Assembly (NCBI RefSeq): GCF_038007465.1 | Contig: NZ_JBBOXF010000001.1 | Span: 1,206,275-1,246,274 of the forward strand | Length of the DNA: 40,000 nt | Direction of reading: 5' to 3' | Source of the DNA: Sporosarcina sp. FSL K6-1508 | GTDB lineage: Bacteria > Bacillota > Bacilli > Bacillales_A > Planococcaceae | In this document: positions 1 through 40,000 of the stretch, in pieces | How positions within the stretch are numbered: position 1 is the first letter of the stretch | How the letters are laid out: each line of letters starts with the position of its first letter | Made by a program: the position numbers and the translations under genes | The notes under the pieces: model-generated | Database searches by the model: none | What the model was told of the DNA's origin: nothing | What the model saw: only the letters and a program-made list of their open reading frames with translations

Positions 1-6
1 GTAAAA

Positions 7-336
7 ATGACGAAAGTAACAAAGGTTCGGATCGGCACAGTGGATCCGGCGAAGGATGCGCATCTTGACAAACTGCGCGCCGACCACGATGCAGAACATG
101 ATCGCGTAGAAGCTGAAATTAAAGCATTCATCAAGAAAATGAAGGCCGAGCACGGTCCTTCATGCAAGCGATTCAAGGAAGAAACTCACCAGACTTGGGA
201 AAGTATTTTTGATGACCTGGGGATCAGTCAGGAAGATCGCGCTGAAGAATACAGCATCGATGGGAACGGAGTTATTTACCGTCATGACGAGGAGTTGATC
301 GCGGGGGATCCAGAAGATGGCGGGATTTTTCATTGA
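7..336 (+). CDS. hypothetical phage protein (109 aa)
   Basis: Open frame co-oriented with the operon; no recognisable motif. Confidence 0.5.
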   Translation: MTKVTKVRIGTVDPAKDAHLDKLRADHDAEHDRVEAEIKAFIKKMKAEHGPSCKRFKEETHQTWESIFDDLGISQEDRAEEYSIDGNGVIYRHDEELIAGDPEDGGIFH

Positions 337-376
337 CTCTTAAACTGCCATTAAAAAATAGAAAGGTTGATAGACA

Positions 377-817
377 ATGATTCTCAAATTCACTGTATTC
401 GGAGAACCAGTAGCCCAGGGAAGACCCAGGGCTTCGACGATAAATGGCCAGGTCAGGATGTATGATCCAGCCAAGTCTCGCGATTTTAAAAAGTATGTGA
501 AATTGGTAGCTTCGCAGCATCGTCCGAAGGAGTTGCTCACCGGGCCATTAAGAATGGGCGTGAAGGTGTACAAACCTTCCTTGAAAAGTTTCTCGAAAAA
601 GAAAGCTGCAGCTGCGGAAGCTGGAACGCTAAGACCTGTAACCCGGCCTGATGTTGACAACTACGTCAAAGGGGTCAAAGACGGGCTTACTCAAATCATT
701 TGGAATGATGACAGCCAGGTGGTCGATTTGCAAGTTTCCAAGTATTACAGCTCTACACCCCGTGTTGAAATTGAAATTGAGGCCCTTGAATCTCAGGCGC
801 ATCAATTATCTATGTGA
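377..817 (+). CDS. rusA: RusA-family Holliday junction resolvase (crossover junction endodeoxyribonuclease)
   Basis: N-terminal FGEPVAQGRPR, then DPAKSR, RPDVDNYVKGVKDGL and WNDDSQVV..VSKYYS..PRVEIEI. This is the pattern I recall for Bacillus phage RusA/YqaN-type proteins. RBS-like AGAAAGG lies upstream. Confidence 0.8.
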   Translation: MILKFTVFGEPVAQGRPRASTINGQVRMYDPAKSRDFKKYVKLVASQHRPKELLTGPLRMGVKVYKPSLKSFSKKKAAAAEAGTLRPVTRPDVDNYVKGVKDGLTQIIWNDDSQVVDLQVSKYYSSTPRVEIEIEALESQAHQLSM

Positions 818-829
818 GGAGGATATCAA

Positions 830-1459
830 ATGTCGTATGCAAATTTTAAAGCAGTTGTGAAAAAGGTCAACCTAAAGCCGAAGGGTGTCCAGGAAATTGT
901 CCTGGAAGTATCCGGCGATGAATTGAGCGGGCAGTTAGAACGTCTGTCGAAAATGATTGACAATCTAGCGCAGATAGAGTTGGAGTCTACGATTGTCAAT
1001 TACAACATTGAAATCAATGCTGCTACTCGAGAGCCTTTGATTGAATACAAGATCGATAAAGATGGCATTGTCGCAGAGGTCAAGGAACCGGAGCAACTGG
1101 AGTTCCCGGGCTTCCCTAAAGAAGTTATTGAAACCGAACAAGAAGAAGTCGCTCTTGATCGCGAGGCTGTGGACCAATTCATTTTAAGTGATATGGCCCC
1201 ACCTTATGACGATCTGCCAGAAAACATGACTGACATTGCGAGGCGTCGGGTTGAAGGGGACTCCTATATCCGGTTGGCCGATGAATTGGGGATCAGTTCA
1301 GGTAAGATCGTTGAAATAATCGATGATTACAGATGCCGTATTGCTCCTCTTGCTCAAAAGTGGTGGGAATGGAAGCAAGGGCAACCGGAAACGCAGCCGG
1401 AAAACACGGATTCTGATACAGAAGCACGGGATGACGATGCTGACAAAGGCGTGGCATGA
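830..1459 (+). CDS. hypothetical phage protein with C-terminal HTH-like segment (209 aa)
   Basis: GAGGAGG RBS 5 nt upstream. The segment DIARRRVEGDSYIRLADELGISSGKIVEII resembles a sigma region-4/HTH. Acidic tail. Confidence 0.6.
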   Translation: MSYANFKAVVKKVNLKPKGVQEIVLEVSGDELSGQLERLSKMIDNLAQIELESTIVNYNIEINAATREPLIEYKIDKDGIVAEVKEPEQLEFPGFPKEVIETEQEEVALDREAVDQFILSDMAPPYDDLPENMTDIARRRVEGDSYIRLADELGISSGKIVEIIDDYRCRIAPLAQKWWEWKQGQPETQPENTDSDTEARDDDADKGVA

Positions 1460-1513
1460 ATTTGGTCGGGGCGGCTTATGGCTGCCCCTCCTTAAAAATT
1501 AAGGAGTGATCTC

Positions 1514-1777
1514 ATGGAACGAAAATACTTTGAAATAAAGGTCGAGGCAAAATCGAAAGAGGAGCTTTCTGCACGTGTAGGCGACAACGAATCACGCGGC
1601 TTTGAGGTTGCCCGTTATTACGAATACGAAAAAGAGGGAAATTCCTGGTTGGATGGCGGTTATAGGAATCGGGACGGTGCGAAGTATCGACACGCGGGGA
1701 ACTCTTCTCATAAGTTTTACGGGGCTGTAATGCGCCGGGATAACGATAAGCGCGAAAGAAGGCAGGCTCATGGATAG
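1514..1777 (+). CDS. hypothetical phage protein (87 aa)
   Basis: AAGGAG RBS upstream of the ATG; co-oriented. Confidence 0.55.
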   Translation: MERKYFEIKVEAKSKEELSARVGDNESRGFEVARYYEYEKEGNSWLDGGYRNRDGAKYRHAGNSSHKFYGAVMRRDNDKRERRQAHG

Positions 1778-1952
1778 GCCAGCAAGCTTATTTATGATTT
1801 GTGACAATTGCCGTGCTGTCTTGATCATCCCGCAGCTAATTGAATACTCATTGGACCGCTTCAATTTTATTCATTGCGATGAATGTAAGCATATTCATGA
1901 CGACCTTGTTGAATTAAAGAATTTCGCCAAGCGGTCGAGGGCTTATGAATGA
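1770..1952 (+). CDS. small zinc-ribbon-like protein (60 aa)
   Basis: CDNC...CDEC cysteine pairs; start overlaps the previous stop. Confidence 0.45.
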   Translation: MDRPASLFMICDNCRAVLIIPQLIEYSLDRFNFIHCDECKHIHDDLVELKNFAKRSRAYE

Positions 1953-2131
1953 ACAAAGTTATTATTTCTGACGTTCGCCCTGGTTGGATGCGTCGTGAGG
2001 ATGAAGGTGTCGCCTGCATGACTCGTTGCCGGCTGTATAGGCACTGTATCAGCAAGATGGGATTTGATTGCAAGAAGTTGGGCGGAGATAATATTCCGGT
2101 TCTGAAGGAAAGAAAAAATGGAGGTGCATGA
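1949..2131 (+). CDS. hypothetical small protein (60 aa)
   Basis: ATGA start/stop overlap with the preceding ORF. Confidence 0.4.
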   Translation: MNKVIISDVRPGWMRREDEGVACMTRCRLYRHCISKMGFDCKKLGGDNIPVLKERKNGGA

Positions 2132-2134
2132 TCG

Positions 2135-2503
2135 TTGGTAGACACATGTAAAGTTTGTGGTTGTACAGATGAAAATGCTTGCGTGACTTCGGATGGTCCG
2201 TGCTGGTGGGCTGATTCACTCGAAAGAAATTTGTGTAGTTCCTGCGCTGATCGATCTCCTGTTGTAGACGAAACTATTCAATATGACAACCACGGACGCA
2301 TGAAGTTTCACCCGGCTTACCACTTTAATCACGGCAACGAATACACGACGAAAGAGTTGGCCTATATTTGTCAGCATTACCGACTCGGAAACGTAAGGAA
2401 TTTATCCATGGCCGTAGGGCGGACAGAGGGAACGTTGCGCTCGCTTGTTAACCAGTTGCGAAAAGACGGAGAATTTGAACTCTATAAAAATATGAACTTT
2501 TGA
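2135..2503 (+). CDS. Cys-rich hypothetical phage protein (122 aa)
   Basis: N-terminal CxxCGCTDxxAC...CWW...CSSC cysteine cluster; alternative start codon. Confidence 0.5.
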   Translation: MVDTCKVCGCTDENACVTSDGPCWWADSLERNLCSSCADRSPVVDETIQYDNHGRMKFHPAYHFNHGNEYTTKELAYICQHYRLGNVRNLSMAVGRTEGTLRSLVNQLRKDGEFELYKNMNF

Positions 2504-2524
2504 AAGACTAGGAGGATCAAGTGA

Positions 2525-2701
2525 ATGACAGCATTAGAGCAAATAAACGCGATCTCCGGCCTCTTGCCGAAAGAAGTATTGAGAGACATCCAATCGCGAT
2601 CGAGGGACTGGATAAATGGCGGCGGTGGCGAAGATGATCCATATATCTATCAACAGTTGCGATTCGCGAAGTATTTTTTGAAAGGAGGCCGCAGTGAATG
2701 A
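2525..2701 (+). CDS. hypothetical small protein (58 aa, not in ORF track)
   Basis: GGAGG 9 nt upstream of ATG 2525. The stop overlaps the next start (ATGA at 2698-2701). Confidence 0.45.
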   Translation: MTALEQINAISGLLPKEVLRDIQSRSRDWINGGGGEDDPYIYQQLRFAKYFLKGGRSE

Positions 2702-2919
2702 AGAAGGAGCGAGTGATCCGTAAAATAACCCCTTCCTTCGATAGAGCTGTCAATGAATCTAACTATGAAAAAGCACTAAAGGCCATGCCGGATTGGAAAT
2801 CGTCAGACAAGGTCAAAGTTTACGGTGCAGCATCCATTCAAAGTGTGGCGGAGATAAGGTTTTCGGATGCAGCGAAACTGCTGAATAGGCTAACTGAAAA
2901 AGGAAGGATCTCGAGTTGA
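2698..2919 (+). CDS. hypothetical protein (73 aa)
   Basis: AAAGGAGG RBS upstream; translationally coupled to its neighbours. Confidence 0.5.
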   Translation: MKKERVIRKITPSFDRAVNESNYEKALKAMPDWKSSDKVKVYGAASIQSVAEIRFSDAAKLLNRLTEKGRISS

Positions 2920-3083
2920 TCGTAGGGGTACTGATTTTAGTCGTCGGATTATTTATGGTGTCTATCGGTGTTATAGGAATCACTAACGGAGAGGATCGTT
3001 TCGGCGTTAGCGCCTCAATCGCCGGGGCGCTTGCGGTAACTTCAGGATTGATAAAACTATTTCAGAAGATGGGGATATTATGA
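2916..3083 (+). CDS. small two-TM membrane protein (55 aa, TTG start, not in ORF track)
   Basis: Reads LIVGVLILVVGLFMVSIGVIG...ASIAGALAVTSGLIKLF. Overlaps both neighbours by 4 nt (TTGA and ATGA). Confidence 0.4.
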   Translation: MIVGVLILVVGLFMVSIGVIGITNGEDRFGVSASIAGALAVTSGLIKLFQKMGIL

Positions 3084-3304
3084 TTCTAGCGAAAGAGCAG
3101 AAAAGGATCCTTCTTGATGAAGTCGATATTAATTGGGAATTTACAGATAAGGAGACCCTGGTTTTTCGAGAGTTGTGGGAACGAGGAGAAGATATTACGG
3201 AAATTGCTGATTGGCTGCGTCGTCCTGCGCTGGAGGTCGCACTGTTGATTATTGAGCAAGCGGAACTGGGGTATATAAAGCAAAGGGAAAACGGCTTATT
3301 TTAA
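3080..3304 (+). CDS. hypothetical protein (74 aa)
   Basis: Coupled start; possible HTH (DITEIADWLRRPALEVALLI). Confidence 0.5.
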   Translation: MILAKEQKRILLDEVDINWEFTDKETLVFRELWERGEDITEIADWLRRPALEVALLIIEQAELGYIKQRENGLF

Positions 3305-3335
3305 GCTTCGACCAGAAGGAGGATGTTGAGTTGAT

Positions 3336-3569
3336 ATGGCTAAATATAAATGCGTAAAAGTTTTGGAATTAGATGTTTTTGATGATGACGGTTCATTTGT
3401 TGAAAATAAATACTTTGCGGTAGAAGTGGGAAGTGTTTGGGAAAAGGATGAAGAACCGTATAGATTCATTGCGGCAGCTGAGTCTGTTCGTTTGACGGAT
3501 TCTAACGGTAGATGGATGGAGATATACGAGGATGACCTCGCAATTCATTTCGAACGCATAGACGCATAA
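3336..3569 (+). CDS. hypothetical protein (77 aa)
   Basis: AGGAGG RBS upstream. Confidence 0.5.
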   Translation: MAKYKCVKVLELDVFDDDGSFVENKYFAVEVGSVWEKDEEPYRFIAAAESVRLTDSNGRWMEIYEDDLAIHFERIDA

Positions 3570-3603
3570 CGACCATTAAACTTCGCAGAAAGGAGTCAAT
3601 AAA

Positions 3604-3858
3604 ATGGACTTTAAAAAAATAAACAAACGTCAAATAATTTTACAATTAGCACTACAGGAAGCTTTTCGGAAACGTGACGAGTGCCAAATTCATTTTGATC
3701 AACTGGATAAAAAGCTAAGTACCATGACTGCCGACGGTTGTTCTTTTAATGAAAAAGACAAAGTGGTCGAGTCAATGACTTATTTGAAAAGCTGTCGTGA
3801 CGATTGGCAGGAATCAATTGACCACATTAGGGAGTGGCAAGATGAATTAAAAATTTAA
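3604..3858 (+). CDS. hypothetical protein (84 aa)
   Basis: AAAGGAG RBS upstream. Confidence 0.5.
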   Translation: MDFKKINKRQIILQLALQEAFRKRDECQIHFDQLDKKLSTMTADGCSFNEKDKVVESMTYLKSCRDDWQESIDHIREWQDELKI

Positions 3859-3951
3859 TAGGCATATCGATTTATTTAAGCAGAACAGAAAAAAAGACAG
3901 GATTTCTCCCGTCCTTCAGCAAGGATATTATAACACACAGGAGGGGTTCCG

Positions 3952-4170
3952 TTGACTAGAAAGATAGAGATTAGTTTAAGTGAAAACGCGGTCTATAAGG
4001 TTGAAAATGGGAATCTGGAAAAAATAAGCCTGAATACGGACGCGGTGCTGGTGATTAAAAAGAAAGACTTAAAGCTCATAACGAAGCCGGAGAGCGGATT
4101 CGGCGAGCAGCTTATTACCTGGCAAGATGGAAAAATTCATACGGAAAAAGTGAGTTTTACCATGAGATAA
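3952..4170 (+). CDS. hypothetical protein (72 aa, TTG start)
   Basis: AGGAGGGG RBS upstream of the TTG. Confidence 0.45.
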   Translation: MTRKIEISLSENAVYKVENGNLEKISLNTDAVLVIKKKDLKLITKPESGFGEQLITWQDGKIHTEKVSFTMR

Positions 4171-4182
4171 GGGGGCGAAGAT

Positions 4183-4452
4183 GTGGAGGATGTAGGGAAC
4201 AAAATGATTTACCGTGACGGCTTCCTGATTATTATCATTGACCAGCATGTTGTTGACGCTGATCGATTGAAATGGCATGAAGGTGATGAGGGAATCGAAA
4301 TGCTGACACTTAACGAAATATCCGATCAAATCAATACCGAGGGCGTCATTTACGTCTGGACCGAGCTCGGACTGAGTGGAAAGATTTATCAATATGGAAA
4401 TTATGAAGAAATAGGCTGGTGCGTACACGGGAAAACGAAAGGTTATTCATAA
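4183..4452 (+). CDS. hypothetical protein (89 aa; start may be ATG 4204)
   Basis: Open frame followed by a terminator. Confidence 0.45.
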   Translation: MEDVGNKMIYRDGFLIIIIDQHVVDADRLKWHEGDEGIEMLTLNEISDQINTEGVIYVWTELGLSGKIYQYGNYEEIGWCVHGKTKGYS

Positions 4453-4471
4453 TAGGTCTACTGGAACAACC

Positions 4472-4515
4472 AGGGACACTGATTCAGCTTCGCGCTGCTT
4501 TGGTGTCCTTTTTTA
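4472..4515 (+). terminator. rho-independent terminator-like hairpin
   Basis: AGGGACAC (4472-4479) pairs with GTGTCCTT (4503-4510), with inner CAGC/GCTG pairing. A T-run follows. Confidence 0.55.
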
Positions 4516-4548
4516 TTTGAAAATATCACAAACCGAGGAGCGCTTCAG

Positions 4549-4782
4549 ATGAAAATTCTAATAAATATAGCAAACGTAGCAAGAACCGCTTTTTACTTAA
4601 TTTTGTTCAATTTCCTTGCTTTTTGGATCGCTAAGGCGCTAATTTATTTCACTTTGTCCCTTAAATTGTACACGGCGTTCGGTGCGAGGTACGTCGCTGC
4701 TGCTGATCATACTATATTGGGCATCATGGCAACTTGCTTGGCGGTCGCCGTTGGTTGGAAGGGTGATGAACGTTTTTGGTGA
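4549..4782 (+). CDS. small membrane protein (77 aa, 2-3 TM)
   Basis: GAGGAG RBS. Hydrophobic segments FYLILFNFLAFWIAKALIYF and ILGIMATCLAVAVGW. Sits between a terminator and the late regulator. Confidence 0.5.
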   Translation: MKILINIANVARTAFYLILFNFLAFWIAKALIYFTLSLKLYTAFGARYVAAADHTILGIMATCLAVAVGWKGDERFW

Positions 4783-4857
4783 GTTCGACCATATTGTTGA
4801 TGCTAACAAAATGGTCAGTAGTCAAGTATTACTTAACAACTGGGGAGGGGTTATGAC

Positions 4858-5046
4858 ATGCGGACATTTAGAACGGAGTTTGCCAGATTGGGGCTTTCGC
4901 AACCGCGTAGACGAGAGGTAACGCTGAAGAGCAGCGAAACGCAAGACAAGCCGAAGGAACGACTGACAGATAGAGAGCTGCGCGATTTAATGGGGACCAA
5001 TCGCCAGACGTACCACCGAAGGAATGGCGCGATAAGAAGTCGCTAA
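4858..5046 (+). CDS. small basic hypothetical protein (62 aa)
   Basis: GGGGAGGGG upstream; the stop overlaps the next ATG (TAATG). Competes with the overlapping frame 4682-4921. Confidence 0.35.
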   Translation: MRTFRTEFARLGLSQPRRREVTLKSSETQDKPKERLTDRELRDLMGTNRQTYHRRNGAIRSR

Positions 5047-5525
5047 TGGATGAGAGAGGATGGTGCATGATGAACCAGAAAAAAATAGAGCAATTGATTT
5101 ATAACTATACATTCATGTTAAGAGAAGTGATCCGCTTAGAAAGTATGTACTACGGCATTGATTCCTCTCCGTCAAACAGAGGGGTAGCACAGTATGGGTT
5201 AGAGGCTGCAATGCCGAAAGGGTCGGCAATTCGCAGTAGGGCAGAAATGGACGCGATGGACAGGCGGGAGCTTCGTATGTACAACAGGATAATTGATTAT
5301 AGGGCCAAGATCATCTTAATAGAAGATGCTGCGGAGTTATTGGAGAACGATGTCCACCGAGTTATTTTCGATTGCATGACTGATGGGATGAGTTATCGTT
5401 CCATCGGCCAGCACCTGGGCATGTCGCGGAATAGGTTGAATGAAAGCAGGAATGAAATGATCGAGTTTCTCCTTAACACAAACCACTTCAACCAAAAAAG
5501 CCAAAAAGGCCAAAAAGACCATTAA
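5046..5525 (+). CDS. sigma-like late-gene positive control factor (Xpf/ArpU/RinA-type); start may be 5067/5070
   Basis: About 155 aa and immediately upstream of the packaging genes. The C-terminal segment GMSYRSIGQHLGMSRNRLNESRNEMIEFL resembles a region-4 HTH. The position matches xpf in PBSX. Confidence 0.5.
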   Translation: MDERGWCMMNQKKIEQLIYNYTFMLREVIRLESMYYGIDSSPSNRGVAQYGLEAAMPKGSAIRSRAEMDAMDRRELRMYNRIIDYRAKIILIEDAAELLENDVHRVIFDCMTDGMSYRSIGQHLGMSRNRLNESRNEMIEFLLNTNHFNQKSQKGQKDH

Positions 5526-5583
5526 GGCCAAAAAGGCCATTTGGACCAAAAGGGGCCATTAAGGCCAAAAAGACCAAAAGGGA
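5492..5583 (+). repeat. about ten tandem 9-10-bp units, consensus CCAAAAAGR
   Basis: CCAAAAAAG CCAAAAAGG CCAAAAAGA CCATTAAGG CCAAAAAGG CCATTTGGA CCAAAAGGGG CCATTAAGG CCAAAAAGA CCAAAAGGGA. The array straddles the stop codon at 5523-5525. Confidence 0.8.
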
Positions 5584-5702
5584 CACGATTTCCCCTTTTT
5601 GAATCGATGGTTTACACTAGGGTTAGTTCCGGCGAGTTAAGCAAAGCGCTTGACGCTGGTTGCCTGAAGGACACGTTCTCCTTTAGGTAAAGTACATAGG
5701 CG

Positions 5703-5736
5703 AGCTCCGATCATTTTCATTGGTCGGAGTTTTTTC
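5703..5736 (+). terminator. rho-independent terminator
   Basis: CTCCGATC (5705-5712) pairs with GGTCGGAG (5722-5729), 9-nt loop, then TTTTTT. Confidence 0.7.
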
Positions 5737-5768
5737 GTACCTAAAAATCGAAGGGGTGAGGTAGAAGT

Positions 5769-7049
5769 ATGCTGATAAAGAAAATGAAATTGTCTGACCT
5801 GAAGCCAGCTCCATATAACCCGCGGGTCGATCTGCAACCAGGGGATCCTGAATATGAGCAATTAAAAAGATCCGTCTTGGAGTTCGGCCTGGTAGAGACG
5901 ATCGTTTTCAATCAAAGGACCGGATATGTAGTAGGCGGCCATCAGCGGCTGAAGGTTCTGGAAGAATTGGGATACGAAGAACTCGATGTGTCCGTTGTCG
6001 ATTTATCCGATGATCAGGAAAAGGCGCTCAATGTGGCCTTGAATAAAATATCAGGGGATTGGGATGTTCTGAAGCTCAAAGATTTACTGGATGAGCTAGG
6101 CGACAGTGGCTATGATGTAGCGCTAACTGGTTTCGAGTCCGGCGAGTTAGAGGAAATGCTTGACTCTTTGCCGCAAGATACCGAATTAAACGATCCTGTC
6201 GAAGAGGATAACTTCGATGTGGAGCAAGCGCTGGAAGATATTAAGGAACCCGAGACGAAGCACGGCGATGTCTGGAAGCTCGGCCGTCATCTGCTCGTTT
6301 GTGGTGATGCTACAAAAATAAGCGATATTGATAAATTGATGGGTGAAGATAAAGCAGATCTCGTCATTACAGATCCCCCATATAATGTGGCCATAAAAAG
6401 TGACTCAGCAGAACTGAATGAGTCAGGCCGCGGCTTAATCATGAATGATGATATGTCGGATGCGGACTTTGACATCTTCCTGGATGAAGTCTTCAGGAGC
6501 TACGCTCATTTAATGAGTGATGCTGCCGGTATTTATGTGTTCCACGGATCCTCTTATCAAAGAGAATTCCAGAATGCGATGAACGCCAACGGATTGGAAA
6601 TCAGGCAACAGTGCATATGGGTGAAGAATGCGCCTGCCTTTGGTTGGTCTCAGTATAGGTGGCAGCATGAACCGTGTTTCTATGCATTTAAGAAAGGTAA
6701 AGCGCCGAGTTGGTATGGCGGCAGAACGCAATCAACCGTTTGGCGTGCTGGTTTACTTGAAGATGTTCCTGAACCATCCACTGTATGGGAAGTAAGCCGT
6801 GGAAACATAAATAATTATGTCCACCCTACACAGAAGCCTTTGGAGCTTATCGCGATTCCCCTTGTGAACAGTAGTAAGAAAGGAGATATTGTTGTTGATT
6901 TATTCGGCGGCAGCGGATCCACTCTTATGACCTGTGAACAAACTGATAGGGAGTGTCGAACGCTAGAGCTTGATCCTGTATTTTGCGATGTCATAAAACG
7001 ACGCTTCTATGAATCTGCAGGAATAGAGCCGGTCTTGGTTAACGGATAA
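5769..7049 (+). CDS. ParB-like nuclease domain fused to a DNA methyltransferase (N6-adenine/N4-cytosine type)
   Basis: The N-terminus (LKPAPYNPR....VVGGHQRLKVLEELG) is a ParB/Srx-type motif. Catalytic DPPYN (ITDPPYNV) lies mid-protein and AdoMet motif DLFGGSGST lies near the C-terminus, which is the beta-class order. Confidence 0.8.
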   Translation: MLIKKMKLSDLKPAPYNPRVDLQPGDPEYEQLKRSVLEFGLVETIVFNQRTGYVVGGHQRLKVLEELGYEELDVSVVDLSDDQEKALNVALNKISGDWDVLKLKDLLDELGDSGYDVALTGFESGELEEMLDSLPQDTELNDPVEEDNFDVEQALEDIKEPETKHGDVWKLGRHLLVCGDATKISDIDKLMGEDKADLVITDPPYNVAIKSDSAELNESGRGLIMNDDMSDADFDIFLDEVFRSYAHLMSDAAGIYVFHGSSYQREFQNAMNANGLEIRQQCIWVKNAPAFGWSQYRWQHEPCFYAFKKGKAPSWYGGRTQSTVWRAGLLEDVPEPSTVWEVSRGNINNYVHPTQKPLELIAIPLVNSSKKGDIVVDLFGGSGSTLMTCEQTDRECRTLELDPVFCDVIKRRFYESAGIEPVLVNG

Positions 7050-7069
7050 TAAGAACAGGGGGGATAACC

Positions 7070-7309
7070 GTGCAGCAAAAAGGCATCAAGCCTATAAGTG
7101 ACGAAGAGCTCGACTTCTTAATAATGGAGCGCGAGATCGAGTTAGCGAGTAACCTCATCGATTCTAAAGAGAAGTACCGGAAGATCATAAATGCAGGCAT
7201 TGCTCGTTGGGTGAAGGATTTCCAGAACGGCCAGATAAAGATCGAGACCGTTGACGACTTGAAGAAGCTGATCGAGATTGACCTGGAGCTTCAGAAAGAT
7301 GATTACTGA
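7070..7309 (+). CDS. hypothetical protein (79 aa, GTG start)
   Basis: GGGGGA RBS-like sequence upstream; co-oriented. Confidence 0.45.
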   Translation: MQQKGIKPISDEELDFLIMEREIELASNLIDSKEKYRKIINAGIARWVKDFQNGQIKIETVDDLKKLIEIDLELQKDDY

Positions 7310-7354
7310 AAACGAACACAGCACGAGTAACGCTGGAGGTGGCGGTGATGTGAA

Positions 7355-8260
7355 ATGCCGGATTGGAATGAAATAAGGCAAGAGTGGGAAACCAGCAAAA
7401 TCACTCTTAAGGCTTTGGCAGAAAAGTACGGAGTGAAAATCGGGACGCTGAAAAGCAGAAGAAGCCGCGAGAAGTGGTCGCGTGATTCCCCGTTAAAAAA
7501 AGATGCATCCGTTAATGAAAGGGATGCAACCCCTGCTGATAGGGATGCAACCCCAAGAATGGGCCCTCCGACAGGCAACAAGAATGCAGTTGGCAATCGC
7601 GGCGGAGCGCCAAAAGGAAATCAGAGGGCTGCGGGTAACCGTGGAGGTAGACCGGCATACGGCAATAAAAATGCTGTTACCACCGGCGAATATGAAACGA
7701 TCATGTGGGACTTTTTAGATGAAGATGAAAAAGAATTATTCGACTCCATCGAGACTGACCCCCTTTATCAAATAGACATAACCATACGGGAGCTCTCATT
7801 GAGGCAGCGGCGCATGATGAAAAGAATAAGAGAGATCGAGGACGGATTGAGCGAGAAGGGGCGGCGGGTACTGCAAGAGTTGAAGAACTCGAAGGACGTT
7901 CATTTGGTTGAAAAAGACGGTGTGAGCAGAAAAGTCCCCATTAATAGATCCGCTCTTGTCGTGACGCAAGTCGAGGAAAATCAATTCCGAAAAATAGACG
8001 ATCTATTGAGTATTGAAGAGGCGTTAACCAGGATAACTAACCAGCTTGTTCGATCCGTCAAGCAGAAGCATGATATGGAGAAAGCCTATTTGGAACATCC
8101 ATTGAAATTGGATCAGCTGCGTGCTGGTATTGACAGGGTGAAGGCTGAGACGGAAATCCTGAATGGTGAGAAGGGTAACGGCGGCGCCGATGATTGGGTG
8201 AACGTGTTAAAAGAAGTGGCTGAAAAGCGTCGTGCAGTCCAGGTGAATCGCGATGAGTAA
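7355..8260 (+). CDS. terS: terminase small subunit
   Basis: N-terminal HTH (WNEIRQEWETSKITLKALAEKYGVKIGTLKSRRSREKW). Gly/Asn-rich GNKNAVGNRGGAPKGNQRAAGNRGG repeats typical of this terS family. Overlaps the terL start. Confidence 0.8.
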   Translation: MPDWNEIRQEWETSKITLKALAEKYGVKIGTLKSRRSREKWSRDSPLKKDASVNERDATPADRDATPRMGPPTGNKNAVGNRGGAPKGNQRAAGNRGGRPAYGNKNAVTTGEYETIMWDFLDEDEKELFDSIETDPLYQIDITIRELSLRQRRMMKRIREIEDGLSEKGRRVLQELKNSKDVHLVEKDGVSRKVPINRSALVVTQVEENQFRKIDDLLSIEEALTRITNQLVRSVKQKHDMEKAYLEHPLKLDQLRAGIDRVKAETEILNGEKGNGGADDWVNVLKEVAEKRRAVQVNRDE

Positions 8261-9677
8261 TAAGCCGTATAAAGTCATGGTTGACCTGATTGACGTGTAC
8301 TGGGATGATCCTGTGGCTTTTGCCGAGGATATTTTAAGCTTCCACCCTGACGTTTGGCAGCGGGATGTATTAAATGATTTAGCGGGCAACCCTTTTGTGT
8401 CTGTCCGGTCCGGCCAAGGTGTCGGGAAGACAAGCGTTGAAGCGGTGGCCGTTATTTGGTACTTGTGCTGCAGGCCGAATTCAAAGATCGTTTGTACTGC
8501 CCCGACTAGGCAGCAGCTGAATGACGTTCTTTGGGCGGAAATCGCCAAGTGGATGGAGTCCTCTCTTGTAAAAAACTTTTTAAAGTGGACCAAGACGAAG
8601 GTGTACATGGCTGGCAACGAAGAGCGTTGGTTTGCCACTGCCCGGACGGCTACTAAACCCGAAAATATGCAGGGGTTTCATGAAGACTACATGTTATTTG
8701 TTGTTGACGAGGCTTCAGGCGTTGCAGATAACATCATGGAGGCGATCCTCGGAACGCTTTCAGGCGCGGAAAATAAGCTGTTGATGTGCGGCAACCCGAC
8801 GAGAACGAGCGGCGTTTTTTATGATTCCCACCACCGGGATCGAGGGGATTATAAGGTCCATAAAGTGAGCAGTTGGGACAGTTCCAGGGCGAGCAAGGAA
8901 AACATCGAGCGCCTCATCCGCAGATACGGAGAAGATAGCGACGTTGTCCGTGTCCGTGTCTATGGTGATTTCCCTAAAAGTGAGCCTGATACATTTATCC
9001 ACCTGGAAAAAGTAGAGGCGGCCACAATGCGGGAAGTTTACGGAGAAGAGTACGGCTTTGCGATCCCGGAAGACGCCCCGCTTGAAATCGGAGTGGACGT
9101 TGCACGGTTCGGGGATGACCAGACTGTCATATGCCCTCGGATCGGTCATTTTGTTCCTTACCTAAAAACCTACAGCAAGCAAGACACGATGGTTACGGCT
9201 GGTAATGCGCTTATGTTGGCAAAGGCCTTAATGTTAGAATACGGCCGTCCTTCCTGCGTTATAAAAATTGACGACGACGGAGTGGGCGGCGGCGTGACTG
9301 ACAGGCTGCGCGAAGTGGTGTATGAAGAGGGCTTGCATATTGATGTTATTGACTGCCACAACGGCGGGAGGGCCATTGACTCAGACCATTATGAAAACTG
9401 GGGCACTGAGTCCTGGGCGACCATTCGTGATTATTTGCACGACGGCGAGATCCAGCTGCCTGATGATGAAGATCTAGTCGGCCAGCTGTCTACTAGGAAA
9501 TACCGAATTACTTCTAAGGGTAAAATACACCTGGAAAGCAAAGATGATATGAAGAAAAGAGGCTTGCGTTCACCCGATAGGGCGGATGCGGTCGTTTTGG
9601 CGTTTGCTAAGACAGGAAAAGAGGCGCTTGACGATGATGTTGCGGCGCTGTTAAGAGGAGTGAGGGTTCATGGCTGA
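8253..9677 (+). CDS. terL: terminase large subunit
   Basis: Walker A-like RSGQGVGKT, Walker B-like LFVVDEASG, and a C-terminal nuclease-like region. 474 aa, between terS and portal. Confidence 0.85.
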   Translation: MSNKPYKVMVDLIDVYWDDPVAFAEDILSFHPDVWQRDVLNDLAGNPFVSVRSGQGVGKTSVEAVAVIWYLCCRPNSKIVCTAPTRQQLNDVLWAEIAKWMESSLVKNFLKWTKTKVYMAGNEERWFATARTATKPENMQGFHEDYMLFVVDEASGVADNIMEAILGTLSGAENKLLMCGNPTRTSGVFYDSHHRDRGDYKVHKVSSWDSSRASKENIERLIRRYGEDSDVVRVRVYGDFPKSEPDTFIHLEKVEAATMREVYGEEYGFAIPEDAPLEIGVDVARFGDDQTVICPRIGHFVPYLKTYSKQDTMVTAGNALMLAKALMLEYGRPSCVIKIDDDGVGGGVTDRLREVVYEEGLHIDVIDCHNGGRAIDSDHYENWGTESWATIRDYLHDGEIQLPDDEDLVGQLSTRKYRITSKGKIHLESKDDMKKRGLRSPDRADAVVLAFAKTGKEALDDDVAALLRGVRVHG

Positions 9678-11172
9678 ATGGATTGATCGGGCTGTCGGGG
9701 AAATGTCAAAGATGCGTGATAGCTTTCGCGGTCGTTTCGGATGGGGAACAACTACCGGAACGCTCGGCGGGGGTTACAAACTCGACAGTTCGCGTGTTGA
9801 TTATGAATTAGCGAAGGCGCTCTATTACAATACCCAGGATGAATATAAGCTCGGCGCCGGCTTTGCCAAGATCATTATTAATAACGCGGTCAGCTTCATG
9901 GGTGTCCCTTCGTTTAAAAGCGGCGACAAAGAAGCGCATGCCGTATTGGAAAAGTTCTTTTTGTCCAATCAATCCAATATGCAAAAAACCACAAGAAACG
10001 GCCTTCGCGATGGCGATTGTTTCGTTTGGATCACTCGTGAAGATGTGAAGGACATGACTCTTTATCCTGAAGAAAAGACCCGTTTGATTTACAACGTCCT
10101 TCCTCCTGGGCAAGTGAAGGAAATTAAAAGAGATCCATTGACCGGCGATGTAGAGGAGTACGTGCTGGTCTCCATTCACGAATGGGAAGATGATCGCAAA
10201 AACAAGAAAAAAGGAACGATTACGCAACGGATCCGGCGGAGAGAGAAAATTATCGAGGTTGAAGGGGACAGACCTCCCGATGTCGAGGTCGGCGCTCATC
10301 CAACGCCTTGGGATTTTATCCCGATTATTCATTTTAAAAATGAGGGGGATGAAGGAGTCTTCGGCCAGTCAGACCTGGAGGCAGTTGAGCCATACCTGAA
10401 GGCCTATCATGATGTCCTGTTGCACGCGATGAAGGGGTCTAAGATGCACAGCACGCCTCGCTTGAAGTTGTCGTTAAAAGATGTGAGGTCTTTCTTGCTC
10501 AATAACTTCGGCGTGACGGATCCTAAGCAGTTCGCTAAAGATGGCGGCGAGATCAATCTTGATGGCCACGAGCTCATTATGCTTACTGATGGGGAAACGG
10601 CGGAATTCATTGAAGCGAGATCAACAACCGGCGACGGTAAGGCGCTGCTGAAGCTCCTGTTTTATTGTATTGTCGATGCTTCAGAAACTCCGGAGTTTGT
10701 ATTCGGTGTCCATACACCTTCCAGTTTGTCTTCAGTTAAAGAGCAAATGCCCATCTTGATCCGTTCAATTGAGCGTAAGAGGGAGCACTTTGTTGATAGT
10801 TGGCAGCGTCTGGCTCGGATCGTCTTGGCTATGACAGCTCACTCGGAGAATAAGCACTTCGAGACGTTTGCCACGGATGTTAAGTGGGCTAATATTGACG
10901 CGAGAACCGGCGAGGAGATTAGTGCTGAGTTGCTGAACATTGTGAATGCGCTTGTTGCTGCAGTTAGCAATAACTTGGCCAGTGACGAGGCTGCCGTTAA
11001 CTACCTGGCCCGACATATCAACACCATGAATGAATGGGAAGTTGATGAGGGGGAGAGTGAGCAAGACCGAATCACGAAGTCTCGCTTAAATAGGTTGCGT
11101 ATGCCGGATACCGAAGATCTCGAAGAGCAGTTGAAGATTATTAATCGGCAGCTCGGGAAGGGTGATGGCTGA
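9670..11172 (+). CDS. portal protein
   Basis: 500 aa, directly after terL with overlapping start/stop, followed by a Mu-F-like head morphogenesis gene. Confidence 0.75.
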   Translation: MAEWIDRAVGEMSKMRDSFRGRFGWGTTTGTLGGGYKLDSSRVDYELAKALYYNTQDEYKLGAGFAKIIINNAVSFMGVPSFKSGDKEAHAVLEKFFLSNQSNMQKTTRNGLRDGDCFVWITREDVKDMTLYPEEKTRLIYNVLPPGQVKEIKRDPLTGDVEEYVLVSIHEWEDDRKNKKKGTITQRIRRREKIIEVEGDRPPDVEVGAHPTPWDFIPIIHFKNEGDEGVFGQSDLEAVEPYLKAYHDVLLHAMKGSKMHSTPRLKLSLKDVRSFLLNNFGVTDPKQFAKDGGEINLDGHELIMLTDGETAEFIEARSTTGDGKALLKLLFYCIVDASETPEFVFGVHTPSSLSSVKEQMPILIRSIERKREHFVDSWQRLARIVLAMTAHSENKHFETFATDVKWANIDARTGEEISAELLNIVNALVAAVSNNLASDEAAVNYLARHINTMNEWEVDEGESEQDRITKSRLNRLRMPDTEDLEEQLKIINRQLGKGDG

Positions 11173-12164
11173 TGGATGAATTCGAAGACCTGGGAAACAA
11201 CACCGGGATATATTTACTTCTTTTGTTGCAGTCCAGGAAGAAGTTGATCGAGTTGATCCTGCGGCAAGATAAGGAGATCCGTCGCATTTACATTGAAGCA
11301 ACGGACCAACTAGCCAGGAAGATCAAGGATCTTGACAAGATTGGCGCGGCCTATCGGATAATGGAACACCTTGACGAATATTTAAGGTTCACATCTGAAG
11401 CTATTGAAAGTAAATTGAAGTCGCTTTTTAGTAGCGGTTTGTCCATTAGTGTTGAGGCGGGGCTGCATCAGTCGAAGCAGACGACGCTATCTTTGCTGAA
11501 GCGCGTAAAAATGGATTGGCAGCCTATGGAGCGTTCTTATTTCAGGGTTCACCACGAAGCTGTGCAAGCTATGGAGTTCAGGACTTTAAAGGGCTTGAAT
11601 CTGTCTGATCGAATTTGGGGGCAGAGTCAAAAAGTAAGAGCTTCGATGGGGACGGTTATTCAAGAGGCTATCGCTGCAGGTGAGCACCCGGTCCGTGTTG
11701 CGGAAATGTTGCAGAGGTATGTAAGGGATGGCGCTAATTCGCTTGTCACGGAATATCCCAATATGATGGATCGGATCGGGGATGGATTGCCGAAAGATTT
11801 GAGTTATGAATCATTGCGGCTTGCCCGTACTGAAATGGCGGCAGCTTACGGTGAAGCTTCAGTAAGATCGGCCGAGCTTAATCCGTCCAATTTGGGCATT
11901 CAATGGAGTTTGTCCAACGCAGGGGTCGCGTGCTCCGTTTGTCAAGATAACGCGGCGCACGACAGCGGTTTAGGTAGAGGCGTTTATAAGTTGGAGGATT
12001 TGCCTGATTACCCAGCTCACCCTAACTGTTTGTGCAACTTGTCCGAGGTCGTGGAAAATACGGACGACTTCCTAGAACGACTCGTTGAATGGAATGCAAA
12101 TCCGCACACGCACCCGGATTTAGAAAGCTGGTACCAGACAGTTTATAAAACAGGAAAATTGTAA
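11172..12164 (+). CDS. head morphogenesis protein (Mu gpF / SPP1 gp7 family)
   Basis: The C-terminal CSVCQDN....PDYPAHPNCLCNL matches the HPNCRC signature of the Mu-F domain. Position is after the portal. Confidence 0.75.
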   Translation: MDEFEDLGNNTGIYLLLLLQSRKKLIELILRQDKEIRRIYIEATDQLARKIKDLDKIGAAYRIMEHLDEYLRFTSEAIESKLKSLFSSGLSISVEAGLHQSKQTTLSLLKRVKMDWQPMERSYFRVHHEAVQAMEFRTLKGLNLSDRIWGQSQKVRASMGTVIQEAIAAGEHPVRVAEMLQRYVRDGANSLVTEYPNMMDRIGDGLPKDLSYESLRLARTEMAAAYGEASVRSAELNPSNLGIQWSLSNAGVACSVCQDNAAHDSGLGRGVYKLEDLPDYPAHPNCLCNLSEVVENTDDFLERLVEWNANPHTHPDLESWYQTVYKTGKL

Positions 12165-12177
12165 GGAGGTTTTTATT

Positions 12178-12552
12178 ATGAGTAGAGTTATCTTTTCTAG
12201 CGAGGAGTTGCAGCGCAGTTTGGAAGAGTGGCAGAAGCGATTGCGCCTTCAAGATTGGATTATAAAGGCTAAAATCGTTCGTGGCAGGGAGTTCGACAAC
12301 GACAACAACCAGGGCGAAATTAGTTGGATCCTAACCAAGAAGATGGCCACGATATTAATATTGGACCCCATCGATTATCCGTCGGATGTGATGGTCTCGC
12401 AGGACATGGAGAATTGCTTGGTACACGAATTACTACACCTGCACTTTGCGCCTATTTCCGAGAGTGATTCAGGCAGTTCGCTTCATGTTGAAATAGAGCA
12501 GGCCATTGAGTCCATTACGTCTGGAATCATATCTAGCATTAGAGGGAGGTGA
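12178..12552 (+). CDS. small protein with HExxH motif (possible metallopeptidase), 124 aa
   Basis: CLVHELLHLHF contains HELLH. AGGAGG RBS. Lies between the head morphogenesis and scaffold genes. Confidence 0.55.
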   Translation: MSRVIFSSEELQRSLEEWQKRLRLQDWIIKAKIVRGREFDNDNNQGEISWILTKKMATILILDPIDYPSDVMVSQDMENCLVHELLHLHFAPISESDSGSSLHVEIEQAIESITSGIISSIRGR

Positions 12553-12556
12553 GAAT

Positions 12557-13738
12557 GTGAATAAGATCTTTATATGCGGAGAAATGGCTGAAAATAAAAA
12601 CAAAGTCTTTCAGCTATTCGGCGGCACGACCGGCGAAATGAAAGCTGATGATATTCCTGCTGCTTCTTCAGTAAATATTGACGAGCTGAAGAAGGGGGAT
12701 ACCGATCCGTTGGAAGTGGTGGTGGAGATCCCGGCCTCGAGATCAAAGCGTGGCTGGAATTATACAGCGGAATCCCTACGGAATATCGTTGACGCAGTTA
12801 ACAGCAGCACGCTGAATGGATTTCTCGGCCATCAGAAACCCGAGGATGTCAGTAATCAGTTTCTTCCCCCTGTCACCCATTGGGTCGGCGCTAAAATGGT
12901 AGGTGAGATTGCTTACTTTAGGGGAGTGGTTGACGCTGCTGCGACGGACCTTAAAAGATGGATCCGTTCCGGCCGTATTAAGCAGGTGTCTATTTTCGGT
13001 ATGCCTAAAATCCAAAAGGTAGCCGGTGAAACAAACGTCATCGGATATAAGCCTATGTCCATCGATTGGACGCCACTTGATCGCGCGGGAATGAATACCC
13101 GTATTGTCGCCATGTCCGGCGAAATGTGGGACTTGGACGGTGATGGTCCGTCCGGTGAAATGGAAACAGGAAAGGAAGGAAAAACAATGAATCCAGAAGA
13201 ATTAATGGCGGCATTAAAAACCATGCTCGCTAACAAACAATTGACAGTCCCGATGATTGCGGGAGAAATGGGTTGGAAGCCAGAAGTTATTGCGGCGGAC
13301 ATTGACCAAAAATGGGCGAATGAAATCACTTCATCTGTTGATAAATTGAAAAAAGTCGAGGAGGCTCTCGGCGTATCCGGTGAAATGGACGTCGTGGCGA
13401 TCGCTACAGATGCAGCGAAAGCATTGAAGCAGCAAGAATCGGCTGGGTTTGAAAAGGTTATCGGTGAAATGATCGGTAAAAAGATTGAGTCCGACGCGAT
13501 CAAGAAAGATATCGCCGACGAGAAGACTGTCATCGGAAAGCTCTGGTCCTATCATTCAGCCGGGATCACTCCTGGAATGACTGAAGAGCAGATGGCTGGT
13601 GAAATGGACTCGTTCCTTGCGGATGAAAGCGTGAAATCTATCATCAGTAACTATCACACAGATGGCCCTGCTTTGCGCGGGACTCCATCGGGTAACCAAG
13701 GCACGTCCAGTTTGAAAACTAAGCGCACGGCGCTATAA
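12557..13738 (+). CDS. prohead protease/scaffold-type protein (XkdF / Mu gpI-like position); GTG start
   Basis: GGGAGGTG RBS 5-6 nt before GTG 12557. Folded N-terminal half plus a charged C-terminal half carrying eight Gly-Glu-Met motifs. Located just before the DUF2190-like and capsid genes. Confidence 0.55.
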   Translation: MNKIFICGEMAENKNKVFQLFGGTTGEMKADDIPAASSVNIDELKKGDTDPLEVVVEIPASRSKRGWNYTAESLRNIVDAVNSSTLNGFLGHQKPEDVSNQFLPPVTHWVGAKMVGEIAYFRGVVDAAATDLKRWIRSGRIKQVSIFGMPKIQKVAGETNVIGYKPMSIDWTPLDRAGMNTRIVAMSGEMWDLDGDGPSGEMETGKEGKTMNPEELMAALKTMLANKQLTVPMIAGEMGWKPEVIAADIDQKWANEITSSVDKLKKVEEALGVSGEMDVVAIATDAAKALKQQESAGFEKVIGEMIGKKIESDAIKKDIADEKTVIGKLWSYHSAGITPGMTEEQMAGEMDSFLADESVKSIISNYHTDGPALRGTPSGNQGTSSLKTKRTAL

Positions 13739-13752
13739 GGAGGGATTTACGC

Positions 13753-14145
13753 ATGGCTTACAAAGGGCAAGCAGCACCAACAACAAGCTACCAAGTATAC
13801 CGCGCTAAAGTATCTGACGGGAAGTCGGTCAAGGTCGCGGTTCCTGCAAGTACAACGATCGATGTCAATAGCTTTTATGAGCTTGGCGGATTTTTCGGGC
13901 CAGCATTCCAGTCGGTTAAGACTAAAGCTGGAGAAACGTCTGAGGTCGTTCTTAATATCGAGCAGGCTGAGTATGAGACGAATCAGATTCAGACGACAGA
14001 GGACTTTGCAGCGGGTGATCCAGTTTACTTCGCTGATGGGAAGTTCACGACCGATCCAACAGACGCCCCCCGTCTTGTTGGCCGAGTTACTGAAGGAAAA
14101 GATCAAAATAACGTCATCTGGTTCATTCTTGGACCACAGGTTTAA
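13753..14145 (+). CDS. DUF2190-like small head protein (decoration/structural)
   Basis: 130 aa, between the scaffold and the major capsid, as recalled for DUF2190-family members. AAGGAGGG RBS. Confidence 0.55.
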   Translation: MAYKGQAAPTTSYQVYRAKVSDGKSVKVAVPASTTIDVNSFYELGGFFGPAFQSVKTKAGETSEVVLNIEQAEYETNQIQTTEDFAAGDPVYFADGKFTTDPTDAPRLVGRVTEGKDQNNVIWFILGPQV

Positions 14146-14160
14146 GGGAGGAGTTAAACA

Positions 14161-15213
14161 ATGAGAATCCATTCAATTGAATCACTAAAAGAAAAGCGTC
14201 GCAAAGGAACCCATGAAGCTGAGGTTCCTTTTTTATTGGACGGAAAAGAAGAGGCTGTCACAAAGAAAATTGTTGACGGTGAAATGGAGACCTATGAGCT
14301 TGGTAAGCCGATTGGCGAAATGCTTACATCGGATATCGTGCGAAAAGAATTGATCCAGAAAGTAGTCCTTGATGTTGAAATGGGACGCGAAGAGGTGCCT
14401 GTACTTTATGGTCCAATCTTTGACCGTATCGAGGATGCTAATTTCCCGAAGGAGTTCGAGGCCAAGTGGGCGCAGCGCGGAACGGTCATCTTCTTCGAGC
14501 ACATCGAAGGTCAAGAGGTCAAGTTCGGCAGCTTGCAGGCTGAGAGCGGCCCAATCGCGCGGCTCAAAGGGTTTTCTGCTGGGTTCGAATATACAAAGGA
14601 AATGCAGATCTTTAACCAGACATTCAACTTTGAAATGTTGAACAAAGCATTTGGTGAAGCGCACAACGCTTTGCTCAACCACTTGCACCTGGGACCGTTC
14701 ATCGGTTACACGTACAAGGCGGCCAATAAAACGGCTCCTGTCTATGTTAAGCCTGACGGCAATAAGGGCACGGCGAGCGATGCTCATTACATCCTATCTT
14801 TACGGGAAACGCTAAGGCAGGCGCTGAAAGATACGCGCACCGCAAAGCGTCCCGGCACAATCCTGCTTGCCAATTCTGCTGACCAGGAGGATATCCAAGA
14901 TGCGCTAGGGAGCATGACGCTTCAGGCGACTCCATACGGCGCCACATCGGGGATTTCCGACATCATCTATTACGACGGTTGGGAGACGGACGTTGCGAGA
15001 AAGTCGCATGCTTATCCAGGAGTGCCACAAGGTAAAGCCTACCTGATTCGTCCTAAGCGCGGATTTAAAGAGCTTGTAAAACAAGGGTTGCAAATCAATT
15101 CGTCAATCGGTGATCTGACTCGTCTTGTTGAGGCTCAAATCGTCGGTGACTTCTGGAGAGGCACATTCTTGGCCATTGATGAAAACGTTCAGGAGATTAC
15201 GCTACCTGGCTGA
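14161..15213 (+). CDS. major capsid protein
   Basis: 350 aa, GGGAGGAG RBS, in the position after scaffold/DUF2190. The N-terminal ~53 aa carry two GEM motifs (possible propeptide). Confidence 0.7.
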   Translation: MRIHSIESLKEKRRKGTHEAEVPFLLDGKEEAVTKKIVDGEMETYELGKPIGEMLTSDIVRKELIQKVVLDVEMGREEVPVLYGPIFDRIEDANFPKEFEAKWAQRGTVIFFEHIEGQEVKFGSLQAESGPIARLKGFSAGFEYTKEMQIFNQTFNFEMLNKAFGEAHNALLNHLHLGPFIGYTYKAANKTAPVYVKPDGNKGTASDAHYILSLRETLRQALKDTRTAKRPGTILLANSADQEDIQDALGSMTLQATPYGATSGISDIIYYDGWETDVARKSHAYPGVPQGKAYLIRPKRGFKELVKQGLQINSSIGDLTRLVEAQIVGDFWRGTFLAIDENVQEITLPG

Positions 15214-15228
15214 TAAGGGGTGACTTAA

Positions 15229-15588
15229 TTGGAGCCGACAGTTATTTTAATTAAAAGATTGCGACTTATGGTGAATGATCCTATTCCGGCCAATGGGACA
15301 GGTTCCCCGTTATTTACTGATGAGGACCTGAGGGTGATGTTCTACGAACACGAAAGTATATTCTCTTTGGCTTCGGAAATTTGGACCATCAAAGCCGGGC
15401 TAATCCAGGGGGATATCCAGTCCTATTCGGCTGGGAATGAAAAGTATGACTTGACGTCAATGAAGGATCGTTACACCCACGCCCTGGCAATGGCGAGGCT
15501 ATATGACGATAAGGCGGAAGCTGAAAAAGATCCAGGCGAGCCGGACACAAGCCTTATATTAAAGTTCCGCACGCCGGACGTGATGTGA
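15229..15588 (+). CDS. head-tail connector protein (XkdH-like position), TTG start
   Basis: 119 aa; synteny only. Confidence 0.45.
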   Translation: MEPTVILIKRLRLMVNDPIPANGTGSPLFTDEDLRVMFYEHESIFSLASEIWTIKAGLIQGDIQSYSAGNEKYDLTSMKDRYTHALAMARLYDDKAEAEKDPGEPDTSLILKFRTPDVM

Positions 15589-15971
15589 TGATGAATCTTG
15601 TCGAAATGCGCAGGCAGCATACGCGGTGGTCCATTGATCAGAACCCGGCTGAAATCATTGTCAAAAGAACGGAAAAGAAAAAAGCTGAGGGCCACATCGC
15701 TGTTGTTGAAACCGATGAAGGTCCTTTTGTTGTACGCGTTTTTGTTTCCAGTTCCAACACGAGTCAAAAAGTCACCACGCTTGCCGGTGAAAAGCAGGTA
15801 GACCGCTATTTTGGCTTGCTTGCAGATCACGAGGCGGATATTCGTGCCGGAACCAACGTTAAAGATGAATTCGAGGCAATGGGGATGAAGTTCCTCGTTA
15901 AGGCGATCTATCCACAAACTATCCACGGTCAGGTAACTGGCTATCAAGGGGAGCTCGAGAGGGTGAATTAA
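15585..15971 (+). CDS. head-tail adaptor/closure protein
   Basis: 128 aa; ATGA overlap with the previous ORF; synteny. Confidence 0.45.
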   Translation: MMMNLVEMRRQHTRWSIDQNPAEIIVKRTEKKKAEGHIAVVETDEGPFVVRVFVSSSNTSQKVTTLAGEKQVDRYFGLLADHEADIRAGTNVKDEFEAMGMKFLVKAIYPQTIHGQVTGYQGELERVN

Positions 15972-15972
15972 T

Positions 15973-16401
15973 ATGACTTTTGGCACTGAAGCAAGAGCGC
16001 ATTTAGACAGAAAGTTAGCCGGCTTGCATGCCCTTGCGGAGAATATCGGGAAAGACATGGAAAAGACCGCTAAAAACAATGCTGCTTGGACTGATCGAAC
16101 AGGCAATACTCGACAGGCGATCCATGGTGGCGCGGATAAAACGGACAAGGGTGCCGTTATCTATTTAGCTCACGGCTCGAAGATCGGTCTTTATCACGAA
16201 ATGGGGACCGGGATATACGGACCAAAAAAGCGGCCTATCGTACCGACGACAGCTCAGGCGCTTCACTTCTCTATTGGTGGAAAAGCCATATTTGCGAAGT
16301 CCATAAAAGGTATGCAAGCGAAGCCTGTCATTGATCCGACCGCTGATAGTAGATGGCCTGATATTAAGCGTCAAGTCAGGTCTTATTGGGGGCGTACCTA
16401 A
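15973..16401 (+). CDS. HK97 gp10-like head-tail joining protein
   Basis: 142 aa. AKNNAAWTDRTGNTRQAIHGG resembles the gp10-family motif. Confidence 0.5.
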   Translation: MTFGTEARAHLDRKLAGLHALAENIGKDMEKTAKNNAAWTDRTGNTRQAIHGGADKTDKGAVIYLAHGSKIGLYHEMGTGIYGPKKRPIVPTTAQALHFSIGGKAIFAKSIKGMQAKPVIDPTADSRWPDIKRQVRSYWGRT

Positions 16402-17238
16402 ATGAGGGGCGCGATAAGGGATATGTTATTGGCTGGCGTACCTATGGTGAAAGGGGAAGTTTGGGAGCCGTCTGCGGCGGGTCCTGATTTGCCGAAACCC
16501 CACCTTGTGCTGCGTGAAGGGGCGCAAAGTAGCGGCGAGGCTTATGCGGATTTCACAACCGTCTATGAAGTTTGGCCGTATGTCGAACGCACGACTTTTA
16601 AGCGCGTTGACGAGCTTTCGAAGGAAGTAATTGGGGCCTTGCATCGTAAGAGGTTTGACGTGCAGGGAATCCCTCATTACATCGAATACGCAGGAACGGC
16701 CACAGAGGACATAGTTGACGAAGAGTGGGACGCGCTCACTCGCGGCCTGCGCTTCCAGGTCTATTCACTGGCCTGGCTGTTGCATGCGCCAATCGATCCG
16801 GATCCTGTCACGGCCATGCGGCTATGGTCTGCCGAAAGATTTCCCGAGCTGCAGACGAATCCGACCGCTTGGTCCCCGTCCAATTCGAACCCTGCACTTT
16901 ATTGGCGGCAAGAGTCTACATCGGCCATCGAGCCGACGAGTTGGGGATCCTGGTTAACTATGCAATTAAGAGGGCACATCATTTCTCCTGATGTGTCTAT
17001 TCGGCGTGTCTATGTGGAGCAAGTCGTGCGAAGGCTTGCGATCGACAACAGAACCTATATGACAGACGGATCAAAGATGAACTTCCAAACGGCGGCAGCT
17101 GACAGCGGCTACGATCCGTTCGGCCAAGGGCAGATAACGCTGACCGTTAAGTTCGGGGTTCTCAAAGATGCGAAAAATTTAAGCTTCCTGAAGCATGTCT
17201 ATTTTGATGAAAAGTTAGGTGGTGAATCCCATGTCTAA
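16402..17238 (+). CDS. tail-completion/neck protein (hypothetical, 278 aa)
   Basis: Synteny, immediately before the sheath. Confidence 0.45.
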   Translation: MRGAIRDMLLAGVPMVKGEVWEPSAAGPDLPKPHLVLREGAQSSGEAYADFTTVYEVWPYVERTTFKRVDELSKEVIGALHRKRFDVQGIPHYIEYAGTATEDIVDEEWDALTRGLRFQVYSLAWLLHAPIDPDPVTAMRLWSAERFPELQTNPTAWSPSNSNPALYWRQESTSAIEPTSWGSWLTMQLRGHIISPDVSIRRVYVEQVVRRLAIDNRTYMTDGSKMNFQTAAADSGYDPFGQGQITLTVKFGVLKDAKNLSFLKHVYFDEKLGGESHV

Positions 17239-17443
17239 AGACAAACAGGTCACGGCGGATCAAGTCAAGAAAGCACTTGTCGCTGAGACCACTTATAAGC
17301 GCGAGGAGATCGAAGCGGCACCGTCTTCTTTCGGTGTGTTGCCAGAGGTATTGGCTGGCGCTTTACGTTTAGTTGATGGCGAGGAATTGTCGAGAAGTCA
17401 GGTCCTTGCGGCTATTGAAAAATTCAAGAAAAGGAAGGTGTAA
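17231..17443 (+). CDS. hypothetical small structural-module protein (70 aa)
   Basis: AGGTGGTG RBS before ATG 17231. Confidence 0.45.
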   Translation: MSKDKQVTADQVKKALVAETTYKREEIEAAPSSFGVLPEVLAGALRLVDGEELSRSQVLAAIEKFKKRKV

Positions 17444-17446
17444 AGC

Positions 17447-18835
17447 ATGTCAATTGGAGCAATGTTTAAGCTCGGTGAACAAAAGATTCGCCCTGGTGTT
17501 TTCGTCCGCTGGTATAATGCCGGCGGGTATAAAAGATACTCGCGGCCACTCGGTGTTTCTGCGGCTGTTATCAAGTCAAACTGGGGGCCGATTGGTGAAG
17601 TTGTCACACTGGATACAGGCGAAGACGTAAAGGATAAACTCGGAACCGGCTTAGGCCCTGACGTGGTTAATGAAATATTCGAGGGCGGCGCTTCGTTCTG
17701 TCACACAGTCAGGATCGGCACAGGCGGCCAACCGGCAGAAGTGGACCTGGAAGCCGAAACCGAAACAGTGAAGCTGCGGACAAAGTACCCCACGTCCAGG
17801 AACTTTAGCGTGACTGTGAGGGAGGCTCTTGATCCTGCATTAAAAGAGATCATTCTGTTTGAAGGCACCCGACAAATTCAGTCGTTAACTTTCGCGAAGG
17901 GTGAAAACGAAGCCTCGGCACTTCTTGAAGTCGTTAATGCGGAAAGTAAATACTTAACGGCCACAACCGCTGGATCCGGTGAAGTAGAAGTCGTCATAAA
18001 TGAACCTCTTTCTGGCGGAGCAGATCCAGATACTGTCGGGGAAGATTACACCGACGGAATGCAGCATCTTGAAACTAAGTTCTTCGACTCGATTACGGTT
18101 GATTCAGAAGACGCCATTATCCACGCTGCACTTCATGCGTTTGTAAGACGAAAAATTCGAGAAGGTTACCGCATGACGATGGTCGTTGGTGAAAAGCCGG
18201 ATGTTTCTTTTGAAACGCGCAAGTCCCACGCCAAGGCCTTTAATGACTTCGCGGTTGTTTATGTAGGGAATGGTGTCGAAACGACGACAGGGGGAATCGT
18301 GGGCGCAACTGCTGCGGCTCGCGTGCTTGGCATGCTGGTCTCTGGGTCCTACAAGTCCAGCCTGACTAAGAACACGATTACAGGCGGTGTTGGTCTTATC
18401 GGTGAAATGACTTCGAATGAATATAACGAAGCGGTTCAGAGCGGGATGATGGTCTTCTCTCTCAATCCGGACAGCATTCCTCAGATTGATTACGGAATCA
18501 ATACCCTTGTTTCCCTTGCTGAAGACGAGGATGAGGGTTGGCAGAAGCTGCGTCGCGTTCGTACTCGCTATGAGCTGATCGACCGTATCGCTATCACGAT
18601 TTCCAAGGCTATGGCGAACAACATCGATAATGGCCACGACGGCAGGCAGTTCGTCATTCAGCTTGCCAATGGCATCATCGGTGAAATGATCGGTGAAGGC
18701 GGATTGGAAAGCGGAGAAATGATTATAGATCCAGTTACATCGCCGCAGGGCGACTCGGCTTGGTTTAAGTTTGACAATCTTGTCGATCTAGATGGGCTTG
18801 AAAAAGCTTATTTGGCGTTCGGGTTTCAGTATTAA
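17447..18835 (+). CDS. contractile tail sheath protein (XkdK-like)
   Basis: 462 aa. N-terminal GEQKIRPGVFVRW resembles the sheath N-terminal motif. Followed by tube, chaperone and tape measure genes. Confidence 0.8.
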   Translation: MSIGAMFKLGEQKIRPGVFVRWYNAGGYKRYSRPLGVSAAVIKSNWGPIGEVVTLDTGEDVKDKLGTGLGPDVVNEIFEGGASFCHTVRIGTGGQPAEVDLEAETETVKLRTKYPTSRNFSVTVREALDPALKEIILFEGTRQIQSLTFAKGENEASALLEVVNAESKYLTATTAGSGEVEVVINEPLSGGADPDTVGEDYTDGMQHLETKFFDSITVDSEDAIIHAALHAFVRRKIREGYRMTMVVGEKPDVSFETRKSHAKAFNDFAVVYVGNGVETTTGGIVGATAAARVLGMLVSGSYKSSLTKNTITGGVGLIGEMTSNEYNEAVQSGMMVFSLNPDSIPQIDYGINTLVSLAEDEDEGWQKLRRVRTRYELIDRIAITISKAMANNIDNGHDGRQFVIQLANGIIGEMIGEGGLESGEMIIDPVTSPQGDSAWFKFDNLVDLDGLEKAYLAFGFQY

Positions 18836-18847
18836 TAAATAATTGAG

Positions 18848-18873
18848 AAGTCACCTTCGCGGGTGGCTTTTTT
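18848..18873 (+). terminator. intra-operon terminator/attenuator after the sheath gene
   Basis: AAGTCACC (18848-18855) pairs with GGTGGCTT (18862-18869), 6-nt loop, T-run. Confidence 0.65.
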
Positions 18874-18893
18874 AATTTCAGGGAGGTAAAAGC

Positions 18894-19334
18894 ATGGATG
18901 GAAGATATACATTTCGACGTTGTATTCCTGTCGATCAAATAGATATTGCAAACGTTCAACCTGGGGAATTGCTTCAGCGTGAATGGGGTTTTCGCGTTAA
19001 CATGCCACCAGAAATGCAGGAGCAGCTCGATAGTGGAGAGTTTGATCCACGAAATATTTTGCACGGCGTGGATGGCGAGCTTTATGACGAGGATGGAAAT
19101 TTCTTAGCGGAAGTGAACACGTTCCACGCGCAGATGAGCTTTAATACGGCTGATTATCAAGCGGCTGGTGAGTGGGTCGAGTGGGGTATTACAACGGGTT
19201 ACTCGTTTACTCTCACATTCACAGAGACTGTCGTTCGTGATTTGTTGCTCGTTAAGATTCTTGATGGATTTAAAAAAGGTGCTCGCTTGCCGGATCTAAC
19301 GTTCACAGCTGTCTTGCGTTCGCACCAACGATAA
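18894..19334 (+). CDS. tail tube protein (XkdM-like)
   Basis: 146 aa, GGGAGG RBS, directly after the sheath. Confidence 0.7.
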   Translation: MDGRYTFRRCIPVDQIDIANVQPGELLQREWGFRVNMPPEMQEQLDSGEFDPRNILHGVDGELYDEDGNFLAEVNTFHAQMSFNTADYQAAGEWVEWGITTGYSFTLTFTETVVRDLLLVKILDGFKKGARLPDLTFTAVLRSHQR

Positions 19335-19357
19335 AAACAACTATTGGAGGAATTTAA

Positions 19358-19849
19358 ATGTCTGAAGAAAAATTAAATCAAGAAGAATTGCTGGCTGTTG
19401 AGAGCTCCGTTCTCAGCGGCCTTTTGGCTGCACACCAGGATCAGAAAGATGATACGACGACAATTGAAATTGCCCGGAAAGGGAAGGTGTTGTTTTCTTT
19501 CGACATCCATGCCTTGACAGAGAAGCAGTACCATGATTTGCAAGATAAAGCGACGAAATTCCGTAAGGCGAAAAACTTGGGCGGAGTGAAAGTTGCTGAG
19601 GAAACGGATATCACACGCTTCAGGTCGCTGCTCATTTATCATGCGACCGTGAAGGAAGATCGCCAGAAGATTTGGGATGACAAGGAAGCCTGGAGGCAGC
19701 TGAACGTTCCAAACGGGATCCACCTGATTGACGTTGTTCTGAAGGCCGGGGAAAAGAAAGCCATCATTGATAAGATTGACGAAATTTCCGGTTATACCGA
19801 CGATGCGGACGAAATCATAAAAAACTCATTAGGGCAGGAGGACGAATAA
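19358..19849 (+). CDS. tail assembly chaperone (XkdN-like), short form
   Basis: 163 aa, acidic, between the tube and the tape measure. Confidence 0.7.
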   Translation: MSEEKLNQEELLAVESSVLSGLLAAHQDQKDDTTTIEIARKGKVLFSFDIHALTEKQYHDLQDKATKFRKAKNLGGVKVAEETDITRFRSLLIYHATVKEDRQKIWDDKEAWRQLNVPNGIHLIDVVLKAGEKKAIIDKIDEISGYTDDADEIIKNSLGQEDE

Positions 19850-19998
19850 CGCTCCTGCACGAGATTTTTCAACGGACCGGGAAATTGCCGGACGAAATCA
19901 TGAATCTTCCTGACGGCATGCGCAAGTTTGCCTTGTTGTCGATGGAGGTTAAGTTGATTGAAGAAAATGAGCGGCGGAAGAACGGAGGGGTAGTTTAA
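19358..19998 (+). CDS. tail assembly chaperone, -1 frameshift-extended form (shift at A_AAA_AAC 19819-19825)
   Basis: The slippery heptamer is in X_XXY_YYZ phase with the 0 frame. The -1 frame is open from there to TAA 19996-19998, which overlaps the tape-measure ATG. No RBS-preceded start serves the downstream frame. Confidence 0.6.
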
Positions 19999-22900
19999 TG
20001 TCGAAGGAAGTTTATCGCATTGAGATCCCTATCGAAACGACCGACAAGTATTCCGATGGATTAAAAAGAGCTGAAAAAGATGTTAAAGGCTTTGAGGATA
20101 CTGCTAAAAAAGCAGCAAAAAGCACCAAGGAACTGGGCAACACGTCCGAGGATGCAGCAAAGAGCGTAAGCAGGGTAGGCAGCTCCGCTCGCGGTTCTGA
20201 AAGAGAAGTCACGAGATTCCAGTCTACCGTTCAAAAAACGAGGGATCGACTCAGATCCCTCACTTCTTCTAGTTGGAATCTGACTGTTCGAGCGGTGGAC
20301 CATGCCACAAGGGTAATCACCGGCGTCAATTCGCTCATCCATCGTACTGCGAACCGGAGCTATAGCTTCACTCTTCGAGCGGTCGATATGGCGACCCGAA
20401 CTTTAGGGGGGATAAAGCGAGCTATAACTAGCATACCGGCTATGGTCACTGTTGCTTTATCCGTTGTCGGGGTTAATAAGTTAAAAGAAGCAACCGTCGG
20501 TGCGGCCATGAATTTTGAGGATTATGGCGTGGCGATGAACCATTGGCTTAAAGGTGATCAGAAGGCTCAAAAAGAACTGATGACCTGGATGGGGCGGAAG
20601 GCGGATAAGACGCCATATAGTTCCGCTGATATTTTCCCAGCCATGACAGGGGCCGTCGCGCTGGCTGGCAACGATCAGAAAAACATACAACGTTTGACGA
20701 GTGCGGCTATTGATATGGCCGCTTTGTCAGGCGGACAGCAAACTGTTGAGGATGCCATGCAGGCGTTAACGAGTGCAAAAATGGGAAACATGACCAGGAT
20801 GAAGCTAGGCTTTAATATGCAAATGTCAAAAAAAGAGTATGACAAAATAGGTTTTAATGGCTTTATAGATCGTGTAGAGGCTGAATTCAAAGGCGGCGCT
20901 GCGGCGTTATCGAAGACGGGTAGAGGTATGCTAAGTACCTTATCAGGGTATATGTCGTCCCAATTCCGTATGCTCGGTGATGGGATCCTGGAAGGCATGA
21001 AGCCGCGATTGCAAGCCATAAATGATTGGCTTGATGATAACCAGGATAAGTGGGGCGCTTGGAAAGAAACGCTCGTCAAGGCTGGTCACGAAGCGTCTGA
21101 GTGGACCTTTTCTAAGTTGGAGAAGGGCTTTGACTATTTAAAAACGAATTATCTCGAAAATGAAGATTTTAAAAACCTGGACTTCAAAGGTAAAATCGGA
21201 TTCATTATGGCTGACGTGTCCGGCTGGTGGAGCGGCACGGCTAAACCTACGCTAGACGCCTGGTGGGAATCGTCAGGCAAACCGTGGGCAGCAGAAATGG
21301 GGCTGACCATCGGAGAGGCGATATTCGAAGGGTTGAAATTAGGCCTCTCGAAAGGCCTTGGCACCCTGGGAGATATGTGGGGCGGTGTGAACGAAACAGC
21401 TAAGGAACATGGTGTGTTTTCTAAGGAAACAGCTACTTCGGCGGGCGGGGCTGGCGTGGCGACGCTTGGCGCTGGCGCTCTGGCGGCCATGGCTTTATCT
21501 CCGCTGTTGAAAGGCGTAGGCGGCATAATGAAGGGCGCGAAATGGGCTGGCGGCGGCTTACTTGGTGCGGGCCAGCGGATAATGGGGGGAGGTAAAGGTT
21601 CAACGCCACCCGTTGTCGCTCCTAATTTAAAACCTAGTAGCGCAGGGAAACCGGAACCACAAAAGGCGTCAGCACCACCAAGGAATACCCCAGTGATCTT
21701 AGATCAACACGGGAAGCCTTTGCCACCTTCAGGTGCGAAACCGGCATCAGCATCGACGCCAGTACCGAAGCCTTCAAAGGCTCCTAAGTTACCGAAAGGT
21801 ATTTCTGGCGCGATGAAAAAACTGCCTTTCCTCGGGACGTTACTCAGCGCGGTAGCAATAACCAATTCAACTAAAGAGGGGCTGCCCGGAGCGATCGGTG
21901 CCTTTGGTGGAGGTATTGCTGGCGCTAAAGGAGGGGCAATGGCGGGGGCTGCTATAGGCTCCGTTGTTCCTGGCGTCGGCACCGCGATTGGTGCAGGGGT
22001 CGGAGGTCTTGTTGGTGGTATTGGAGGTGCCGTTGGAGGGGAGTGGTTAGGCGGAAACTGGGACATCATTAAGGAGAAGGCTGCTGACGTTGCTGGGTGG
22101 ATCGGCACTAAGTTTAATAGTGCACGAGAGGTCACTTCGGCCACTTTACTTAATGGTGAATGGTGGGGCGGAAAGTGGGATTCAATAAAATCCGGAGCGG
22201 AAGCAGCGAGTACCTGGGTAGCCGACAAATGGAATGCGGGATTGGATTCAGTCAAAGGTGGAGCCGACTGGGCAAGTGGAAAGGTTGGTGCTGGTTTAGA
22301 CGCCGTCAAGAGCAAATGGGGAGAAATATCCGGCTGGTTTGATAATACTGTTTGGACCCCCATTTCAGACGGGGCGATAAATGCCATGAACTTCACAGCC
22401 GGCCTCTTAGATATCGGACAAGAATGGGCAAAGGAAAAGTGGTCAAATTTTTCTAATTGGTTCGACGATGCTGTCTGGACTCCTATTTCAGACGGCGCTA
22501 CAGCTGCCGGTCAGTGGATATCAGATAAGTACACCGCATCTAAAGAGCGGGTGCTGGGAACTTGGTCGGACTTTAATCAGTGGTTTTCCGATTCTGTTTG
22601 GGAACCTGTGAAAGAAGGAGCAACCATCGCCGGTCAATGGATATCTGATAGATACGGAGAGGCTAAGGGTTGGGTCCAGGAGAAATGGGGCGATGTTAGT
22701 GATTGGTTTACCGAAGCTATATGGACTCCTATTCAAACCGGGGCTGCCATTTCTGGTCAATGGATATCTGATAGATATACCGAATCGAAGGACTGGATAC
22801 AAGGTGCATGGTCTGACTTTTCGGGGTGGTTCGACGAAGCAATTTGGGCTCCTGTGAAAGAGGGAGCCGCTGTTTCCGGTCAGTGGATTTTTGACAGGTA

Positions 22901-23555
22901 TTCCGAAGCAAGAGACTTCGTACAAGAGTCCTGGTCTGGAGTATCTGGTTGGTTTTCGACCAATGTATGGGATCCGGTAAAATCGCTAGGCGAAGCAGCA
23001 GCCGACGGGATTAAGTCTGCTTTTGATAGCGCGAAAGAAGGAATCACATCCGCATATAATTGGGCAAAAGGAAAATGGGACGACGTCAAGACTTGGACGA
23101 CAGGAGTCACTAAACGAGGAGAGGAAATTACAGGAGTTTCTCCTCGCAAATACGCAAAGGGGACGAATTTCCACCCAGGCGGTCCTGCAATTGTCGGGGA
23201 TGGCGGTGGTCCTGAATTGATCCGTTATCCTGGCGGCGGCTTATCTTTATCCCCTGGGGTGGACACGCTCATGAATTTACCGAAAGGGACATCGGTGTTG
23301 TCCCATCGTGACACCAGAAAAGTGTTCGGCAATGTGCCGGCTTATGCTGACGGAATCGGTTTCCAATCAAGCGCGGCGCCTGCAATTGTCGGAGGTGGCG
23401 GCAGTCCTGCTCCTGTGAGTGCGATCCATGTAAGTGCACCTGTAAGTGTCGCGATCGAGGGATCTGCCACTGATCAAGAAATCATAAATGAAGTGCTCAG
23501 CAAATTCGGCAAAGAAATGACGGCCAAATTGCTGGAGGCGCTTGCTAACAGATAG
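19998..23555 (+). CDS. tail tape measure protein
   Basis: 1185 aa, with a Gly-rich hydrophobic segment and Trp/Phe-periodic repeats. Position is after the frameshifted chaperone. Confidence 0.9.
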   Translation: MSKEVYRIEIPIETTDKYSDGLKRAEKDVKGFEDTAKKAAKSTKELGNTSEDAAKSVSRVGSSARGSEREVTRFQSTVQKTRDRLRSLTSSSWNLTVRAVDHATRVITGVNSLIHRTANRSYSFTLRAVDMATRTLGGIKRAITSIPAMVTVALSVVGVNKLKEATVGAAMNFEDYGVAMNHWLKGDQKAQKELMTWMGRKADKTPYSSADIFPAMTGAVALAGNDQKNIQRLTSAAIDMAALSGGQQTVEDAMQALTSAKMGNMTRMKLGFNMQMSKKEYDKIGFNGFIDRVEAEFKGGAAALSKTGRGMLSTLSGYMSSQFRMLGDGILEGMKPRLQAINDWLDDNQDKWGAWKETLVKAGHEASEWTFSKLEKGFDYLKTNYLENEDFKNLDFKGKIGFIMADVSGWWSGTAKPTLDAWWESSGKPWAAEMGLTIGEAIFEGLKLGLSKGLGTLGDMWGGVNETAKEHGVFSKETATSAGGAGVATLGAGALAAMALSPLLKGVGGIMKGAKWAGGGLLGAGQRIMGGGKGSTPPVVAPNLKPSSAGKPEPQKASAPPRNTPVILDQHGKPLPPSGAKPASASTPVPKPSKAPKLPKGISGAMKKLPFLGTLLSAVAITNSTKEGLPGAIGAFGGGIAGAKGGAMAGAAIGSVVPGVGTAIGAGVGGLVGGIGGAVGGEWLGGNWDIIKEKAADVAGWIGTKFNSAREVTSATLLNGEWWGGKWDSIKSGAEAASTWVADKWNAGLDSVKGGADWASGKVGAGLDAVKSKWGEISGWFDNTVWTPISDGAINAMNFTAGLLDIGQEWAKEKWSNFSNWFDDAVWTPISDGATAAGQWISDKYTASKERVLGTWSDFNQWFSDSVWEPVKEGATIAGQWISDRYGEAKGWVQEKWGDVSDWFTEAIWTPIQTGAAISGQWISDRYTESKDWIQGAWSDFSGWFDEAIWAPVKEGAAVSGQWIFDRYSEARDFVQESWSGVSGWFSTNVWDPVKSLGEAAADGIKSAFDSAKEGITSAYNWAKGKWDDVKTWTTGVTKRGEEITGVSPRKYAKGTNFHPGGPAIVGDGGGPELIRYPGGGLSLSPGVDTLMNLPKGTSVLSHRDTRKVFGNVPAYADGIGFQSSAAPAIVGGGGSPAPVSAIHVSAPVSVAIEGSATDQEIINEVLSKFGKEMTAKLLEALANR
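22317..23054 (+). repeat. six tandem 123-nt (41-aa) repeats inside the tape measure gene
   Basis: Units start with TGG at 22317, 22440, 22563, 22686, 22809 and 22932. Consensus W-s-d-f-s-x-W-F-d-x-a-v-W-t-P-i-x-x-G-A-x-x-a-G-Q-W-I-S-D-r-Y. Confidence 0.85.
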
Positions 23556-23568
23556 AGGGGGTGAAGGT

Positions 23569-24219
23569 ATGCAGTTTTCTTTTTTAGATCCGGTTACAAA
23601 GGAAGTCGTCATATTGCCGATCGGCCCCACGAGAATGGGGGCGGTCATCGGCACAAAGGTGTTGAGCTTTGAACCCACGACCCTCGGGATCGTCGAAGTT
23701 CCGCGTGGAAGATTGCCTGTTAAGTTCTCCTTAGACGGGTTGTTGCCTGGGGAGTTTCAGTCCATAGAGCGCCAATCGGAATTGACTCCGGAGGAAATTG
23801 TTGAGAAGTTCCGCGGGTGGGCCGACGCGAAAGGCGCGACCGGAAAAAAGTTGCGCTTCATTGTAACCGGCACTGACTGGAATATACCTGTTTTCTTCAA
23901 TTCCTTTAGTCCTGAGTATTCTGGCGGTGGTGGCGACATTCATTATAGCTTGGAAATGACAGAGTTTCGTGACTTCGTCGTCAAAGAGGTGAAGCCTCAA
24001 TCCTCCGGGAAAGAGACTGTTCGTGAAACTAAGCCGAAGCCAAAGACTTACACAATAAAAAAAGGCGACACCCTTTGGGCGATCGCTCGTAAGCATACAG
24101 GCAGCGGCGCGAAGTGGACCGAGATATGGAGTTCCTTCAAGTCAACGAGCAGGAGTAAAAACCCCGACCTGATCTATCCAGGCGAAACCATAACGATCCC
24201 GGCAGCGTGGTTGAAATGA
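23569..24219 (+). CDS. LysM-domain tail protein (XkdP-like)
   Basis: C-terminal YTIKKGDTLWAIARKH....DLIYPGETITIP is a LysM motif. Confidence 0.75.
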   Translation: MQFSFLDPVTKEVVILPIGPTRMGAVIGTKVLSFEPTTLGIVEVPRGRLPVKFSLDGLLPGEFQSIERQSELTPEEIVEKFRGWADAKGATGKKLRFIVTGTDWNIPVFFNSFSPEYSGGGGDIHYSLEMTEFRDFVVKEVKPQSSGKETVRETKPKPKTYTIKKGDTLWAIARKHTGSGAKWTEIWSSFKSTSRSKNPDLIYPGETITIPAAWLK

Positions 24220-25229
24220 TTGATTTGACTAAAGTTGACTATCGTTTAACTTTGTTGCCTCCATCCGGTTCGAAGATTGATATTACTGATTTAATGCAAT
24301 CGGCCATACTTGAAGAAATGGAAGGTCAGGTGGCGGCCAAGCTCGCGGTCAATATTAAAAATATCAAGAGGGATGATGGTTGGATTCACCAGCACGCGTA
24401 CCTTGCCAAGAGGATGGTGCTCGAGGCGACTGACGGCAACGGGTGGAAAGAAGTCTTTCGGGGATCCAGTTTCGTCTGGAAAACGACATCTGAAGATCAT
24501 ACCGTTGACTTCATTGCTTATGATCCGAATTATCGCCTGGTGACGTCAAAGGAGCACTATTATTTCAAAACCGGAATGACGGGAGCTGGGAGCGTTAAAG
24601 TGATCGCGGGTGAATGGGGCATTCCCCTGGGGAAAATAGACGGCCCGAACGTCTCGCTCATTAAGAAGATGTACCGCGGTTATCTATCCGACACAATCAA
24701 GGAACGGTTTAAAGAATCGAGCGAAAAGGGCGACAGTGGTTATATCGTCCGTTCGACATTAGGCAAGCTCGACGTTGTTAAAGAAGGAATGAATTCAACC
24801 GTTTATGAATTGACTGACGCGACGACTGAAGGTAGCTCTGATGAACATTCCATTGATAGCGGATTTGTCACTCGTGTGAAAATTTACGGTAACGAAGCAA
24901 AAGAAGCACGGCCAAAAGTGGAATCAGTCATAAGTGGCAGAACTGAACTCGGAATCATGCAAGAGATCCTTTACAAGTCCGACTTCGATAATGCCGGGGC
25001 TGCGAAAGCTGCAGGAAATGCAATTCTCAAAGAGAAGGGAAAGCCTGAGATTAGTCGCCCGCTCAATCATCCTGATATCCCTTGGATTAGAAAGGGAGAT
25101 AAAGTATCAGTTGCATCCGGCACGATCGGATCCATGAAAGACGGTGTTCAGGTAGGAATTAATTGCATTGTGAAAAGCGTGACCCATGACATAGTCGCAA
25201 AGAGGATGAGGCTTCAACTGAAAGGATAA
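24216..25229 (+). CDS. baseplate hub/late-control-D-like protein (XkdQ-like)
   Basis: 337 aa; ATGA overlap with the LysM gene; PBSX synteny. Confidence 0.55.
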   Translation: MIDLTKVDYRLTLLPPSGSKIDITDLMQSAILEEMEGQVAAKLAVNIKNIKRDDGWIHQHAYLAKRMVLEATDGNGWKEVFRGSSFVWKTTSEDHTVDFIAYDPNYRLVTSKEHYYFKTGMTGAGSVKVIAGEWGIPLGKIDGPNVSLIKKMYRGYLSDTIKERFKESSEKGDSGYIVRSTLGKLDVVKEGMNSTVYELTDATTEGSSDEHSIDSGFVTRVKIYGNEAKEARPKVESVISGRTELGIMQEILYKSDFDNAGAAKAAGNAILKEKGKPEISRPLNHPDIPWIRKGDKVSVASGTIGSMKDGVQVGINCIVKSVTHDIVAKRMRLQLKG

Positions 25230-25243
25230 AGGAGGGCTGCGCC

Positions 25244-25507
25244 ATGATAAACTACGACTTCGTGAACGATTTAGCGGCAGCAATAGAGGGGACATCGGAA
25301 AAAGTTACAGGTAACGCTGTGCAATTCCCTGTTTTCGGAACAATTATTGATGGGCAATTAAATTTAAAAGCAGACGGTTTCGGCCGTGTCATACCTGCTG
25401 CTGACTATCATAAAAAGAAGGGGTTGTCATTATCCCCTGGCGACAGGGTCCTGTGTGTTCCTATCGAAGACGGCCACACATTCATACTGACGGAGTTGGT
25501 CGAATGA
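25244..25507 (+). CDS. small baseplate protein (XkdR-like)
   Basis: 87 aa; synteny. Confidence 0.5.
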   Translation: MINYDFVNDLAAAIEGTSEKVTGNAVQFPVFGTIIDGQLNLKADGFGRVIPAADYHKKKGLSLSPGDRVLCVPIEDGHTFILTELVE

Positions 25508-25977
25508 CAGAGCAATTATACCCGTCGTTTGACTCTCCTGATTTAATGGCCGGCGAGCAGATCGAGAGCCTGGAAGAAGTTCATGCGGCAAAGTTTGATC
25601 TTGAAGAAGGGAAATTAGTCGTTACCGGCGTCGGCAAGGTGATCACCGGCAATCCGGTAGACGCTTATCGCTTCTGGGCTATTAAATGCTGTTTAACCGA
25701 GCGGTATCAGTATGATGCGTACAGCTCGGATTTTGGCGTTGAGTTCCAGCGGATTGTAGAAGCGAATTATCCACGGCCAATTGCCGAGAGTGAAATAAAG
25801 CGAACGATCACCGAGGCTTTAATGATCGATAGAAGAACTGTGTCCACTAGCGCTTTTTCTTTTGAGTGGCAGGGTGATTCTTGTTGGATATATTTCCAGT
25901 TAGAAAGTGTATATGGCATCGATCATATCGAAATAGTTAGGGGTGGTGAATTGAGTGGTAGAGTTCTCGCTGCCTGA
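25504..25977 (+). CDS. baseplate protein (XkdS-like)
   Basis: ATGA overlap; 157 aa; synteny. Confidence 0.5.
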   Translation: MTEQLYPSFDSPDLMAGEQIESLEEVHAAKFDLEEGKLVVTGVGKVITGNPVDAYRFWAIKCCLTERYQYDAYSSDFGVEFQRIVEANYPRPIAESEIKRTITEALMIDRRTVSTSAFSFEWQGDSCWIYFQLESVYGIDHIEIVRGGELSGRVLAA

Positions 25978-27055
25978 TTTTTTGCAGGAAACCGAACAAC
26001 AAACACATGAAAAAATGATAAGAATGGCCCCTCCAAATATCGACACTGTGGAGGGGTCTTTATATTTCGATCACACAGCTCCGACCGCCAAGGTGAAGGC
26101 TGAACTCGTCGAGTACGAACTGACTCTAACTTTAATGATGATGTTCCCGCAGTTTGCTTCAGGTCCGTTCCTTGATTGGCACGGCGAACCGATCGGCGTG
26201 TTTCGGAGGGTGGCCACACATTCAACCGGCGACGTTTTGATCATCGGGAAACCTGAGACCATTATCCCCCGCGGCACGCTGCTCGCCACGATAGGCGACG
26301 AGAATGAAGCGGGGTATCTTTTTGAAGTCGTTAACACCGTTGCTATAGATGCGAATGGGCAGGCGTTGCTGCGAGTGAAAGCTGTTGATCCGGGAGTAGA
26401 AGCTAATGTTCCGGCGGGGTCCATTCAAGGGATCGTCGGTTCAATAAATGGAGTCACAGCTATAACGAATCCAGAAAGAACTGAAGGCGGTACAGATGAA
26501 GAGGGCGACGAGTCGTATCGTTTCCGCGTCGTTGACAGGCACCAAAACAAACCGCTAAGTGGATCCCGAAAAGATTATGAGCGTTGGGCAAGAGAGGTAT
26601 CTGGCGTCGGTGACGTCATTGTGTTGCCGCTTTGGAATGGACCTAAAACAGTAAAGGTCCTTGTGACTGACTCTGAGAGGCAGCTTGCAACAATCGAGCT
26701 GATAGAGGCTGTCCAGCTGCACATCGCTCCAGATGGGGACTTGGGCGGTGGACTTGCTCCAATTGGGGCGTTGGTAACAGTAGATACAATAACGACTGTT
26801 CCTGTGGTTATTGCCATCACATCTTTGGTTATTGCTGAAGGCTACGAGCTAGAAGAGGTCAGGCAGAACATCCGGGATAGCATCAACCTCTATTTTTCTG
26901 ACAAGCCGCTGGTCAAGTGGTCGGAGGTGGGTGCTGCCATTACCAATACTAAAGGCGTGGCGGACCATGGTGGCTGGCTGCTCGATGATTCTATCAACAA
27001 TATCATTCTTGAAAAAGGGGAGCGCGCCGTCGTTGGTGAGGTGTTGATCGAGTGA
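25955..27055 (+). CDS. baseplate J-like protein (XkdT-like)
   Basis: 366 aa; size and position match the baseplate J family. Confidence 0.6.
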   Translation: MVEFSLPDFLQETEQQTHEKMIRMAPPNIDTVEGSLYFDHTAPTAKVKAELVEYELTLTLMMMFPQFASGPFLDWHGEPIGVFRRVATHSTGDVLIIGKPETIIPRGTLLATIGDENEAGYLFEVVNTVAIDANGQALLRVKAVDPGVEANVPAGSIQGIVGSINGVTAITNPERTEGGTDEEGDESYRFRVVDRHQNKPLSGSRKDYERWAREVSGVGDVIVLPLWNGPKTVKVLVTDSERQLATIELIEAVQLHIAPDGDLGGGLAPIGALVTVDTITTVPVVIAITSLVIAEGYELEEVRQNIRDSINLYFSDKPLVKWSEVGAAITNTKGVADHGGWLLDDSINNIILEKGERAVVGEVLIE

Positions 27056-27897
27056 TAAAAATAACTACTGACACAGGGCGGGAAATGCTTCGCTCTGTGC
27101 TGCCTATCTACAACGATGATGAATATTCCCTAGCGATATTTGAAGCGAACGGGAAGGTCATGGATGAGGTCAGAACGGTCGTTAAACAAACACGGAACCA
27201 GATGTTTCCGCAAATGGCTACCTGGTCGCTGGGTTGGTGGGAGGAAAAGCTCGGGATCACCGACATGGAAAAAAGGCCGCATCAAGAAAGGATCCACCGG
27301 GTACTATTCGAACTGAATAAATATTTCACTATTACTCGTCACCAGATGGAGATCATCGTCAACAACTATGTCGAATTAAAAAGCGCCAAAGTTGAAGAGG
27401 TGGACGAGGAGTATGCATTCCGAGTTGTTATCCCGGCCGGCCATAAATCTGGCGTTGGTCTACGTGCTGCAGTTGAAGAGTCGAAGCCTGCCCACTTGTT
27501 GGCCATCTTCGAACAGGCCATAAGCGCCGGGGCCATCATCATTACAGATGACACTTACCACTATCCTGTTTTTTATAAAACTTGCGGCGAGTTCTCTGGT
27601 GAAAAAGAAGCAGGCTTGATTGATGGCGGAGAAGTAAGCGTGGCGAATGATACCTACCATTACTTTGTTGAATACCCGGTGTCGGTGAGGGAGTCCTTGT
27701 TATTGGAAGGCGCCGAATTTAGCGCAGCGGATAACACTTATACATATCCCAAAACGTTCCCTGTTTGCGGAGATATGGATCCACTTGACAAGAGAGTTAG
27801 TTCCACAGAATCCCGAACCGAAGTAGATACAGGCATCTACAACTTCGGCATACACCATCTGGTTTGCGGCGAGTTTTACGCGGAAGGAGAAAGTTAA
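27052..27897 (+). CDS. baseplate/tail-fibre-associated protein (XkdU-like) with C-terminal Tyr/Cys repeats
   Basis: Overlapping start. Four copies of a D-x-T-Y-x-Y-P....CGE-type motif in the last ~115 aa. Confidence 0.5.
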   Translation: MIKITTDTGREMLRSVLPIYNDDEYSLAIFEANGKVMDEVRTVVKQTRNQMFPQMATWSLGWWEEKLGITDMEKRPHQERIHRVLFELNKYFTITRHQMEIIVNNYVELKSAKVEEVDEEYAFRVVIPAGHKSGVGLRAAVEESKPAHLLAIFEQAISAGAIIITDDTYHYPVFYKTCGEFSGEKEAGLIDGGEVSVANDTYHYFVEYPVSVRESLLLEGAEFSAADNTYTYPKTFPVCGDMDPLDKRVSSTESRTEVDTGIYNFGIHHLVCGEFYAEGES

Positions 27898-28236
27898 ATG
27901 GATGAATTCAAATTTACCCCTAATCAATATTATGTTGATGAAGGTCGGCGCAGATTCGCCGATATAGCCAATTACGCAATTATTACGATTGACGGAGAGG
28001 GCTATGAGTACCCGATTGCCGAGACTATAAATCGTGATGGTTTCTTCAAGCATTATTTTGACGTAGAGGACGAGCCGGTGGGGAACATCGAGCGTATCGA
28101 GTTATTCACGGAGAGCGGCGCTTCTTTAGGTTCTGGAGTAGGGTATATAGAAAAGGGAGACGACGGCTGGCAGATTGCCATTAAGTTGTTCGTCACGCTG
28201 AAGGAGGATGAAGAGAATGACGCATCCGAAGGTTGA
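27898..28236 (+). CDS. hypothetical tail protein (112 aa)
   Basis: TAAATG junction with the previous gene. Confidence 0.45.
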   Translation: MDEFKFTPNQYYVDEGRRRFADIANYAIITIDGEGYEYPIAETINRDGFFKHYFDVEDEPVGNIERIELFTESGASLGSGVGYIEKGDDGWQIAIKLFVTLKEDEENDASEG

Positions 28237-28591
28237 GCTGGGTGATTTATTAAATGAAAAGTATGATTACGATCCAACAGTTTGGCATGACAAGGTAGAT
28301 GATCCAGAAGGCGACCGCAGCCATCCTGGTGTAAAGTTCACCGCTAAGCGCGGGAATAACCTGGAGACTGGTTCTGATCTTGCGCATGATCGGTTGAATA
28401 ACGTTGTTGATTATCTAGAAGACGCGGATCGCACGCAGAAAAACCTACGTTTCGAGTTTCTGCTGCTAAAAGCTTCAGTCACAAGTGGCCTGACGTCCAA
28501 TATTTTTGTCGACAATTTCGGGTCGCTCGACGGAATCAATTTAACTGCTGGTGTTCATGATCCAGAATTGCAAAGGGTTTACTTGCCTTGA
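28217..28591 (+). CDS. small tail protein, possible fibre anchor/adaptor (124 aa)
   Basis: AAGGAGG lies 10 nt before ATG 28217. The stop overlaps the avd TTG start. Confidence 0.45.
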   Translation: MTHPKVELGDLLNEKYDYDPTVWHDKVDDPEGDRSHPGVKFTAKRGNNLETGSDLAHDRLNNVVDYLEDADRTQKNLRFEFLLLKASVTSGLTSNIFVDNFGSLDGINLTAGVHDPELQRVYLP

Positions 28592-28926
28592 CCAAGAAGT
28601 TTGACATCGAGAAAAAGGCCGAGGAGGCACTGGACTACGCTTATCCAATTATCATGAATTTTCCTAACTCCGAAAAGTTCGCTCTGTCCCAGGAAATAAA
28701 GCAGGCGTTCTATGCTTTGTTGCGTTATATAATGTTGGCGAATAACGTAAAAAACAAGCGAAGGGAATATCAAGAGGAGGCAGACGCGAATCTGAAGCTG
28801 GTGATAGTTTTGTTCAACATTTCCAAAAGACAAAAGTATATCACGCAGAAAAAGAATATTCAGCTGCAGACTCGACTGGCCGAGATCGGTCGGATGATCG
28901 GTGGATGGATGCGAAACACTAAATGA
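28588..28926 (+). CDS. avd: DGR accessory variability determinant (Avd; four-helix-bundle, 23S rRNA IVS-protein family)
   Basis: 112 aa and basic. NFPNSEKFALSQEIKQAFYALLRYIMLAN matches the P..EKF.L..Q signature of this family. Immediately upstream of the TR and RT. Confidence 0.8.
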   Translation: MTKKFDIEKKAEEALDYAYPIIMNFPNSEKFALSQEIKQAFYALLRYIMLANNVKNKRREYQEEADANLKLVIVLFNISKRQKYITQKKNIQLQTRLAEIGRMIGGWMRNTK

Positions 28927-28947
28927 AATATAGAGGGATGGGACTGG

Positions 28948-29042
28948 ACGGCTCGAACCGTGTCAATCGCGGCAACAACTCAGCTCGTAACTTCAACAAC
29001 ACGACTGCTTCGAATCGCAATGTGAACATCGGTTGGCGCCCG
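28948..29042 (+). repeat. DGR template repeat (TR), 95 bp
   Basis: Ungapped match to 30803-30897 (offset 1855), 84/95 identical. All 11 mismatches are at TR adenines. Non-coding location between avd and the RT. Confidence 0.9.
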
Positions 29043-29189
29043 CCTTGTTAGCTAGAACCACTTTACGATCAGTATGTTTACGGATGTACTGACGGGTCTT
29101 TGAAATAGAACTTCAAGGGAGTCCCATTCCTTCGTCATCTCGAGACGTAAACACATGAATAGTCGTAACGCCGACCGAAAGGAGCCGTT
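28948..29189 (+). ncRNA. putative DGR RNA (TR plus ~147-nt spacer preceding the RT gene)
   Basis: By analogy with characterised DGRs, where the TR and downstream spacer are transcribed and prime cDNA synthesis. No structure has been verified here. Confidence 0.4.
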
Positions 29190-30266
29190 ATGGCGAAAAA
29201 AGTTTTTAAGTATGATGATCTTTATGAAAAAATAATAGCATTTGAAAATCTTGAGTATGCATATAAGCAAGTCATAAAAGGGGAGCGCAAGTTTAAACCA
29301 GACGCTGTCCTTTTTTCTATGCTTTCAGATTTGAACCTGGTTAATCTATGGCGTGATTTAAAGACTGGGAAATATCAAGTCGGCAAGTATATACGGTTTA
29401 AAGTCTACGAACCTAAAGAGCGATGGATTTCGGCGCCTACCTTGCGTGATAAGATCGTTCAATTTGCGGTCCATTACATTATCAAGGATGTGTACAAAGG
29501 CGTCTTTGTTTCGGACTCTTATTCCTGCATTGAAGGCAAAGGCACGCATCGCGCTGCTCATTCGGTTCAACGAGACCTAAGAATTGCCGAACGCGAATAT
29601 AAAGATCCCTGGATTGTCTCGGCAGACGTCAAGAAATTCTTTTACTCAATCGATCGGTCGATACTCAAGCGTCTACTACGTAAGAAGATAATGTGCCGGA
29701 AAACTCTATGGCTGCTCGATTTGATTATCGACAGCAGCCCTGAGGGTGACGTCGGTATTCCGTTGGGTAATGTAACCAGTCAAGATCTCGCTAATATTTA
29801 CATGAATGAGGTGGATCAATATGCACAAAGATTTCTAGGCATCAGGTATTACAACAGATACGCTGACGACATAATCGCTGTAGTTGACGGAAAAAAAGCG
29901 GCGCAAACCCTTAAGCGGGATTTGTGTCGTTTTTTAAATGAACGGCTGAACCTTTCGGAACACGAGGAGAAGACTCAAATTTTTCCGCATGCCCAGGGCG
30001 TCAATGCTTATGGGTACAAAATTTGGGCGTCCCACATGCTTGTCCGTGATCAATCGAAGCGCGGCGTAAAGAGGCGTATGAAGTCGATGGATAAAAAGTT
30101 GAGTGCTGGAGAAATCGAATTGCACGATGTGCAGCAGTCGGCCAACTCTTGGATTGGTCATGCTCGACATTCCAACTCGTACAACTTGGCAAAAAAGATA
30201 TTTTCCCCGTACCCCTACATTGATATTGAAGGAGATGAATACTTTGGCAACAGGCGATTTAATTAA
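29190..30266 (+). CDS. DGR reverse transcriptase
   Basis: 358 aa. Catalytic YADD (NRYADDIIAVV). The IPLGNVTSQDLAN motif (GxxxSQ) is characteristic of DGR RTs. AAAGGAG RBS. Confidence 0.9.
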   Translation: MAKKVFKYDDLYEKIIAFENLEYAYKQVIKGERKFKPDAVLFSMLSDLNLVNLWRDLKTGKYQVGKYIRFKVYEPKERWISAPTLRDKIVQFAVHYIIKDVYKGVFVSDSYSCIEGKGTHRAAHSVQRDLRIAEREYKDPWIVSADVKKFFYSIDRSILKRLLRKKIMCRKTLWLLDLIIDSSPEGDVGIPLGNVTSQDLANIYMNEVDQYAQRFLGIRYYNRYADDIIAVVDGKKAAQTLKRDLCRFLNERLNLSEHEEKTQIFPHAQGVNAYGYKIWASHMLVRDQSKRGVKRRMKSMDKKLSAGEIELHDVQQSANSWIGHARHSNSYNLAKKIFSPYPYIDIEGDEYFGNRRFN

Positions 30267-32538
30267 ATTAGGTACTTTTTTCAAAGCAAATGCAAAGCAG
30301 TTATTGCCAACTAACCCGTGGCGAAGTGGATCCACGCCAGGCGGTGGAAATATCCCGGTATTTGCCGCAGGGCAAGCGTTAGAAGTTAGGGACACCGATC
30401 CGAACGATGCATATAAACTGCGCTGGCGCGAGCTTGTTATCGGCTCGAAGAAACTGCTGATTGCAGATAGAAATATCCTGGAACAGGTATCTTGGGATGA
30501 TTTAAACGCCCAGGGCCTCGTTACAGGGAAAGAAATCACTATTGACGGCCAACAATATAAACTCCGCTTGATGACAGGTGGATCGAATTACCGGAACACG
30601 TCAGATGCTTACGCAGGTGGAACGCCAACCGCGAATGAATGGGATCAGATTATTTCCGGAGAAGCGAATTATCCAGGGCTTCCAAAACCCGCAGCTTCGG
30701 ATTTGGATTCTTCTTTAGTTCCAGCTGACCAAACGAGCGCACACAACCAGTTTTGGAATTGGTATTACATGTACAGCTGGGTTCAGGAAGTATATGCTCC
30801 AAACGGCTCGTACCGTGTCTTTCGCGGCTACCACTCAGCTCGTTACTTCTACTACACGTCTGCTTCGAATCGCTTTGTGAACATCGGTTGGCGCCCGGTC
30901 TTGGAAGTTCTGAATTCTGCACCTCTGATCTCCGGAGGTACTCAAGATCTCGGGAACAAAACAGCGCCTTTTGCAGTGGAGTACCAGGTTGTTGATCCAG
31001 AAAATGACGCGGTAAGCGTTGTCGAAAAATTAAACGGAGTCACAATCCGGACGATTCCTAATGTTTCGCAAGGGGCGACACAAAAGATCGAGCTTACAGC
31101 TGCGCAATGGGCCGCAATCCCTCTGAATGTCGCATCGACAATAACTGTCGAGGCGACCGATTCTAAAAATGCGAAATCAACCAGGGTCTACACGTTCACG
31201 AAAACCAACGCGCCACCGACAGCGACGGCGATCGAGCCAAAAGGAGACCTTTCCAATATCGCGATTGTCGATACACTCACGCCTATTCTTGTCCATTCTT
31301 TTCACGATATTGACGTAGGTGATTCGCAATCTGCCTATCAATATGTTATTGAGAACCTTCAAAATGATGTCGTGCATGATTCAGGCAAAAAATCTTCAAC
31401 CCAATCGTTCTACCAAGTTCCTGCATCAGTATTGAATTGGGGAGACCGAGTAAAGTGGAAAGTTCGTGTGTGGGATCGCTTTGATGTGCCATCCGAGTAT
31501 TCATTCCCGGAGTTTTTCATGCCCAACCGAGCGCCGTTCGTAACGAACCTTCAGCCTGGCAGCAATGACGCAGAGAATCCAATGGGTGCGGGAATGGCCC
31601 CGGAGTTCTCTTGGGATTTCGAGGATCTGGATTTAGAGGCACAAGCGGCCTATCAGCTGAAGATATTTAAAGCATCTGACGACGTGCTTGTCTATGACTC
31701 GTCTCGCGTTAATCAAAACGTGCAAAAACACCAAGTACCAACTGGCCGATTGGCAGAGGGTACTATTTTTTATGCCATCGTTACAGTCTGGGATCCGAAT
31801 GGTTTAAAAAGGGACAGTGAAAAATCGTACATTCGAACGAATGCAACGCCGAGCGCCCCTCTCCAAACGGGTCCGATTGATAATTTCCGGACGACGCTGC
31901 AGCCGACTTTCTCGGGGGTTATTGGAACCGATCCGGAGGATGACGGGATGCACTTCGCGATTCAGATTTCAACCGATCCGACCTTTGTACAATATTCCCT
32001 TACTTATCGTAGTGATGTGGATCGCGCTGGCTGGAAAGTGAATGGTTATGATATTCCGGAGGCTGGTGTATTTAACGATCAGCAAGGTCAAACGGTTTCC
32101 TATGCGCTGCAGGTCGGTCTCGATCGGAACAAGACTTACTACTGGCGAATGGCTGCGGTTGACGCCGGAACGAAAGCGCGCGGCGTGTGGTCGGTTAGCC
32201 GTCGAATACGTGCAGGGAATGAGCTCAGCTTCGGCATTAAGAATCCAATCAGTACGCTGGGTGTGGCGGCTCGCAGGATCTTGTTTGCGGCCGACTACCA
32301 ATTGCCGACCGATGGCAGCAATAAGGCGACTATCAAAGTCGAGTTTTCTAATAACGCGCTTGACGCTGCTCCGACATGGGAAGATGCGACTGCGCAATTC
32401 TTATCGATGGATTATTACAACTTCACAAACACAGATAAGACAGCGGTTGAATTCGCCATCGGAGTGCGTGTGTCAATCATCGCGAATGATTCGATGGCCC
32501 CAATCAGCATTGAAGCTATCGGATTGACGTTTGATTAA
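30235..32538 (+). CDS. DGR target protein: N-terminal lectin/FGE-like variable domain plus C-terminal beta-sandwich repeats (putative receptor-binding tail fibre); start ATG 30235 or TTG 30244
   Basis: Contains the VR. The VR-encoded segment YRVFRGYHSARYFYYTSASNRFVNIGWRPV resembles the R-x-x-RGG....R-x-A-x-R....IGFR ends of FGE/CLec-type DGR targets. Overlaps the RT 3' end. Confidence 0.8.
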   Translation: MNTLATGDLIKLGTFFKANAKQLLPTNPWRSGSTPGGGNIPVFAAGQALEVRDTDPNDAYKLRWRELVIGSKKLLIADRNILEQVSWDDLNAQGLVTGKEITIDGQQYKLRLMTGGSNYRNTSDAYAGGTPTANEWDQIISGEANYPGLPKPAASDLDSSLVPADQTSAHNQFWNWYYMYSWVQEVYAPNGSYRVFRGYHSARYFYYTSASNRFVNIGWRPVLEVLNSAPLISGGTQDLGNKTAPFAVEYQVVDPENDAVSVVEKLNGVTIRTIPNVSQGATQKIELTAAQWAAIPLNVASTITVEATDSKNAKSTRVYTFTKTNAPPTATAIEPKGDLSNIAIVDTLTPILVHSFHDIDVGDSQSAYQYVIENLQNDVVHDSGKKSSTQSFYQVPASVLNWGDRVKWKVRVWDRFDVPSEYSFPEFFMPNRAPFVTNLQPGSNDAENPMGAGMAPEFSWDFEDLDLEAQAAYQLKIFKASDDVLVYDSSRVNQNVQKHQVPTGRLAEGTIFYAIVTVWDPNGLKRDSEKSYIRTNATPSAPLQTGPIDNFRTTLQPTFSGVIGTDPEDDGMHFAIQISTDPTFVQYSLTYRSDVDRAGWKVNGYDIPEAGVFNDQQGQTVSYALQVGLDRNKTYYWRMAAVDAGTKARGVWSVSRRIRAGNELSFGIKNPISTLGVAARRILFAADYQLPTDGSNKATIKVEFSNNALDAAPTWEDATAQFLSMDYYNFTNTDKTAVEFAIGVRVSIIANDSMAPISIEAIGLTFD
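30803..30897 (+). repeat. DGR variable repeat (VR)
   Basis: Cognate of the TR. Substitutions occur only opposite TR adenines (10 A->T, 1 A->C). Ends in the GC-rich GGTTGGCGCCCG shared with the TR. Confidence 0.9.
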
Positions 32539-32556
32539 TAGGGAGGGGCGGAAGGT

Positions 32557-32769
32557 ATGAAACCGATTGTTGAAACAGAACTCAGCGAGATCAGGCGCCA
32601 GGAAGAGTTACTTAAGGCGAAAGACGCCCAGCTGCAAAGCTTGGGTCTCTCTCTCGCTGAAGAAAAAATAAAAAATGTGCAAAAAGACGCAATGATTCAG
32701 TCGATTGGGCAGCAACTAGCCCAAGTGAAAATTGATGTCGCATTATTGAAAGGAGCTGTTAGTCAATGA
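32557..32769 (+). CDS. coiled-coil small protein (XkdW-like position)
   Basis: 70 aa; GGGAGGGG RBS. Confidence 0.5.
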   Translation: MKPIVETELSEIRRQEELLKAKDAQLQSLGLSLAEEKIKNVQKDAMIQSIGQQLAQVKIDVALLKGAVSQ

Positions 32770-32924
32770 GCTTTTGGGAGCAGGCATATGGCTGGGGATG
32801 GGTTACGACTGAGCAATTAAGGCTGATTGTTATTACTGATAAAATGCCCTACGGAGAGATAACTGAGGACGGTTTCCACCGGATCACAGGTGAAACTTTC
32901 GCCCAAGAGGAGGGAATCGATTAA
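32766..32924 (+). CDS. XkdX-family small phage protein (52 aa, not in ORF track)
   Basis: MSFWEQAYGWGWVTTEQLRLIV...ITEDGFHRITGE matches the XkdX-type pattern (W..GW.T.EQ....IT.EE...ITG). ATGA overlap with the previous ORF. Confidence 0.65.
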   Translation: MSFWEQAYGWGWVTTEQLRLIVITDKMPYGEITEDGFHRITGETFAQEEGID

Positions 32925-33116
32925 TTGACTTTAGATTTATCTGAAGCGGCATTGCAGAACGGAAAGGGCAAGAGTTCGAATGCGCTGCTGCTGGACGTGA
33001 TCACCGCGCAGGAGGATTTATTGAACGCTAAAAATGCGGCCATGATTAGCCTGTTAAACGAAAATGTTGAGCAAGAAGCGTTGATCGATGAATTGCTGAA
33101 AGACCATATTGATTGA
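32925..33116 (+). CDS. hypothetical small protein (63 aa, TTG start)
   Basis: Open frame followed by a terminator. Confidence 0.4.
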   Translation: MTLDLSEAALQNGKGKSSNALLLDVITAQEDLLNAKNAAMISLLNENVEQEALIDELLKDHID

Positions 33117-33141
33117 GGGGCGCCTGTTGGCGTCTCTTTTT
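33117..33141 (+). terminator. rho-independent terminator
   Basis: GGGGCGCC / GGCGTCTC stem (two G-U pairs), TGTT loop, TTTTT. Confidence 0.6.
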
Positions 33142-33162
33142 AATTAAATTAGGAGGTGCGAC

Positions 33163-33447
33163 ATGCAAATTGAATTAGGCATTGCGATAGCAATCGGTAG
33201 TTTCGTTATCGGTTATTTCACGTTTAGAAAAAATCATGATAAAGACGTCAAAAACGATGCAGCAAAAGAAGCAGTTATGGATGTGAATTTAAAGCACATC
33301 AAGACCGGCGTTGACTCTATCGTCGTAGACATGAAAGTCAGGGACAAACAATTTGACGAAATGTCGAAGGAACTTGTCCGAGTTGGCGAGAGTACCAAGT
33401 CAGCCCATAAGCGCATCGATAAAATTAGCGGTGGCAGAAATGTATAA
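33163..33447 (+). CDS. lysis-cassette membrane protein (XhlA/BhlA-like: N-terminal TM plus coiled coil)
   Basis: TM segment IELGIAIAIGSFVIGYFTF followed by a charged helical region. AGGAGG RBS. Position is before the holins. Confidence 0.5.
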   Translation: MQIELGIAIAIGSFVIGYFTFRKNHDKDVKNDAAKEAVMDVNLKHIKTGVDSIVVDMKVRDKQFDEMSKELVRVGESTKSAHKRIDKISGGRNV

Positions 33448-33718
33448 AATCACTCGTGTAAAACGCCAGAAGGAAACACGAACGGAGTTCTCCAAGAAGA
33501 TCCTTGTCGTGATGTTTATTTTCACGCTGATTATTGCCGCTTGTGCCATCGCCATGTCGTATATGACGCAGACTACAGACGTCTACGCTTATTTGATTCC
33601 AGCAATCTTTGCTGAGCTCTCGGTTGGGACCGGTTTCTACTATTGGAAGGCAAGGCGCGAAAATGAAATAAAATTGCGTGGAATTTACGGGGTAGAAGAA
33701 AACGAGGAGGATGAGTAA
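33440..33718 (+). CDS. holin-like protein, two TM (92 aa)
   Basis: ILVVMFIFTLIIAACAIAMSY and AYLIPAIFAELSVGTGFYYW, with a charged C-terminus. Confidence 0.55.
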   Translation: MYKITRVKRQKETRTEFSKKILVVMFIFTLIIAACAIAMSYMTQTTDVYAYLIPAIFAELSVGTGFYYWKARRENEIKLRGIYGVEENEEDE

Positions 33719-33720
33719 CT

Positions 33721-34083
33721 ATGAATTTTTTAATTGACTATTGGTTCATTATTTTGGTTTTGATCGTGCTACTTGCTTTTGCAGCGTATGCTGTTTTTCA
33801 ATTTTTCAAGGCGCCGTCTAATGAGCAACTCATCAAGGTTAAGGAGTGGCTGCTCTTTGCGGTGATCCAAGCCGAGAAGGAACTTGGCGAAGGGACGGGT
33901 AAGATCAAGCTCAGATACGTTTATGATTTGTTTGTCACTAAGTTTAAGTGGCTATCGTATTTGATCAAGTTTGACCATTTCAGCCGCTTGGTTGACGAGG
34001 CCCTGGAAGAAATGCGGCATTTGCTGTCTTCGAATAGAGCTGTCCACAATTATGTAGAAGGTGAAGATAAACATGTTTATTAA
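33721..34083 (+). CDS. holin, LL-H-like (single N-terminal TM)
   Basis: WFIILVLIVLLAFAAYAVFQFF followed by VKEWLLFAVIQAEKELGEGTGKIKLRYV, which resembles the LL-H holin family. Confidence 0.55.
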   Translation: MNFLIDYWFIILVLIVLLAFAAYAVFQFFKAPSNEQLIKVKEWLLFAVIQAEKELGEGTGKIKLRYVYDLFVTKFKWLSYLIKFDHFSRLVDEALEEMRHLLSSNRAVHNYVEGEDKHVY

Positions 34084-34915
34084 ACCTTGTGAAGGGCGGA
34101 TCACGTCGTACTTTTCTTCTGCGCGTCTCGATCCTGTCGGCGGTAAAGTAGTAAGGCCTCACTGGGGAGTCGATTACGGCAATACCCCGGCCAATAACAG
34201 TATCATTGCAGCTGCAGCTGGAAAAGTTGTGCGTGCTAGGAATGCTGAAACGGACGGGTACGGAAAGCTTGTGATGATCGAGCATGTTATAAAGGGCGTG
34301 TTGTACACGACGGTTTACGCTCACTTATCTTCCATCGCGGTAAAAGATGGCCAAGTGCTGAAGCAAGGGCAGCGCTTCGGCGTCAAGGGGACGACTGGTA
34401 ATAGCACAGGGATCCATCTGCACTTTGAAATCCATATCGGTAAATGGAATAACCAGTACACAGGCGCTAGGAACCCATTGCATTTTATCGTGGACCCGGA
34501 AATTTTAAGGCTGCAGACACTGCTTGTGAAGGTAGGGCATAAGATCGCCACTGACGGTATGTTTGGCCCAGCTACAGATAACGCCATTAAGTTGTTTCAG
34601 AAGTCGGCAGGCTTGGTCGTCGATGGATCCGCTGGACCACTAACGATGGCAGCCCTTGAAAAAGCGGCTGCTCCAAAACCTAAGCCGAAGCCTGAACCAG
34701 AAGCGCCAAAAAAGGAGGAGAAATTATTGAAATTAGCACAATCCCAAAAAAATGAAATGGCACTTGTGTATAAGCATGCCCGGGAAAAAGGCATTTTCAC
34801 TTCAGATCAACACGAGAAGGATGTTGCAGCGGGGAAGATGACGGAATCCAGGGCGGCATACCTTGCGACGTTAATTGCCGGCGCGGCCGTCAATGGAGGA
34901 AAACGTATTAAATGA
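34073..34915 (+). CDS. endolysin: M23 metallopeptidase plus PG_binding_1 domain
   Basis: HWGVDY and GIHLHFEI (M23 HxxxD / HxH motifs). KIATDGMFGPATDNAIKLFQKSAGLVVDGSAGPLT is a peptidoglycan-binding repeat. Pro/Lys linker. Confidence 0.8.
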   Translation: MFIKPCEGRITSYFSSARLDPVGGKVVRPHWGVDYGNTPANNSIIAAAAGKVVRARNAETDGYGKLVMIEHVIKGVLYTTVYAHLSSIAVKDGQVLKQGQRFGVKGTTGNSTGIHLHFEIHIGKWNNQYTGARNPLHFIVDPEILRLQTLLVKVGHKIATDGMFGPATDNAIKLFQKSAGLVVDGSAGPLTMAALEKAAAPKPKPKPEPEAPKKEEKLLKLAQSQKNEMALVYKHAREKGIFTSDQHEKDVAAGKMTESRAAYLATLIAGAAVNGGKRIK

Positions 34916-35125
34916 TGACGTTCTTCACATAATAAAAAGAAGCCCAGGCATAAGCCCGAGCTGCTTTTCAAAGAGTGAAAAGGTGTTAGAAATTAAAGAC
35001 TTTTTGCCGACCTCTTGACGGCCAACTGAAAATAATGTAATGTATTGCATTGTAACCAGATGACATCCGAACAGCACCAAACGTAACCGGTTGTAACAAA
35101 GTGATTCTGGTTGAAACGTGCGCTT

Positions 35126-35175
35126 CTTCCATGGTAAGGAAGAGGTCACCGGTTCGAATCCGGTTGGAAGCTCCA
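35126..35175 (+). pseudogene. truncated tRNA-Thr(GGU): 3' half only (anticodon arm to CCA); probable attR core
   Basis: CTTCC-ATGGTAA-GGAAG anticodon arm, AGGTC variable loop, ACCGG-TTCGAAT-CCGGT T-arm, TGGAAGC-T-CCA. No matching 5' acceptor strand (GCTTCCA) or D-arm lies upstream. Confidence 0.7.
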
Positions 35176-35192
35176 GAGCAACTTTAGAATGA

Positions 35193-35264
35193 GGCCCCTT
35201 GGTCAAGCGGTTAAGACACCGCCCTTTCACGGCGGTATCACGGGTTCGAATCCCGTAGGGGTCA
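35193..35264 (+). tRNA. tRNA-Glu (UUC)
   Basis: Cloverleaf folds by hand. Anticodon loop CTTTCAC. Near-identical to the Bacillus tRNA-Glu I recall. CCA is not encoded. Confidence 0.95.
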
Positions 35265-35348
35265 TTAGAACTTTTTTGACACGCAAAGCGTGACGAAAAT
35301 AGTTTGTCTTGAACTTAAGATTTAAAATAAGTTCACAAATTTTAACTT

Positions 35349-35432
35349 GGTGGGGTAGCGAAGTGGCTAAACGCGGCGGACTGTAAATCCGCTCCTTCGG
35401 GTTCGGCAGTTCGAATCTGCCCCCCACCACCA
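35349..35432 (+). tRNA. tRNA-Tyr (GUA)
   Basis: Long variable arm, anticodon loop CTGTAAA, encoded CCA. Confidence 0.95.
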
Positions 35433-35561
35433 ATAAAACTTTTTCAATACAAAGCATTGAAAAGAGTTTAAATTAATTTTTTATGCAAAGAATTGAAAAG
35501 AGTGCACCTTGATTTTAGTATCGTGTGTTGAGATGAGCTTTAAAATATTCTAATTACTTAT

Positions 35562-35636
35562 TGGGGTATAGCCAAGCGGTAAGGCAACGGACTTTGACTC
35601 CGTCACTCGTTGGTTCGAATCCAGCTACCCCAGCCA
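35562..35636 (+). tRNA. tRNA-Gln (UUG)
   Basis: Anticodon loop CTTTGAC; acceptor TGGGGTA/TACCCCA; encoded CCA. Confidence 0.95.
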
Positions 35637-35680
35637 TTTTTTTGCTTTACCAAACCATGTGATTTTCAAATAGTTTTACT

Positions 35681-35716
35681 AAATCCTTCCTGCGCAAGCG
35701 GAAAGGATTTTTTTCT
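35681..35716 (+). terminator. rho-independent terminator of the tRNA cluster
   Basis: AAATCCTTCC...GGAAAGGATTT stem with a GCAA loop, followed by a T-run. Confidence 0.7.
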
Positions 35717-35792
35717 GTCTGAAAATAAGCTTATAGAGGCATGAAAGAACAAATTTATTGTACACTGAAGGAACGGATAGCCTTGATAAAAA

Positions 35793-35858
35793 AGGAAACT
35801 ATTTTTATTACTAAGTAATGAAGGTAAAGGAAAACTATTTTCATTACTACGTAATGAA
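35793..35858 (+). promoter_or_regulatory. two tandem ~31-bp repeats, each containing a palindrome (ATTACTAAGTAAT / CATTACTACGTAATG); putative operator
   Basis: AGGAAACTATTTTTATTACTAAGTAATGAA followed by AGGAAAACTATTTTCATTACTACGTAATGAA. The second repeat ends about 30 bp upstream of the PAS-GGDEF-EAL start. Confidence 0.45.
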
Positions 35859-35890
35859 AAAGTTTAGCGCTTTGGAAAAGAAGTGATTTT

Positions 35891-37624
35891 ATGCATGAAG
35901 ATAATAAAATGATAAATGATTTAATCCGTCATGATGGTAGTCATAGTCCGGAAAAGATGCTTAGAGACTTGGCCTATGCACTTGATCAATCTGCAATTGT
36001 CGCAATTACAGATCGTATGGGAAAGATCGTATATGTAAATGAGCAATTCACGAAAATAGCTCAATATAGTAAAGAGGAATTAGTAGGAGCTGATCACCGG
36101 ATTATTAATTCAGGTTTTCATCCCAAAAAGTTTTTTAAAGATATGTGGGCGACAATGGGTCGGGGACATACTTGGCGTGGGGAGATTCGTAATAAAGCCA
36201 AAGATGGTTCCTATTATTGGGTCGATACAACAATTGTTCCGTTTTTAACGGATAAAGGAAGACCATATCAATATATTTCCATCCGTTATGATATTACCTC
36301 CCGTAAAGAGTCGGAGCGAGTGATTCGAGATCTTGCGTATAACGATCAATTGACGAATTTGCCTAATCGGACTTCGTTCCGGAAACTATTGGAACAAGAA
36401 GTGGGTGAGGCGAAAAGGCAGGGTACGAATCTCGCCTTTGTTTATCTTAATATTGATCGGCTACGTAATGTGAACGACTCACTTGGTCATGAGGCGGGCG
36501 ATTATATTTTGTCTGTTGTTGCGAAAAGACTGAAGAAGGTTTTGACGGAAGGACATACAATTGGCCGACTTTCGGGTGATGAGTTTGCCTTTCTTCTGAA
36601 AAATATACGAAATGCAGAACATGCTGAACAACTAACGCAGGAAGTACAGCAAAGTTTAAGGGTGCCGATTGAGGTAATGGGACAGTCGCATGTACTATCG
36701 GTGAGTTTTGGCATTGCTTTATATCCCGAACATGCGAAAAAGCCTTCGGAGCTGACGATGAAAGCGGAAAAAGCACTTTCTGCTGCCAGGGAACATGGGG
36801 GCGGCGGATATGAAATGTATCAGCACGGAACAGCGTCTAAAACATTGGAGCGGATTTTGCTGGAGAATGAGCTGCGGAAAAGCGTGGATCTTGGTCATTT
36901 CCATCTCGACTATCAACCTAAGATGAACTTGATGACAGAAGAATTGACAGGTTTCGAAGCCCTAGTCCGCTGGAATCATCCTGATCTCGGTAGGATTCCG
37001 CCGGATAAATTCATTCCGGTGGCAGAAGAGACGAAAATTATTATCTCGCTCGGGGAATGGGTACTACGTGAATCCTGTAAACAGGCTAAAAGATGGCGAG
37101 ATAGCGGGTACAGTCCCTTTCGGATTGCTGTTAACATGTCCGCAGTCCAGTTGGAGGAACCGACAATCTTAAATGTGATTAAAACGATTCTTGACGAAAC
37201 AGGTGTCACCACAGATTTAATTGAAATAGAATTAACGGAAAGTGCATTTGCGGACAGAGAAGACATGCAGGAGAAAATTCGTGAAATAAGAGCTTTGGGG
37301 ATTTCGGTGTCGATCGATGACTTTGGAACAGGGTATAGTACTTTTAGTTATATTAAGGAACTGCCGGCTGATACAGTGAAAATCGATATGTCCTTTGTAC
37401 AGGATATCCACGAGAATGAAGATAGCCGGGCGATTGTTCAGGCAATAGTGACATTAGCAGATACAGTGGGACTGAACGTTATCGCTGAAGGCATAGAGTA
37501 CGAAGAGCAAGTCGATATTTTAAAAGAAGTGGGTTGTCGGGAAGGGCAAGGGTATTACTATAGTAAACCACTGTCGCCTGATGCATGTGAAGAGTTCCTA
37601 AGGCAAACTATTAGTAACGAATAA
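35891..37624 (+). CDS. PAS - GGDEF (degenerate SGDEF) - EAL cyclic-di-GMP signalling protein
   Basis: PAS (VAITDRMGKIVYVNEQF...WRGEIRNKAKDGSYYW), GGDEF domain with RLSGDEFAF, EAL domain with FEALVRW, DDFGTGYS and QGYYYSKP. Confidence 0.9.
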   Translation: MHEDNKMINDLIRHDGSHSPEKMLRDLAYALDQSAIVAITDRMGKIVYVNEQFTKIAQYSKEELVGADHRIINSGFHPKKFFKDMWATMGRGHTWRGEIRNKAKDGSYYWVDTTIVPFLTDKGRPYQYISIRYDITSRKESERVIRDLAYNDQLTNLPNRTSFRKLLEQEVGEAKRQGTNLAFVYLNIDRLRNVNDSLGHEAGDYILSVVAKRLKKVLTEGHTIGRLSGDEFAFLLKNIRNAEHAEQLTQEVQQSLRVPIEVMGQSHVLSVSFGIALYPEHAKKPSELTMKAEKALSAAREHGGGGYEMYQHGTASKTLERILLENELRKSVDLGHFHLDYQPKMNLMTEELTGFEALVRWNHPDLGRIPPDKFIPVAEETKIIISLGEWVLRESCKQAKRWRDSGYSPFRIAVNMSAVQLEEPTILNVIKTILDETGVTTDLIEIELTESAFADREDMQEKIREIRALGISVSIDDFGTGYSTFSYIKELPADTVKIDMSFVQDIHENEDSRAIVQAIVTLADTVGLNVIAEGIEYEEQVDILKEVGCREGQGYYYSKPLSPDACEEFLRQTISNE

Positions 37625-37703
37625 ATATTCAGATACCTGTCGAGTTGAGCCAACCCTTGCGAAGGCCTTACAATAGGAGGGAGATAAGGGGAGGTAGTTT
37701 GAT

Positions 37704-38609
37704 ATGGAACAGTTGAATATTTCACTAATAGGGGTACCGCTAGATTTCGGGCAAAGCCGTCGCGGGGTAGATATGGGACCAAGTGCGATCCGATATGCAG
37801 GTGCTGTCGGACGAATCGAATCTGTAGGTCATCGGGTAAGGGATGAGGGGAATATCCAGGTAAGTGCTGTGGAGCCTAAAAAACATAGCGATTCTAATCT
37901 GAAGAATCTGGATGAAGTCATTCAAGCGACTACGGAACTTGCGAAGAAAGTGTCAGAAGTTGTTGAGGCAGGCAGATTCCCGCTTGTGTTAGGCGGAGAT
38001 CATAGCATTGCAATCGGAACTCTGGCCGGCCTGTCGGACAAATATAAAAATCTTGGTGTCATCTGGTATGATGCACATGCAGATTTCAATACAGCGGAGA
38101 CATCGCCGTCCGGTAATATTCATGGTATGCCTCTTGCCGTAAGTGTGGGGCTTGGACATGAAAGTCTTGTCAATATACATAGTGAAGGGCGAAAAGTTAA
38201 CCCGAAGAATGTGGTGATTATCGGTGCACGTTCAGTCGATCCCGAAGAGCGTTTATTGCTCAAGGAACAAGGCGTCAAAGTGTTCACGATGCATGAAATT
38301 GATCGCTATGGAATGACGGTGGTTATGGAAGACGCCCTTGCCTATTTGCGTTTACGCGAAGTTGACGGTGTCCACTTGTCACTTGACCTCGATGGGCTTG
38401 ATCCGTTATATACACCTGGAGTTGGAACACCGGTGCCTGGCGGGATCAGTTATAGGGAAAGTCATCTTGCGATGGAAATGCTGGAAGATTCGGGAATGAT
38501 TACATCGGCTGAGTTTGTTGAAGTAAATCCGATTCTGGATGAGAAAAATAAAACAGCTGATGTAGCAGTAGGTTTAATGGGTTCATTGTTTGGAGAAAAA
38601 CTACTTTAA
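37704..38609 (+). CDS. rocF: arginase
   Basis: GGDHSIAIG, DAHADFNT and SLDLDGLDP metal-binding motifs. 301 aa. Confidence 0.88.
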   Translation: MEQLNISLIGVPLDFGQSRRGVDMGPSAIRYAGAVGRIESVGHRVRDEGNIQVSAVEPKKHSDSNLKNLDEVIQATTELAKKVSEVVEAGRFPLVLGGDHSIAIGTLAGLSDKYKNLGVIWYDAHADFNTAETSPSGNIHGMPLAVSVGLGHESLVNIHSEGRKVNPKNVVIIGARSVDPEERLLLKEQGVKVFTMHEIDRYGMTVVMEDALAYLRLREVDGVHLSLDLDGLDPLYTPGVGTPVPGGISYRESHLAMEMLEDSGMITSAEFVEVNPILDEKNKTADVAVGLMGSLFGEKLL

Positions 38610-38620
38610 CCATTTTTTGA

Positions 38621-38652
38621 AAGCCCATCTAGTTACTTAGGTGGGCTTTTTC
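38621..38652 (+). terminator. rho-independent terminator after arginase
   Basis: AAGCCCATC / GGTGGGCTT stem followed by TTTTT. Confidence 0.7.
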
Positions 38653-38759
38653 TATTCAGGTTCGTGACTAGACACTAGGCGTCTTACACTTTTCTTGTTT
38701 TTACAATATAATGAAGAAATGCCAAGCAAACTCTGGTAAAATAAAATTAATGAAAAAAA

Positions 38760-38788
38760 TGAAACCTGTCGACACCTTCAAACGTATA
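38760..38788 (+). promoter_or_regulatory. SigW-type (ECF) autoregulatory promoter
   Basis: TGAAAC (38760-38765), 17-nt spacer, CGTATA (38783-38788). Matches the B. subtilis SigW consensus TGAAAC-N16/17-CGTA. About 40 bp upstream of sigW. Confidence 0.75.
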
Positions 38789-38824
38789 GAAGGGACAGCC
38801 GCATAGAGCGGAGGGTGAAATACA

Positions 38825-39388
38825 TTGGATGATCTGATCAATAAACGAATAAATGAAGTCTTGAAAGGCGATCAAAATGCATTTGAAGAAGTAGTAACCT
38901 TATTTCAGCATCGCCTCTATCAAGTGTGCTATAGGATGCTTGGCAATGCCCAAGAGGCGGAAGATATTGCTCAGGAAGCGTTCGTACGTGCCTATATTAA
39001 TATCCATACATTCGACCAAAAGCGGAAGTTTTCCACATGGTTGTTTCGGATAGCGACGAACTTGTGCATCGACCGAATCCGGAAAAAGAAACCCGATTAT
39101 TATCTCGATGCGAATGTGCCGGGTACAGATGGTTTGAACATGTACTCACAAATTGCCGCTTCTGGCGAATTGCCGGAAGAGGAAGTAGAAAGAATGGAAA
39201 TGCAGGAACGCATTCACTATGAAATAGGCAGGCTTCCAGACAAATATCGTTCCGTTATCATTTTAAGGTATATCGAAGAATTGCCATTGCAAGAGATTGG
39301 TGACATTTTGGAATTACCGCTAGGGACCGTAAAGACCCGTGTCCATAGAGGGCGGGAAGCGCTTCGGAAACAGATGGGTAATATGTAG
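38825..39388 (+). CDS. sigW: ECF sigma factor SigW (TTG start)
   Basis: High recalled similarity to B. subtilis SigW (YQVCYRMLGN..EAEDIAQEAF.RAY.NI..F...RKFSTWL.RIATNL.IDRIRKKKPDYYLDA, GTVKTR.HRGREALRKQ). Confidence 0.9.
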   Translation: MDDLINKRINEVLKGDQNAFEEVVTLFQHRLYQVCYRMLGNAQEAEDIAQEAFVRAYINIHTFDQKRKFSTWLFRIATNLCIDRIRKKKPDYYLDANVPGTDGLNMYSQIAASGELPEEEVERMEMQERIHYEIGRLPDKYRSVIILRYIEELPLQEIGDILELPLGTVKTRVHRGREALRKQMGNM

Positions 39389-39400
39389 GAGGGAATAAGC

Positions 39401-40000
39401 ATGAATACGTGTCCGGAACAAATCGTTCACTATATGCACGCGTATTTAGACGGCGATATCAGCCGTGACGAAGAGCGGCTATTGAAAGAACATCTAGATA
39501 GCTGTAAAGAGTGCAAAGAAATTATGAATGGCCTAACGGAGTCCATAGCTTTTATAGGAAGTGCCGCTAAAATAAAAGCGCCGGACAGCTTTGTGACCAA
39601 TGTGATGGGGCGTCTTCCAAAGGAGAAATCCCAAGCAGGCGTTCAACGCTGGTTGCGCACCCATCCACTTTTTGCAGCAGCGGCTATGTTTCTTATTCTG
39701 ATGAGTGCAACGCTTTTTTCTAGTTATGGAAATGACCAACAGTTTTCGGTGACAAAACAACCGAATCTAGTGGTTGAAGGCCAGACAGTACTCGTCCCGG
39801 CAGGTGAAACTGTGAAGGGGGATATTGTAGTTAAAAATGGCGAACTTCGGATTGAAGGGGAAGTGGATGGCGATGTAACAGTTATCCACGGATCCAAATA
39901 TATGGCTTCGACAGCAATTGTGACAGGGAAAAGCAAGGAAATTGACAAAGCATTTGACTGGCTCTGGTATAAGATGAAAAAGACAGCGACGGACATATTC
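39401..40000 (+). CDS. rsiW: anti-sigma-W factor RsiW (3'-truncated by window end)
   Basis: CPEQIV..MH..LDGDI, zinc-binding HLDSCKECKE, LPKEK...V.RW.RTHP, FSV.KQPNLVV, GETVKGD..VKNG.L...G..DGDVTV..G.KYMAS. Collinear with B. subtilis RsiW as I recall it. Confidence 0.88.
   Translation, partial: MNTCPEQIVHYMHAYLDGDISRDEERLLKEHLDSCKECKEIMNGLTESIAFIGSAAKIKAPDSFVTNVMGRLPKEKSQAGVQRWLRTHPLFAAAAMFLILMSATLFSSYGNDQQFSVTKQPNLVVEGQTVLVPAGETVKGDIVVKNGELRIEGEVDGDVTVIHGSKYMASTAIVTGKSKEIDKAFDWLWYKMKKTATDIF

Follow-up and report, generated by a model that had tools for sequence, protein, structure and literature searches.

P2 gpO, lambda C/Nu3, Mu I/Z, and HK97 gp4 are fusions or nested genes in which one gene encodes a protease at its N-terminal end and a scaffolding function at its C-terminal end; in P2, processing affects gpO itself as well as capsid and portal. 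Other maturation proteases recognize short motifs ending in Glu: T4 gp21 cleaves at L/I-X-E, the phiKZ protease at S/A-X-E, and that of SPN3US after Glu, and there, scaffold proteins have many cleavage sites and propeptides redundant ones (PMC9026906, PMC10052503). T4 gp21 was reported to self-cleave nine N-terminal residues (PMC9958956), and the T4 portal is absent from the gp21 substrates listed in a review (PMC9026906). In phiCD508, gp47 was labelled "capsid protease" and the MuF-like gp46 scaffold (PMC11948020). The same structure paper reports neither cleavage sites nor mature termini, describes neither a Gly-Glu-Met (GEM) motif nor a scaffold role of the C-terminal half of gp47, and, like a review, makes no mention of processing (PMC11948020).

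Here, we analysed a prophage head module in which GEM recurs, within a window of 40,000 nt (the whole stretch of DNA under study). We consider it likely that G-E-M is the recognition and cleavage signal of a protease of gp21/assemblin fold fused to its scaffold, that the copies in the tail sheath are unrelated to this system, and that the uniform GAA codon of the motif reflects a codon-pair bias.

Results

Over-representation of the motif

The original prediction listed 14 in-frame copies of GGN-GAA-ATG, and a recount bore out their positions as well as the tally of Gly codons (GGT seven, GGC three, GGA three, GGG one). They encode GEM once in the portal, eight times in the protease-scaffold protein, twice in the capsid, and three times in the sheath. 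The nine-mer GGNGAAATG has 15 copies on the + strand, 14 of them in frame, the other (22679) lying out of frame within the tape-measure gene; the sole copy on the - strand (16980-16988) is antisense to a gene. In 100 dinucleotide shuffles, the two strands together contained 2.45 +/- 1.65 nine-mers and never more than seven; none reached the observed 16. The chance expectation initially put at 0.6 per strand was about two-fold too low, which leaves the conclusion of enrichment unchanged. With 14 copies where 1.74 are expected (42 ORFs, 11,244 residues), GEM is the most over-represented tripeptide of the window (P = 5e-9). By protein, it is in excess in the protease-scaffold protein (0.14 expected from its own composition, P = 3e-12), the sheath (0.11 expected, P = 2e-4, 37 of 200,000 shuffles), and the capsid (0.06 expected, P = 1.5e-3); the portal copy (0.09 expected) is not significant alone.

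Glu is indeed encoded by GAA in all 14 copies, as had been noticed, but the motif shares this with its surroundings: of the Glu-Met pairs in the window, 38 are written GAA-ATG and one GAG-ATG (24:1 when GEM is left out). The uniform GAA is thus a window-wide preference for GAA before ATG, a codon-pair bias at the nucleotide level. Relatives use GAG as well as GAA at the motif (GAG even in the closest one) and all four Gly codons. Because both codons vary freely in relatives, the motif acts at the protein level and not as DNA, and the selection at the protein level originally deduced from the varied Gly codons holds. An 18-mer said to be identical in the protease-scaffold gene (13460-13477) and the sheath gene (18677-18694) was found as described; the match is lost in the closest relative, with differences at 4 of the 18 positions. 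The flanks of the GEM sites are unrelated to one another in sequence.

A protease fused to a scaffold-like domain

The protease-scaffold gene most likely starts at GTG 12557, with a Shine-Dalgarno sequence GGGAGG (12544-12549) seven nt upstream, and its first GEM then occupies residues 8-10; the alternative start TTG 12506 was set aside in favor of this codon. The product matches phrog_3219, of unknown function, and searches of Pfam and NCBIfam gave no match, including to the Pfam families of P2 gpO, lambda C/Nu3, Mu I/Z, and HK97 gp4, nor any sequence-profile link to Peptidase_S77 or S78. Among its 901 homologues, a single one has a functional annotation, under the name "transcriptional regulator"; a profile search gave 586 cluster representatives.

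The top Foldseek match of the protease domain in the PDB is T4 gp21 (5jbl, prob 1.0, TMt 0.57), with a modest E-value of 1.7e-3, and herpesvirus proteases (pseudorabies, KSHV, HCMV) come next. In BFVD there are 153 matches at E <= 1e-3, and the named ones are nearly all prohead or capsid maturation proteases; two carry the name major capsid protein. H92, H108, S145, S168, and D170 are invariant in the alignment of the domain and are candidate catalytic residues. The C-terminal domain is poorly conserved in sequence save at the GEM columns. The 393-aa product is, according to the model, probably a prohead serine protease of the T4 gp21/herpesvirus assemblin fold followed by a scaffolding domain.

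In the AF2 model, six of the eight GEM sites are in or adjoin disordered segments or domain boundaries (Table 1). The best 120 homologues contain 833 GEM, between five and eight each, which makes it their commonest tripeptide; of their roughly 1,170 GE, 833 precede an M, and the others belong mainly to two conserved dipeptides of the protease domain. Extended by its neighbors, the consensus reads [I/V/L/M]-[A/S/V/C/T]-G-E-M, with Met replaced by Ile, Leu, or Val at many sites in relatives. Conservation of the sites is columnwise down to 40-50% identity, across Bacillales and Clostridia. The junction site reads TGQM, ATQM, TNEM, ASEM, or GHEM in variant lineages, and an N-terminal GEM-type site is also present in phiMMP02 and most relatives. 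GEM still outnumbers every other tripeptide in most representatives at 50% identity, a set retrieved with a profile itself built from GEM-type homologues. Loci L004-L014 were retrieved by six peptide patterns, three of which contain GEM; the other data sets were not retrieved by motif. In particular, BalMu-1, the C. difficile phage phiMMP02, and BSTP5 were found through DNA similarity and have the motif. The tail module of BSTP5 has no sheath gene.

Table 1. Coordinates of the head-module features and of the GEM sites in the window
Feature	Position	Strand	Remarks
Portal N-terminus, A-V-G-E-M	9670..9705	+	GEM 9697-9705, residues 10-12
Probable prohead protease-scaffold fusion gene, 393 aa	12557..13738	+	GTG start with Shine-Dalgarno; phiCD508 gp47 homologue
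N-terminal GEM, G8-E9-M10	12578-12586	+	Predicted self-cleavage site; in disordered segment 1-26
N-terminal GEM, G26-E27-M28	12632-12640	+	Predicted self-cleavage site; G26/E27/M28 at least 90% conserved
Protease domain, residues ~30-188	12644..13120	+	AF2 model pLDDT 84-92
Junction GEM, G188-E189-M190	13118-13126	+	Protease/scaffold boundary; invariant in 65 sequences
Linker GEM, G200-E201-M202	13154-13162	+	Disordered linker 189-211, pLDDT < 50
Helical scaffold-like C-terminal domain, residues ~212-367	13190..13657	+	AF2 helices 213-367, lower confidence
Scaffold-domain GEM, residue 236	13262	+	Helical domain
Scaffold-domain GEM, residue 275	13379	+	G275/E276/M277 at least 90% conserved
Scaffold-domain GEM, residue 303	13463	+	G303/M305 at least 90% conserved, E304 invariant; within predicted helix
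Scaffold-domain GEM, residue 348	13598-13606	+	E349 invariant; within predicted helix
Major capsid protein gene, 350 aa, HK97 fold	14161..15213	+	phiCD508 gp49 homologue; PDB 9gay chain A, E 1e-114; phrog_3116
Predicted 53-residue capsid propeptide	14161..14319	+	Predicted mature N-terminus M54
Capsid GEM site A, residues 40-42	14278-14286	+	GEM in 94/117 homologues
Capsid GEM site B, residues 52-54	14314-14322	+	GEM in 117/117 homologues, P50 invariant
Sheath GEM, residues 319-321	18401	+	Commonest homologue state GEL (49)
Sheath GEM, residues 412-414	18680	+	Commonest homologue states QTM/NQM/GQM
Sheath GEM, residues 423-425	18713-18721	+	GEM commonest (25), beside GQL/GAH and others

The motif in the capsid and the portal

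All 117 capsid homologues have P-x-G-E-M at residues 50-54, and none has GEM beyond about residue 60. The asymmetric-unit model of phiCD508 comprises 2,877 residues, or 7 x 411 (PMC11948020). We infer that 411 residues per pair of gp49 and gp48 fit residues 56-345 of gp49 (290) plus about 121 of the 127 residues of gp48, a fit that cleavage and disorder would produce alike. The modelled part of gp49 would start at about residue 55-62, consistent with a mature start at the Met that follows the last GE.

In distant lineages, changes of the motif in the scaffold are matched in the capsid propeptide of the same lineage. The protease-scaffold protein of L015 has four GQM, and its capsid AGQM and TGQM; that of L017 has four SQM and one TQM, and its capsid FSQM and VSQI; in L019, S/T/A/N-EM in the former is accompanied by AEM and QEM in the latter; and in L013, L020, and L022 a GEL-rich protease-scaffold protein goes with GEL at capsid site B. 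Together with the conservation in both proteins, this co-variation supports a Glu-specific cleavage motif like those of T4 and phiKZ.

In the portal, whose homologue of solved structure is gp45 of phiCD508 (E about 1e-156), AVGE[M/I]SKLR is conserved in 14 loci. The corresponding motif is VSEM in the S-E-M lineage (L019), and the portals of the GQM (L015) and SQM (L017) lineages have no matching motif, the switch not being followed there. The portal GEM is a possible cleavage site, less certain than the other parts of our proposal, whose use would remove 11 residues.

Discussion

Our comparisons give strong support, short of proof, to the original suggestion that the head proteins carry a maturation-protease motif ending in Glu. 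Across hundreds of homologues, no feature is better conserved than the motif, either in the otherwise variable scaffold half or at the capsid N-terminus. We infer that these proteins are cut, and at which bond, from four independent lines: the gp21-like fold, the conservation in scaffold and capsid, the confinement of the capsid copies to the first ~60 residues together with the phiCD508 residue count, and the co-variation. By analogy with T4 gp21, phiKZ gp175, and SPN3US gp245, the cut would fall after Glu, and cutting would follow prohead assembly. After E9 and/or E27, the protease would clip a peptide of 9 or 27 residues from its own N-terminus, and a cut behind the invariant E189 would part it from the scaffold domain. 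Linker and scaffold domain would be cut after E201, E237, E276, E304, and E349 into short peptides able to leave the shell. The 53-residue capsid propeptide would be removed via E41 and E53, giving M54 as mature N-terminus, and the portal would probably be clipped by its 11 residues. To our knowledge, proteases of the gp21 class seldom demand Met so strictly at P1'.

On their own, conservation and co-variation imply no more than a common reader of the scaffold and capsid motifs. GEM might be a docking or assembly motif, a short linear peptide through which scaffold domain and capsid N-arm bind a common pocket (of the protease, of the portal, or on the inside of the capsid) and which targets proteins to the prohead without being cut. 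Two of the sites (303 and 348) are within predicted helices, and 12 peptides of gp47 were identified by LC-MS/MS in phiCD508 virions, so some of the protein stays in particles (PMC11948020). We nevertheless find docking improbable, because the motif shares its polypeptide with a T4 gp21-like protease domain and ends in Glu, as do the known cleavage motifs of that fold. Moreover, it occurs with invariant residues at the exact protease/scaffold boundary, twice in the protease's own disordered N-terminus, reminiscent of T4 gp21 self-activation, and redundantly in the propeptide, as is typical of cleavage; the capsid residues upstream of site B also appear to be absent from the solved capsid model. 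A nucleotide or translation signal, with GGNGAAATG acting as an internal ribosome-binding site and start codon for nested products, or as a DNA recognition site, is highly improbable; in its favor are the eight fixed bases and the GAA common to all 14 copies, the resemblance of GGNGA to part of a Shine-Dalgarno sequence, and the nested scaffold starts of lambda C/Nu3 and Mu I/Z. The synonymous variation in relatives speaks against it, as do the changes of Met to Ile, Leu, or Val, or of the motif to SQM/SEM in other lineages, with which both start codon and purine run disappear. Between GGNG and ATG there are 2 nt, too few for a Shine-Dalgarno sequence, nearly all + strand copies are in frame, and GAA is equally the rule in the 25 Glu-Met pairs outside GEM. 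Scaffold proteins are often repetitive and Glu-rich, yet an origin by chance, by biased composition, or by recent duplication within the scaffold gene is scarcely credible given the excess over the protein's own composition and the unrelated flanks, and is refuted by the columnwise conservation across Bacillales and Clostridia.

The sheath copies were recognized from the start as a misfit to the cleavage model, and this is borne out. Three GEM in 462 aa are unlikely by shuffling, copies are also found in a clade of closely related sheaths (three in 3 homologues, two in 13), and one site shares its 18 nt with a scaffold site, all of which could suggest that the head protease or another GEM reader acts on the sheath and couples head maturation to tail assembly. 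This is very unlikely, because 93 of 120 sheath homologues lack GEM, as do the sheaths of BalMu-1 and phiMMP02 and those of five loci with the same head module and sheath type (L005, L007, L008, L010, and L012). Each site is one conservative substitution away from a frequent state of the family (GEL to GEM, GQM to GEM), GEM being already the commonest state at the third, and the 18-nt identity is lost in the closest relative. All three sites belong to the confidently folded core (mean pLDDT of 10-residue blocks 88-93), one being in a short loop, one in a helix, and one in a strand; cutting there would destroy the sheath, and tails assemble outside the prohead. Judging from homologues and model, the sheath copies appear to be coincidental, unrelated structural residues outside the head system.

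A close known counterpart of the cleavage system that we propose for the head is that of T4 gp21 (MEROPS S77), which is the best structural match to the N-terminal domain. Both have a short Glu-ending motif in which P3 (P4 in this prophage) is aliphatic or small; many cuts in the scaffold core, removal of a capsid N-terminal propeptide, and a self-trim of about nine residues are known from T4 and predicted here, E9 being the first predicted site. The two differ in that no sequence or profile similarity can be detected, that T4 has a separate scaffold (gp22) instead of one fused to the protease, that in this prophage P2 is also restricted to Gly and P1' to Met (or I/L/V), and that the T4 head is prolate whereas here a T=7 capsid has a predicted 53-residue propeptide. 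P2 gpO, lambda C/Nu3, Mu I/Z, and HK97 gp4 share the gene organization and belong to other protease families or specificities (lambda C is ClpP/S49-like). The proteases of phiKZ (gp175) and SPN3US (gp245) share the specificity for Glu, a small P3 (here A, S, V, C, or T), and redundant propeptide sites, and the SPN3US paper includes a figure panel of portal sequence coverage (PMC10052503). Unlike these giant phages with their dozens of substrates, this prophage has as credible ones only the protease-scaffold protein, the capsid, and perhaps the portal. Finally, phiCD508 (PDB 9gay, 9gb3) has homologous gp47, gp49 capsid, and gp45 portal, and phiMMP02, whose sequences are near-identical to those of phiCD508, has five GEM and two GEI in its gp47 homologue and three GEM in the first 56 residues of its capsid.

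Identity and neighbourhood of the protease-scaffold gene

The gene between the portal and major capsid genes of the prophage appears, from the modelled fold of its product, its family and its neighbours among the head genes, to encode a protein that joins a prohead protease to a scaffold-like domain (hereafter protease-scaffold, or scaffold). We took it to start at GTG 12557, because this in-frame codon is preceded, at 7-nt spacing, by a strong Shine-Dalgarno sequence (GGGAGG, 12544-12549). The upstream ORF stops at 12552, and TTG 12506, the start of the mechanically called ORF, overlaps this upstream gene and is the less likely start. The first Gly-Glu-Met (GEM) motif then falls at residues 8-10.

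In an AlphaFold2 model based on 65 homologues, a confident alpha/beta domain (residues ~30-188, pLDDT 84-92) is followed by a disordered linker (189-211) and a helical tail. The best Foldseek match of the model in the PDB was T4 gp21 (5jbl; E 1.7e-3, probability 1.0, target TM 0.54-0.57), followed by the pseudorabies, KSHV and HCMV assemblins, and model and matches together point to the herpesvirus-protease (assemblin) fold for the putative catalytic domain. Among predicted viral structures (BFVD) there were 153 matches at E <= 1e-3, and those with names were nearly all prohead or capsid maturation proteases. H92, H108, S145, S168 and D170 are invariant in the 65 homologues and are candidate catalytic residues. 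The link with proteases was seen by fold comparison only and not by sequence profile. Neither the whole protein nor the isolated domain matched any Pfam family at E <= 10, including Peptidase_S77, S78 and S78_2, NCBIfam gave no match, and an hmmsearch of the PDB with the 65-sequence profile retrieved no protease, which is why we consider this a sequence family separate from Peptidase_S77/S78/S78_2. Its only family match is phrog_3219, of 'unknown function'. The family has almost no functional names in databases: we found 901 homologues, and the named proteins among the 120 best-scoring were 'hypothetical', bar one 'transcriptional regulator'. The homologue in B. subtilis phage BSTP5 (673-1818 of its locus, L003) is annotated 'repressor protein cI', and many homologues of the window capsid carry the name 'aspartate ammonia-lyase' in NCBI and UniRef; both are probable mis-annotations.

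The head genes of the window follow the order portal, MuF-like, 124-aa ORF, protease-scaffold, decoration and capsid, and the order of the five named genes is kept in BalMu-1, phiMMP02 and the closest relative (L024). The portal is a homologue of phiCD508 gp45 (PDB 9gb3), and the capsid has the HK97 fold and matches phiCD508 gp49 (PDB 9gay, E 1e-114). The 124-aa ORF contains an HExxH-like string (VHELLHLHF) and has no match in Pfam, PHROGs or NCBIfam; an ORF of the same length is in the equivalent position of the closest relative (1685-2059), and the head modules of BalMu-1 and phiMMP02 lack it. The study of phiCD508 listed gp47 as 'capsid protease', with no analysis beyond the label, and gave the name 'capsid scaffold' to gp46, the MuF-like protein (PMC11948020). 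Judging by the architecture seen here, the scaffolding domain would instead be the C-terminal half of gp47 homologues. Many members of the family also have an extra N-terminal domain of ~110-140 residues before the first cleavage-type motif, with a conserved ...GGL.A..AALSGAR.EP... stretch (for example 90-1940 in locus L020, 682-2094 in locus L021, and cluster representatives P0361, P0369 and P0373-P0378, among others). The predicted N-terminal cut would release this domain.

Excess of the motif in head proteins

The nine-mer GGNGAAATG is present in 15 copies on the + strand of the window and one on the - strand, the latter antisense to a gene. Dinucleotide shuffling gives an expectation of 2.45 +/- 1.65 (maximum 7), and 0/100 shuffles reach 16. 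Fourteen copies, all on the + strand, are in frame and encode GEM. The excess that the original prediction had proposed to check by shuffling thus stands, its 14 copies were all recovered with their frames and positions, and its Gly codon counts and the 18-nt identity between a scaffold and a sheath site were correct on recount. At the protein level, GEM is the most over-represented tripeptide of the window, with 14 copies observed vs 1.74 expected in 42 ORFs totalling 11,244 aa (P = 5e-9). With expectations computed from each protein's own composition, there were 8 vs 0.14 in protease-scaffold (P = 3e-12), 2 vs 0.06 in the capsid (P = 1.5e-3) and 3 vs 0.11 in the sheath (P = 2e-4).

Positions of the genes discussed and of the nine-mer copies in the window
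Feature	Position	Strand	Remark
MuF-like gene, counterpart of phiCD508 gp46	11172-12164
124-aa ORF	12178-12552	+	between MuF-like and protease-scaffold genes
Protease-scaffold gene, counterpart of phiCD508 gp47	12557-13738	+	393 aa
Capsid gene	14161-15213	+	350 aa
Tape-measure gene	19998-23555
GEM, portal	9697	+	in frame
GEM, protease-scaffold gene	12578, 12632, 13118, 13154, 13262, 13379, 13463, 13598	+	in frame; gene 5' of capsid gene
GEM, capsid	14278, 14314	+	in frame
GEM, sheath	18401, 18680, 18713	+	in frame
15th + strand nine-mer	22679	+	out of frame, tape-measure gene

Conservation and co-variation in relatives

The motif was to be counted in related modules, and it is conserved in protease-scaffold and at the capsid N-terminus. 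BalMu-1, phiMMP02 and BSTP5, which came from DNA similarity searches that made no use of the motif, all carry it in both proteins. A similar pattern is found in 11 Bacillales prophages, a set biased by a scan in which 3/6 peptide patterns contained GEM. No tripeptide is more frequent than GEM in the 120 best protein-database homologues, where it has 833 copies (5-8 per protein) in the context [IVLM]-[ASVCT]-G-E-M-[DGWAS]. G188-E189-M190, which closes the protease domain, is invariant; in the scaffold half, conservation is highest at the columns of the other GEM sites. Among 117 full-length capsid homologues, all have P-x-G-E-M at residues 50-54 (site B), 94 have GEM at residues 40-42 (site A), and none has GEM beyond about residue 60. 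The portal N-terminus reads AVGE[M/I]SKLR in 14/14 loci where it is readable. The motif is thus found in the predicted capsid propeptide, repeatedly in the scaffold, and in the protease itself.

Searching 1.84 billion cluster representatives with a profile yielded 586 members of the protease-scaffold family. Most of these keep GEM as their most frequent tripeptide, and some distant lineages repeat another one. For the lineages with a changed tripeptide we fetched the cognate capsid genes, except for L018 and P0433, where contigs were too short or DNA was lacking. The changes include P1 Glu->Gln (GQM, SQM), P2 Gly->Ser/Ala and P1' Met->Leu, where P1 and P1' are the Glu and Met of GEM. Only two lineages of the Gln type were found, and locus L023 (P0493), where no clear motif was seen and the capsid N-terminus is short, is uninformative. 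Because the changes match in two different proteins of one genome, they show that scaffold and capsid motifs are recognised by one reader; the protease domain on the same polypeptide is the obvious one.

Motifs in the head proteins and sheaths of relatives (L013 to L022 are loci of distant lineages)
Relative	Scaffold	Capsid	Portal	Sheath
BalMu-1	GEM 5	GEM 2	GEI	GEM 0
C. difficile phiMMP02	GEM 5 + 2 GEI	GEM 3, first 56 residues	GEI	GEM 0
B. subtilis BSTP5	GEM 5	GEM 2	not found in locus read	gene absent from locus read
L015	GQM x4 + GQV x2	AGQM, TGQM at two aligned sites	no matching motif
L017	SQM x4 + TQM at domain boundary	FSQM, VSQI	no matching motif
L019	S/T/A/N-E-M x7	AEM, QEM	VSEM
L013, L020, L022	GEL-rich	GEL at site B	GEI in L013

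Nucleotide-level explanations and the sheath copies

The repeated nine-mer might be thought to be a DNA-level signal or an internal translation start. We rule out both: codons at the motif vary among relatives, where SQM, SEM or GEL can also stand in its place, and the ATG spacing is 2 nt. The uniform Glu codon was another reason to suspect a nucleotide signal. GAA is indeed used at all 14 copies, as originally predicted, but it is not a feature of the motif. Across the 42 ORFs, Glu before Met is encoded by GAA-ATG 38 times vs once by GAG-ATG (24:1 outside GEM). The hexamer GAGATG/CATCTC is under-represented on either strand, with 4 occurrences where 16-22 would be expected (z about -3.1), and ranks ninth among the most depleted hexamers of the window. 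At the motif, GAG is found in relatives, even in one that shares 85-87% identity in protease-scaffold and sheath. The uniformity is therefore a local nucleotide-level bias that extends outside the motif, and restriction-site avoidance or a codon-pair effect could be its source.

The sheath copies fall outside the head-cleavage model, as the original prediction had stated, and they are neither conserved nor outside the folded core. GEM is absent from 93/120 sheath homologues, from 11/13 relatives with a sheath homologue, and from the sheaths of loci that share both head module and sheath type. In the 120 homologues, the first column has GEL 49 times vs GEM 5, the second is mostly QTM, NQM or GQM (GEM 5), and the third has GEM 25 times besides GQL, GAH and others. 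The window sheath is one L->M and one Q->E substitution away from common family states, and GEM was already the clade state in the third column. In the sheath model (pLDDT 89.9) the copies lie in a short loop, a helix (397-417) and a strand (420-427), all of the core domain, and cutting there would destroy the sheath. Recent sequence exchange might explain the 18-nt string common to a scaffold and a sheath site. Yet there is no flanking homology, and the closest relative has GTCGGTGAAATGATCGCT vs ATTGGTGAAATGATCGGT, which differ at 4/18 positions. In a column-permutation test, shared flanking residues had P ~ 0.04 and identical codon use ~0.005, to be read knowing that the identity was noticed post hoc. 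We treat it as coincidence, also because the window holds other repeats of at least 16 nt. Among them are exact direct repeats of 16-22 nt at 29021-29042 and 30876-30897, at 25758 and 30660, and at 5506-5561, one of them in the tail-fibre region, and the 18-nt repeat is therefore not unique. The tape-measure gene has tandem internal repeats of ~41 aa (W..W F...VW.PI..GA...GQWISD.Y, 22600-23000), visible as DNA repeats of at least 16 nt at 22632 and 22755.

In a broader reading, this large, unannotated clade of putative prohead protease-scaffold fusions has a strict three-residue signature (G-E-M) that switched several times while the capsid propeptide changed to match, and nature has thereby run an experiment on protease specificity. 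A more radical reading, which we consider highly improbable, is that the sheath of this phage clade acquired the signature as well and became another target of the head protease. In our view the sheath copies are coincidental, with a little doubt left.

Proposed cleavage and its meaning

The position of the sites fits processing of the head proteins. In the protease-scaffold model, GEM at residues 8, 26, 188, 200, 236 and 275 lies in or adjoins disordered segments or domain boundaries, and GEM at 303 and 348 is inside helices predicted with moderate confidence. The asymmetric-unit model of the phiCD508 capsid has 2,877 residues, or 411 per gp49+gp48 pair, and gp48 has 127 residues with its N-terminal arm resolved (PMC11948020); therefore ~284-291 of the 345 residues of gp49 are modelled. 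This residue count, which is not a reading of coordinates, fits a gp49 chain whose first residue is M56 (the Met of GE/M) or one shortly after it.

Protease fold, conservation, site position and co-variation back the part of the original prediction that concerns the head, a maturation-protease motif ending in Glu, with cleavage itself as a prediction. Our literature search found no publication on the cleavage motif of this family, nor published cleavage data for phiCD508, phiMMP02 or BalMu-1. The analysis proposes prohead protease and scaffold functions, and a cleavage rule, for a family (586 representatives) unmatched in Pfam and NCBIfam that spans Bacillales prophages, the Mu-like BalMu-1, B. 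subtilis phages and C. difficile phages, one of them with a solved structure. The rule predicts the N-terminus of the mature capsid protein (M54 here, following cuts at E41 and E53, and M56 in phiCD508 and phiMMP02), as well as a true scaffold role for the C-terminal half of the 'capsid protease'. The co-varying motifs (GEM, GQM, SQM, SEM, GEL) provide putative enzyme-substrate pairs to study how specificity evolves in the assemblin fold. Prohead proteases with Glu-specific motifs are well known, and our finding leaves the overall view of phage head maturation as it is.

By analogy with characterised enzymes, we infer how this protease might act, including a scissile bond after Glu. A cut after E9 and/or E27 would activate the enzyme, a cut after E189 would release it from the scaffold, cuts after E201, E237, E276, E304 and E349 would remove linker and scaffold, and the portal would perhaps be cut at E11. 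T4 gp21 self-cleaves nine of its own N-terminal residues (PMC9958956); it cuts after the Glu of L/I-X-E, reducing the scaffold gp22 to peptides and removing the gp23 propeptide (PMC9026906). The proteases of phiKZ (gp175) and SPN3US (gp245) cut after the Glu of S/A-X-E, and their propeptide sites are redundant (PMC9026906, PMC10052503).

Follow-up and report, generated by a model that had tools for sequence, protein, structure and literature searches.

The prototype diversity-generating retroelement (DGR) is that of Bordetella phage BPP-1, with the order mtd-avd-TR-brt (TR, template repeat). BPP-1 uses a hairpin-type structure downstream of its variable repeat (VR). Cis-elements in its RNA, including a long-range duplex, a hairpin and a TR:spacer helix, are known, and similar ones have been predicted in 207 other DGRs (10.1101/2023.10.23.563531). 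Among the RNA motifs RT-9, RT-10 and RT-14, only RT-10 has been tied to a DGR, that of BPP-1, and there has been speculation about the others (Weinberg et al. 2017, PMC5737381). Tentaclins are DGR target proteins of the phages nd4 and nd12 (Baykov et al. 2023, PMC10743442). An element family of the kind described below is already known from gut phages, for example Faecalibacterium phage Mushu (FP_Mushu), whose DGR was described by Cornuault et al. 2018 (as related in PMC11792537; genome NC_047913). All 11 of the TR/VR differences in FP_Mushu are at adenines, and the same cassette layout is found in FP_Mushu and many Bacillota prophages, mostly in Bacilli and Clostridia.

The locus in Sporosarcina sp. 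FSL K6-1508 is a complete and apparently functional DGR with the order avd-TR-RT-target (RT, reverse transcriptase), and it very likely belongs to the known Mushu/tentaclin kind. It is located among the tail genes of a Sporosarcina prophage of myovirus type, and it would rewrite a single surface patch of the probable host-binding protein of this phage. We analysed 40,000 nt of the forward strand of NZ_JBBOXF010000001.1 (positions 1,206,275-1,246,274; assembly GCF_038007465.1), hereafter the window, and all coordinates are positions in the window. A sequence-only reading of this DNA had proposed a DGR; the results below support that interpretation and, as far as sequence can bear on it, did not refute it.

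Genes and repeats of the cassette

The core of the cassette consists of two genes and a pair of repeats:

28588-28926, + strand: avd, DGR accessory protein, 112 aa, TTG start
28948-29042, + strand: TR, 95 nt, 25 adenines, non-coding
29190-30266, + strand: DGR RT, 358 aa, motifs IPLGNVTSQ and YADD
30803-30897, + strand: VR, encoding target residues 190-221
30886-30897, + strand: GC-rich 3' end of the VR, GGTTGGCGCCCG, the same in the TR at 29031-29042, IMH-like

The two genes encode a true Avd and an RT of the DGR type. We reproduced the ORF limits given earlier for both (112 aa; 358 aa with LGNVTSQ and YADD). Both are full length, and the YADD catalytic motif is intact. The ORF previously called Avd-like scored 88.3 bits with the NCBIfam equivalog DivGenRetAVD (cut-off 80) and matched Pfam bAvd PF22296 (E 5e-25) and PHROG 3206, 'Avd protein of DGR' (E 1e-26); its NCBI annotation is DGR protein Avd (WP_340793079.1). 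Its match to the BPP-1 Avd structures 4dwl and 8ub7_B was weak. The RT matched Pfam RVT_1 (E 3e-20) and PHROG 1423 (E 1e-120). It fell on the DGR side rather than with group II or retron RTs, as had been proposed: the top match among solved structures was Bordetella phage bRT (8ub7_A, E 4.7e-50, 174 bits), while the highest-scoring group II intron RT reached 81 bits and retron-labelled, Drt and Cas-RT chains in the PDB scored less. The RT also scored with group II, retron and Drt NCBIfam models, below cut-off in every one, and NCBI labels it 'reverse transcriptase/maturase family protein'. A TR/VR pair with mismatches on TR adenines was present in most of the 45 closest viral-contig relatives of the RT that were screened.

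Differences between TR and VR were found exclusively at TR adenines. A repeat search and a separate alignment reproduced the gap-free alignment at an offset of 1855, with 84 of 95 positions identical, and the same 11 mismatches, all at TR adenines (28956, 28965, 28966, 28974, 28977, 28989, 28995, 28998, 29004, 29019 and 29020). The probability that all 11 would fall on A by chance is 5.7e-8 (hypergeometric; 25 A in the 95-nt TR), and the match was complete at all 70 non-A positions. Identity collapsed on either side of both repeats in the alignment, confirming sharp limits. When each A of the TR was replaced with N and up to three mismatches were allowed, the pattern occurred at two places in the window, the TR and the VR (0 matches expected from 100 shuffles).

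Read in the VR frame, the TR is an Asn-rich (AAC/AAT) template, and stop codons cannot arise from any A-to-N change in it. Sixteen codons contain TR adenines, ten of them AAC/AAT with 15 possible amino acids each, and the TR could specify 4^25 variants at the DNA level and about 1.5e14 at the protein level. The 11 differences all occupy codon positions 1 or 2, and 10 are A-to-T substitutions, yielding five Tyr and two Phe. Among 54 homologues, the mean entropy of VR codons was 2.62 bits opposite TR adenines versus 0.86 bits for other codons, and the VR terminates in an invariant G-W-R-P motif. The sequence GGTTGGCGCCCG is the shared 3' terminus of TR and VR and, by analogy with BPP-1, may be the site at which homing initiates. 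Because TR and VR are the same throughout this GC-rich end, IMH and IMH* can be told apart only by their flanks; relatives keep GGnTGGCGnCCCG, after which the TR has CCTTGTTAG and the VR TCCTTGAAG. We found no significant inverted repeat or hairpin downstream of the VR (z -0.95).

Changes in related prophages were concerted between TR and VR. Two prophages that are 96% identical (L006 and L007) have identical TRs, and all 14 of their VR differences are at TR adenines. In a second pair (L009 and L008), 17 of 18 VR differences are at TR adenines and the lone exception mirrors a substitution in the TR, so that variation among relatives was restricted in the way the sequence-only reading had anticipated. 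The nearest relative (L166) has about 80% DNA identity. At the nine differing TR positions where neither TR has adenine, every difference was mirrored in each element's own VR. Each VR follows its own TR, and sequence has therefore been transferred from TR to VR in this lineage. Across 13 cassettes of the same layout (Sporosarcina and 12 relatives), we counted 164 differences between the TR and VR spans compared, 150 of them on TR adenines; most of the remainder lay 3' of a conserved CCCG, in a stretch in which the two repeats diverge.

Spacer RNA and proposed mechanism

The interval between TR and RT, together with the sequence just upstream of the TR, contains a known RNA motif and the strands of three helices:

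29067-29164, + strand: DGR spacer RNA, Rfam RT-9 (RF03080), 79.3 bits versus gathering score 46.1, E 7e-12
28934-28945, + strand: 5' strand, AGGGAUGGGACU, of a 12-bp long-range RNA duplex, pairing with 29120-29131
29120-29131, + strand: 3' strand, AGUCCCAUUCCU, of the 12-bp TR-bracketing duplex, partner of 28934-28945
29069-29092, + strand: 10-bp stem with UACG tetraloop (29079-29082), from covariation in 22 cassettes
29043-29047, + strand: CCUUG, strand of a 5-bp helix directly 3' of the TR, pairing with 29114-29118
29114-29118, + strand: CAAGG in the spacer, partner of 29043-29047

RT-9 occupied the TR-RT interval in 20 of 20 closer related cassettes scanned (FP_Mushu was not among these loci), and RT-14 fills its place in more distant DGRs. 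Three helices of the RT-9 region, among them the 12-bp duplex and the hairpin, were tested together in 22 related cassettes and were paired in 97% of cells, with compensatory changes in 19 of 26 pairs. None of 500 shuffles scored as high, and slid controls were 36-48% paired.

The 12-bp duplex is a candidate stop element for cDNA synthesis that would close the TR into a loop. It was paired in 100% of cells, with compensatory double changes in 8 of 12 pairs. A gap of 2 nt separates its 5' strand from the point downstream at which TR/VR homology begins, and its 3' strand falls in a stretch drawn as conserved but unpaired in the RT-9 consensus. The hairpin, with compensatory changes in 8 of 10 pairs and UACG as the tetraloop in 18 of 22 cassettes, is a candidate Avd-binding stem-loop that fits the description for BPP-1 (10.1101/2023.10.23.563531); 14 of 22 sequences leave one stem position unpaired, possibly a flipped-out base. 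The 5-bp helix (94.5% of cells paired, compensatory changes in 3 of 5 pairs) adjoins G29042, the final base common to TR and VR, and is a candidate template:primer duplex, a role taken from BPP-1 (10.1101/2023.10.23.563531). The priming nucleotide is probably in 29114-29118 or within the next 2 nt. At 5 bp the helix is short, and CAAGG could alternatively pair within the spacer (29098-29102), although this pairing is less well supported.

The mechanism that we propose is carried over as a whole from BPP-1. A late transcript would carry the TR flanked by the 3' end of avd and by the RT-9 spacer, with the TR closed into a loop by the 12-bp duplex (28934-28945 with 29120-29131). The UACG-capped hairpin (29069-29092) would dock on Avd, and the 5-bp helix (29043-29047 with 29114-29118) would set a spacer nucleotide beside the template base G29042. 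The RT-Avd complex would cis-prime and copy the TR, starting at G29042 and ending at about 28948, where the 12-bp duplex would halt synthesis; any base could be incorporated opposite TR adenines. The cDNA of about 95 nt would then replace the VR (30803-30897). In the target, the conserved C-terminal domain would most likely fix the protein to the baseplate, and a flexible string of Ig-like domains would carry the variable domain at its tip. If this mechanism is true, the phage gains a large repertoire of receptor specificities. We regard the detailed roles of the RNA elements, which are assigned by analogy, as about equally likely to be right or wrong.

The copy in FSL K6-1508 is probably active today. 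The main alternative, which we consider unlikely, is that the DGR was recently active but that this copy no longer diversifies, for example due to missing host factors or expression, leaving the VR fixed. A single VR sequence is known for this element in the collections, its predominance of A-to-T changes to Tyr and Phe resembles a selected and possibly frozen solution, and we looked for a promoter-like site upstream of the cassette and found none. However, neither gene is truncated and YADD is present, all three covarying helices are fully paired in the Sporosarcina row, and the TR retains its 25 adenines free of stop-codon risk. In addition, without homing the VR should decay at the background rate (flanks of related prophages differ by 2-4%), yet it matches the TR at 70 of 70 non-A positions.

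The target protein and its setting

Two further genes complete the locus:

30235-32538, + strand: target gene, putative tentaclin-type virion protein, 767 aa (WP_340793081.1)
28208-28591, + strand: ORF of 127 aa, unassigned function, just 5' of avd

The target is a multi-domain protein with the VR near its N terminus. The end assigned earlier to the long ORF (32538) was correct; as a correction, the start of the target is most likely ATG 30235, which gives a product identical to the NCBI protein and overlaps the RT stop by 32 nt. Because the VR encodes residues 190-221, it is in the N-terminal quarter and not at the C terminus. NCBI names the protein 'glycoside hydrolase family 78 protein', and Ig_Rha78A_N was the sole Pfam match. 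The AlphaFold2 model (pLDDT 89.8) had tandem Ig/Fn3 fold matches, and the predicted layout is a VR domain (aa 1-225) followed by about five beta-sandwich (Ig/Fn3-like) domains. The last Ig-like domain is the conserved C-terminal anchor, and the C-terminal 115 aa match proteins of phages nd12 (E 2e-7), nd4 (E 2e-6), FP_Mushu and Emery.

The N-terminal domain is probably lectin-like. The top 45 Foldseek matches were to EgtB, SenA, FGE, PvdO, CarF and the DGR variable protein TvpA, with the exception of one to PorK/PorN; every E-value against the PDB was >0.01, and direct structure search thus supports the lectin fold weakly. No Pfam family was found on this domain in any of 76 homologues, and its profile matched DUF6273 with 12.6% probability, confined to the VR motif.

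Gene order suggests that the target is located in the virion. The order is baseplate J, Mu gp48-like, two small ORFs, the DGR core, the target, an XkdX-like ORF (weak match), the holin region and endolysin, and the target is the sole large ORF between the baseplate and lysis genes. The 127-aa ORF is a conserved neighbour of tentaclin-type genes. It matches FP_Mushu gp48 (E 4e-8, blastp) and gp24 of Brevibacillus phage Emery (E 5e-7, blastp); Emery has no DGR, and its gp24 sits directly before the tentaclin-like gp25. Pfam and PHROG searches with this ORF found no match. Its product is possibly an attachment partner.

We also considered whether the target might be a capsid or other Hoc-like decoration protein that binds environmental glycans or surfaces, with the DGR tuning adherence and not host range. 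PHROG 10993, 'Hoc-like head decoration' (E 9e-33), the annotation of the FP_Mushu homologue as a Hoc-like head decoration protein (PMC11792537) and the chain of Ig-like domains, which is typical of decoration proteins, all point this way. We nevertheless think it improbable: the gene is in the fibre slot between baseplate J and endolysin with no other candidate fibre, the equivalent slot in the DGR-less phage Emery is occupied by gp25, and according to the tentaclin authors the tentaclin C-terminal domain is unlike the Hoc capsid anchor (PMC10743442). The earlier proposal of a hypervaried putative receptor-binding protein in the tail-fibre region is supported, with the modification that the protein is of tentaclin type, with the VR in an N-terminal domain, and differs from a classical fibre, in which the VR is C-terminal. 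Another reading is that the repeat arose by ordinary duplication, or that a gene fragment and its parent gene underwent partial conversion, beside an unrelated RT (group II intron, retron or defence RT), with the A-only pattern due to coincidence or composition. This reading could draw on the RT's NCBI label and its scores with group II, retron and Drt models, but is extremely improbable and is refuted as far as sequence analysis reaches by the A-only pattern (p = 5.7e-8) and its recurrence in most related cassettes screened, the adjoining true Avd, the lead of bRT by 90 bits with no other RT model at cut-off, and VR differences between near-identical prophages that fall only on TR adenines.

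Comparison with known systems

The Sporosarcina DGR resembles that of BPP-1 in its machinery and differs from it in arrangement. Both have an Avd, and their RTs belong to one clade; in both, TR and VR differ specifically at adenines, the TR is rich in AAC and cannot give rise to stop codons, and a spacer of about 147 nt lies between TR and RT. By analogy, the spacer elements parallel the BPP-1 cis-elements: a tetraloop-capped hairpin, a TR-bracketing duplex and a short TR:spacer helix near the likely cDNA start (10.1101/2023.10.23.563531). The target is downstream of the RT gene and overlaps its end, whereas that of BPP-1 is upstream of avd, and the VR is in the N-terminal domain of a 767-aa multi-domain protein, in contrast to the C terminus of an Mtd-type protein. 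Unlike BPP-1, the Sporosarcina element has no detectable hairpin after the VR. The presumed initiation base is exactly the last position of TR/VR homology, whereas BPP-1 cDNA starts at G117, inside the TR, and the presumed priming base is probably G, not A as in BPP-1. The spacer is of the RT-9 family and that of BPP-1 is RT-10 (PMC5737381).

The match to RT-9 is full length, high scoring and just upstream of the RT gene, as in the original description (Weinberg et al. 2017, PMC5737381). RT-9 here always follows a TR, whereas those authors linked only RT-10 to a DGR, and part of the conserved 'unpaired' stretch pairs with a sequence upstream of the TR, beyond the Rfam model.

The target is similar to target1 of nd4 and nd12 in having an N-terminal, VR-bearing, probably lectin-like domain, a chain of Ig-like domains and a C-terminal Ig-like anchor (Baykov et al. 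2023, PMC10743442). Unlike those tentaclins, its N-terminal domain is not DUF6273. It is also longer than the phage tentaclins described (767 aa versus 313-649 aa; PMC10743442), and it is the one target of its DGR, compared to two each in nd4 and nd12.

FP_Mushu has the same order of baseplate J, Mu gp48-like gene, small ORFs, avd, TR, RT and target, with the TR between avd and RT and the VR about 450 nt into the target gene. The hosts are an aerobic Bacillales soil/food bacterium for the Sporosarcina element and gut Clostridia for FP_Mushu, and a transposable Mu-like lifestyle is noted for FP_Mushu alone. The Sporosarcina target is 767 aa with Rha78A_N/Fn3-like middle domains, versus 574 aa with different middle domains, and the RT is 358 aa, versus 417 aa as annotated. 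The C-terminal domains of the two targets are homologous (E 7e-9), their N-terminal domains are 52% identical, and the 127-aa ORF upstream of avd has its homologue in Mushu gp48.

The repeats and proteins of the cassette

All of the differences between the template repeat (TR) and the variable repeat (VR) fell on adenines of the TR. The parts of the cassette, in window positions, are:

28588-28926, + strand: avd, encoding the accessory protein Avd
28948-29042, + strand: TR
29067-29164, + strand: match to the Rfam RNA family RT-9, in the TR-RT spacer
29190-30266, + strand: gene for the reverse transcriptase (RT), 358 aa
30235-32538, + strand: target gene
30803-30897, + strand: VR, inside the target gene

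A repeat search of the window gave TR and VR as a single 95-nt direct repeat (spacing 1855, 88% identity). Each of the 11 mismatches had an A in TR (10 A-to-T and one A-to-C). TR has 25 A among its 95 bases, and the probability that 11 random mismatches would all fall on A is 5.7e-8. A search pattern with N at every TR adenine, allowing up to three mismatches, matched TR and VR and nothing else in the window (0 sites expected in shuffles); no second VR was found in the window with this degenerate pattern. The repeat had been described from the sequence alone, and its coordinates and all 11 mismatch positions were reproduced exactly, as were the open reading frames. The earlier statement that identity stops at both ends also agrees with our own alignment at offset 1855, in which identity collapsed on both sides.

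Both copies carry the GC-rich, IMH-like GGTTGGCGCCCG at the 3' end, and diverge right after it (CCTTGTTAG in TR versus GTCTTGGAAG in VR). The best hairpin or cruciform fold 3' of VR was no better than shuffles (z -0.95), and no post-VR hairpin was conserved in the relatives compared.

VR lies in frame inside the protein-coding target, and the composition of TR avoids stop codons. In the reading frame of VR, 24 TR adenines are at codon positions 1 or 2, and the 25th is at a synonymous third position. The TR codons include ten AAC/AAT along with ACG, ACT, ATC, GAC, and TCA, and no substitution at TR adenines can create a stop codon. The possible VR variants number 4^25 as DNA and ~1.5e14 as protein. 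In the VR of the window, the 10 A-to-T substitutions give five Tyr, two Phe, and one Ser codon, and the A-to-C substitution gives His.

The Avd-like product of the first gene was found to be a bona fide Avd. It matched Pfam bAvd (E 5e-25) and the PHROG family 'Avd protein of DGR' (DGR, diversity-generating retroelement), and scored 88.3 bits against the NCBIfam equivalog DivGenRetAVD (cut-off 80). An Avd accessory protein is characteristic of architecture B of Wu et al. 2018 (PMC5758913), and is present here.

The RT is of the DGR type, also as proposed earlier, rather than of the group II intron, retron, or defence type. Its best PDB match was bRT, the RT of the prototype DGR of Bordetella phage BPP-1, as present in the bRT-Avd-RNA structures (8ub7_A, E 4.7e-50, 174 bits). 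The alignment spans residues 8-334 and runs through IPLGNVTSQ and YADD, corresponding to the (I/L)GxxxSQ and Y(A/M)DD motifs of DGR-clade RTs. The next-best RT structure was that of a group II intron (E 5.9e-22, 81 bits). Models of other RT classes scored below their curated cut-offs: group_II_RT_mat 128 bits versus 300, Drt3a 80 bits versus 200, and retron St85 56 bits versus 235. No group II intron or retron RNA was found in an Rfam scan of the window. The RefSeq name of the RT is 'reverse transcriptase/maturase family protein'.

Adenine-directed change among related cassettes

Differences between TR and VR in related cassettes were concentrated at TR adenines. We collected relatives of the RT from viral contigs and genomes; named hosts included Rummeliibacillus, Bacillus, Anoxybacteroides, Brevibacillus, Paenibacillus, Clostridium, Tepidibacter, and Maledivibacter. 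Where RT identity was 55-71%, relatives had the layout of the window (avd-TR-RT-target, with VR ~600 nt past the RT), and most of those with 38-48% identity had the canonical order target-avd-TR-RT. In 13 same-layout cassettes (the window and 12 relatives), 150 of the 164 differences in the compared TR/VR spans were at TR adenines; most of the others were on the 3' side of the conserved CCCG, in the part where the two repeats diverge.

Comparisons between closely related loci gave similar results. Loci L006 and L007 share 96% identity over 11 kb and have identical TRs. Between their VRs there are 14 differences, every one of them opposite a TR adenine; the rate is 15%, compared with 2-4% in the flanks. 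Between loci L009 and L008, 17 of the 18 VR differences were at TR adenines, and the 18th mirrors a T-to-C change in TR. In these two pairs, VR variation is confined to TR adenines apart from the one position that follows a TR change, as the sequence-only reading expected of a DGR.

TR and VR also changed in concert at positions other than adenine. The nearest relative of the window, L166, has ~80% DNA identity and an Avd that clusters with that of the window at 90%. The two TRs differ at 10 positions, and at all nine of those with no A in either, each VR has the base of its own TR. The 12 mismatches between TR and VR of L166 were all at A. In 54 full-length homologues of the target, the mean entropy was 2.62 bits at TR-A codons, 0.86 at other VR codons, and 1.24 over the whole protein. 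From these comparisons of related sequences, we conclude that this lineage has undergone TR-to-VR transfer with mutagenesis at adenines; this is a statement about past operation and not about present activity of the copy in the window. The earlier interpretation of the element as a complete DGR is supported by the adenine-only pattern, the true Avd, the bRT-like RT, and the concerted change of TR and VR.

Across the 13 cassettes, the bases substituted for A were G (69), T (55), and C (26). At that T frequency, we estimate the chance of at least 10 T among 11 substitutions to be ~3e-4. The excess of T in the VR of the window is probably the result of selection for a binding surface rich in aromatic residues, and not of a bias of the RT.

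A look-up of identical RT proteins returned one short-read contig (L083), apparently from the same strain and identical over 29043-30910. A blastn search (distant mode) of the cassette DNA against GenBank phages gave no match. A second prophage, apparently in the same genome (L081 and L082; a 4.74-Mb Sporosarcina chromosome), has a paralogous RT and a paralogous target protein (P0002) that is 73% identical and has a VR of its own. The 30 nt that follow the TR of this second prophage match window 29043-29072 exactly, and the TR itself is truncated in these contigs. We considered cross-templating of this paralogous target by the window TR, and it is unlikely: the paralogue's VR differs at many non-A positions.

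Logan short-read assemblies tended to break beside TR and VR. L083 and L081 begin with the base directly after TR, and L083 and L166 end 13-14 nt past VR. Such DGR cassettes will often be split between contigs and go undetected by contig-based DGR finders. In Maledivibacter halophilus M1, three copies of the whole cassette region, on three contigs (L090, L091, and L098), are 100% identical over 8277 nt, VRs included, and so show no diversification among the three. This indicates very recent prophage multiplication or an assembly duplication. The related phage FP_Mushu, of Faecalibacterium, is transposable.

RNA helices around the TR

The 147-nt spacer between TR and the RT gene contains an RNA of a known Rfam family. 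RT-9 (RF03080) matched over model positions 1-92 of 92 with 79.3 bits (gathering threshold 46.1). It was at the same place in all 20 of the closer related cassettes scanned, and RT-14 (RF02921) was at that place in more distant DGRs (L027, L031, L034, L036, L038, and L041). Weinberg et al. tied RT-10 alone to a DGR, that of BPP-1, and speculated about a DGR role for the others (PMC5737381). RT-9 and RT-14 can now be read as DGR spacer RNAs. We dismissed a match to Ocean-V RNA inside the RT gene as chance (23 bits versus a gathering threshold of 75).

Covariation in an alignment of 22 cassettes revealed RNA helices around TR, which are candidate cis-acting elements. A 12-bp duplex joins 28934-28945, between the avd stop codon and TR, to 29120-29131. 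All cells of the alignment were paired (100%), and 8 of the 12 pairs had compensatory double changes. The 29120-29131 strand is conserved but unpaired in the Rfam RT-9 model, and its partner strand is outside the model. An RT-9 hairpin at 29069-29092 has a 10-bp stem with one position mostly unpaired and a UACG tetraloop in 18 of the 22 sequences; the second RT-9 hairpin was also confirmed. For the three helices jointly, 97% of cells were paired compared to 36-48% in slid controls, and none of 500 shuffles reached the observed covariation.

A fourth, 5-bp helix pairs CCUUG (29043-29047), directly 3' of TR, with CAAGG (29114-29118). It was 94.5% paired with three compensatory pairs. Another partner for CAAGG inside the spacer (29098-29102) was less well supported, at 80.6% paired and one compensatory pair, and is a possible alternative conformation.

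These helices were detected by comparative analysis alone, and the signal is covariation and not single-sequence folding energy. The fold of the TR-spacer RNA from the window sequence was not significant (z -0.39), and duplex energies at single loci were weak relative to shuffles (z 0 to -3.4).

The geometry of the helices accounts for the limits of TR/VR identity on both sides. G29042, the final base that TR and VR share, is abutted by the 5-bp helix, and 2 nt separate the end of the 12-bp duplex from the first shared base. The helices correspond to elements of the BPP-1 ribonucleoprotein (an Avd-binding stem-loop, a 'cPRT Stop' duplex, and a template:primer duplex), and the same elements have been predicted in 207 other Avd-containing DGRs (10.1101/2023.10.23.563531). 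By analogy to BPP-1, we assign putative roles to the stem-loop, the bracketing duplex, the TR:spacer helix, and the priming nucleotide. The 5-bp helix next to the last TR base would allow priming from a spacer guanosine, and the 12-bp duplex would act as a stop that sets the other end of the cDNA. The proposed priming base would be a guanosine, as in retrons, in contrast to the adenosine of BPP-1.

The target protein, its prophage, and known systems

The target appears to be a chain of Ig-like domains with the variable region near its N terminus. The most likely start is the ATG at 30235; the gene then overlaps the RT stop codon and encodes a protein of 767 aa identical to WP_340793081.1. VR encodes residues 190-221, in the N-terminal quarter. 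The only Pfam domains were Ig_Rha78A_N, and a catalytic domain is absent. The RefSeq name is 'glycoside hydrolase family 78 protein', presumably given by PGAP because only Ig_Rha78A_N domains match. This is probably a mis-annotation that is spreading to homologues (P0002, P0010, P0013, P0057, and P0059).

The AlphaFold2 model (pLDDT 89.8) is a confident beads-on-a-string arrangement with a globular N-domain of ~225 aa followed by about five beta-sandwich domains. Foldseek with the target gave tandem Ig/Fn3 matches (E 1e-13); generic Ig/Fn3 chains dominated the full-length search of the PDB, making it uninformative about the VR domain. The N-domain (window 30235-30945) was also modelled alone (pLDDT 90.1, pTM 0.88). 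Its PDB matches were weak, all with E above 0.01. The top 45 were EgtB, SenA, FGE, PvdO, CarF, and the DGR variable protein TvpA, with one PorK/PorN exception. In BFVD it matched jumbo-phage virion structural proteins (E 4e-10) and DUF6273 proteins (E 2e-4); the best relatives were paralogous proteins of PhiPA3, Noxifer, EL, and the Erwinia phages Rebecca, RisingSun, and PhiEaH1. By tblastn, it also matched 7 Pseudomonas phage records and Clostridium sporogenes phages. The scaffold domain of the VR is widespread in phages. No Pfam family covered the N-domain in 76 homologues, and its sequence profile found nothing relevant in the PDB. We rejected assignment to DUF6273, for which profile comparison gave a probability of 12.6%, restricted to the VR motif.

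This layout is that of tentaclins, phage proteins in which an N-terminal C-lec domain containing the VR is followed by a series of Ig-like domains that ends in a conserved anchor, also Ig-like, at the C terminus (PMC10743442). In the target, VR is in the compact N-domain, possibly lectin-like by its weak fold matches and 52% identical in sequence to that of the FP_Mushu tentaclin. The Ig-like domains follow, and the last 115 aa match the C-terminal ends of proteins of nd12 (E 2e-7) and nd4 (E 2e-6), the phages with the founding tentaclins, as well as FP_Mushu (E 7e-9) and gp25 of the Brevibacillus phage Emery (E 3e-24). We identified the anchor by alignment; its seven-residue consensus is shown in a figure only (PMC10743442).

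The window comes from a myovirus-type prophage in the Sporosarcina sp. FSL K6-1508 chromosome. The order of its genes and the coordinates of the adjoining tRNAs are:

First part: RusA, methylase, terminase, capsid, sheath, large ORF in tape-measure position
Middle: YqbQ-like, baseplate J, Mu gp48-like, two small ORFs, cassette
End: three small ORFs (one weakly XkdX-like), presumed holin region, M23 endolysin
35193-35636: tRNA-Glu, tRNA-Tyr, and tRNA-Gln, immediately after the endolysin, at the right end of the prophage

The large ORF in tape-measure position had no Pfam hit. The tRNA cluster is a possible integration site; the host genes after it encode a GGDEF/EAL protein, arginase, and an ECF sigma factor. 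No sigma-70-like promoter was found before the cassette. On the + strand, a terminator-like site whose stem is rich in G+C first occurs at 33115; an earlier candidate, inside the target gene at 32327-32341, is weak (5 bp). The cassette is probably read as part of a late operon.

Emery has a tentaclin-like gene in the same slot and yet lacks a DGR. The avd-TR-RT core therefore looks like an insertion, in these sequence comparisons, between a conserved small partner gene and the gene in the fibre slot, with the 127-aa ORF before avd (28208-28591) marking the place. This ORF is homologous to FP_Mushu gp48 and Emery gp24, and its product may act as a partner of tentaclins in attachment or assembly. 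In Emery, gp24 lies directly before the tentaclin-like gene.

Among the ORFs between the baseplate and lysis genes, only the target is large. We infer that it is attached to the baseplate through its C terminus, with the variable N-domain distal. The FP_Mushu target is annotated as 'Hoc-like', and we think it unlikely that the target in the window is a capsid decoration protein instead. As the phage's only tail fibre, the diversified protein would have a C-terminal anchor and an N-terminal variable tip. We put forward only tentatively the joint reading, in which two RNA helices set the TR and cDNA ends in an RT-9-class element and the target is the sole, 'backwards' tail fibre. If it is true, then the RT-9 clade would offer a second model system, compact and well defined, for how DGRs prime and terminate cDNA synthesis, and the target would be an example of a hypervariable receptor-binding protein of inverted polarity.

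To our knowledge, DGRs are the only natural systems in prokaryotes that hypermutate proteins in a targeted way, and directed-evolution tools are being built from them. The copy described here is a clean and compact example from an aerobic Bacillales host that can be cultivated, with all parts within 4 kb and a single target. Through our analyses, the target is described correctly, TR and VR are seen to have changed in concert in the lineage, RT-9 (and RT-14) are identified as DGR spacer RNAs, and a helix supported by covariation extends beyond the RT-9 model. The practical value of this copy is mainly in annotation: the names of the target and the RT, and RT-9 as a DGR spacer RNA with its partner strand. 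The element leaves known DGR biology unchanged and is a Mushu/tentaclin-type member of a known family, that with architecture B and its target downstream (PMC5758913). The cassette of FP_Mushu is syntenic with that of the window, and its TR/VR differences are likewise all at A (11 of 11).

Follow-up and report, generated by a model that had tools for sequence, protein, structure and literature searches.

An apparently intact DGR with the order avd-TR-RT-target is found in the tail module of a contractile-tailed Sporosarcina prophage, where it would diversify a tentaclin acting as the receptor-binding fibre, a reading to which we assign a probability of about 0.8. The window analysed is a stretch of 40,000 nucleotides from Sporosarcina sp. 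FSL K6-1508 (GCF_038007465.1, NZ_JBBOXF010000001.1:1206275-1246274), and all positions are counted from its first letter. Judged from its sequence, the locus is a member of the tentaclin DGR class already described, not a new layout. The cassette and its immediate surroundings comprise the following features:

28208-28591, + strand: o127, a 127-aa protein of unknown function, recurring at that position in 33 related loci (tblastn)
28588-28926, + strand: avd, the DGR accessory variability determinant (Pfam bAvd, E 5e-25; phrog_3206 'Avd protein of DGR', E 1e-26)
28948-29042, + strand: TR, the template repeat, a 95-nt direct repeat with VR
29067-29164, + strand: RT-9 structured RNA motif (Rfam RF03080) in the TR-RT spacer, a covariance-model match
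29190-30266, + strand: DGR RT of 358 aa (Pfam RVT_1, E 3e-20; phrog_1423, E 1e-120)
30235-32538 (767 aa, ATG) or 30244-32538 (764 aa, TTG), + strand: DGR target, tentaclin-type, overlapping the 3' end of the RT gene
30803-30897, + strand: VR, the variable repeat, target residues 190-221, the 95-nt repeat of TR
32557-32924, + strand: small downstream genes encoding a protein of 70 aa and an XkdX-family member of 52 aa (Pfam Phage_XkdX, E 7e-7)

The order avd, TR, RT and target, proposed in the preliminary description, was borne out by Pfam (bAvd, RVT_1), by PHROG and by the TR/VR repeat. The RT translation contains the motifs LGNVTSQ and YADD, its gene starts 147 nt after the end of TR, and its stop codon occupies 30264-30266. 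The target begins inside the 3' end of the RT gene, as had also been proposed, with an overlap of 32 nt from ATG 30235 or 23 nt from TTG 30244. The sequence AAGGAG (30229-30234) directly adjoins the ATG and lies 9 nt ahead of the TTG; since most target homologues begin with M-A-T/N-G-D-L, TTG 30244 is the likelier start.

An adenine-specific TR/VR pair, an adjoining DGR-type RT, Avd and identical GC-rich 3' ends with a predicted IMH function were found together. Over 95 nt TR and VR differ at 11 positions, all 11 being TR adenines, so that 11 of the 25 TR adenines are altered in VR and no other nucleotide is. When read in the VR frame, TR encodes DGSNRVNRGNNSARNFNNTTASNRNVNIGWRP, with abundant AAC and AAT codons, and translation of 30803-30897 places the VR at residues 190-221 in an N-terminal variable domain, in agreement with the preliminary description. 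The GC-rich 3' end GGTTGGCGCCCG is identical in TR and VR (IMH*/IMH-like), and the two diverge directly after it. Because the VR is internal (residues 190-221 of 767), the coding sequence also contains the IMH, as well as any cis element downstream of it. A search 3' of the VR for a GC-rich hairpin like that of BPP-1 returned only short, unconvincing palindromes; hairpin-type repeats downstream of the VR were tabulated in only 34% of DGRs (Wu et al., 2018). No second VR-like copy occurs elsewhere in the window.

Among 54 homologues the hypervariable columns coincide with the TR Asn codons, while the scaffold residues R197, G198, R213, G218, R220 and P221 are invariant and the VR ends in an invariant G-W-R-P; it is exactly at the TR-Asn positions that relatives differ. 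The DGR could nevertheless be a fossil, its parts kept after mutagenic homing had ceased in the prophage: the comparison of TR and VR comes from one genome, 14 of the 25 TR adenines are unaltered and A-to-T accounts for 10 of the 11 changes, a pattern that one old event and later selection could have produced. However, avd, TR, RT-9, the RT (YADD, LGNVTSQ) and the IMH are all intact, the complete lack of non-adenine TR/VR differences over 95 nt argues against long drift, and close relatives have other VR sequences at these positions. A fossil is considered unlikely, and from this single genome sequence we infer that the DGR is currently active in the prophage.

The RT-9 motif reached 79.3 bits, the gathering score being 46.1 (E 9e-13, Rfam), and recurs at the equivalent position in 10/10 related loci checked, Faecalibacterium phage Mushu among them; presumably it belongs to the DGR RNA employed by the RT/Avd complex. 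For the TR-spacer RNA as a whole, MFE folding gave no better result than for shuffled sequences (z = -0.5), and the informative result on this RNA is the covariance-model match rather than the MFE fold.

The target itself is composed of a head and a string of beta-sandwich modules:

30235-30912, + strand: N-terminal globular head, the VR-bearing lectin-like domain, residues 1-226 (AF2 pLDDT 89-90)
30919-31209, + strand: Ig-like domain 1, residues 229-325 (AF2 model)
31219-31854, + strand: two Rha78A-N-type Ig/Fn3-like modules, residues 329-432 and 433-540 (two stretches matched by Pfam PF25788, E 2e-22)
31855-32220, + strand: fourth beta-sandwich module, residues 541-662 (AF2 model)
32221-32538, + strand: C-terminal Ig-like domain, residues 663-767 (conserved motif; proposed virion anchor of tentaclins)

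The structure prediction suggested in the preliminary description was carried out, and the AF2 models were confident: a globular N-terminal head is followed by five beta-sandwich domains over the C-terminal ~540 aa (pLDDT 90), and the VR forms a beta-hairpin on the head with strands at residues 193-199 and 205-209. Of the earlier view of the head as lectin/FGE-like, the N-terminal, VR-bearing globular domain stood, while the fold itself is indicated less firmly: the best Foldseek matches in the PDB all have the FGE/C-lec fold, TvpA (2y3c) among them, but they are weak. Searched against BFVD, the head matched jumbo-phage virion structural proteins down to E 4e-10 and DUF6273 proteins at 9e-4; no Pfam family was found on the head in the 58 members searched.

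The proposed Ig/Fn3-like modules behind the head are supported by AF2, by Pfam (Ig_Rha78A_N) and by Foldseek, in which the stalk matched strings of Ig/Fn3 domains (E 1e-13). At least three repeated modules had been claimed. For two of them, residues 329-432 and 433-540, homology was demonstrated (Pfam Ig_Rha78A_N; hhalign probability 98.8%, E 8e-17); the third, residues 541-662, has a fold class and a YYWRMAAVD-type motif in common with the two preceding modules but no significant sequence similarity to them. The Rha78A-N-type modules also match the N-domain of the PDB rhamnosidase 6i60 (E 2e-11). RefSeq names the target a GH78 enzyme, an assignment that was considered and rejected: the only match is to PF25788, a non-catalytic N-terminal Ig-like family, the catalytic (alpha/alpha)6 domain is missing, the matches to PDB rhamnosidases are confined to enzyme residues ~20-140, and the target model is all-beta beyond the head. 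By these comparisons the name 'GH78' is a misnomer.

The C-terminal domain recurs in Mushu, in Emery gp25 and in 15 other loci with identities of 32-62%, while stalk lengths vary; over the C-terminal 107 aa the identity is 35% with Mushu and 44% with Emery gp25. Its motif, NN-x2-D-x2-P-x-WE ... N-x2-KTA ... G, was read from an 18-sequence alignment in which N, N, D, P, W, E, N and G never vary.

This architecture places the target among the tentaclins, a family named by Baykov et al. (2023; Int J Mol Sci 24:17324, PMC10743442), in which an N-terminal C-lec head is followed by Ig-like domains and by a conserved C-terminal Ig domain proposed as the anchor. Ig-like domains behind the head, the conserved C-terminal Ig domain and homology to a founding member were all found in the Sporosarcina target. 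Its identity with the DGR target of Mushu (NC_047913, gp52 'Hoc-like protein') is 44.6% over residues 10-329 (tblastn, E 5e-72). The two systems have in common the order avd-TR-RT-target, the RT/target overlap, the N-terminal VR and, as in tentaclins generally, a probably lectin-like head with a VR hairpin, Ig-like domains and a C-terminal Ig domain with a conserved motif; the Mushu target likewise follows baseplate J and gp48/gpI-like genes. The start of the Mushu target is truncated in the database record. The Sporosarcina target differs from the described phage tentaclins (1-4 Ig domains, <=649 aa) in its greater length (764/767 aa, five beta-sandwich domains), which is inside the range reported for tentaclins of bacterial genomes, in the Rha78A-N type of two of its stalk modules, and in its host, Sporosarcina rather than gut Oscillospiraceae.

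The preliminary description had regarded the layout as non-canonical and unexplained, and some comparisons with known systems would favour an uncatalogued DGR variant. In the BPP-1 archetype (mtd-avd-TR-brt) the target precedes avd-TR-RT and the VR is C-terminal; C-terminal VRs have been described as near-universal (Roux et al., 2021), and 5' VRs have been called rare among phage DGRs (Baykov et al., 2023; PMC10743442). The Sporosarcina locus belongs to the same mechanism class as BPP-1 and TvpA, with Avd, TR, an RT with DGR motifs, adenine-specific differences and a GC-rich IMH-like end, and its VR likewise terminates with G-[FW]-R, on a scaffold that is probably of the C-lec/FGE type. Neither the extreme C-terminal VR nor the target 5' of avd-TR-RT of the canonical Mtd/TvpA type was found, however: the target lies 3' of the RT, and the VR, at residues 190-221 of 767, has ~540 aa of Ig-like domains behind it.

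The same layout has nevertheless been published for Mushu and for the named tentaclin family (PMC10743442), and internal VRs were tabulated for the Ig1/Ig2 classes (Wu et al., 2018), whose targets were later reinterpreted as tail fibres with Ig-like domains adjoining an uncharacterised VR domain (Roux et al., 2021). An alignment query against viral contigs (IMG/VR) found the RT directly 5' of the target in 49/66 usable loci, with an overlap in 43 of those 49, counts which overstate the independent support as many of the loci are close kin of Mushu; a single-protein query against genome contigs gave one locus. Homologous proteins number more than 2000. A layout so far uncatalogued is therefore extremely improbable, and the description as non-canonical fails on the refuting condition set in the preliminary description itself, because the layout is common and its class already catalogued.

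A further comparison was made with tentaclins bearing a DUF6273 head (nd4/nd12 target1, Toutatis-like phages and P0053 of Sporosarcina sp. P33), which have the same topology and cassette order but a head of another sequence family. Pfam DUF6273 matched neither the head studied here nor those of 58 relatives, and the hhalign alignment of this head with DUF6273 heads was not significant, with a probability below 1% and only the W..W / G-x-R-P ends lined up. Sporosarcina sp. P33 has homologous flanking genes, an o127 of 58% identity and, from residue 222 to the C-terminus, a stalk of 70% identity, whereas its RT shows no more than 30% identity and its head, with a VR of its own, is of the DUF6273 type. 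These sequence relationships indicate that avd-TR-RT and the head are exchanged together, as a single module, while the stalk to which they are joined is conserved.

The position of the target in the tail module bears on its function. It follows baseplate J and a gpI/Mu gp48-like gene and precedes XkdX-like, holin and lysin genes, a slot also occupied by the PBSX XkdV-type fibres and by gp25 of Brevibacillus phage Emery; the order in common is baseplate J, XkdT/gpI-like, two small ORFs, fibre, XkdX-like small ORFs, holin and lysin. With target residues 326-767 Emery gp25 shares 34% identity, while Emery is DGR-less and its N-terminal region differs from that of the Sporosarcina target. The small genes after the target are kept in three other loci (L003, L085 and L087), and the pair of 70-aa and XkdX-family proteins is placed as behind the tail-fibre genes of PBSX-like elements. 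The prophage carries terminase genes and adjoins tRNA genes. No other fibre-sized ORF was found in the tail module. From the tail-fibre slot and the lack of another fibre gene, the target is inferred to be the receptor-binding fibre of the phage, with reversed polarity, its C-terminus proximal and its N-terminus distal.

Some annotations would instead point to a head-surface adhesin diversified by the DGR, as in the 'adherence to mucus/particles' model. Residues 225-326, which cover Ig-like domain 1, match phrog_10993 ('Hoc-like head decoration'), the Mushu homologue carries the annotation 'Hoc-like' in GenBank, and the jumbo-phage 'virion structural proteins' resembling the head belong to the PHROG category head and packaging. 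The Hoc-like match, however, covers one generic Ig domain only, and the profile of that domain also matches a solved 'tail fiber protein' chain (31he_AAA, E 1.8e-11). In T4 Hoc, Ig-like domains are combined with a capsid-binding C-terminal domain and encoded in the head module, a pattern to which the target does not correspond: its gene, the sole one of fibre size there, is distant from the head module and is flanked by the baseplate genes on one side and by XkdX, holin and lysin genes on the other, and the C-terminal domain of tentaclins is reported to differ from the capsid-binding domain of Hoc (PMC10743442). A role on the head surface is thus judged very unlikely.

Similarly improbable is that the target is mainly a product of lysogenic conversion, a diversified adhesin expressed from the prophage and exported in the service of the bacterium rather than as a virion part. 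In Faecalibacterium lysogens the Mushu tentaclin is transcribed and translated and is present in the extracellular-vesicle fraction, and the Mushu DGR is active during lysogeny (preprint 10.64898/2026.05.08.723808). In Sporosarcina, by contrast, neither avd nor the target is preceded by a promoter-like site, and the interval from the baseplate genes to 33115 is free of terminator-like sites, so the gene looks part of a late tail operon; moreover, the N-terminus has no evident signal peptide, its first strand belonging to the folded head, and in Emery, a DGR-less phage of virulent type, a protein homologous to the stalk still occupies this structural slot.

In classical tail fibres the N-terminus attaches and the C-terminus binds the receptor, whereas in the Sporosarcina target the variable tip is N-terminal. 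The receptor-binding fibre would consist of the N-terminal variable head, a flexible stalk of four Ig/Fn3-like beads and the conserved C-terminal Ig-like domain, and it is most probably this last domain that docks it to the virion, in line with the anchor role put forward as a proposal for tentaclins (PMC10743442). By analogy with established DGR biology, TR would be transcribed along with the RT-9-structured spacer, the RT/Avd complex would make TR cDNA, misincorporating opposite adenines, and the cDNA would replace the VR, guided by the GC-rich IMH at its 3' end. Some ~9-12 Asn-templated positions on the head beta-hairpin would be recoded in this way, the Arg, Gly and Pro scaffold staying fixed. 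The upstream position of the cassette would keep TR and RT beside the VR-bearing end of the gene, and avd-TR-RT with the head would then form one exchangeable module.

The protein o127 is located directly 5' of avd or, in DGR-less loci, directly 5' of the target, and shows weak similarity to Emery gp24. Its 58 homologues all stand alone as hypothetical proteins of ~120 aa, with no revealing fusion among them, and searches of Pfam, PHROG, NCBIfam and PDB gave no match. Its conserved place makes o127 a candidate partner or adaptor of the tentaclin. A more far-reaching proposal, which we offer tentatively and regard as possible though doubtful, is that in this Sporosarcina prophage lineage the tentaclin, rather than being an accessory adhesin, is the sole receptor-binding fibre, a beads-on-a-string protein of reversed polarity that replaces a classical one, that its C-terminal Ig domain docks, possibly via o127, and that avd-TR-RT plus head is a portable cassette carried by recombination from stalk to stalk, with its breakpoint exactly at the end of the VR.

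The layout, exotic beside the textbook case of BPP-1, belongs to a widespread and published class, to which this locus adds a clean non-gut tentaclin DGR in a myovirus-like prophage of Sporosarcina. A candidate partner protein of 127 aa and the RNA motif RT-9 are tied to the DGR lineage, and two database errors, the name 'GH78' and the Mushu target start, are flagged. As the tentaclin is the sole fibre-sized gene in the tail module, the strain would be practical for locating tentaclins on the virion. The locus also supports joint movement of the DGR cassette with the variable head, as one module.

A complete DGR is present in the window, within a contractile-tailed prophage of Sporosarcina sp. 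FSL K6-1508 whose genes there include terminase, portal, sheath and tape measure. The gp48/gpI-like gene is followed by two small ORFs (112 and 127 aa) and then by the DGR, and the features run as follows:

25955-27055: baseplate J
27052-27897 (+): Mu gp48/P2 gpI-like gene
28588-28926 (+): avd (bAvd), 112 aa, Pfam E 5e-25
28948-29042: TR
29067-29164 (+): RT-9 RNA, Rfam RF03080, 79 bits, in the TR-RT spacer
29190-30266 (+): reverse transcriptase (RT), 358 aa, RVT_1, phrog_1423 E 1e-120, with LGNVTSQ and YADD
30803-30897: VR

The TR begins 22 nt after the avd stop and ends 147 nt before the RT start. TR and VR form a 95-nt direct repeat with 11 mismatches, all on TR adenines (11 of 25 altered, with no difference at any other base), and a search of both strands found no third copy in the window. 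Ten of the 11 substitutions replace A by T and convert Asn codons to codons for Tyr or Phe, and the current VR is strongly aromatic (Y193, F196, Y199, Y204, Y206, Y207, F214). The DGR is presumably active at the present day.

The reading frame of the diversified target ends at 32538 and can open either at ATG 30235, the RefSeq start, which overlaps the RT by 32 nt, or at TTG 30244, with an overlap of 23 nt. An AAGGAG at 30229-30234 directly adjoins the ATG and lies 9 nt upstream of the TTG; because most homologues begin with M-A-T/N-G-D-L, the sequence comparison favours TTG 30244. The VR comprises the codons for residues 190-221 of 767. The RT overlap and the VR residues, both re-derived here, agree with the preliminary description, whose coordinates and account of the DGR and its target were correct.

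Two AlphaFold2 models of the target, built from alignments of 58 and 63 sequences, were confident (pLDDT 89.4 and 90.2). The first 226 residues fold into a globular alpha/beta head, where the VR takes in a beta-hairpin (strands 193-199 and 205-209) together with a strand terminating in G-W-R-P. Behind the head come five beta-sandwich domains (residues 229-325, 329-432, 433-540, 541-662 and 663-767). This bears out the earlier proposal of an N-terminal variable domain with Ig/Fn3-like modules behind it. The full-length pTM was low (0.47), which would fit beads that move independently. By hhalign, domains 2 and 3 are genuine repeats of each other (probability 98.8%, E 8e-17). Domain 4 (541-662) falls in their fold class and resembles them in its F-strand motif, with no significant sequence similarity. 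In BFVD, the head (30235-30912) is structurally closest to proteins from phiKZ-like jumbo phages (PhiPA3, Noxifer, RisingSun, EL), at 20-30% identity and with E values as low as 4e-10. These are multiple paralogues annotated as 'virion structural proteins' and are not known as DGR targets. The Ig-like domains at ~105-277 of a solved 514-aa 'Tail fiber protein' (PDB chain 31he_AAA) are homologous to Ig domain 1 of the target (profile E 1.8e-11). Sequence suggests a doubled head in some homologues: P0094 has a second one (…GLVKLGTL…) that begins directly behind the G-W-R-P-V-L-E-V-L-N end of the first, and P0062 (1053 aa) joins a target-type head to a DUF6273 domain.

In RefSeq/UniRef the target (P0001) and dozens of homologues are named 'glycoside hydrolase family 78 protein', a misleading name that arises because domains 2 and 3 are members of Pfam Ig_Rha78A_N, which in GH78 rhamnosidases is an N-terminal domain without catalytic function. 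A GH78 identity was rejected, as only this Ig-like N-domain family (PF25788) matches.

Among 54 full-length homologues, the highest-entropy columns were 193, 196, 200, 206-208, 212, 214 and 216. All are Asn codons in the TR except 208, a Thr codon (ACA) that likewise has adenine first. Between them R197, G198, R213, G218, R220 and P221 are invariant, and such interleaving of variable columns with an invariant scaffold is the standard DGR display pattern.

A related prophage in Sporosarcina sp. P33 (locus L087, CP015027; 4279-8445) has synteny equal to that of the window; its 127-aa gene shows 58% identity, and its stalk, taken from residue 222 just past G-W-R-P through to the C-terminus, shows 70%. 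The P33 head belongs to the DUF6273 type and bears a VR of its own at residues 217-252, with a different TR/VR pair in which adenines account for 14 of the 16 differences. The P33 RT reaches only 30% identity; the breakpoint falls exactly behind the G-x-R-P motif at the VR end. Since P33 keeps the stalk and neighbours but differs in head, TR/VR and RT, avd-TR-RT and the head appear to be exchanged as a single module. The target lies downstream because the cassette adjoins the VR-bearing end of the gene, here the 5' end; in BPP-1 it likewise adjoins the VR-bearing end. The 127-aa ORF immediately precedes avd where a DGR is present and the target where it is absent, an arrangement that suggests insertion of the cassette between two genes with linked functions.

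The source strain may carry two such prophage DGR loci, since a tentaclin (P0002, 73% identical) and a 127-aa protein (P0123, 81% identical) are also listed under it, with a longest contig as long (4,738,966 bp) as that given for the window's own proteins; the second locus was read solely on a Logan contig that begins inside the RT and on which no TR was seen. The sole match in a search of genome contigs (CAVRXV010000010.1) carries the entire cassette in the gene order of the window, 61-67% identical. It is labelled an 'uncultured Gammaproteobacteria bacterium' MAG and is probably mis-binned, since every other close relative is from Bacillota.

Downstream of the target lie a 70-aa ORF, an XkdX-family ORF, holin-like genes, an M23 lysin and then host tRNA genes. 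Three of these (Glu, Tyr, Gln; 35193-35636), ~280 nt past the lysin gene, mark the apparent right prophage end, and the minus-strand ORFs listed across them are spurious. The gp48/gpI-like protein has a C-terminal extension with about four short repeats, D-(D/N)-T-Y-x-Y-P-x(4-6)-C-G-(E/D), 42% identical in P33. In PBSX-like elements the fibre gene xkdV occupies the slot held here by the target, and the prophage tail region of the window contains no other fibre-sized ORF; we infer that the target is located in the tail. Its C-terminal domain carries a motif (NN-x2-D-x2-P-x-WE...N-x2-KTA...G) common to Faecalibacterium phage Mushu, gp25 of the DGR-less Brevibacillus phage Emery and others, with stalks of differing length. 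Conserved ends and a variable number of spacer beads would suit a protein with its head at the distal end and its anchor at the proximal one. Baykov et al. (PMC10743442), who named the family tentaclins and included the 'Hoc-like' targets of Mushu and Brigit, propose the C-terminal domain as the part by which the protein is embedded in the virion, and the window target is presumably anchored through its C-terminus.

Homologues of the target number > 2000 proteins. Mushu (locus L001, NC_047913) has the order of the window (baseplate J, gp48-like, small ORFs, avd, TR, RT, target), and its VR likewise lies within the N-terminal third of the target. In Mushu the target frame already begins to be open far upstream of the annotated start, and an ATG at position 5980 of L001, behind a strong Shine-Dalgarno sequence (GGAAGGAGAG), leads into MAQYLGTVKLGGFYN, homologous to the N-terminus of the window target; the RefSeq start of gp52 therefore looks 44 codons too short (5980-6112). 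From this ATG the target overlaps the RT by 89 nt. VR variation in Mushu was seen at read level (Cornuault et al., 2018), and a 2026 preprint (10.64898/2026.05.08.723808) reports its tentaclin expressed in lysogens and present in vesicle fractions.

An IMG/VR scan gave 66 loci that could be judged, those with an N-terminal head and sufficient sequence upstream of it. In 49 of them a full RT immediately precedes the target in the same orientation, its stop falling inside target homology in 43 of the 49, counts that are not independent, many loci being close Mushu relatives. Their VRs fall at residues ~190-230, and the TR/VR differences are almost all adenine-specific. Internal VRs were found in 9 of 34 Ig1 and 9 of 10 Ig2 DGRs by Wu et al. 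(2018; PMC5758913), who described 48 cassette architectures, and Roux et al. (2021; PMC8144416) re-read these 'Ig' targets as tail fibres in which Ig-like domains stand beside an uncharacterised VR domain. The layout had been put forward as non-canonical, a reading that was to fall if a survey showed a common, already catalogued class, and Mushu, the IMG/VR loci and the three papers (Baykov, Wu, Roux) show just that. The window locus is an ordinary member of that published class, and the anatomical reading was right. RT-9 (RF03080) occupied the equivalent TR-RT position in all 10 of the 10 related DGR loci tested, Mushu included, and this orphan 'RT-associated' RNA motif is now tied to the DGR lineage of the tentaclin target.
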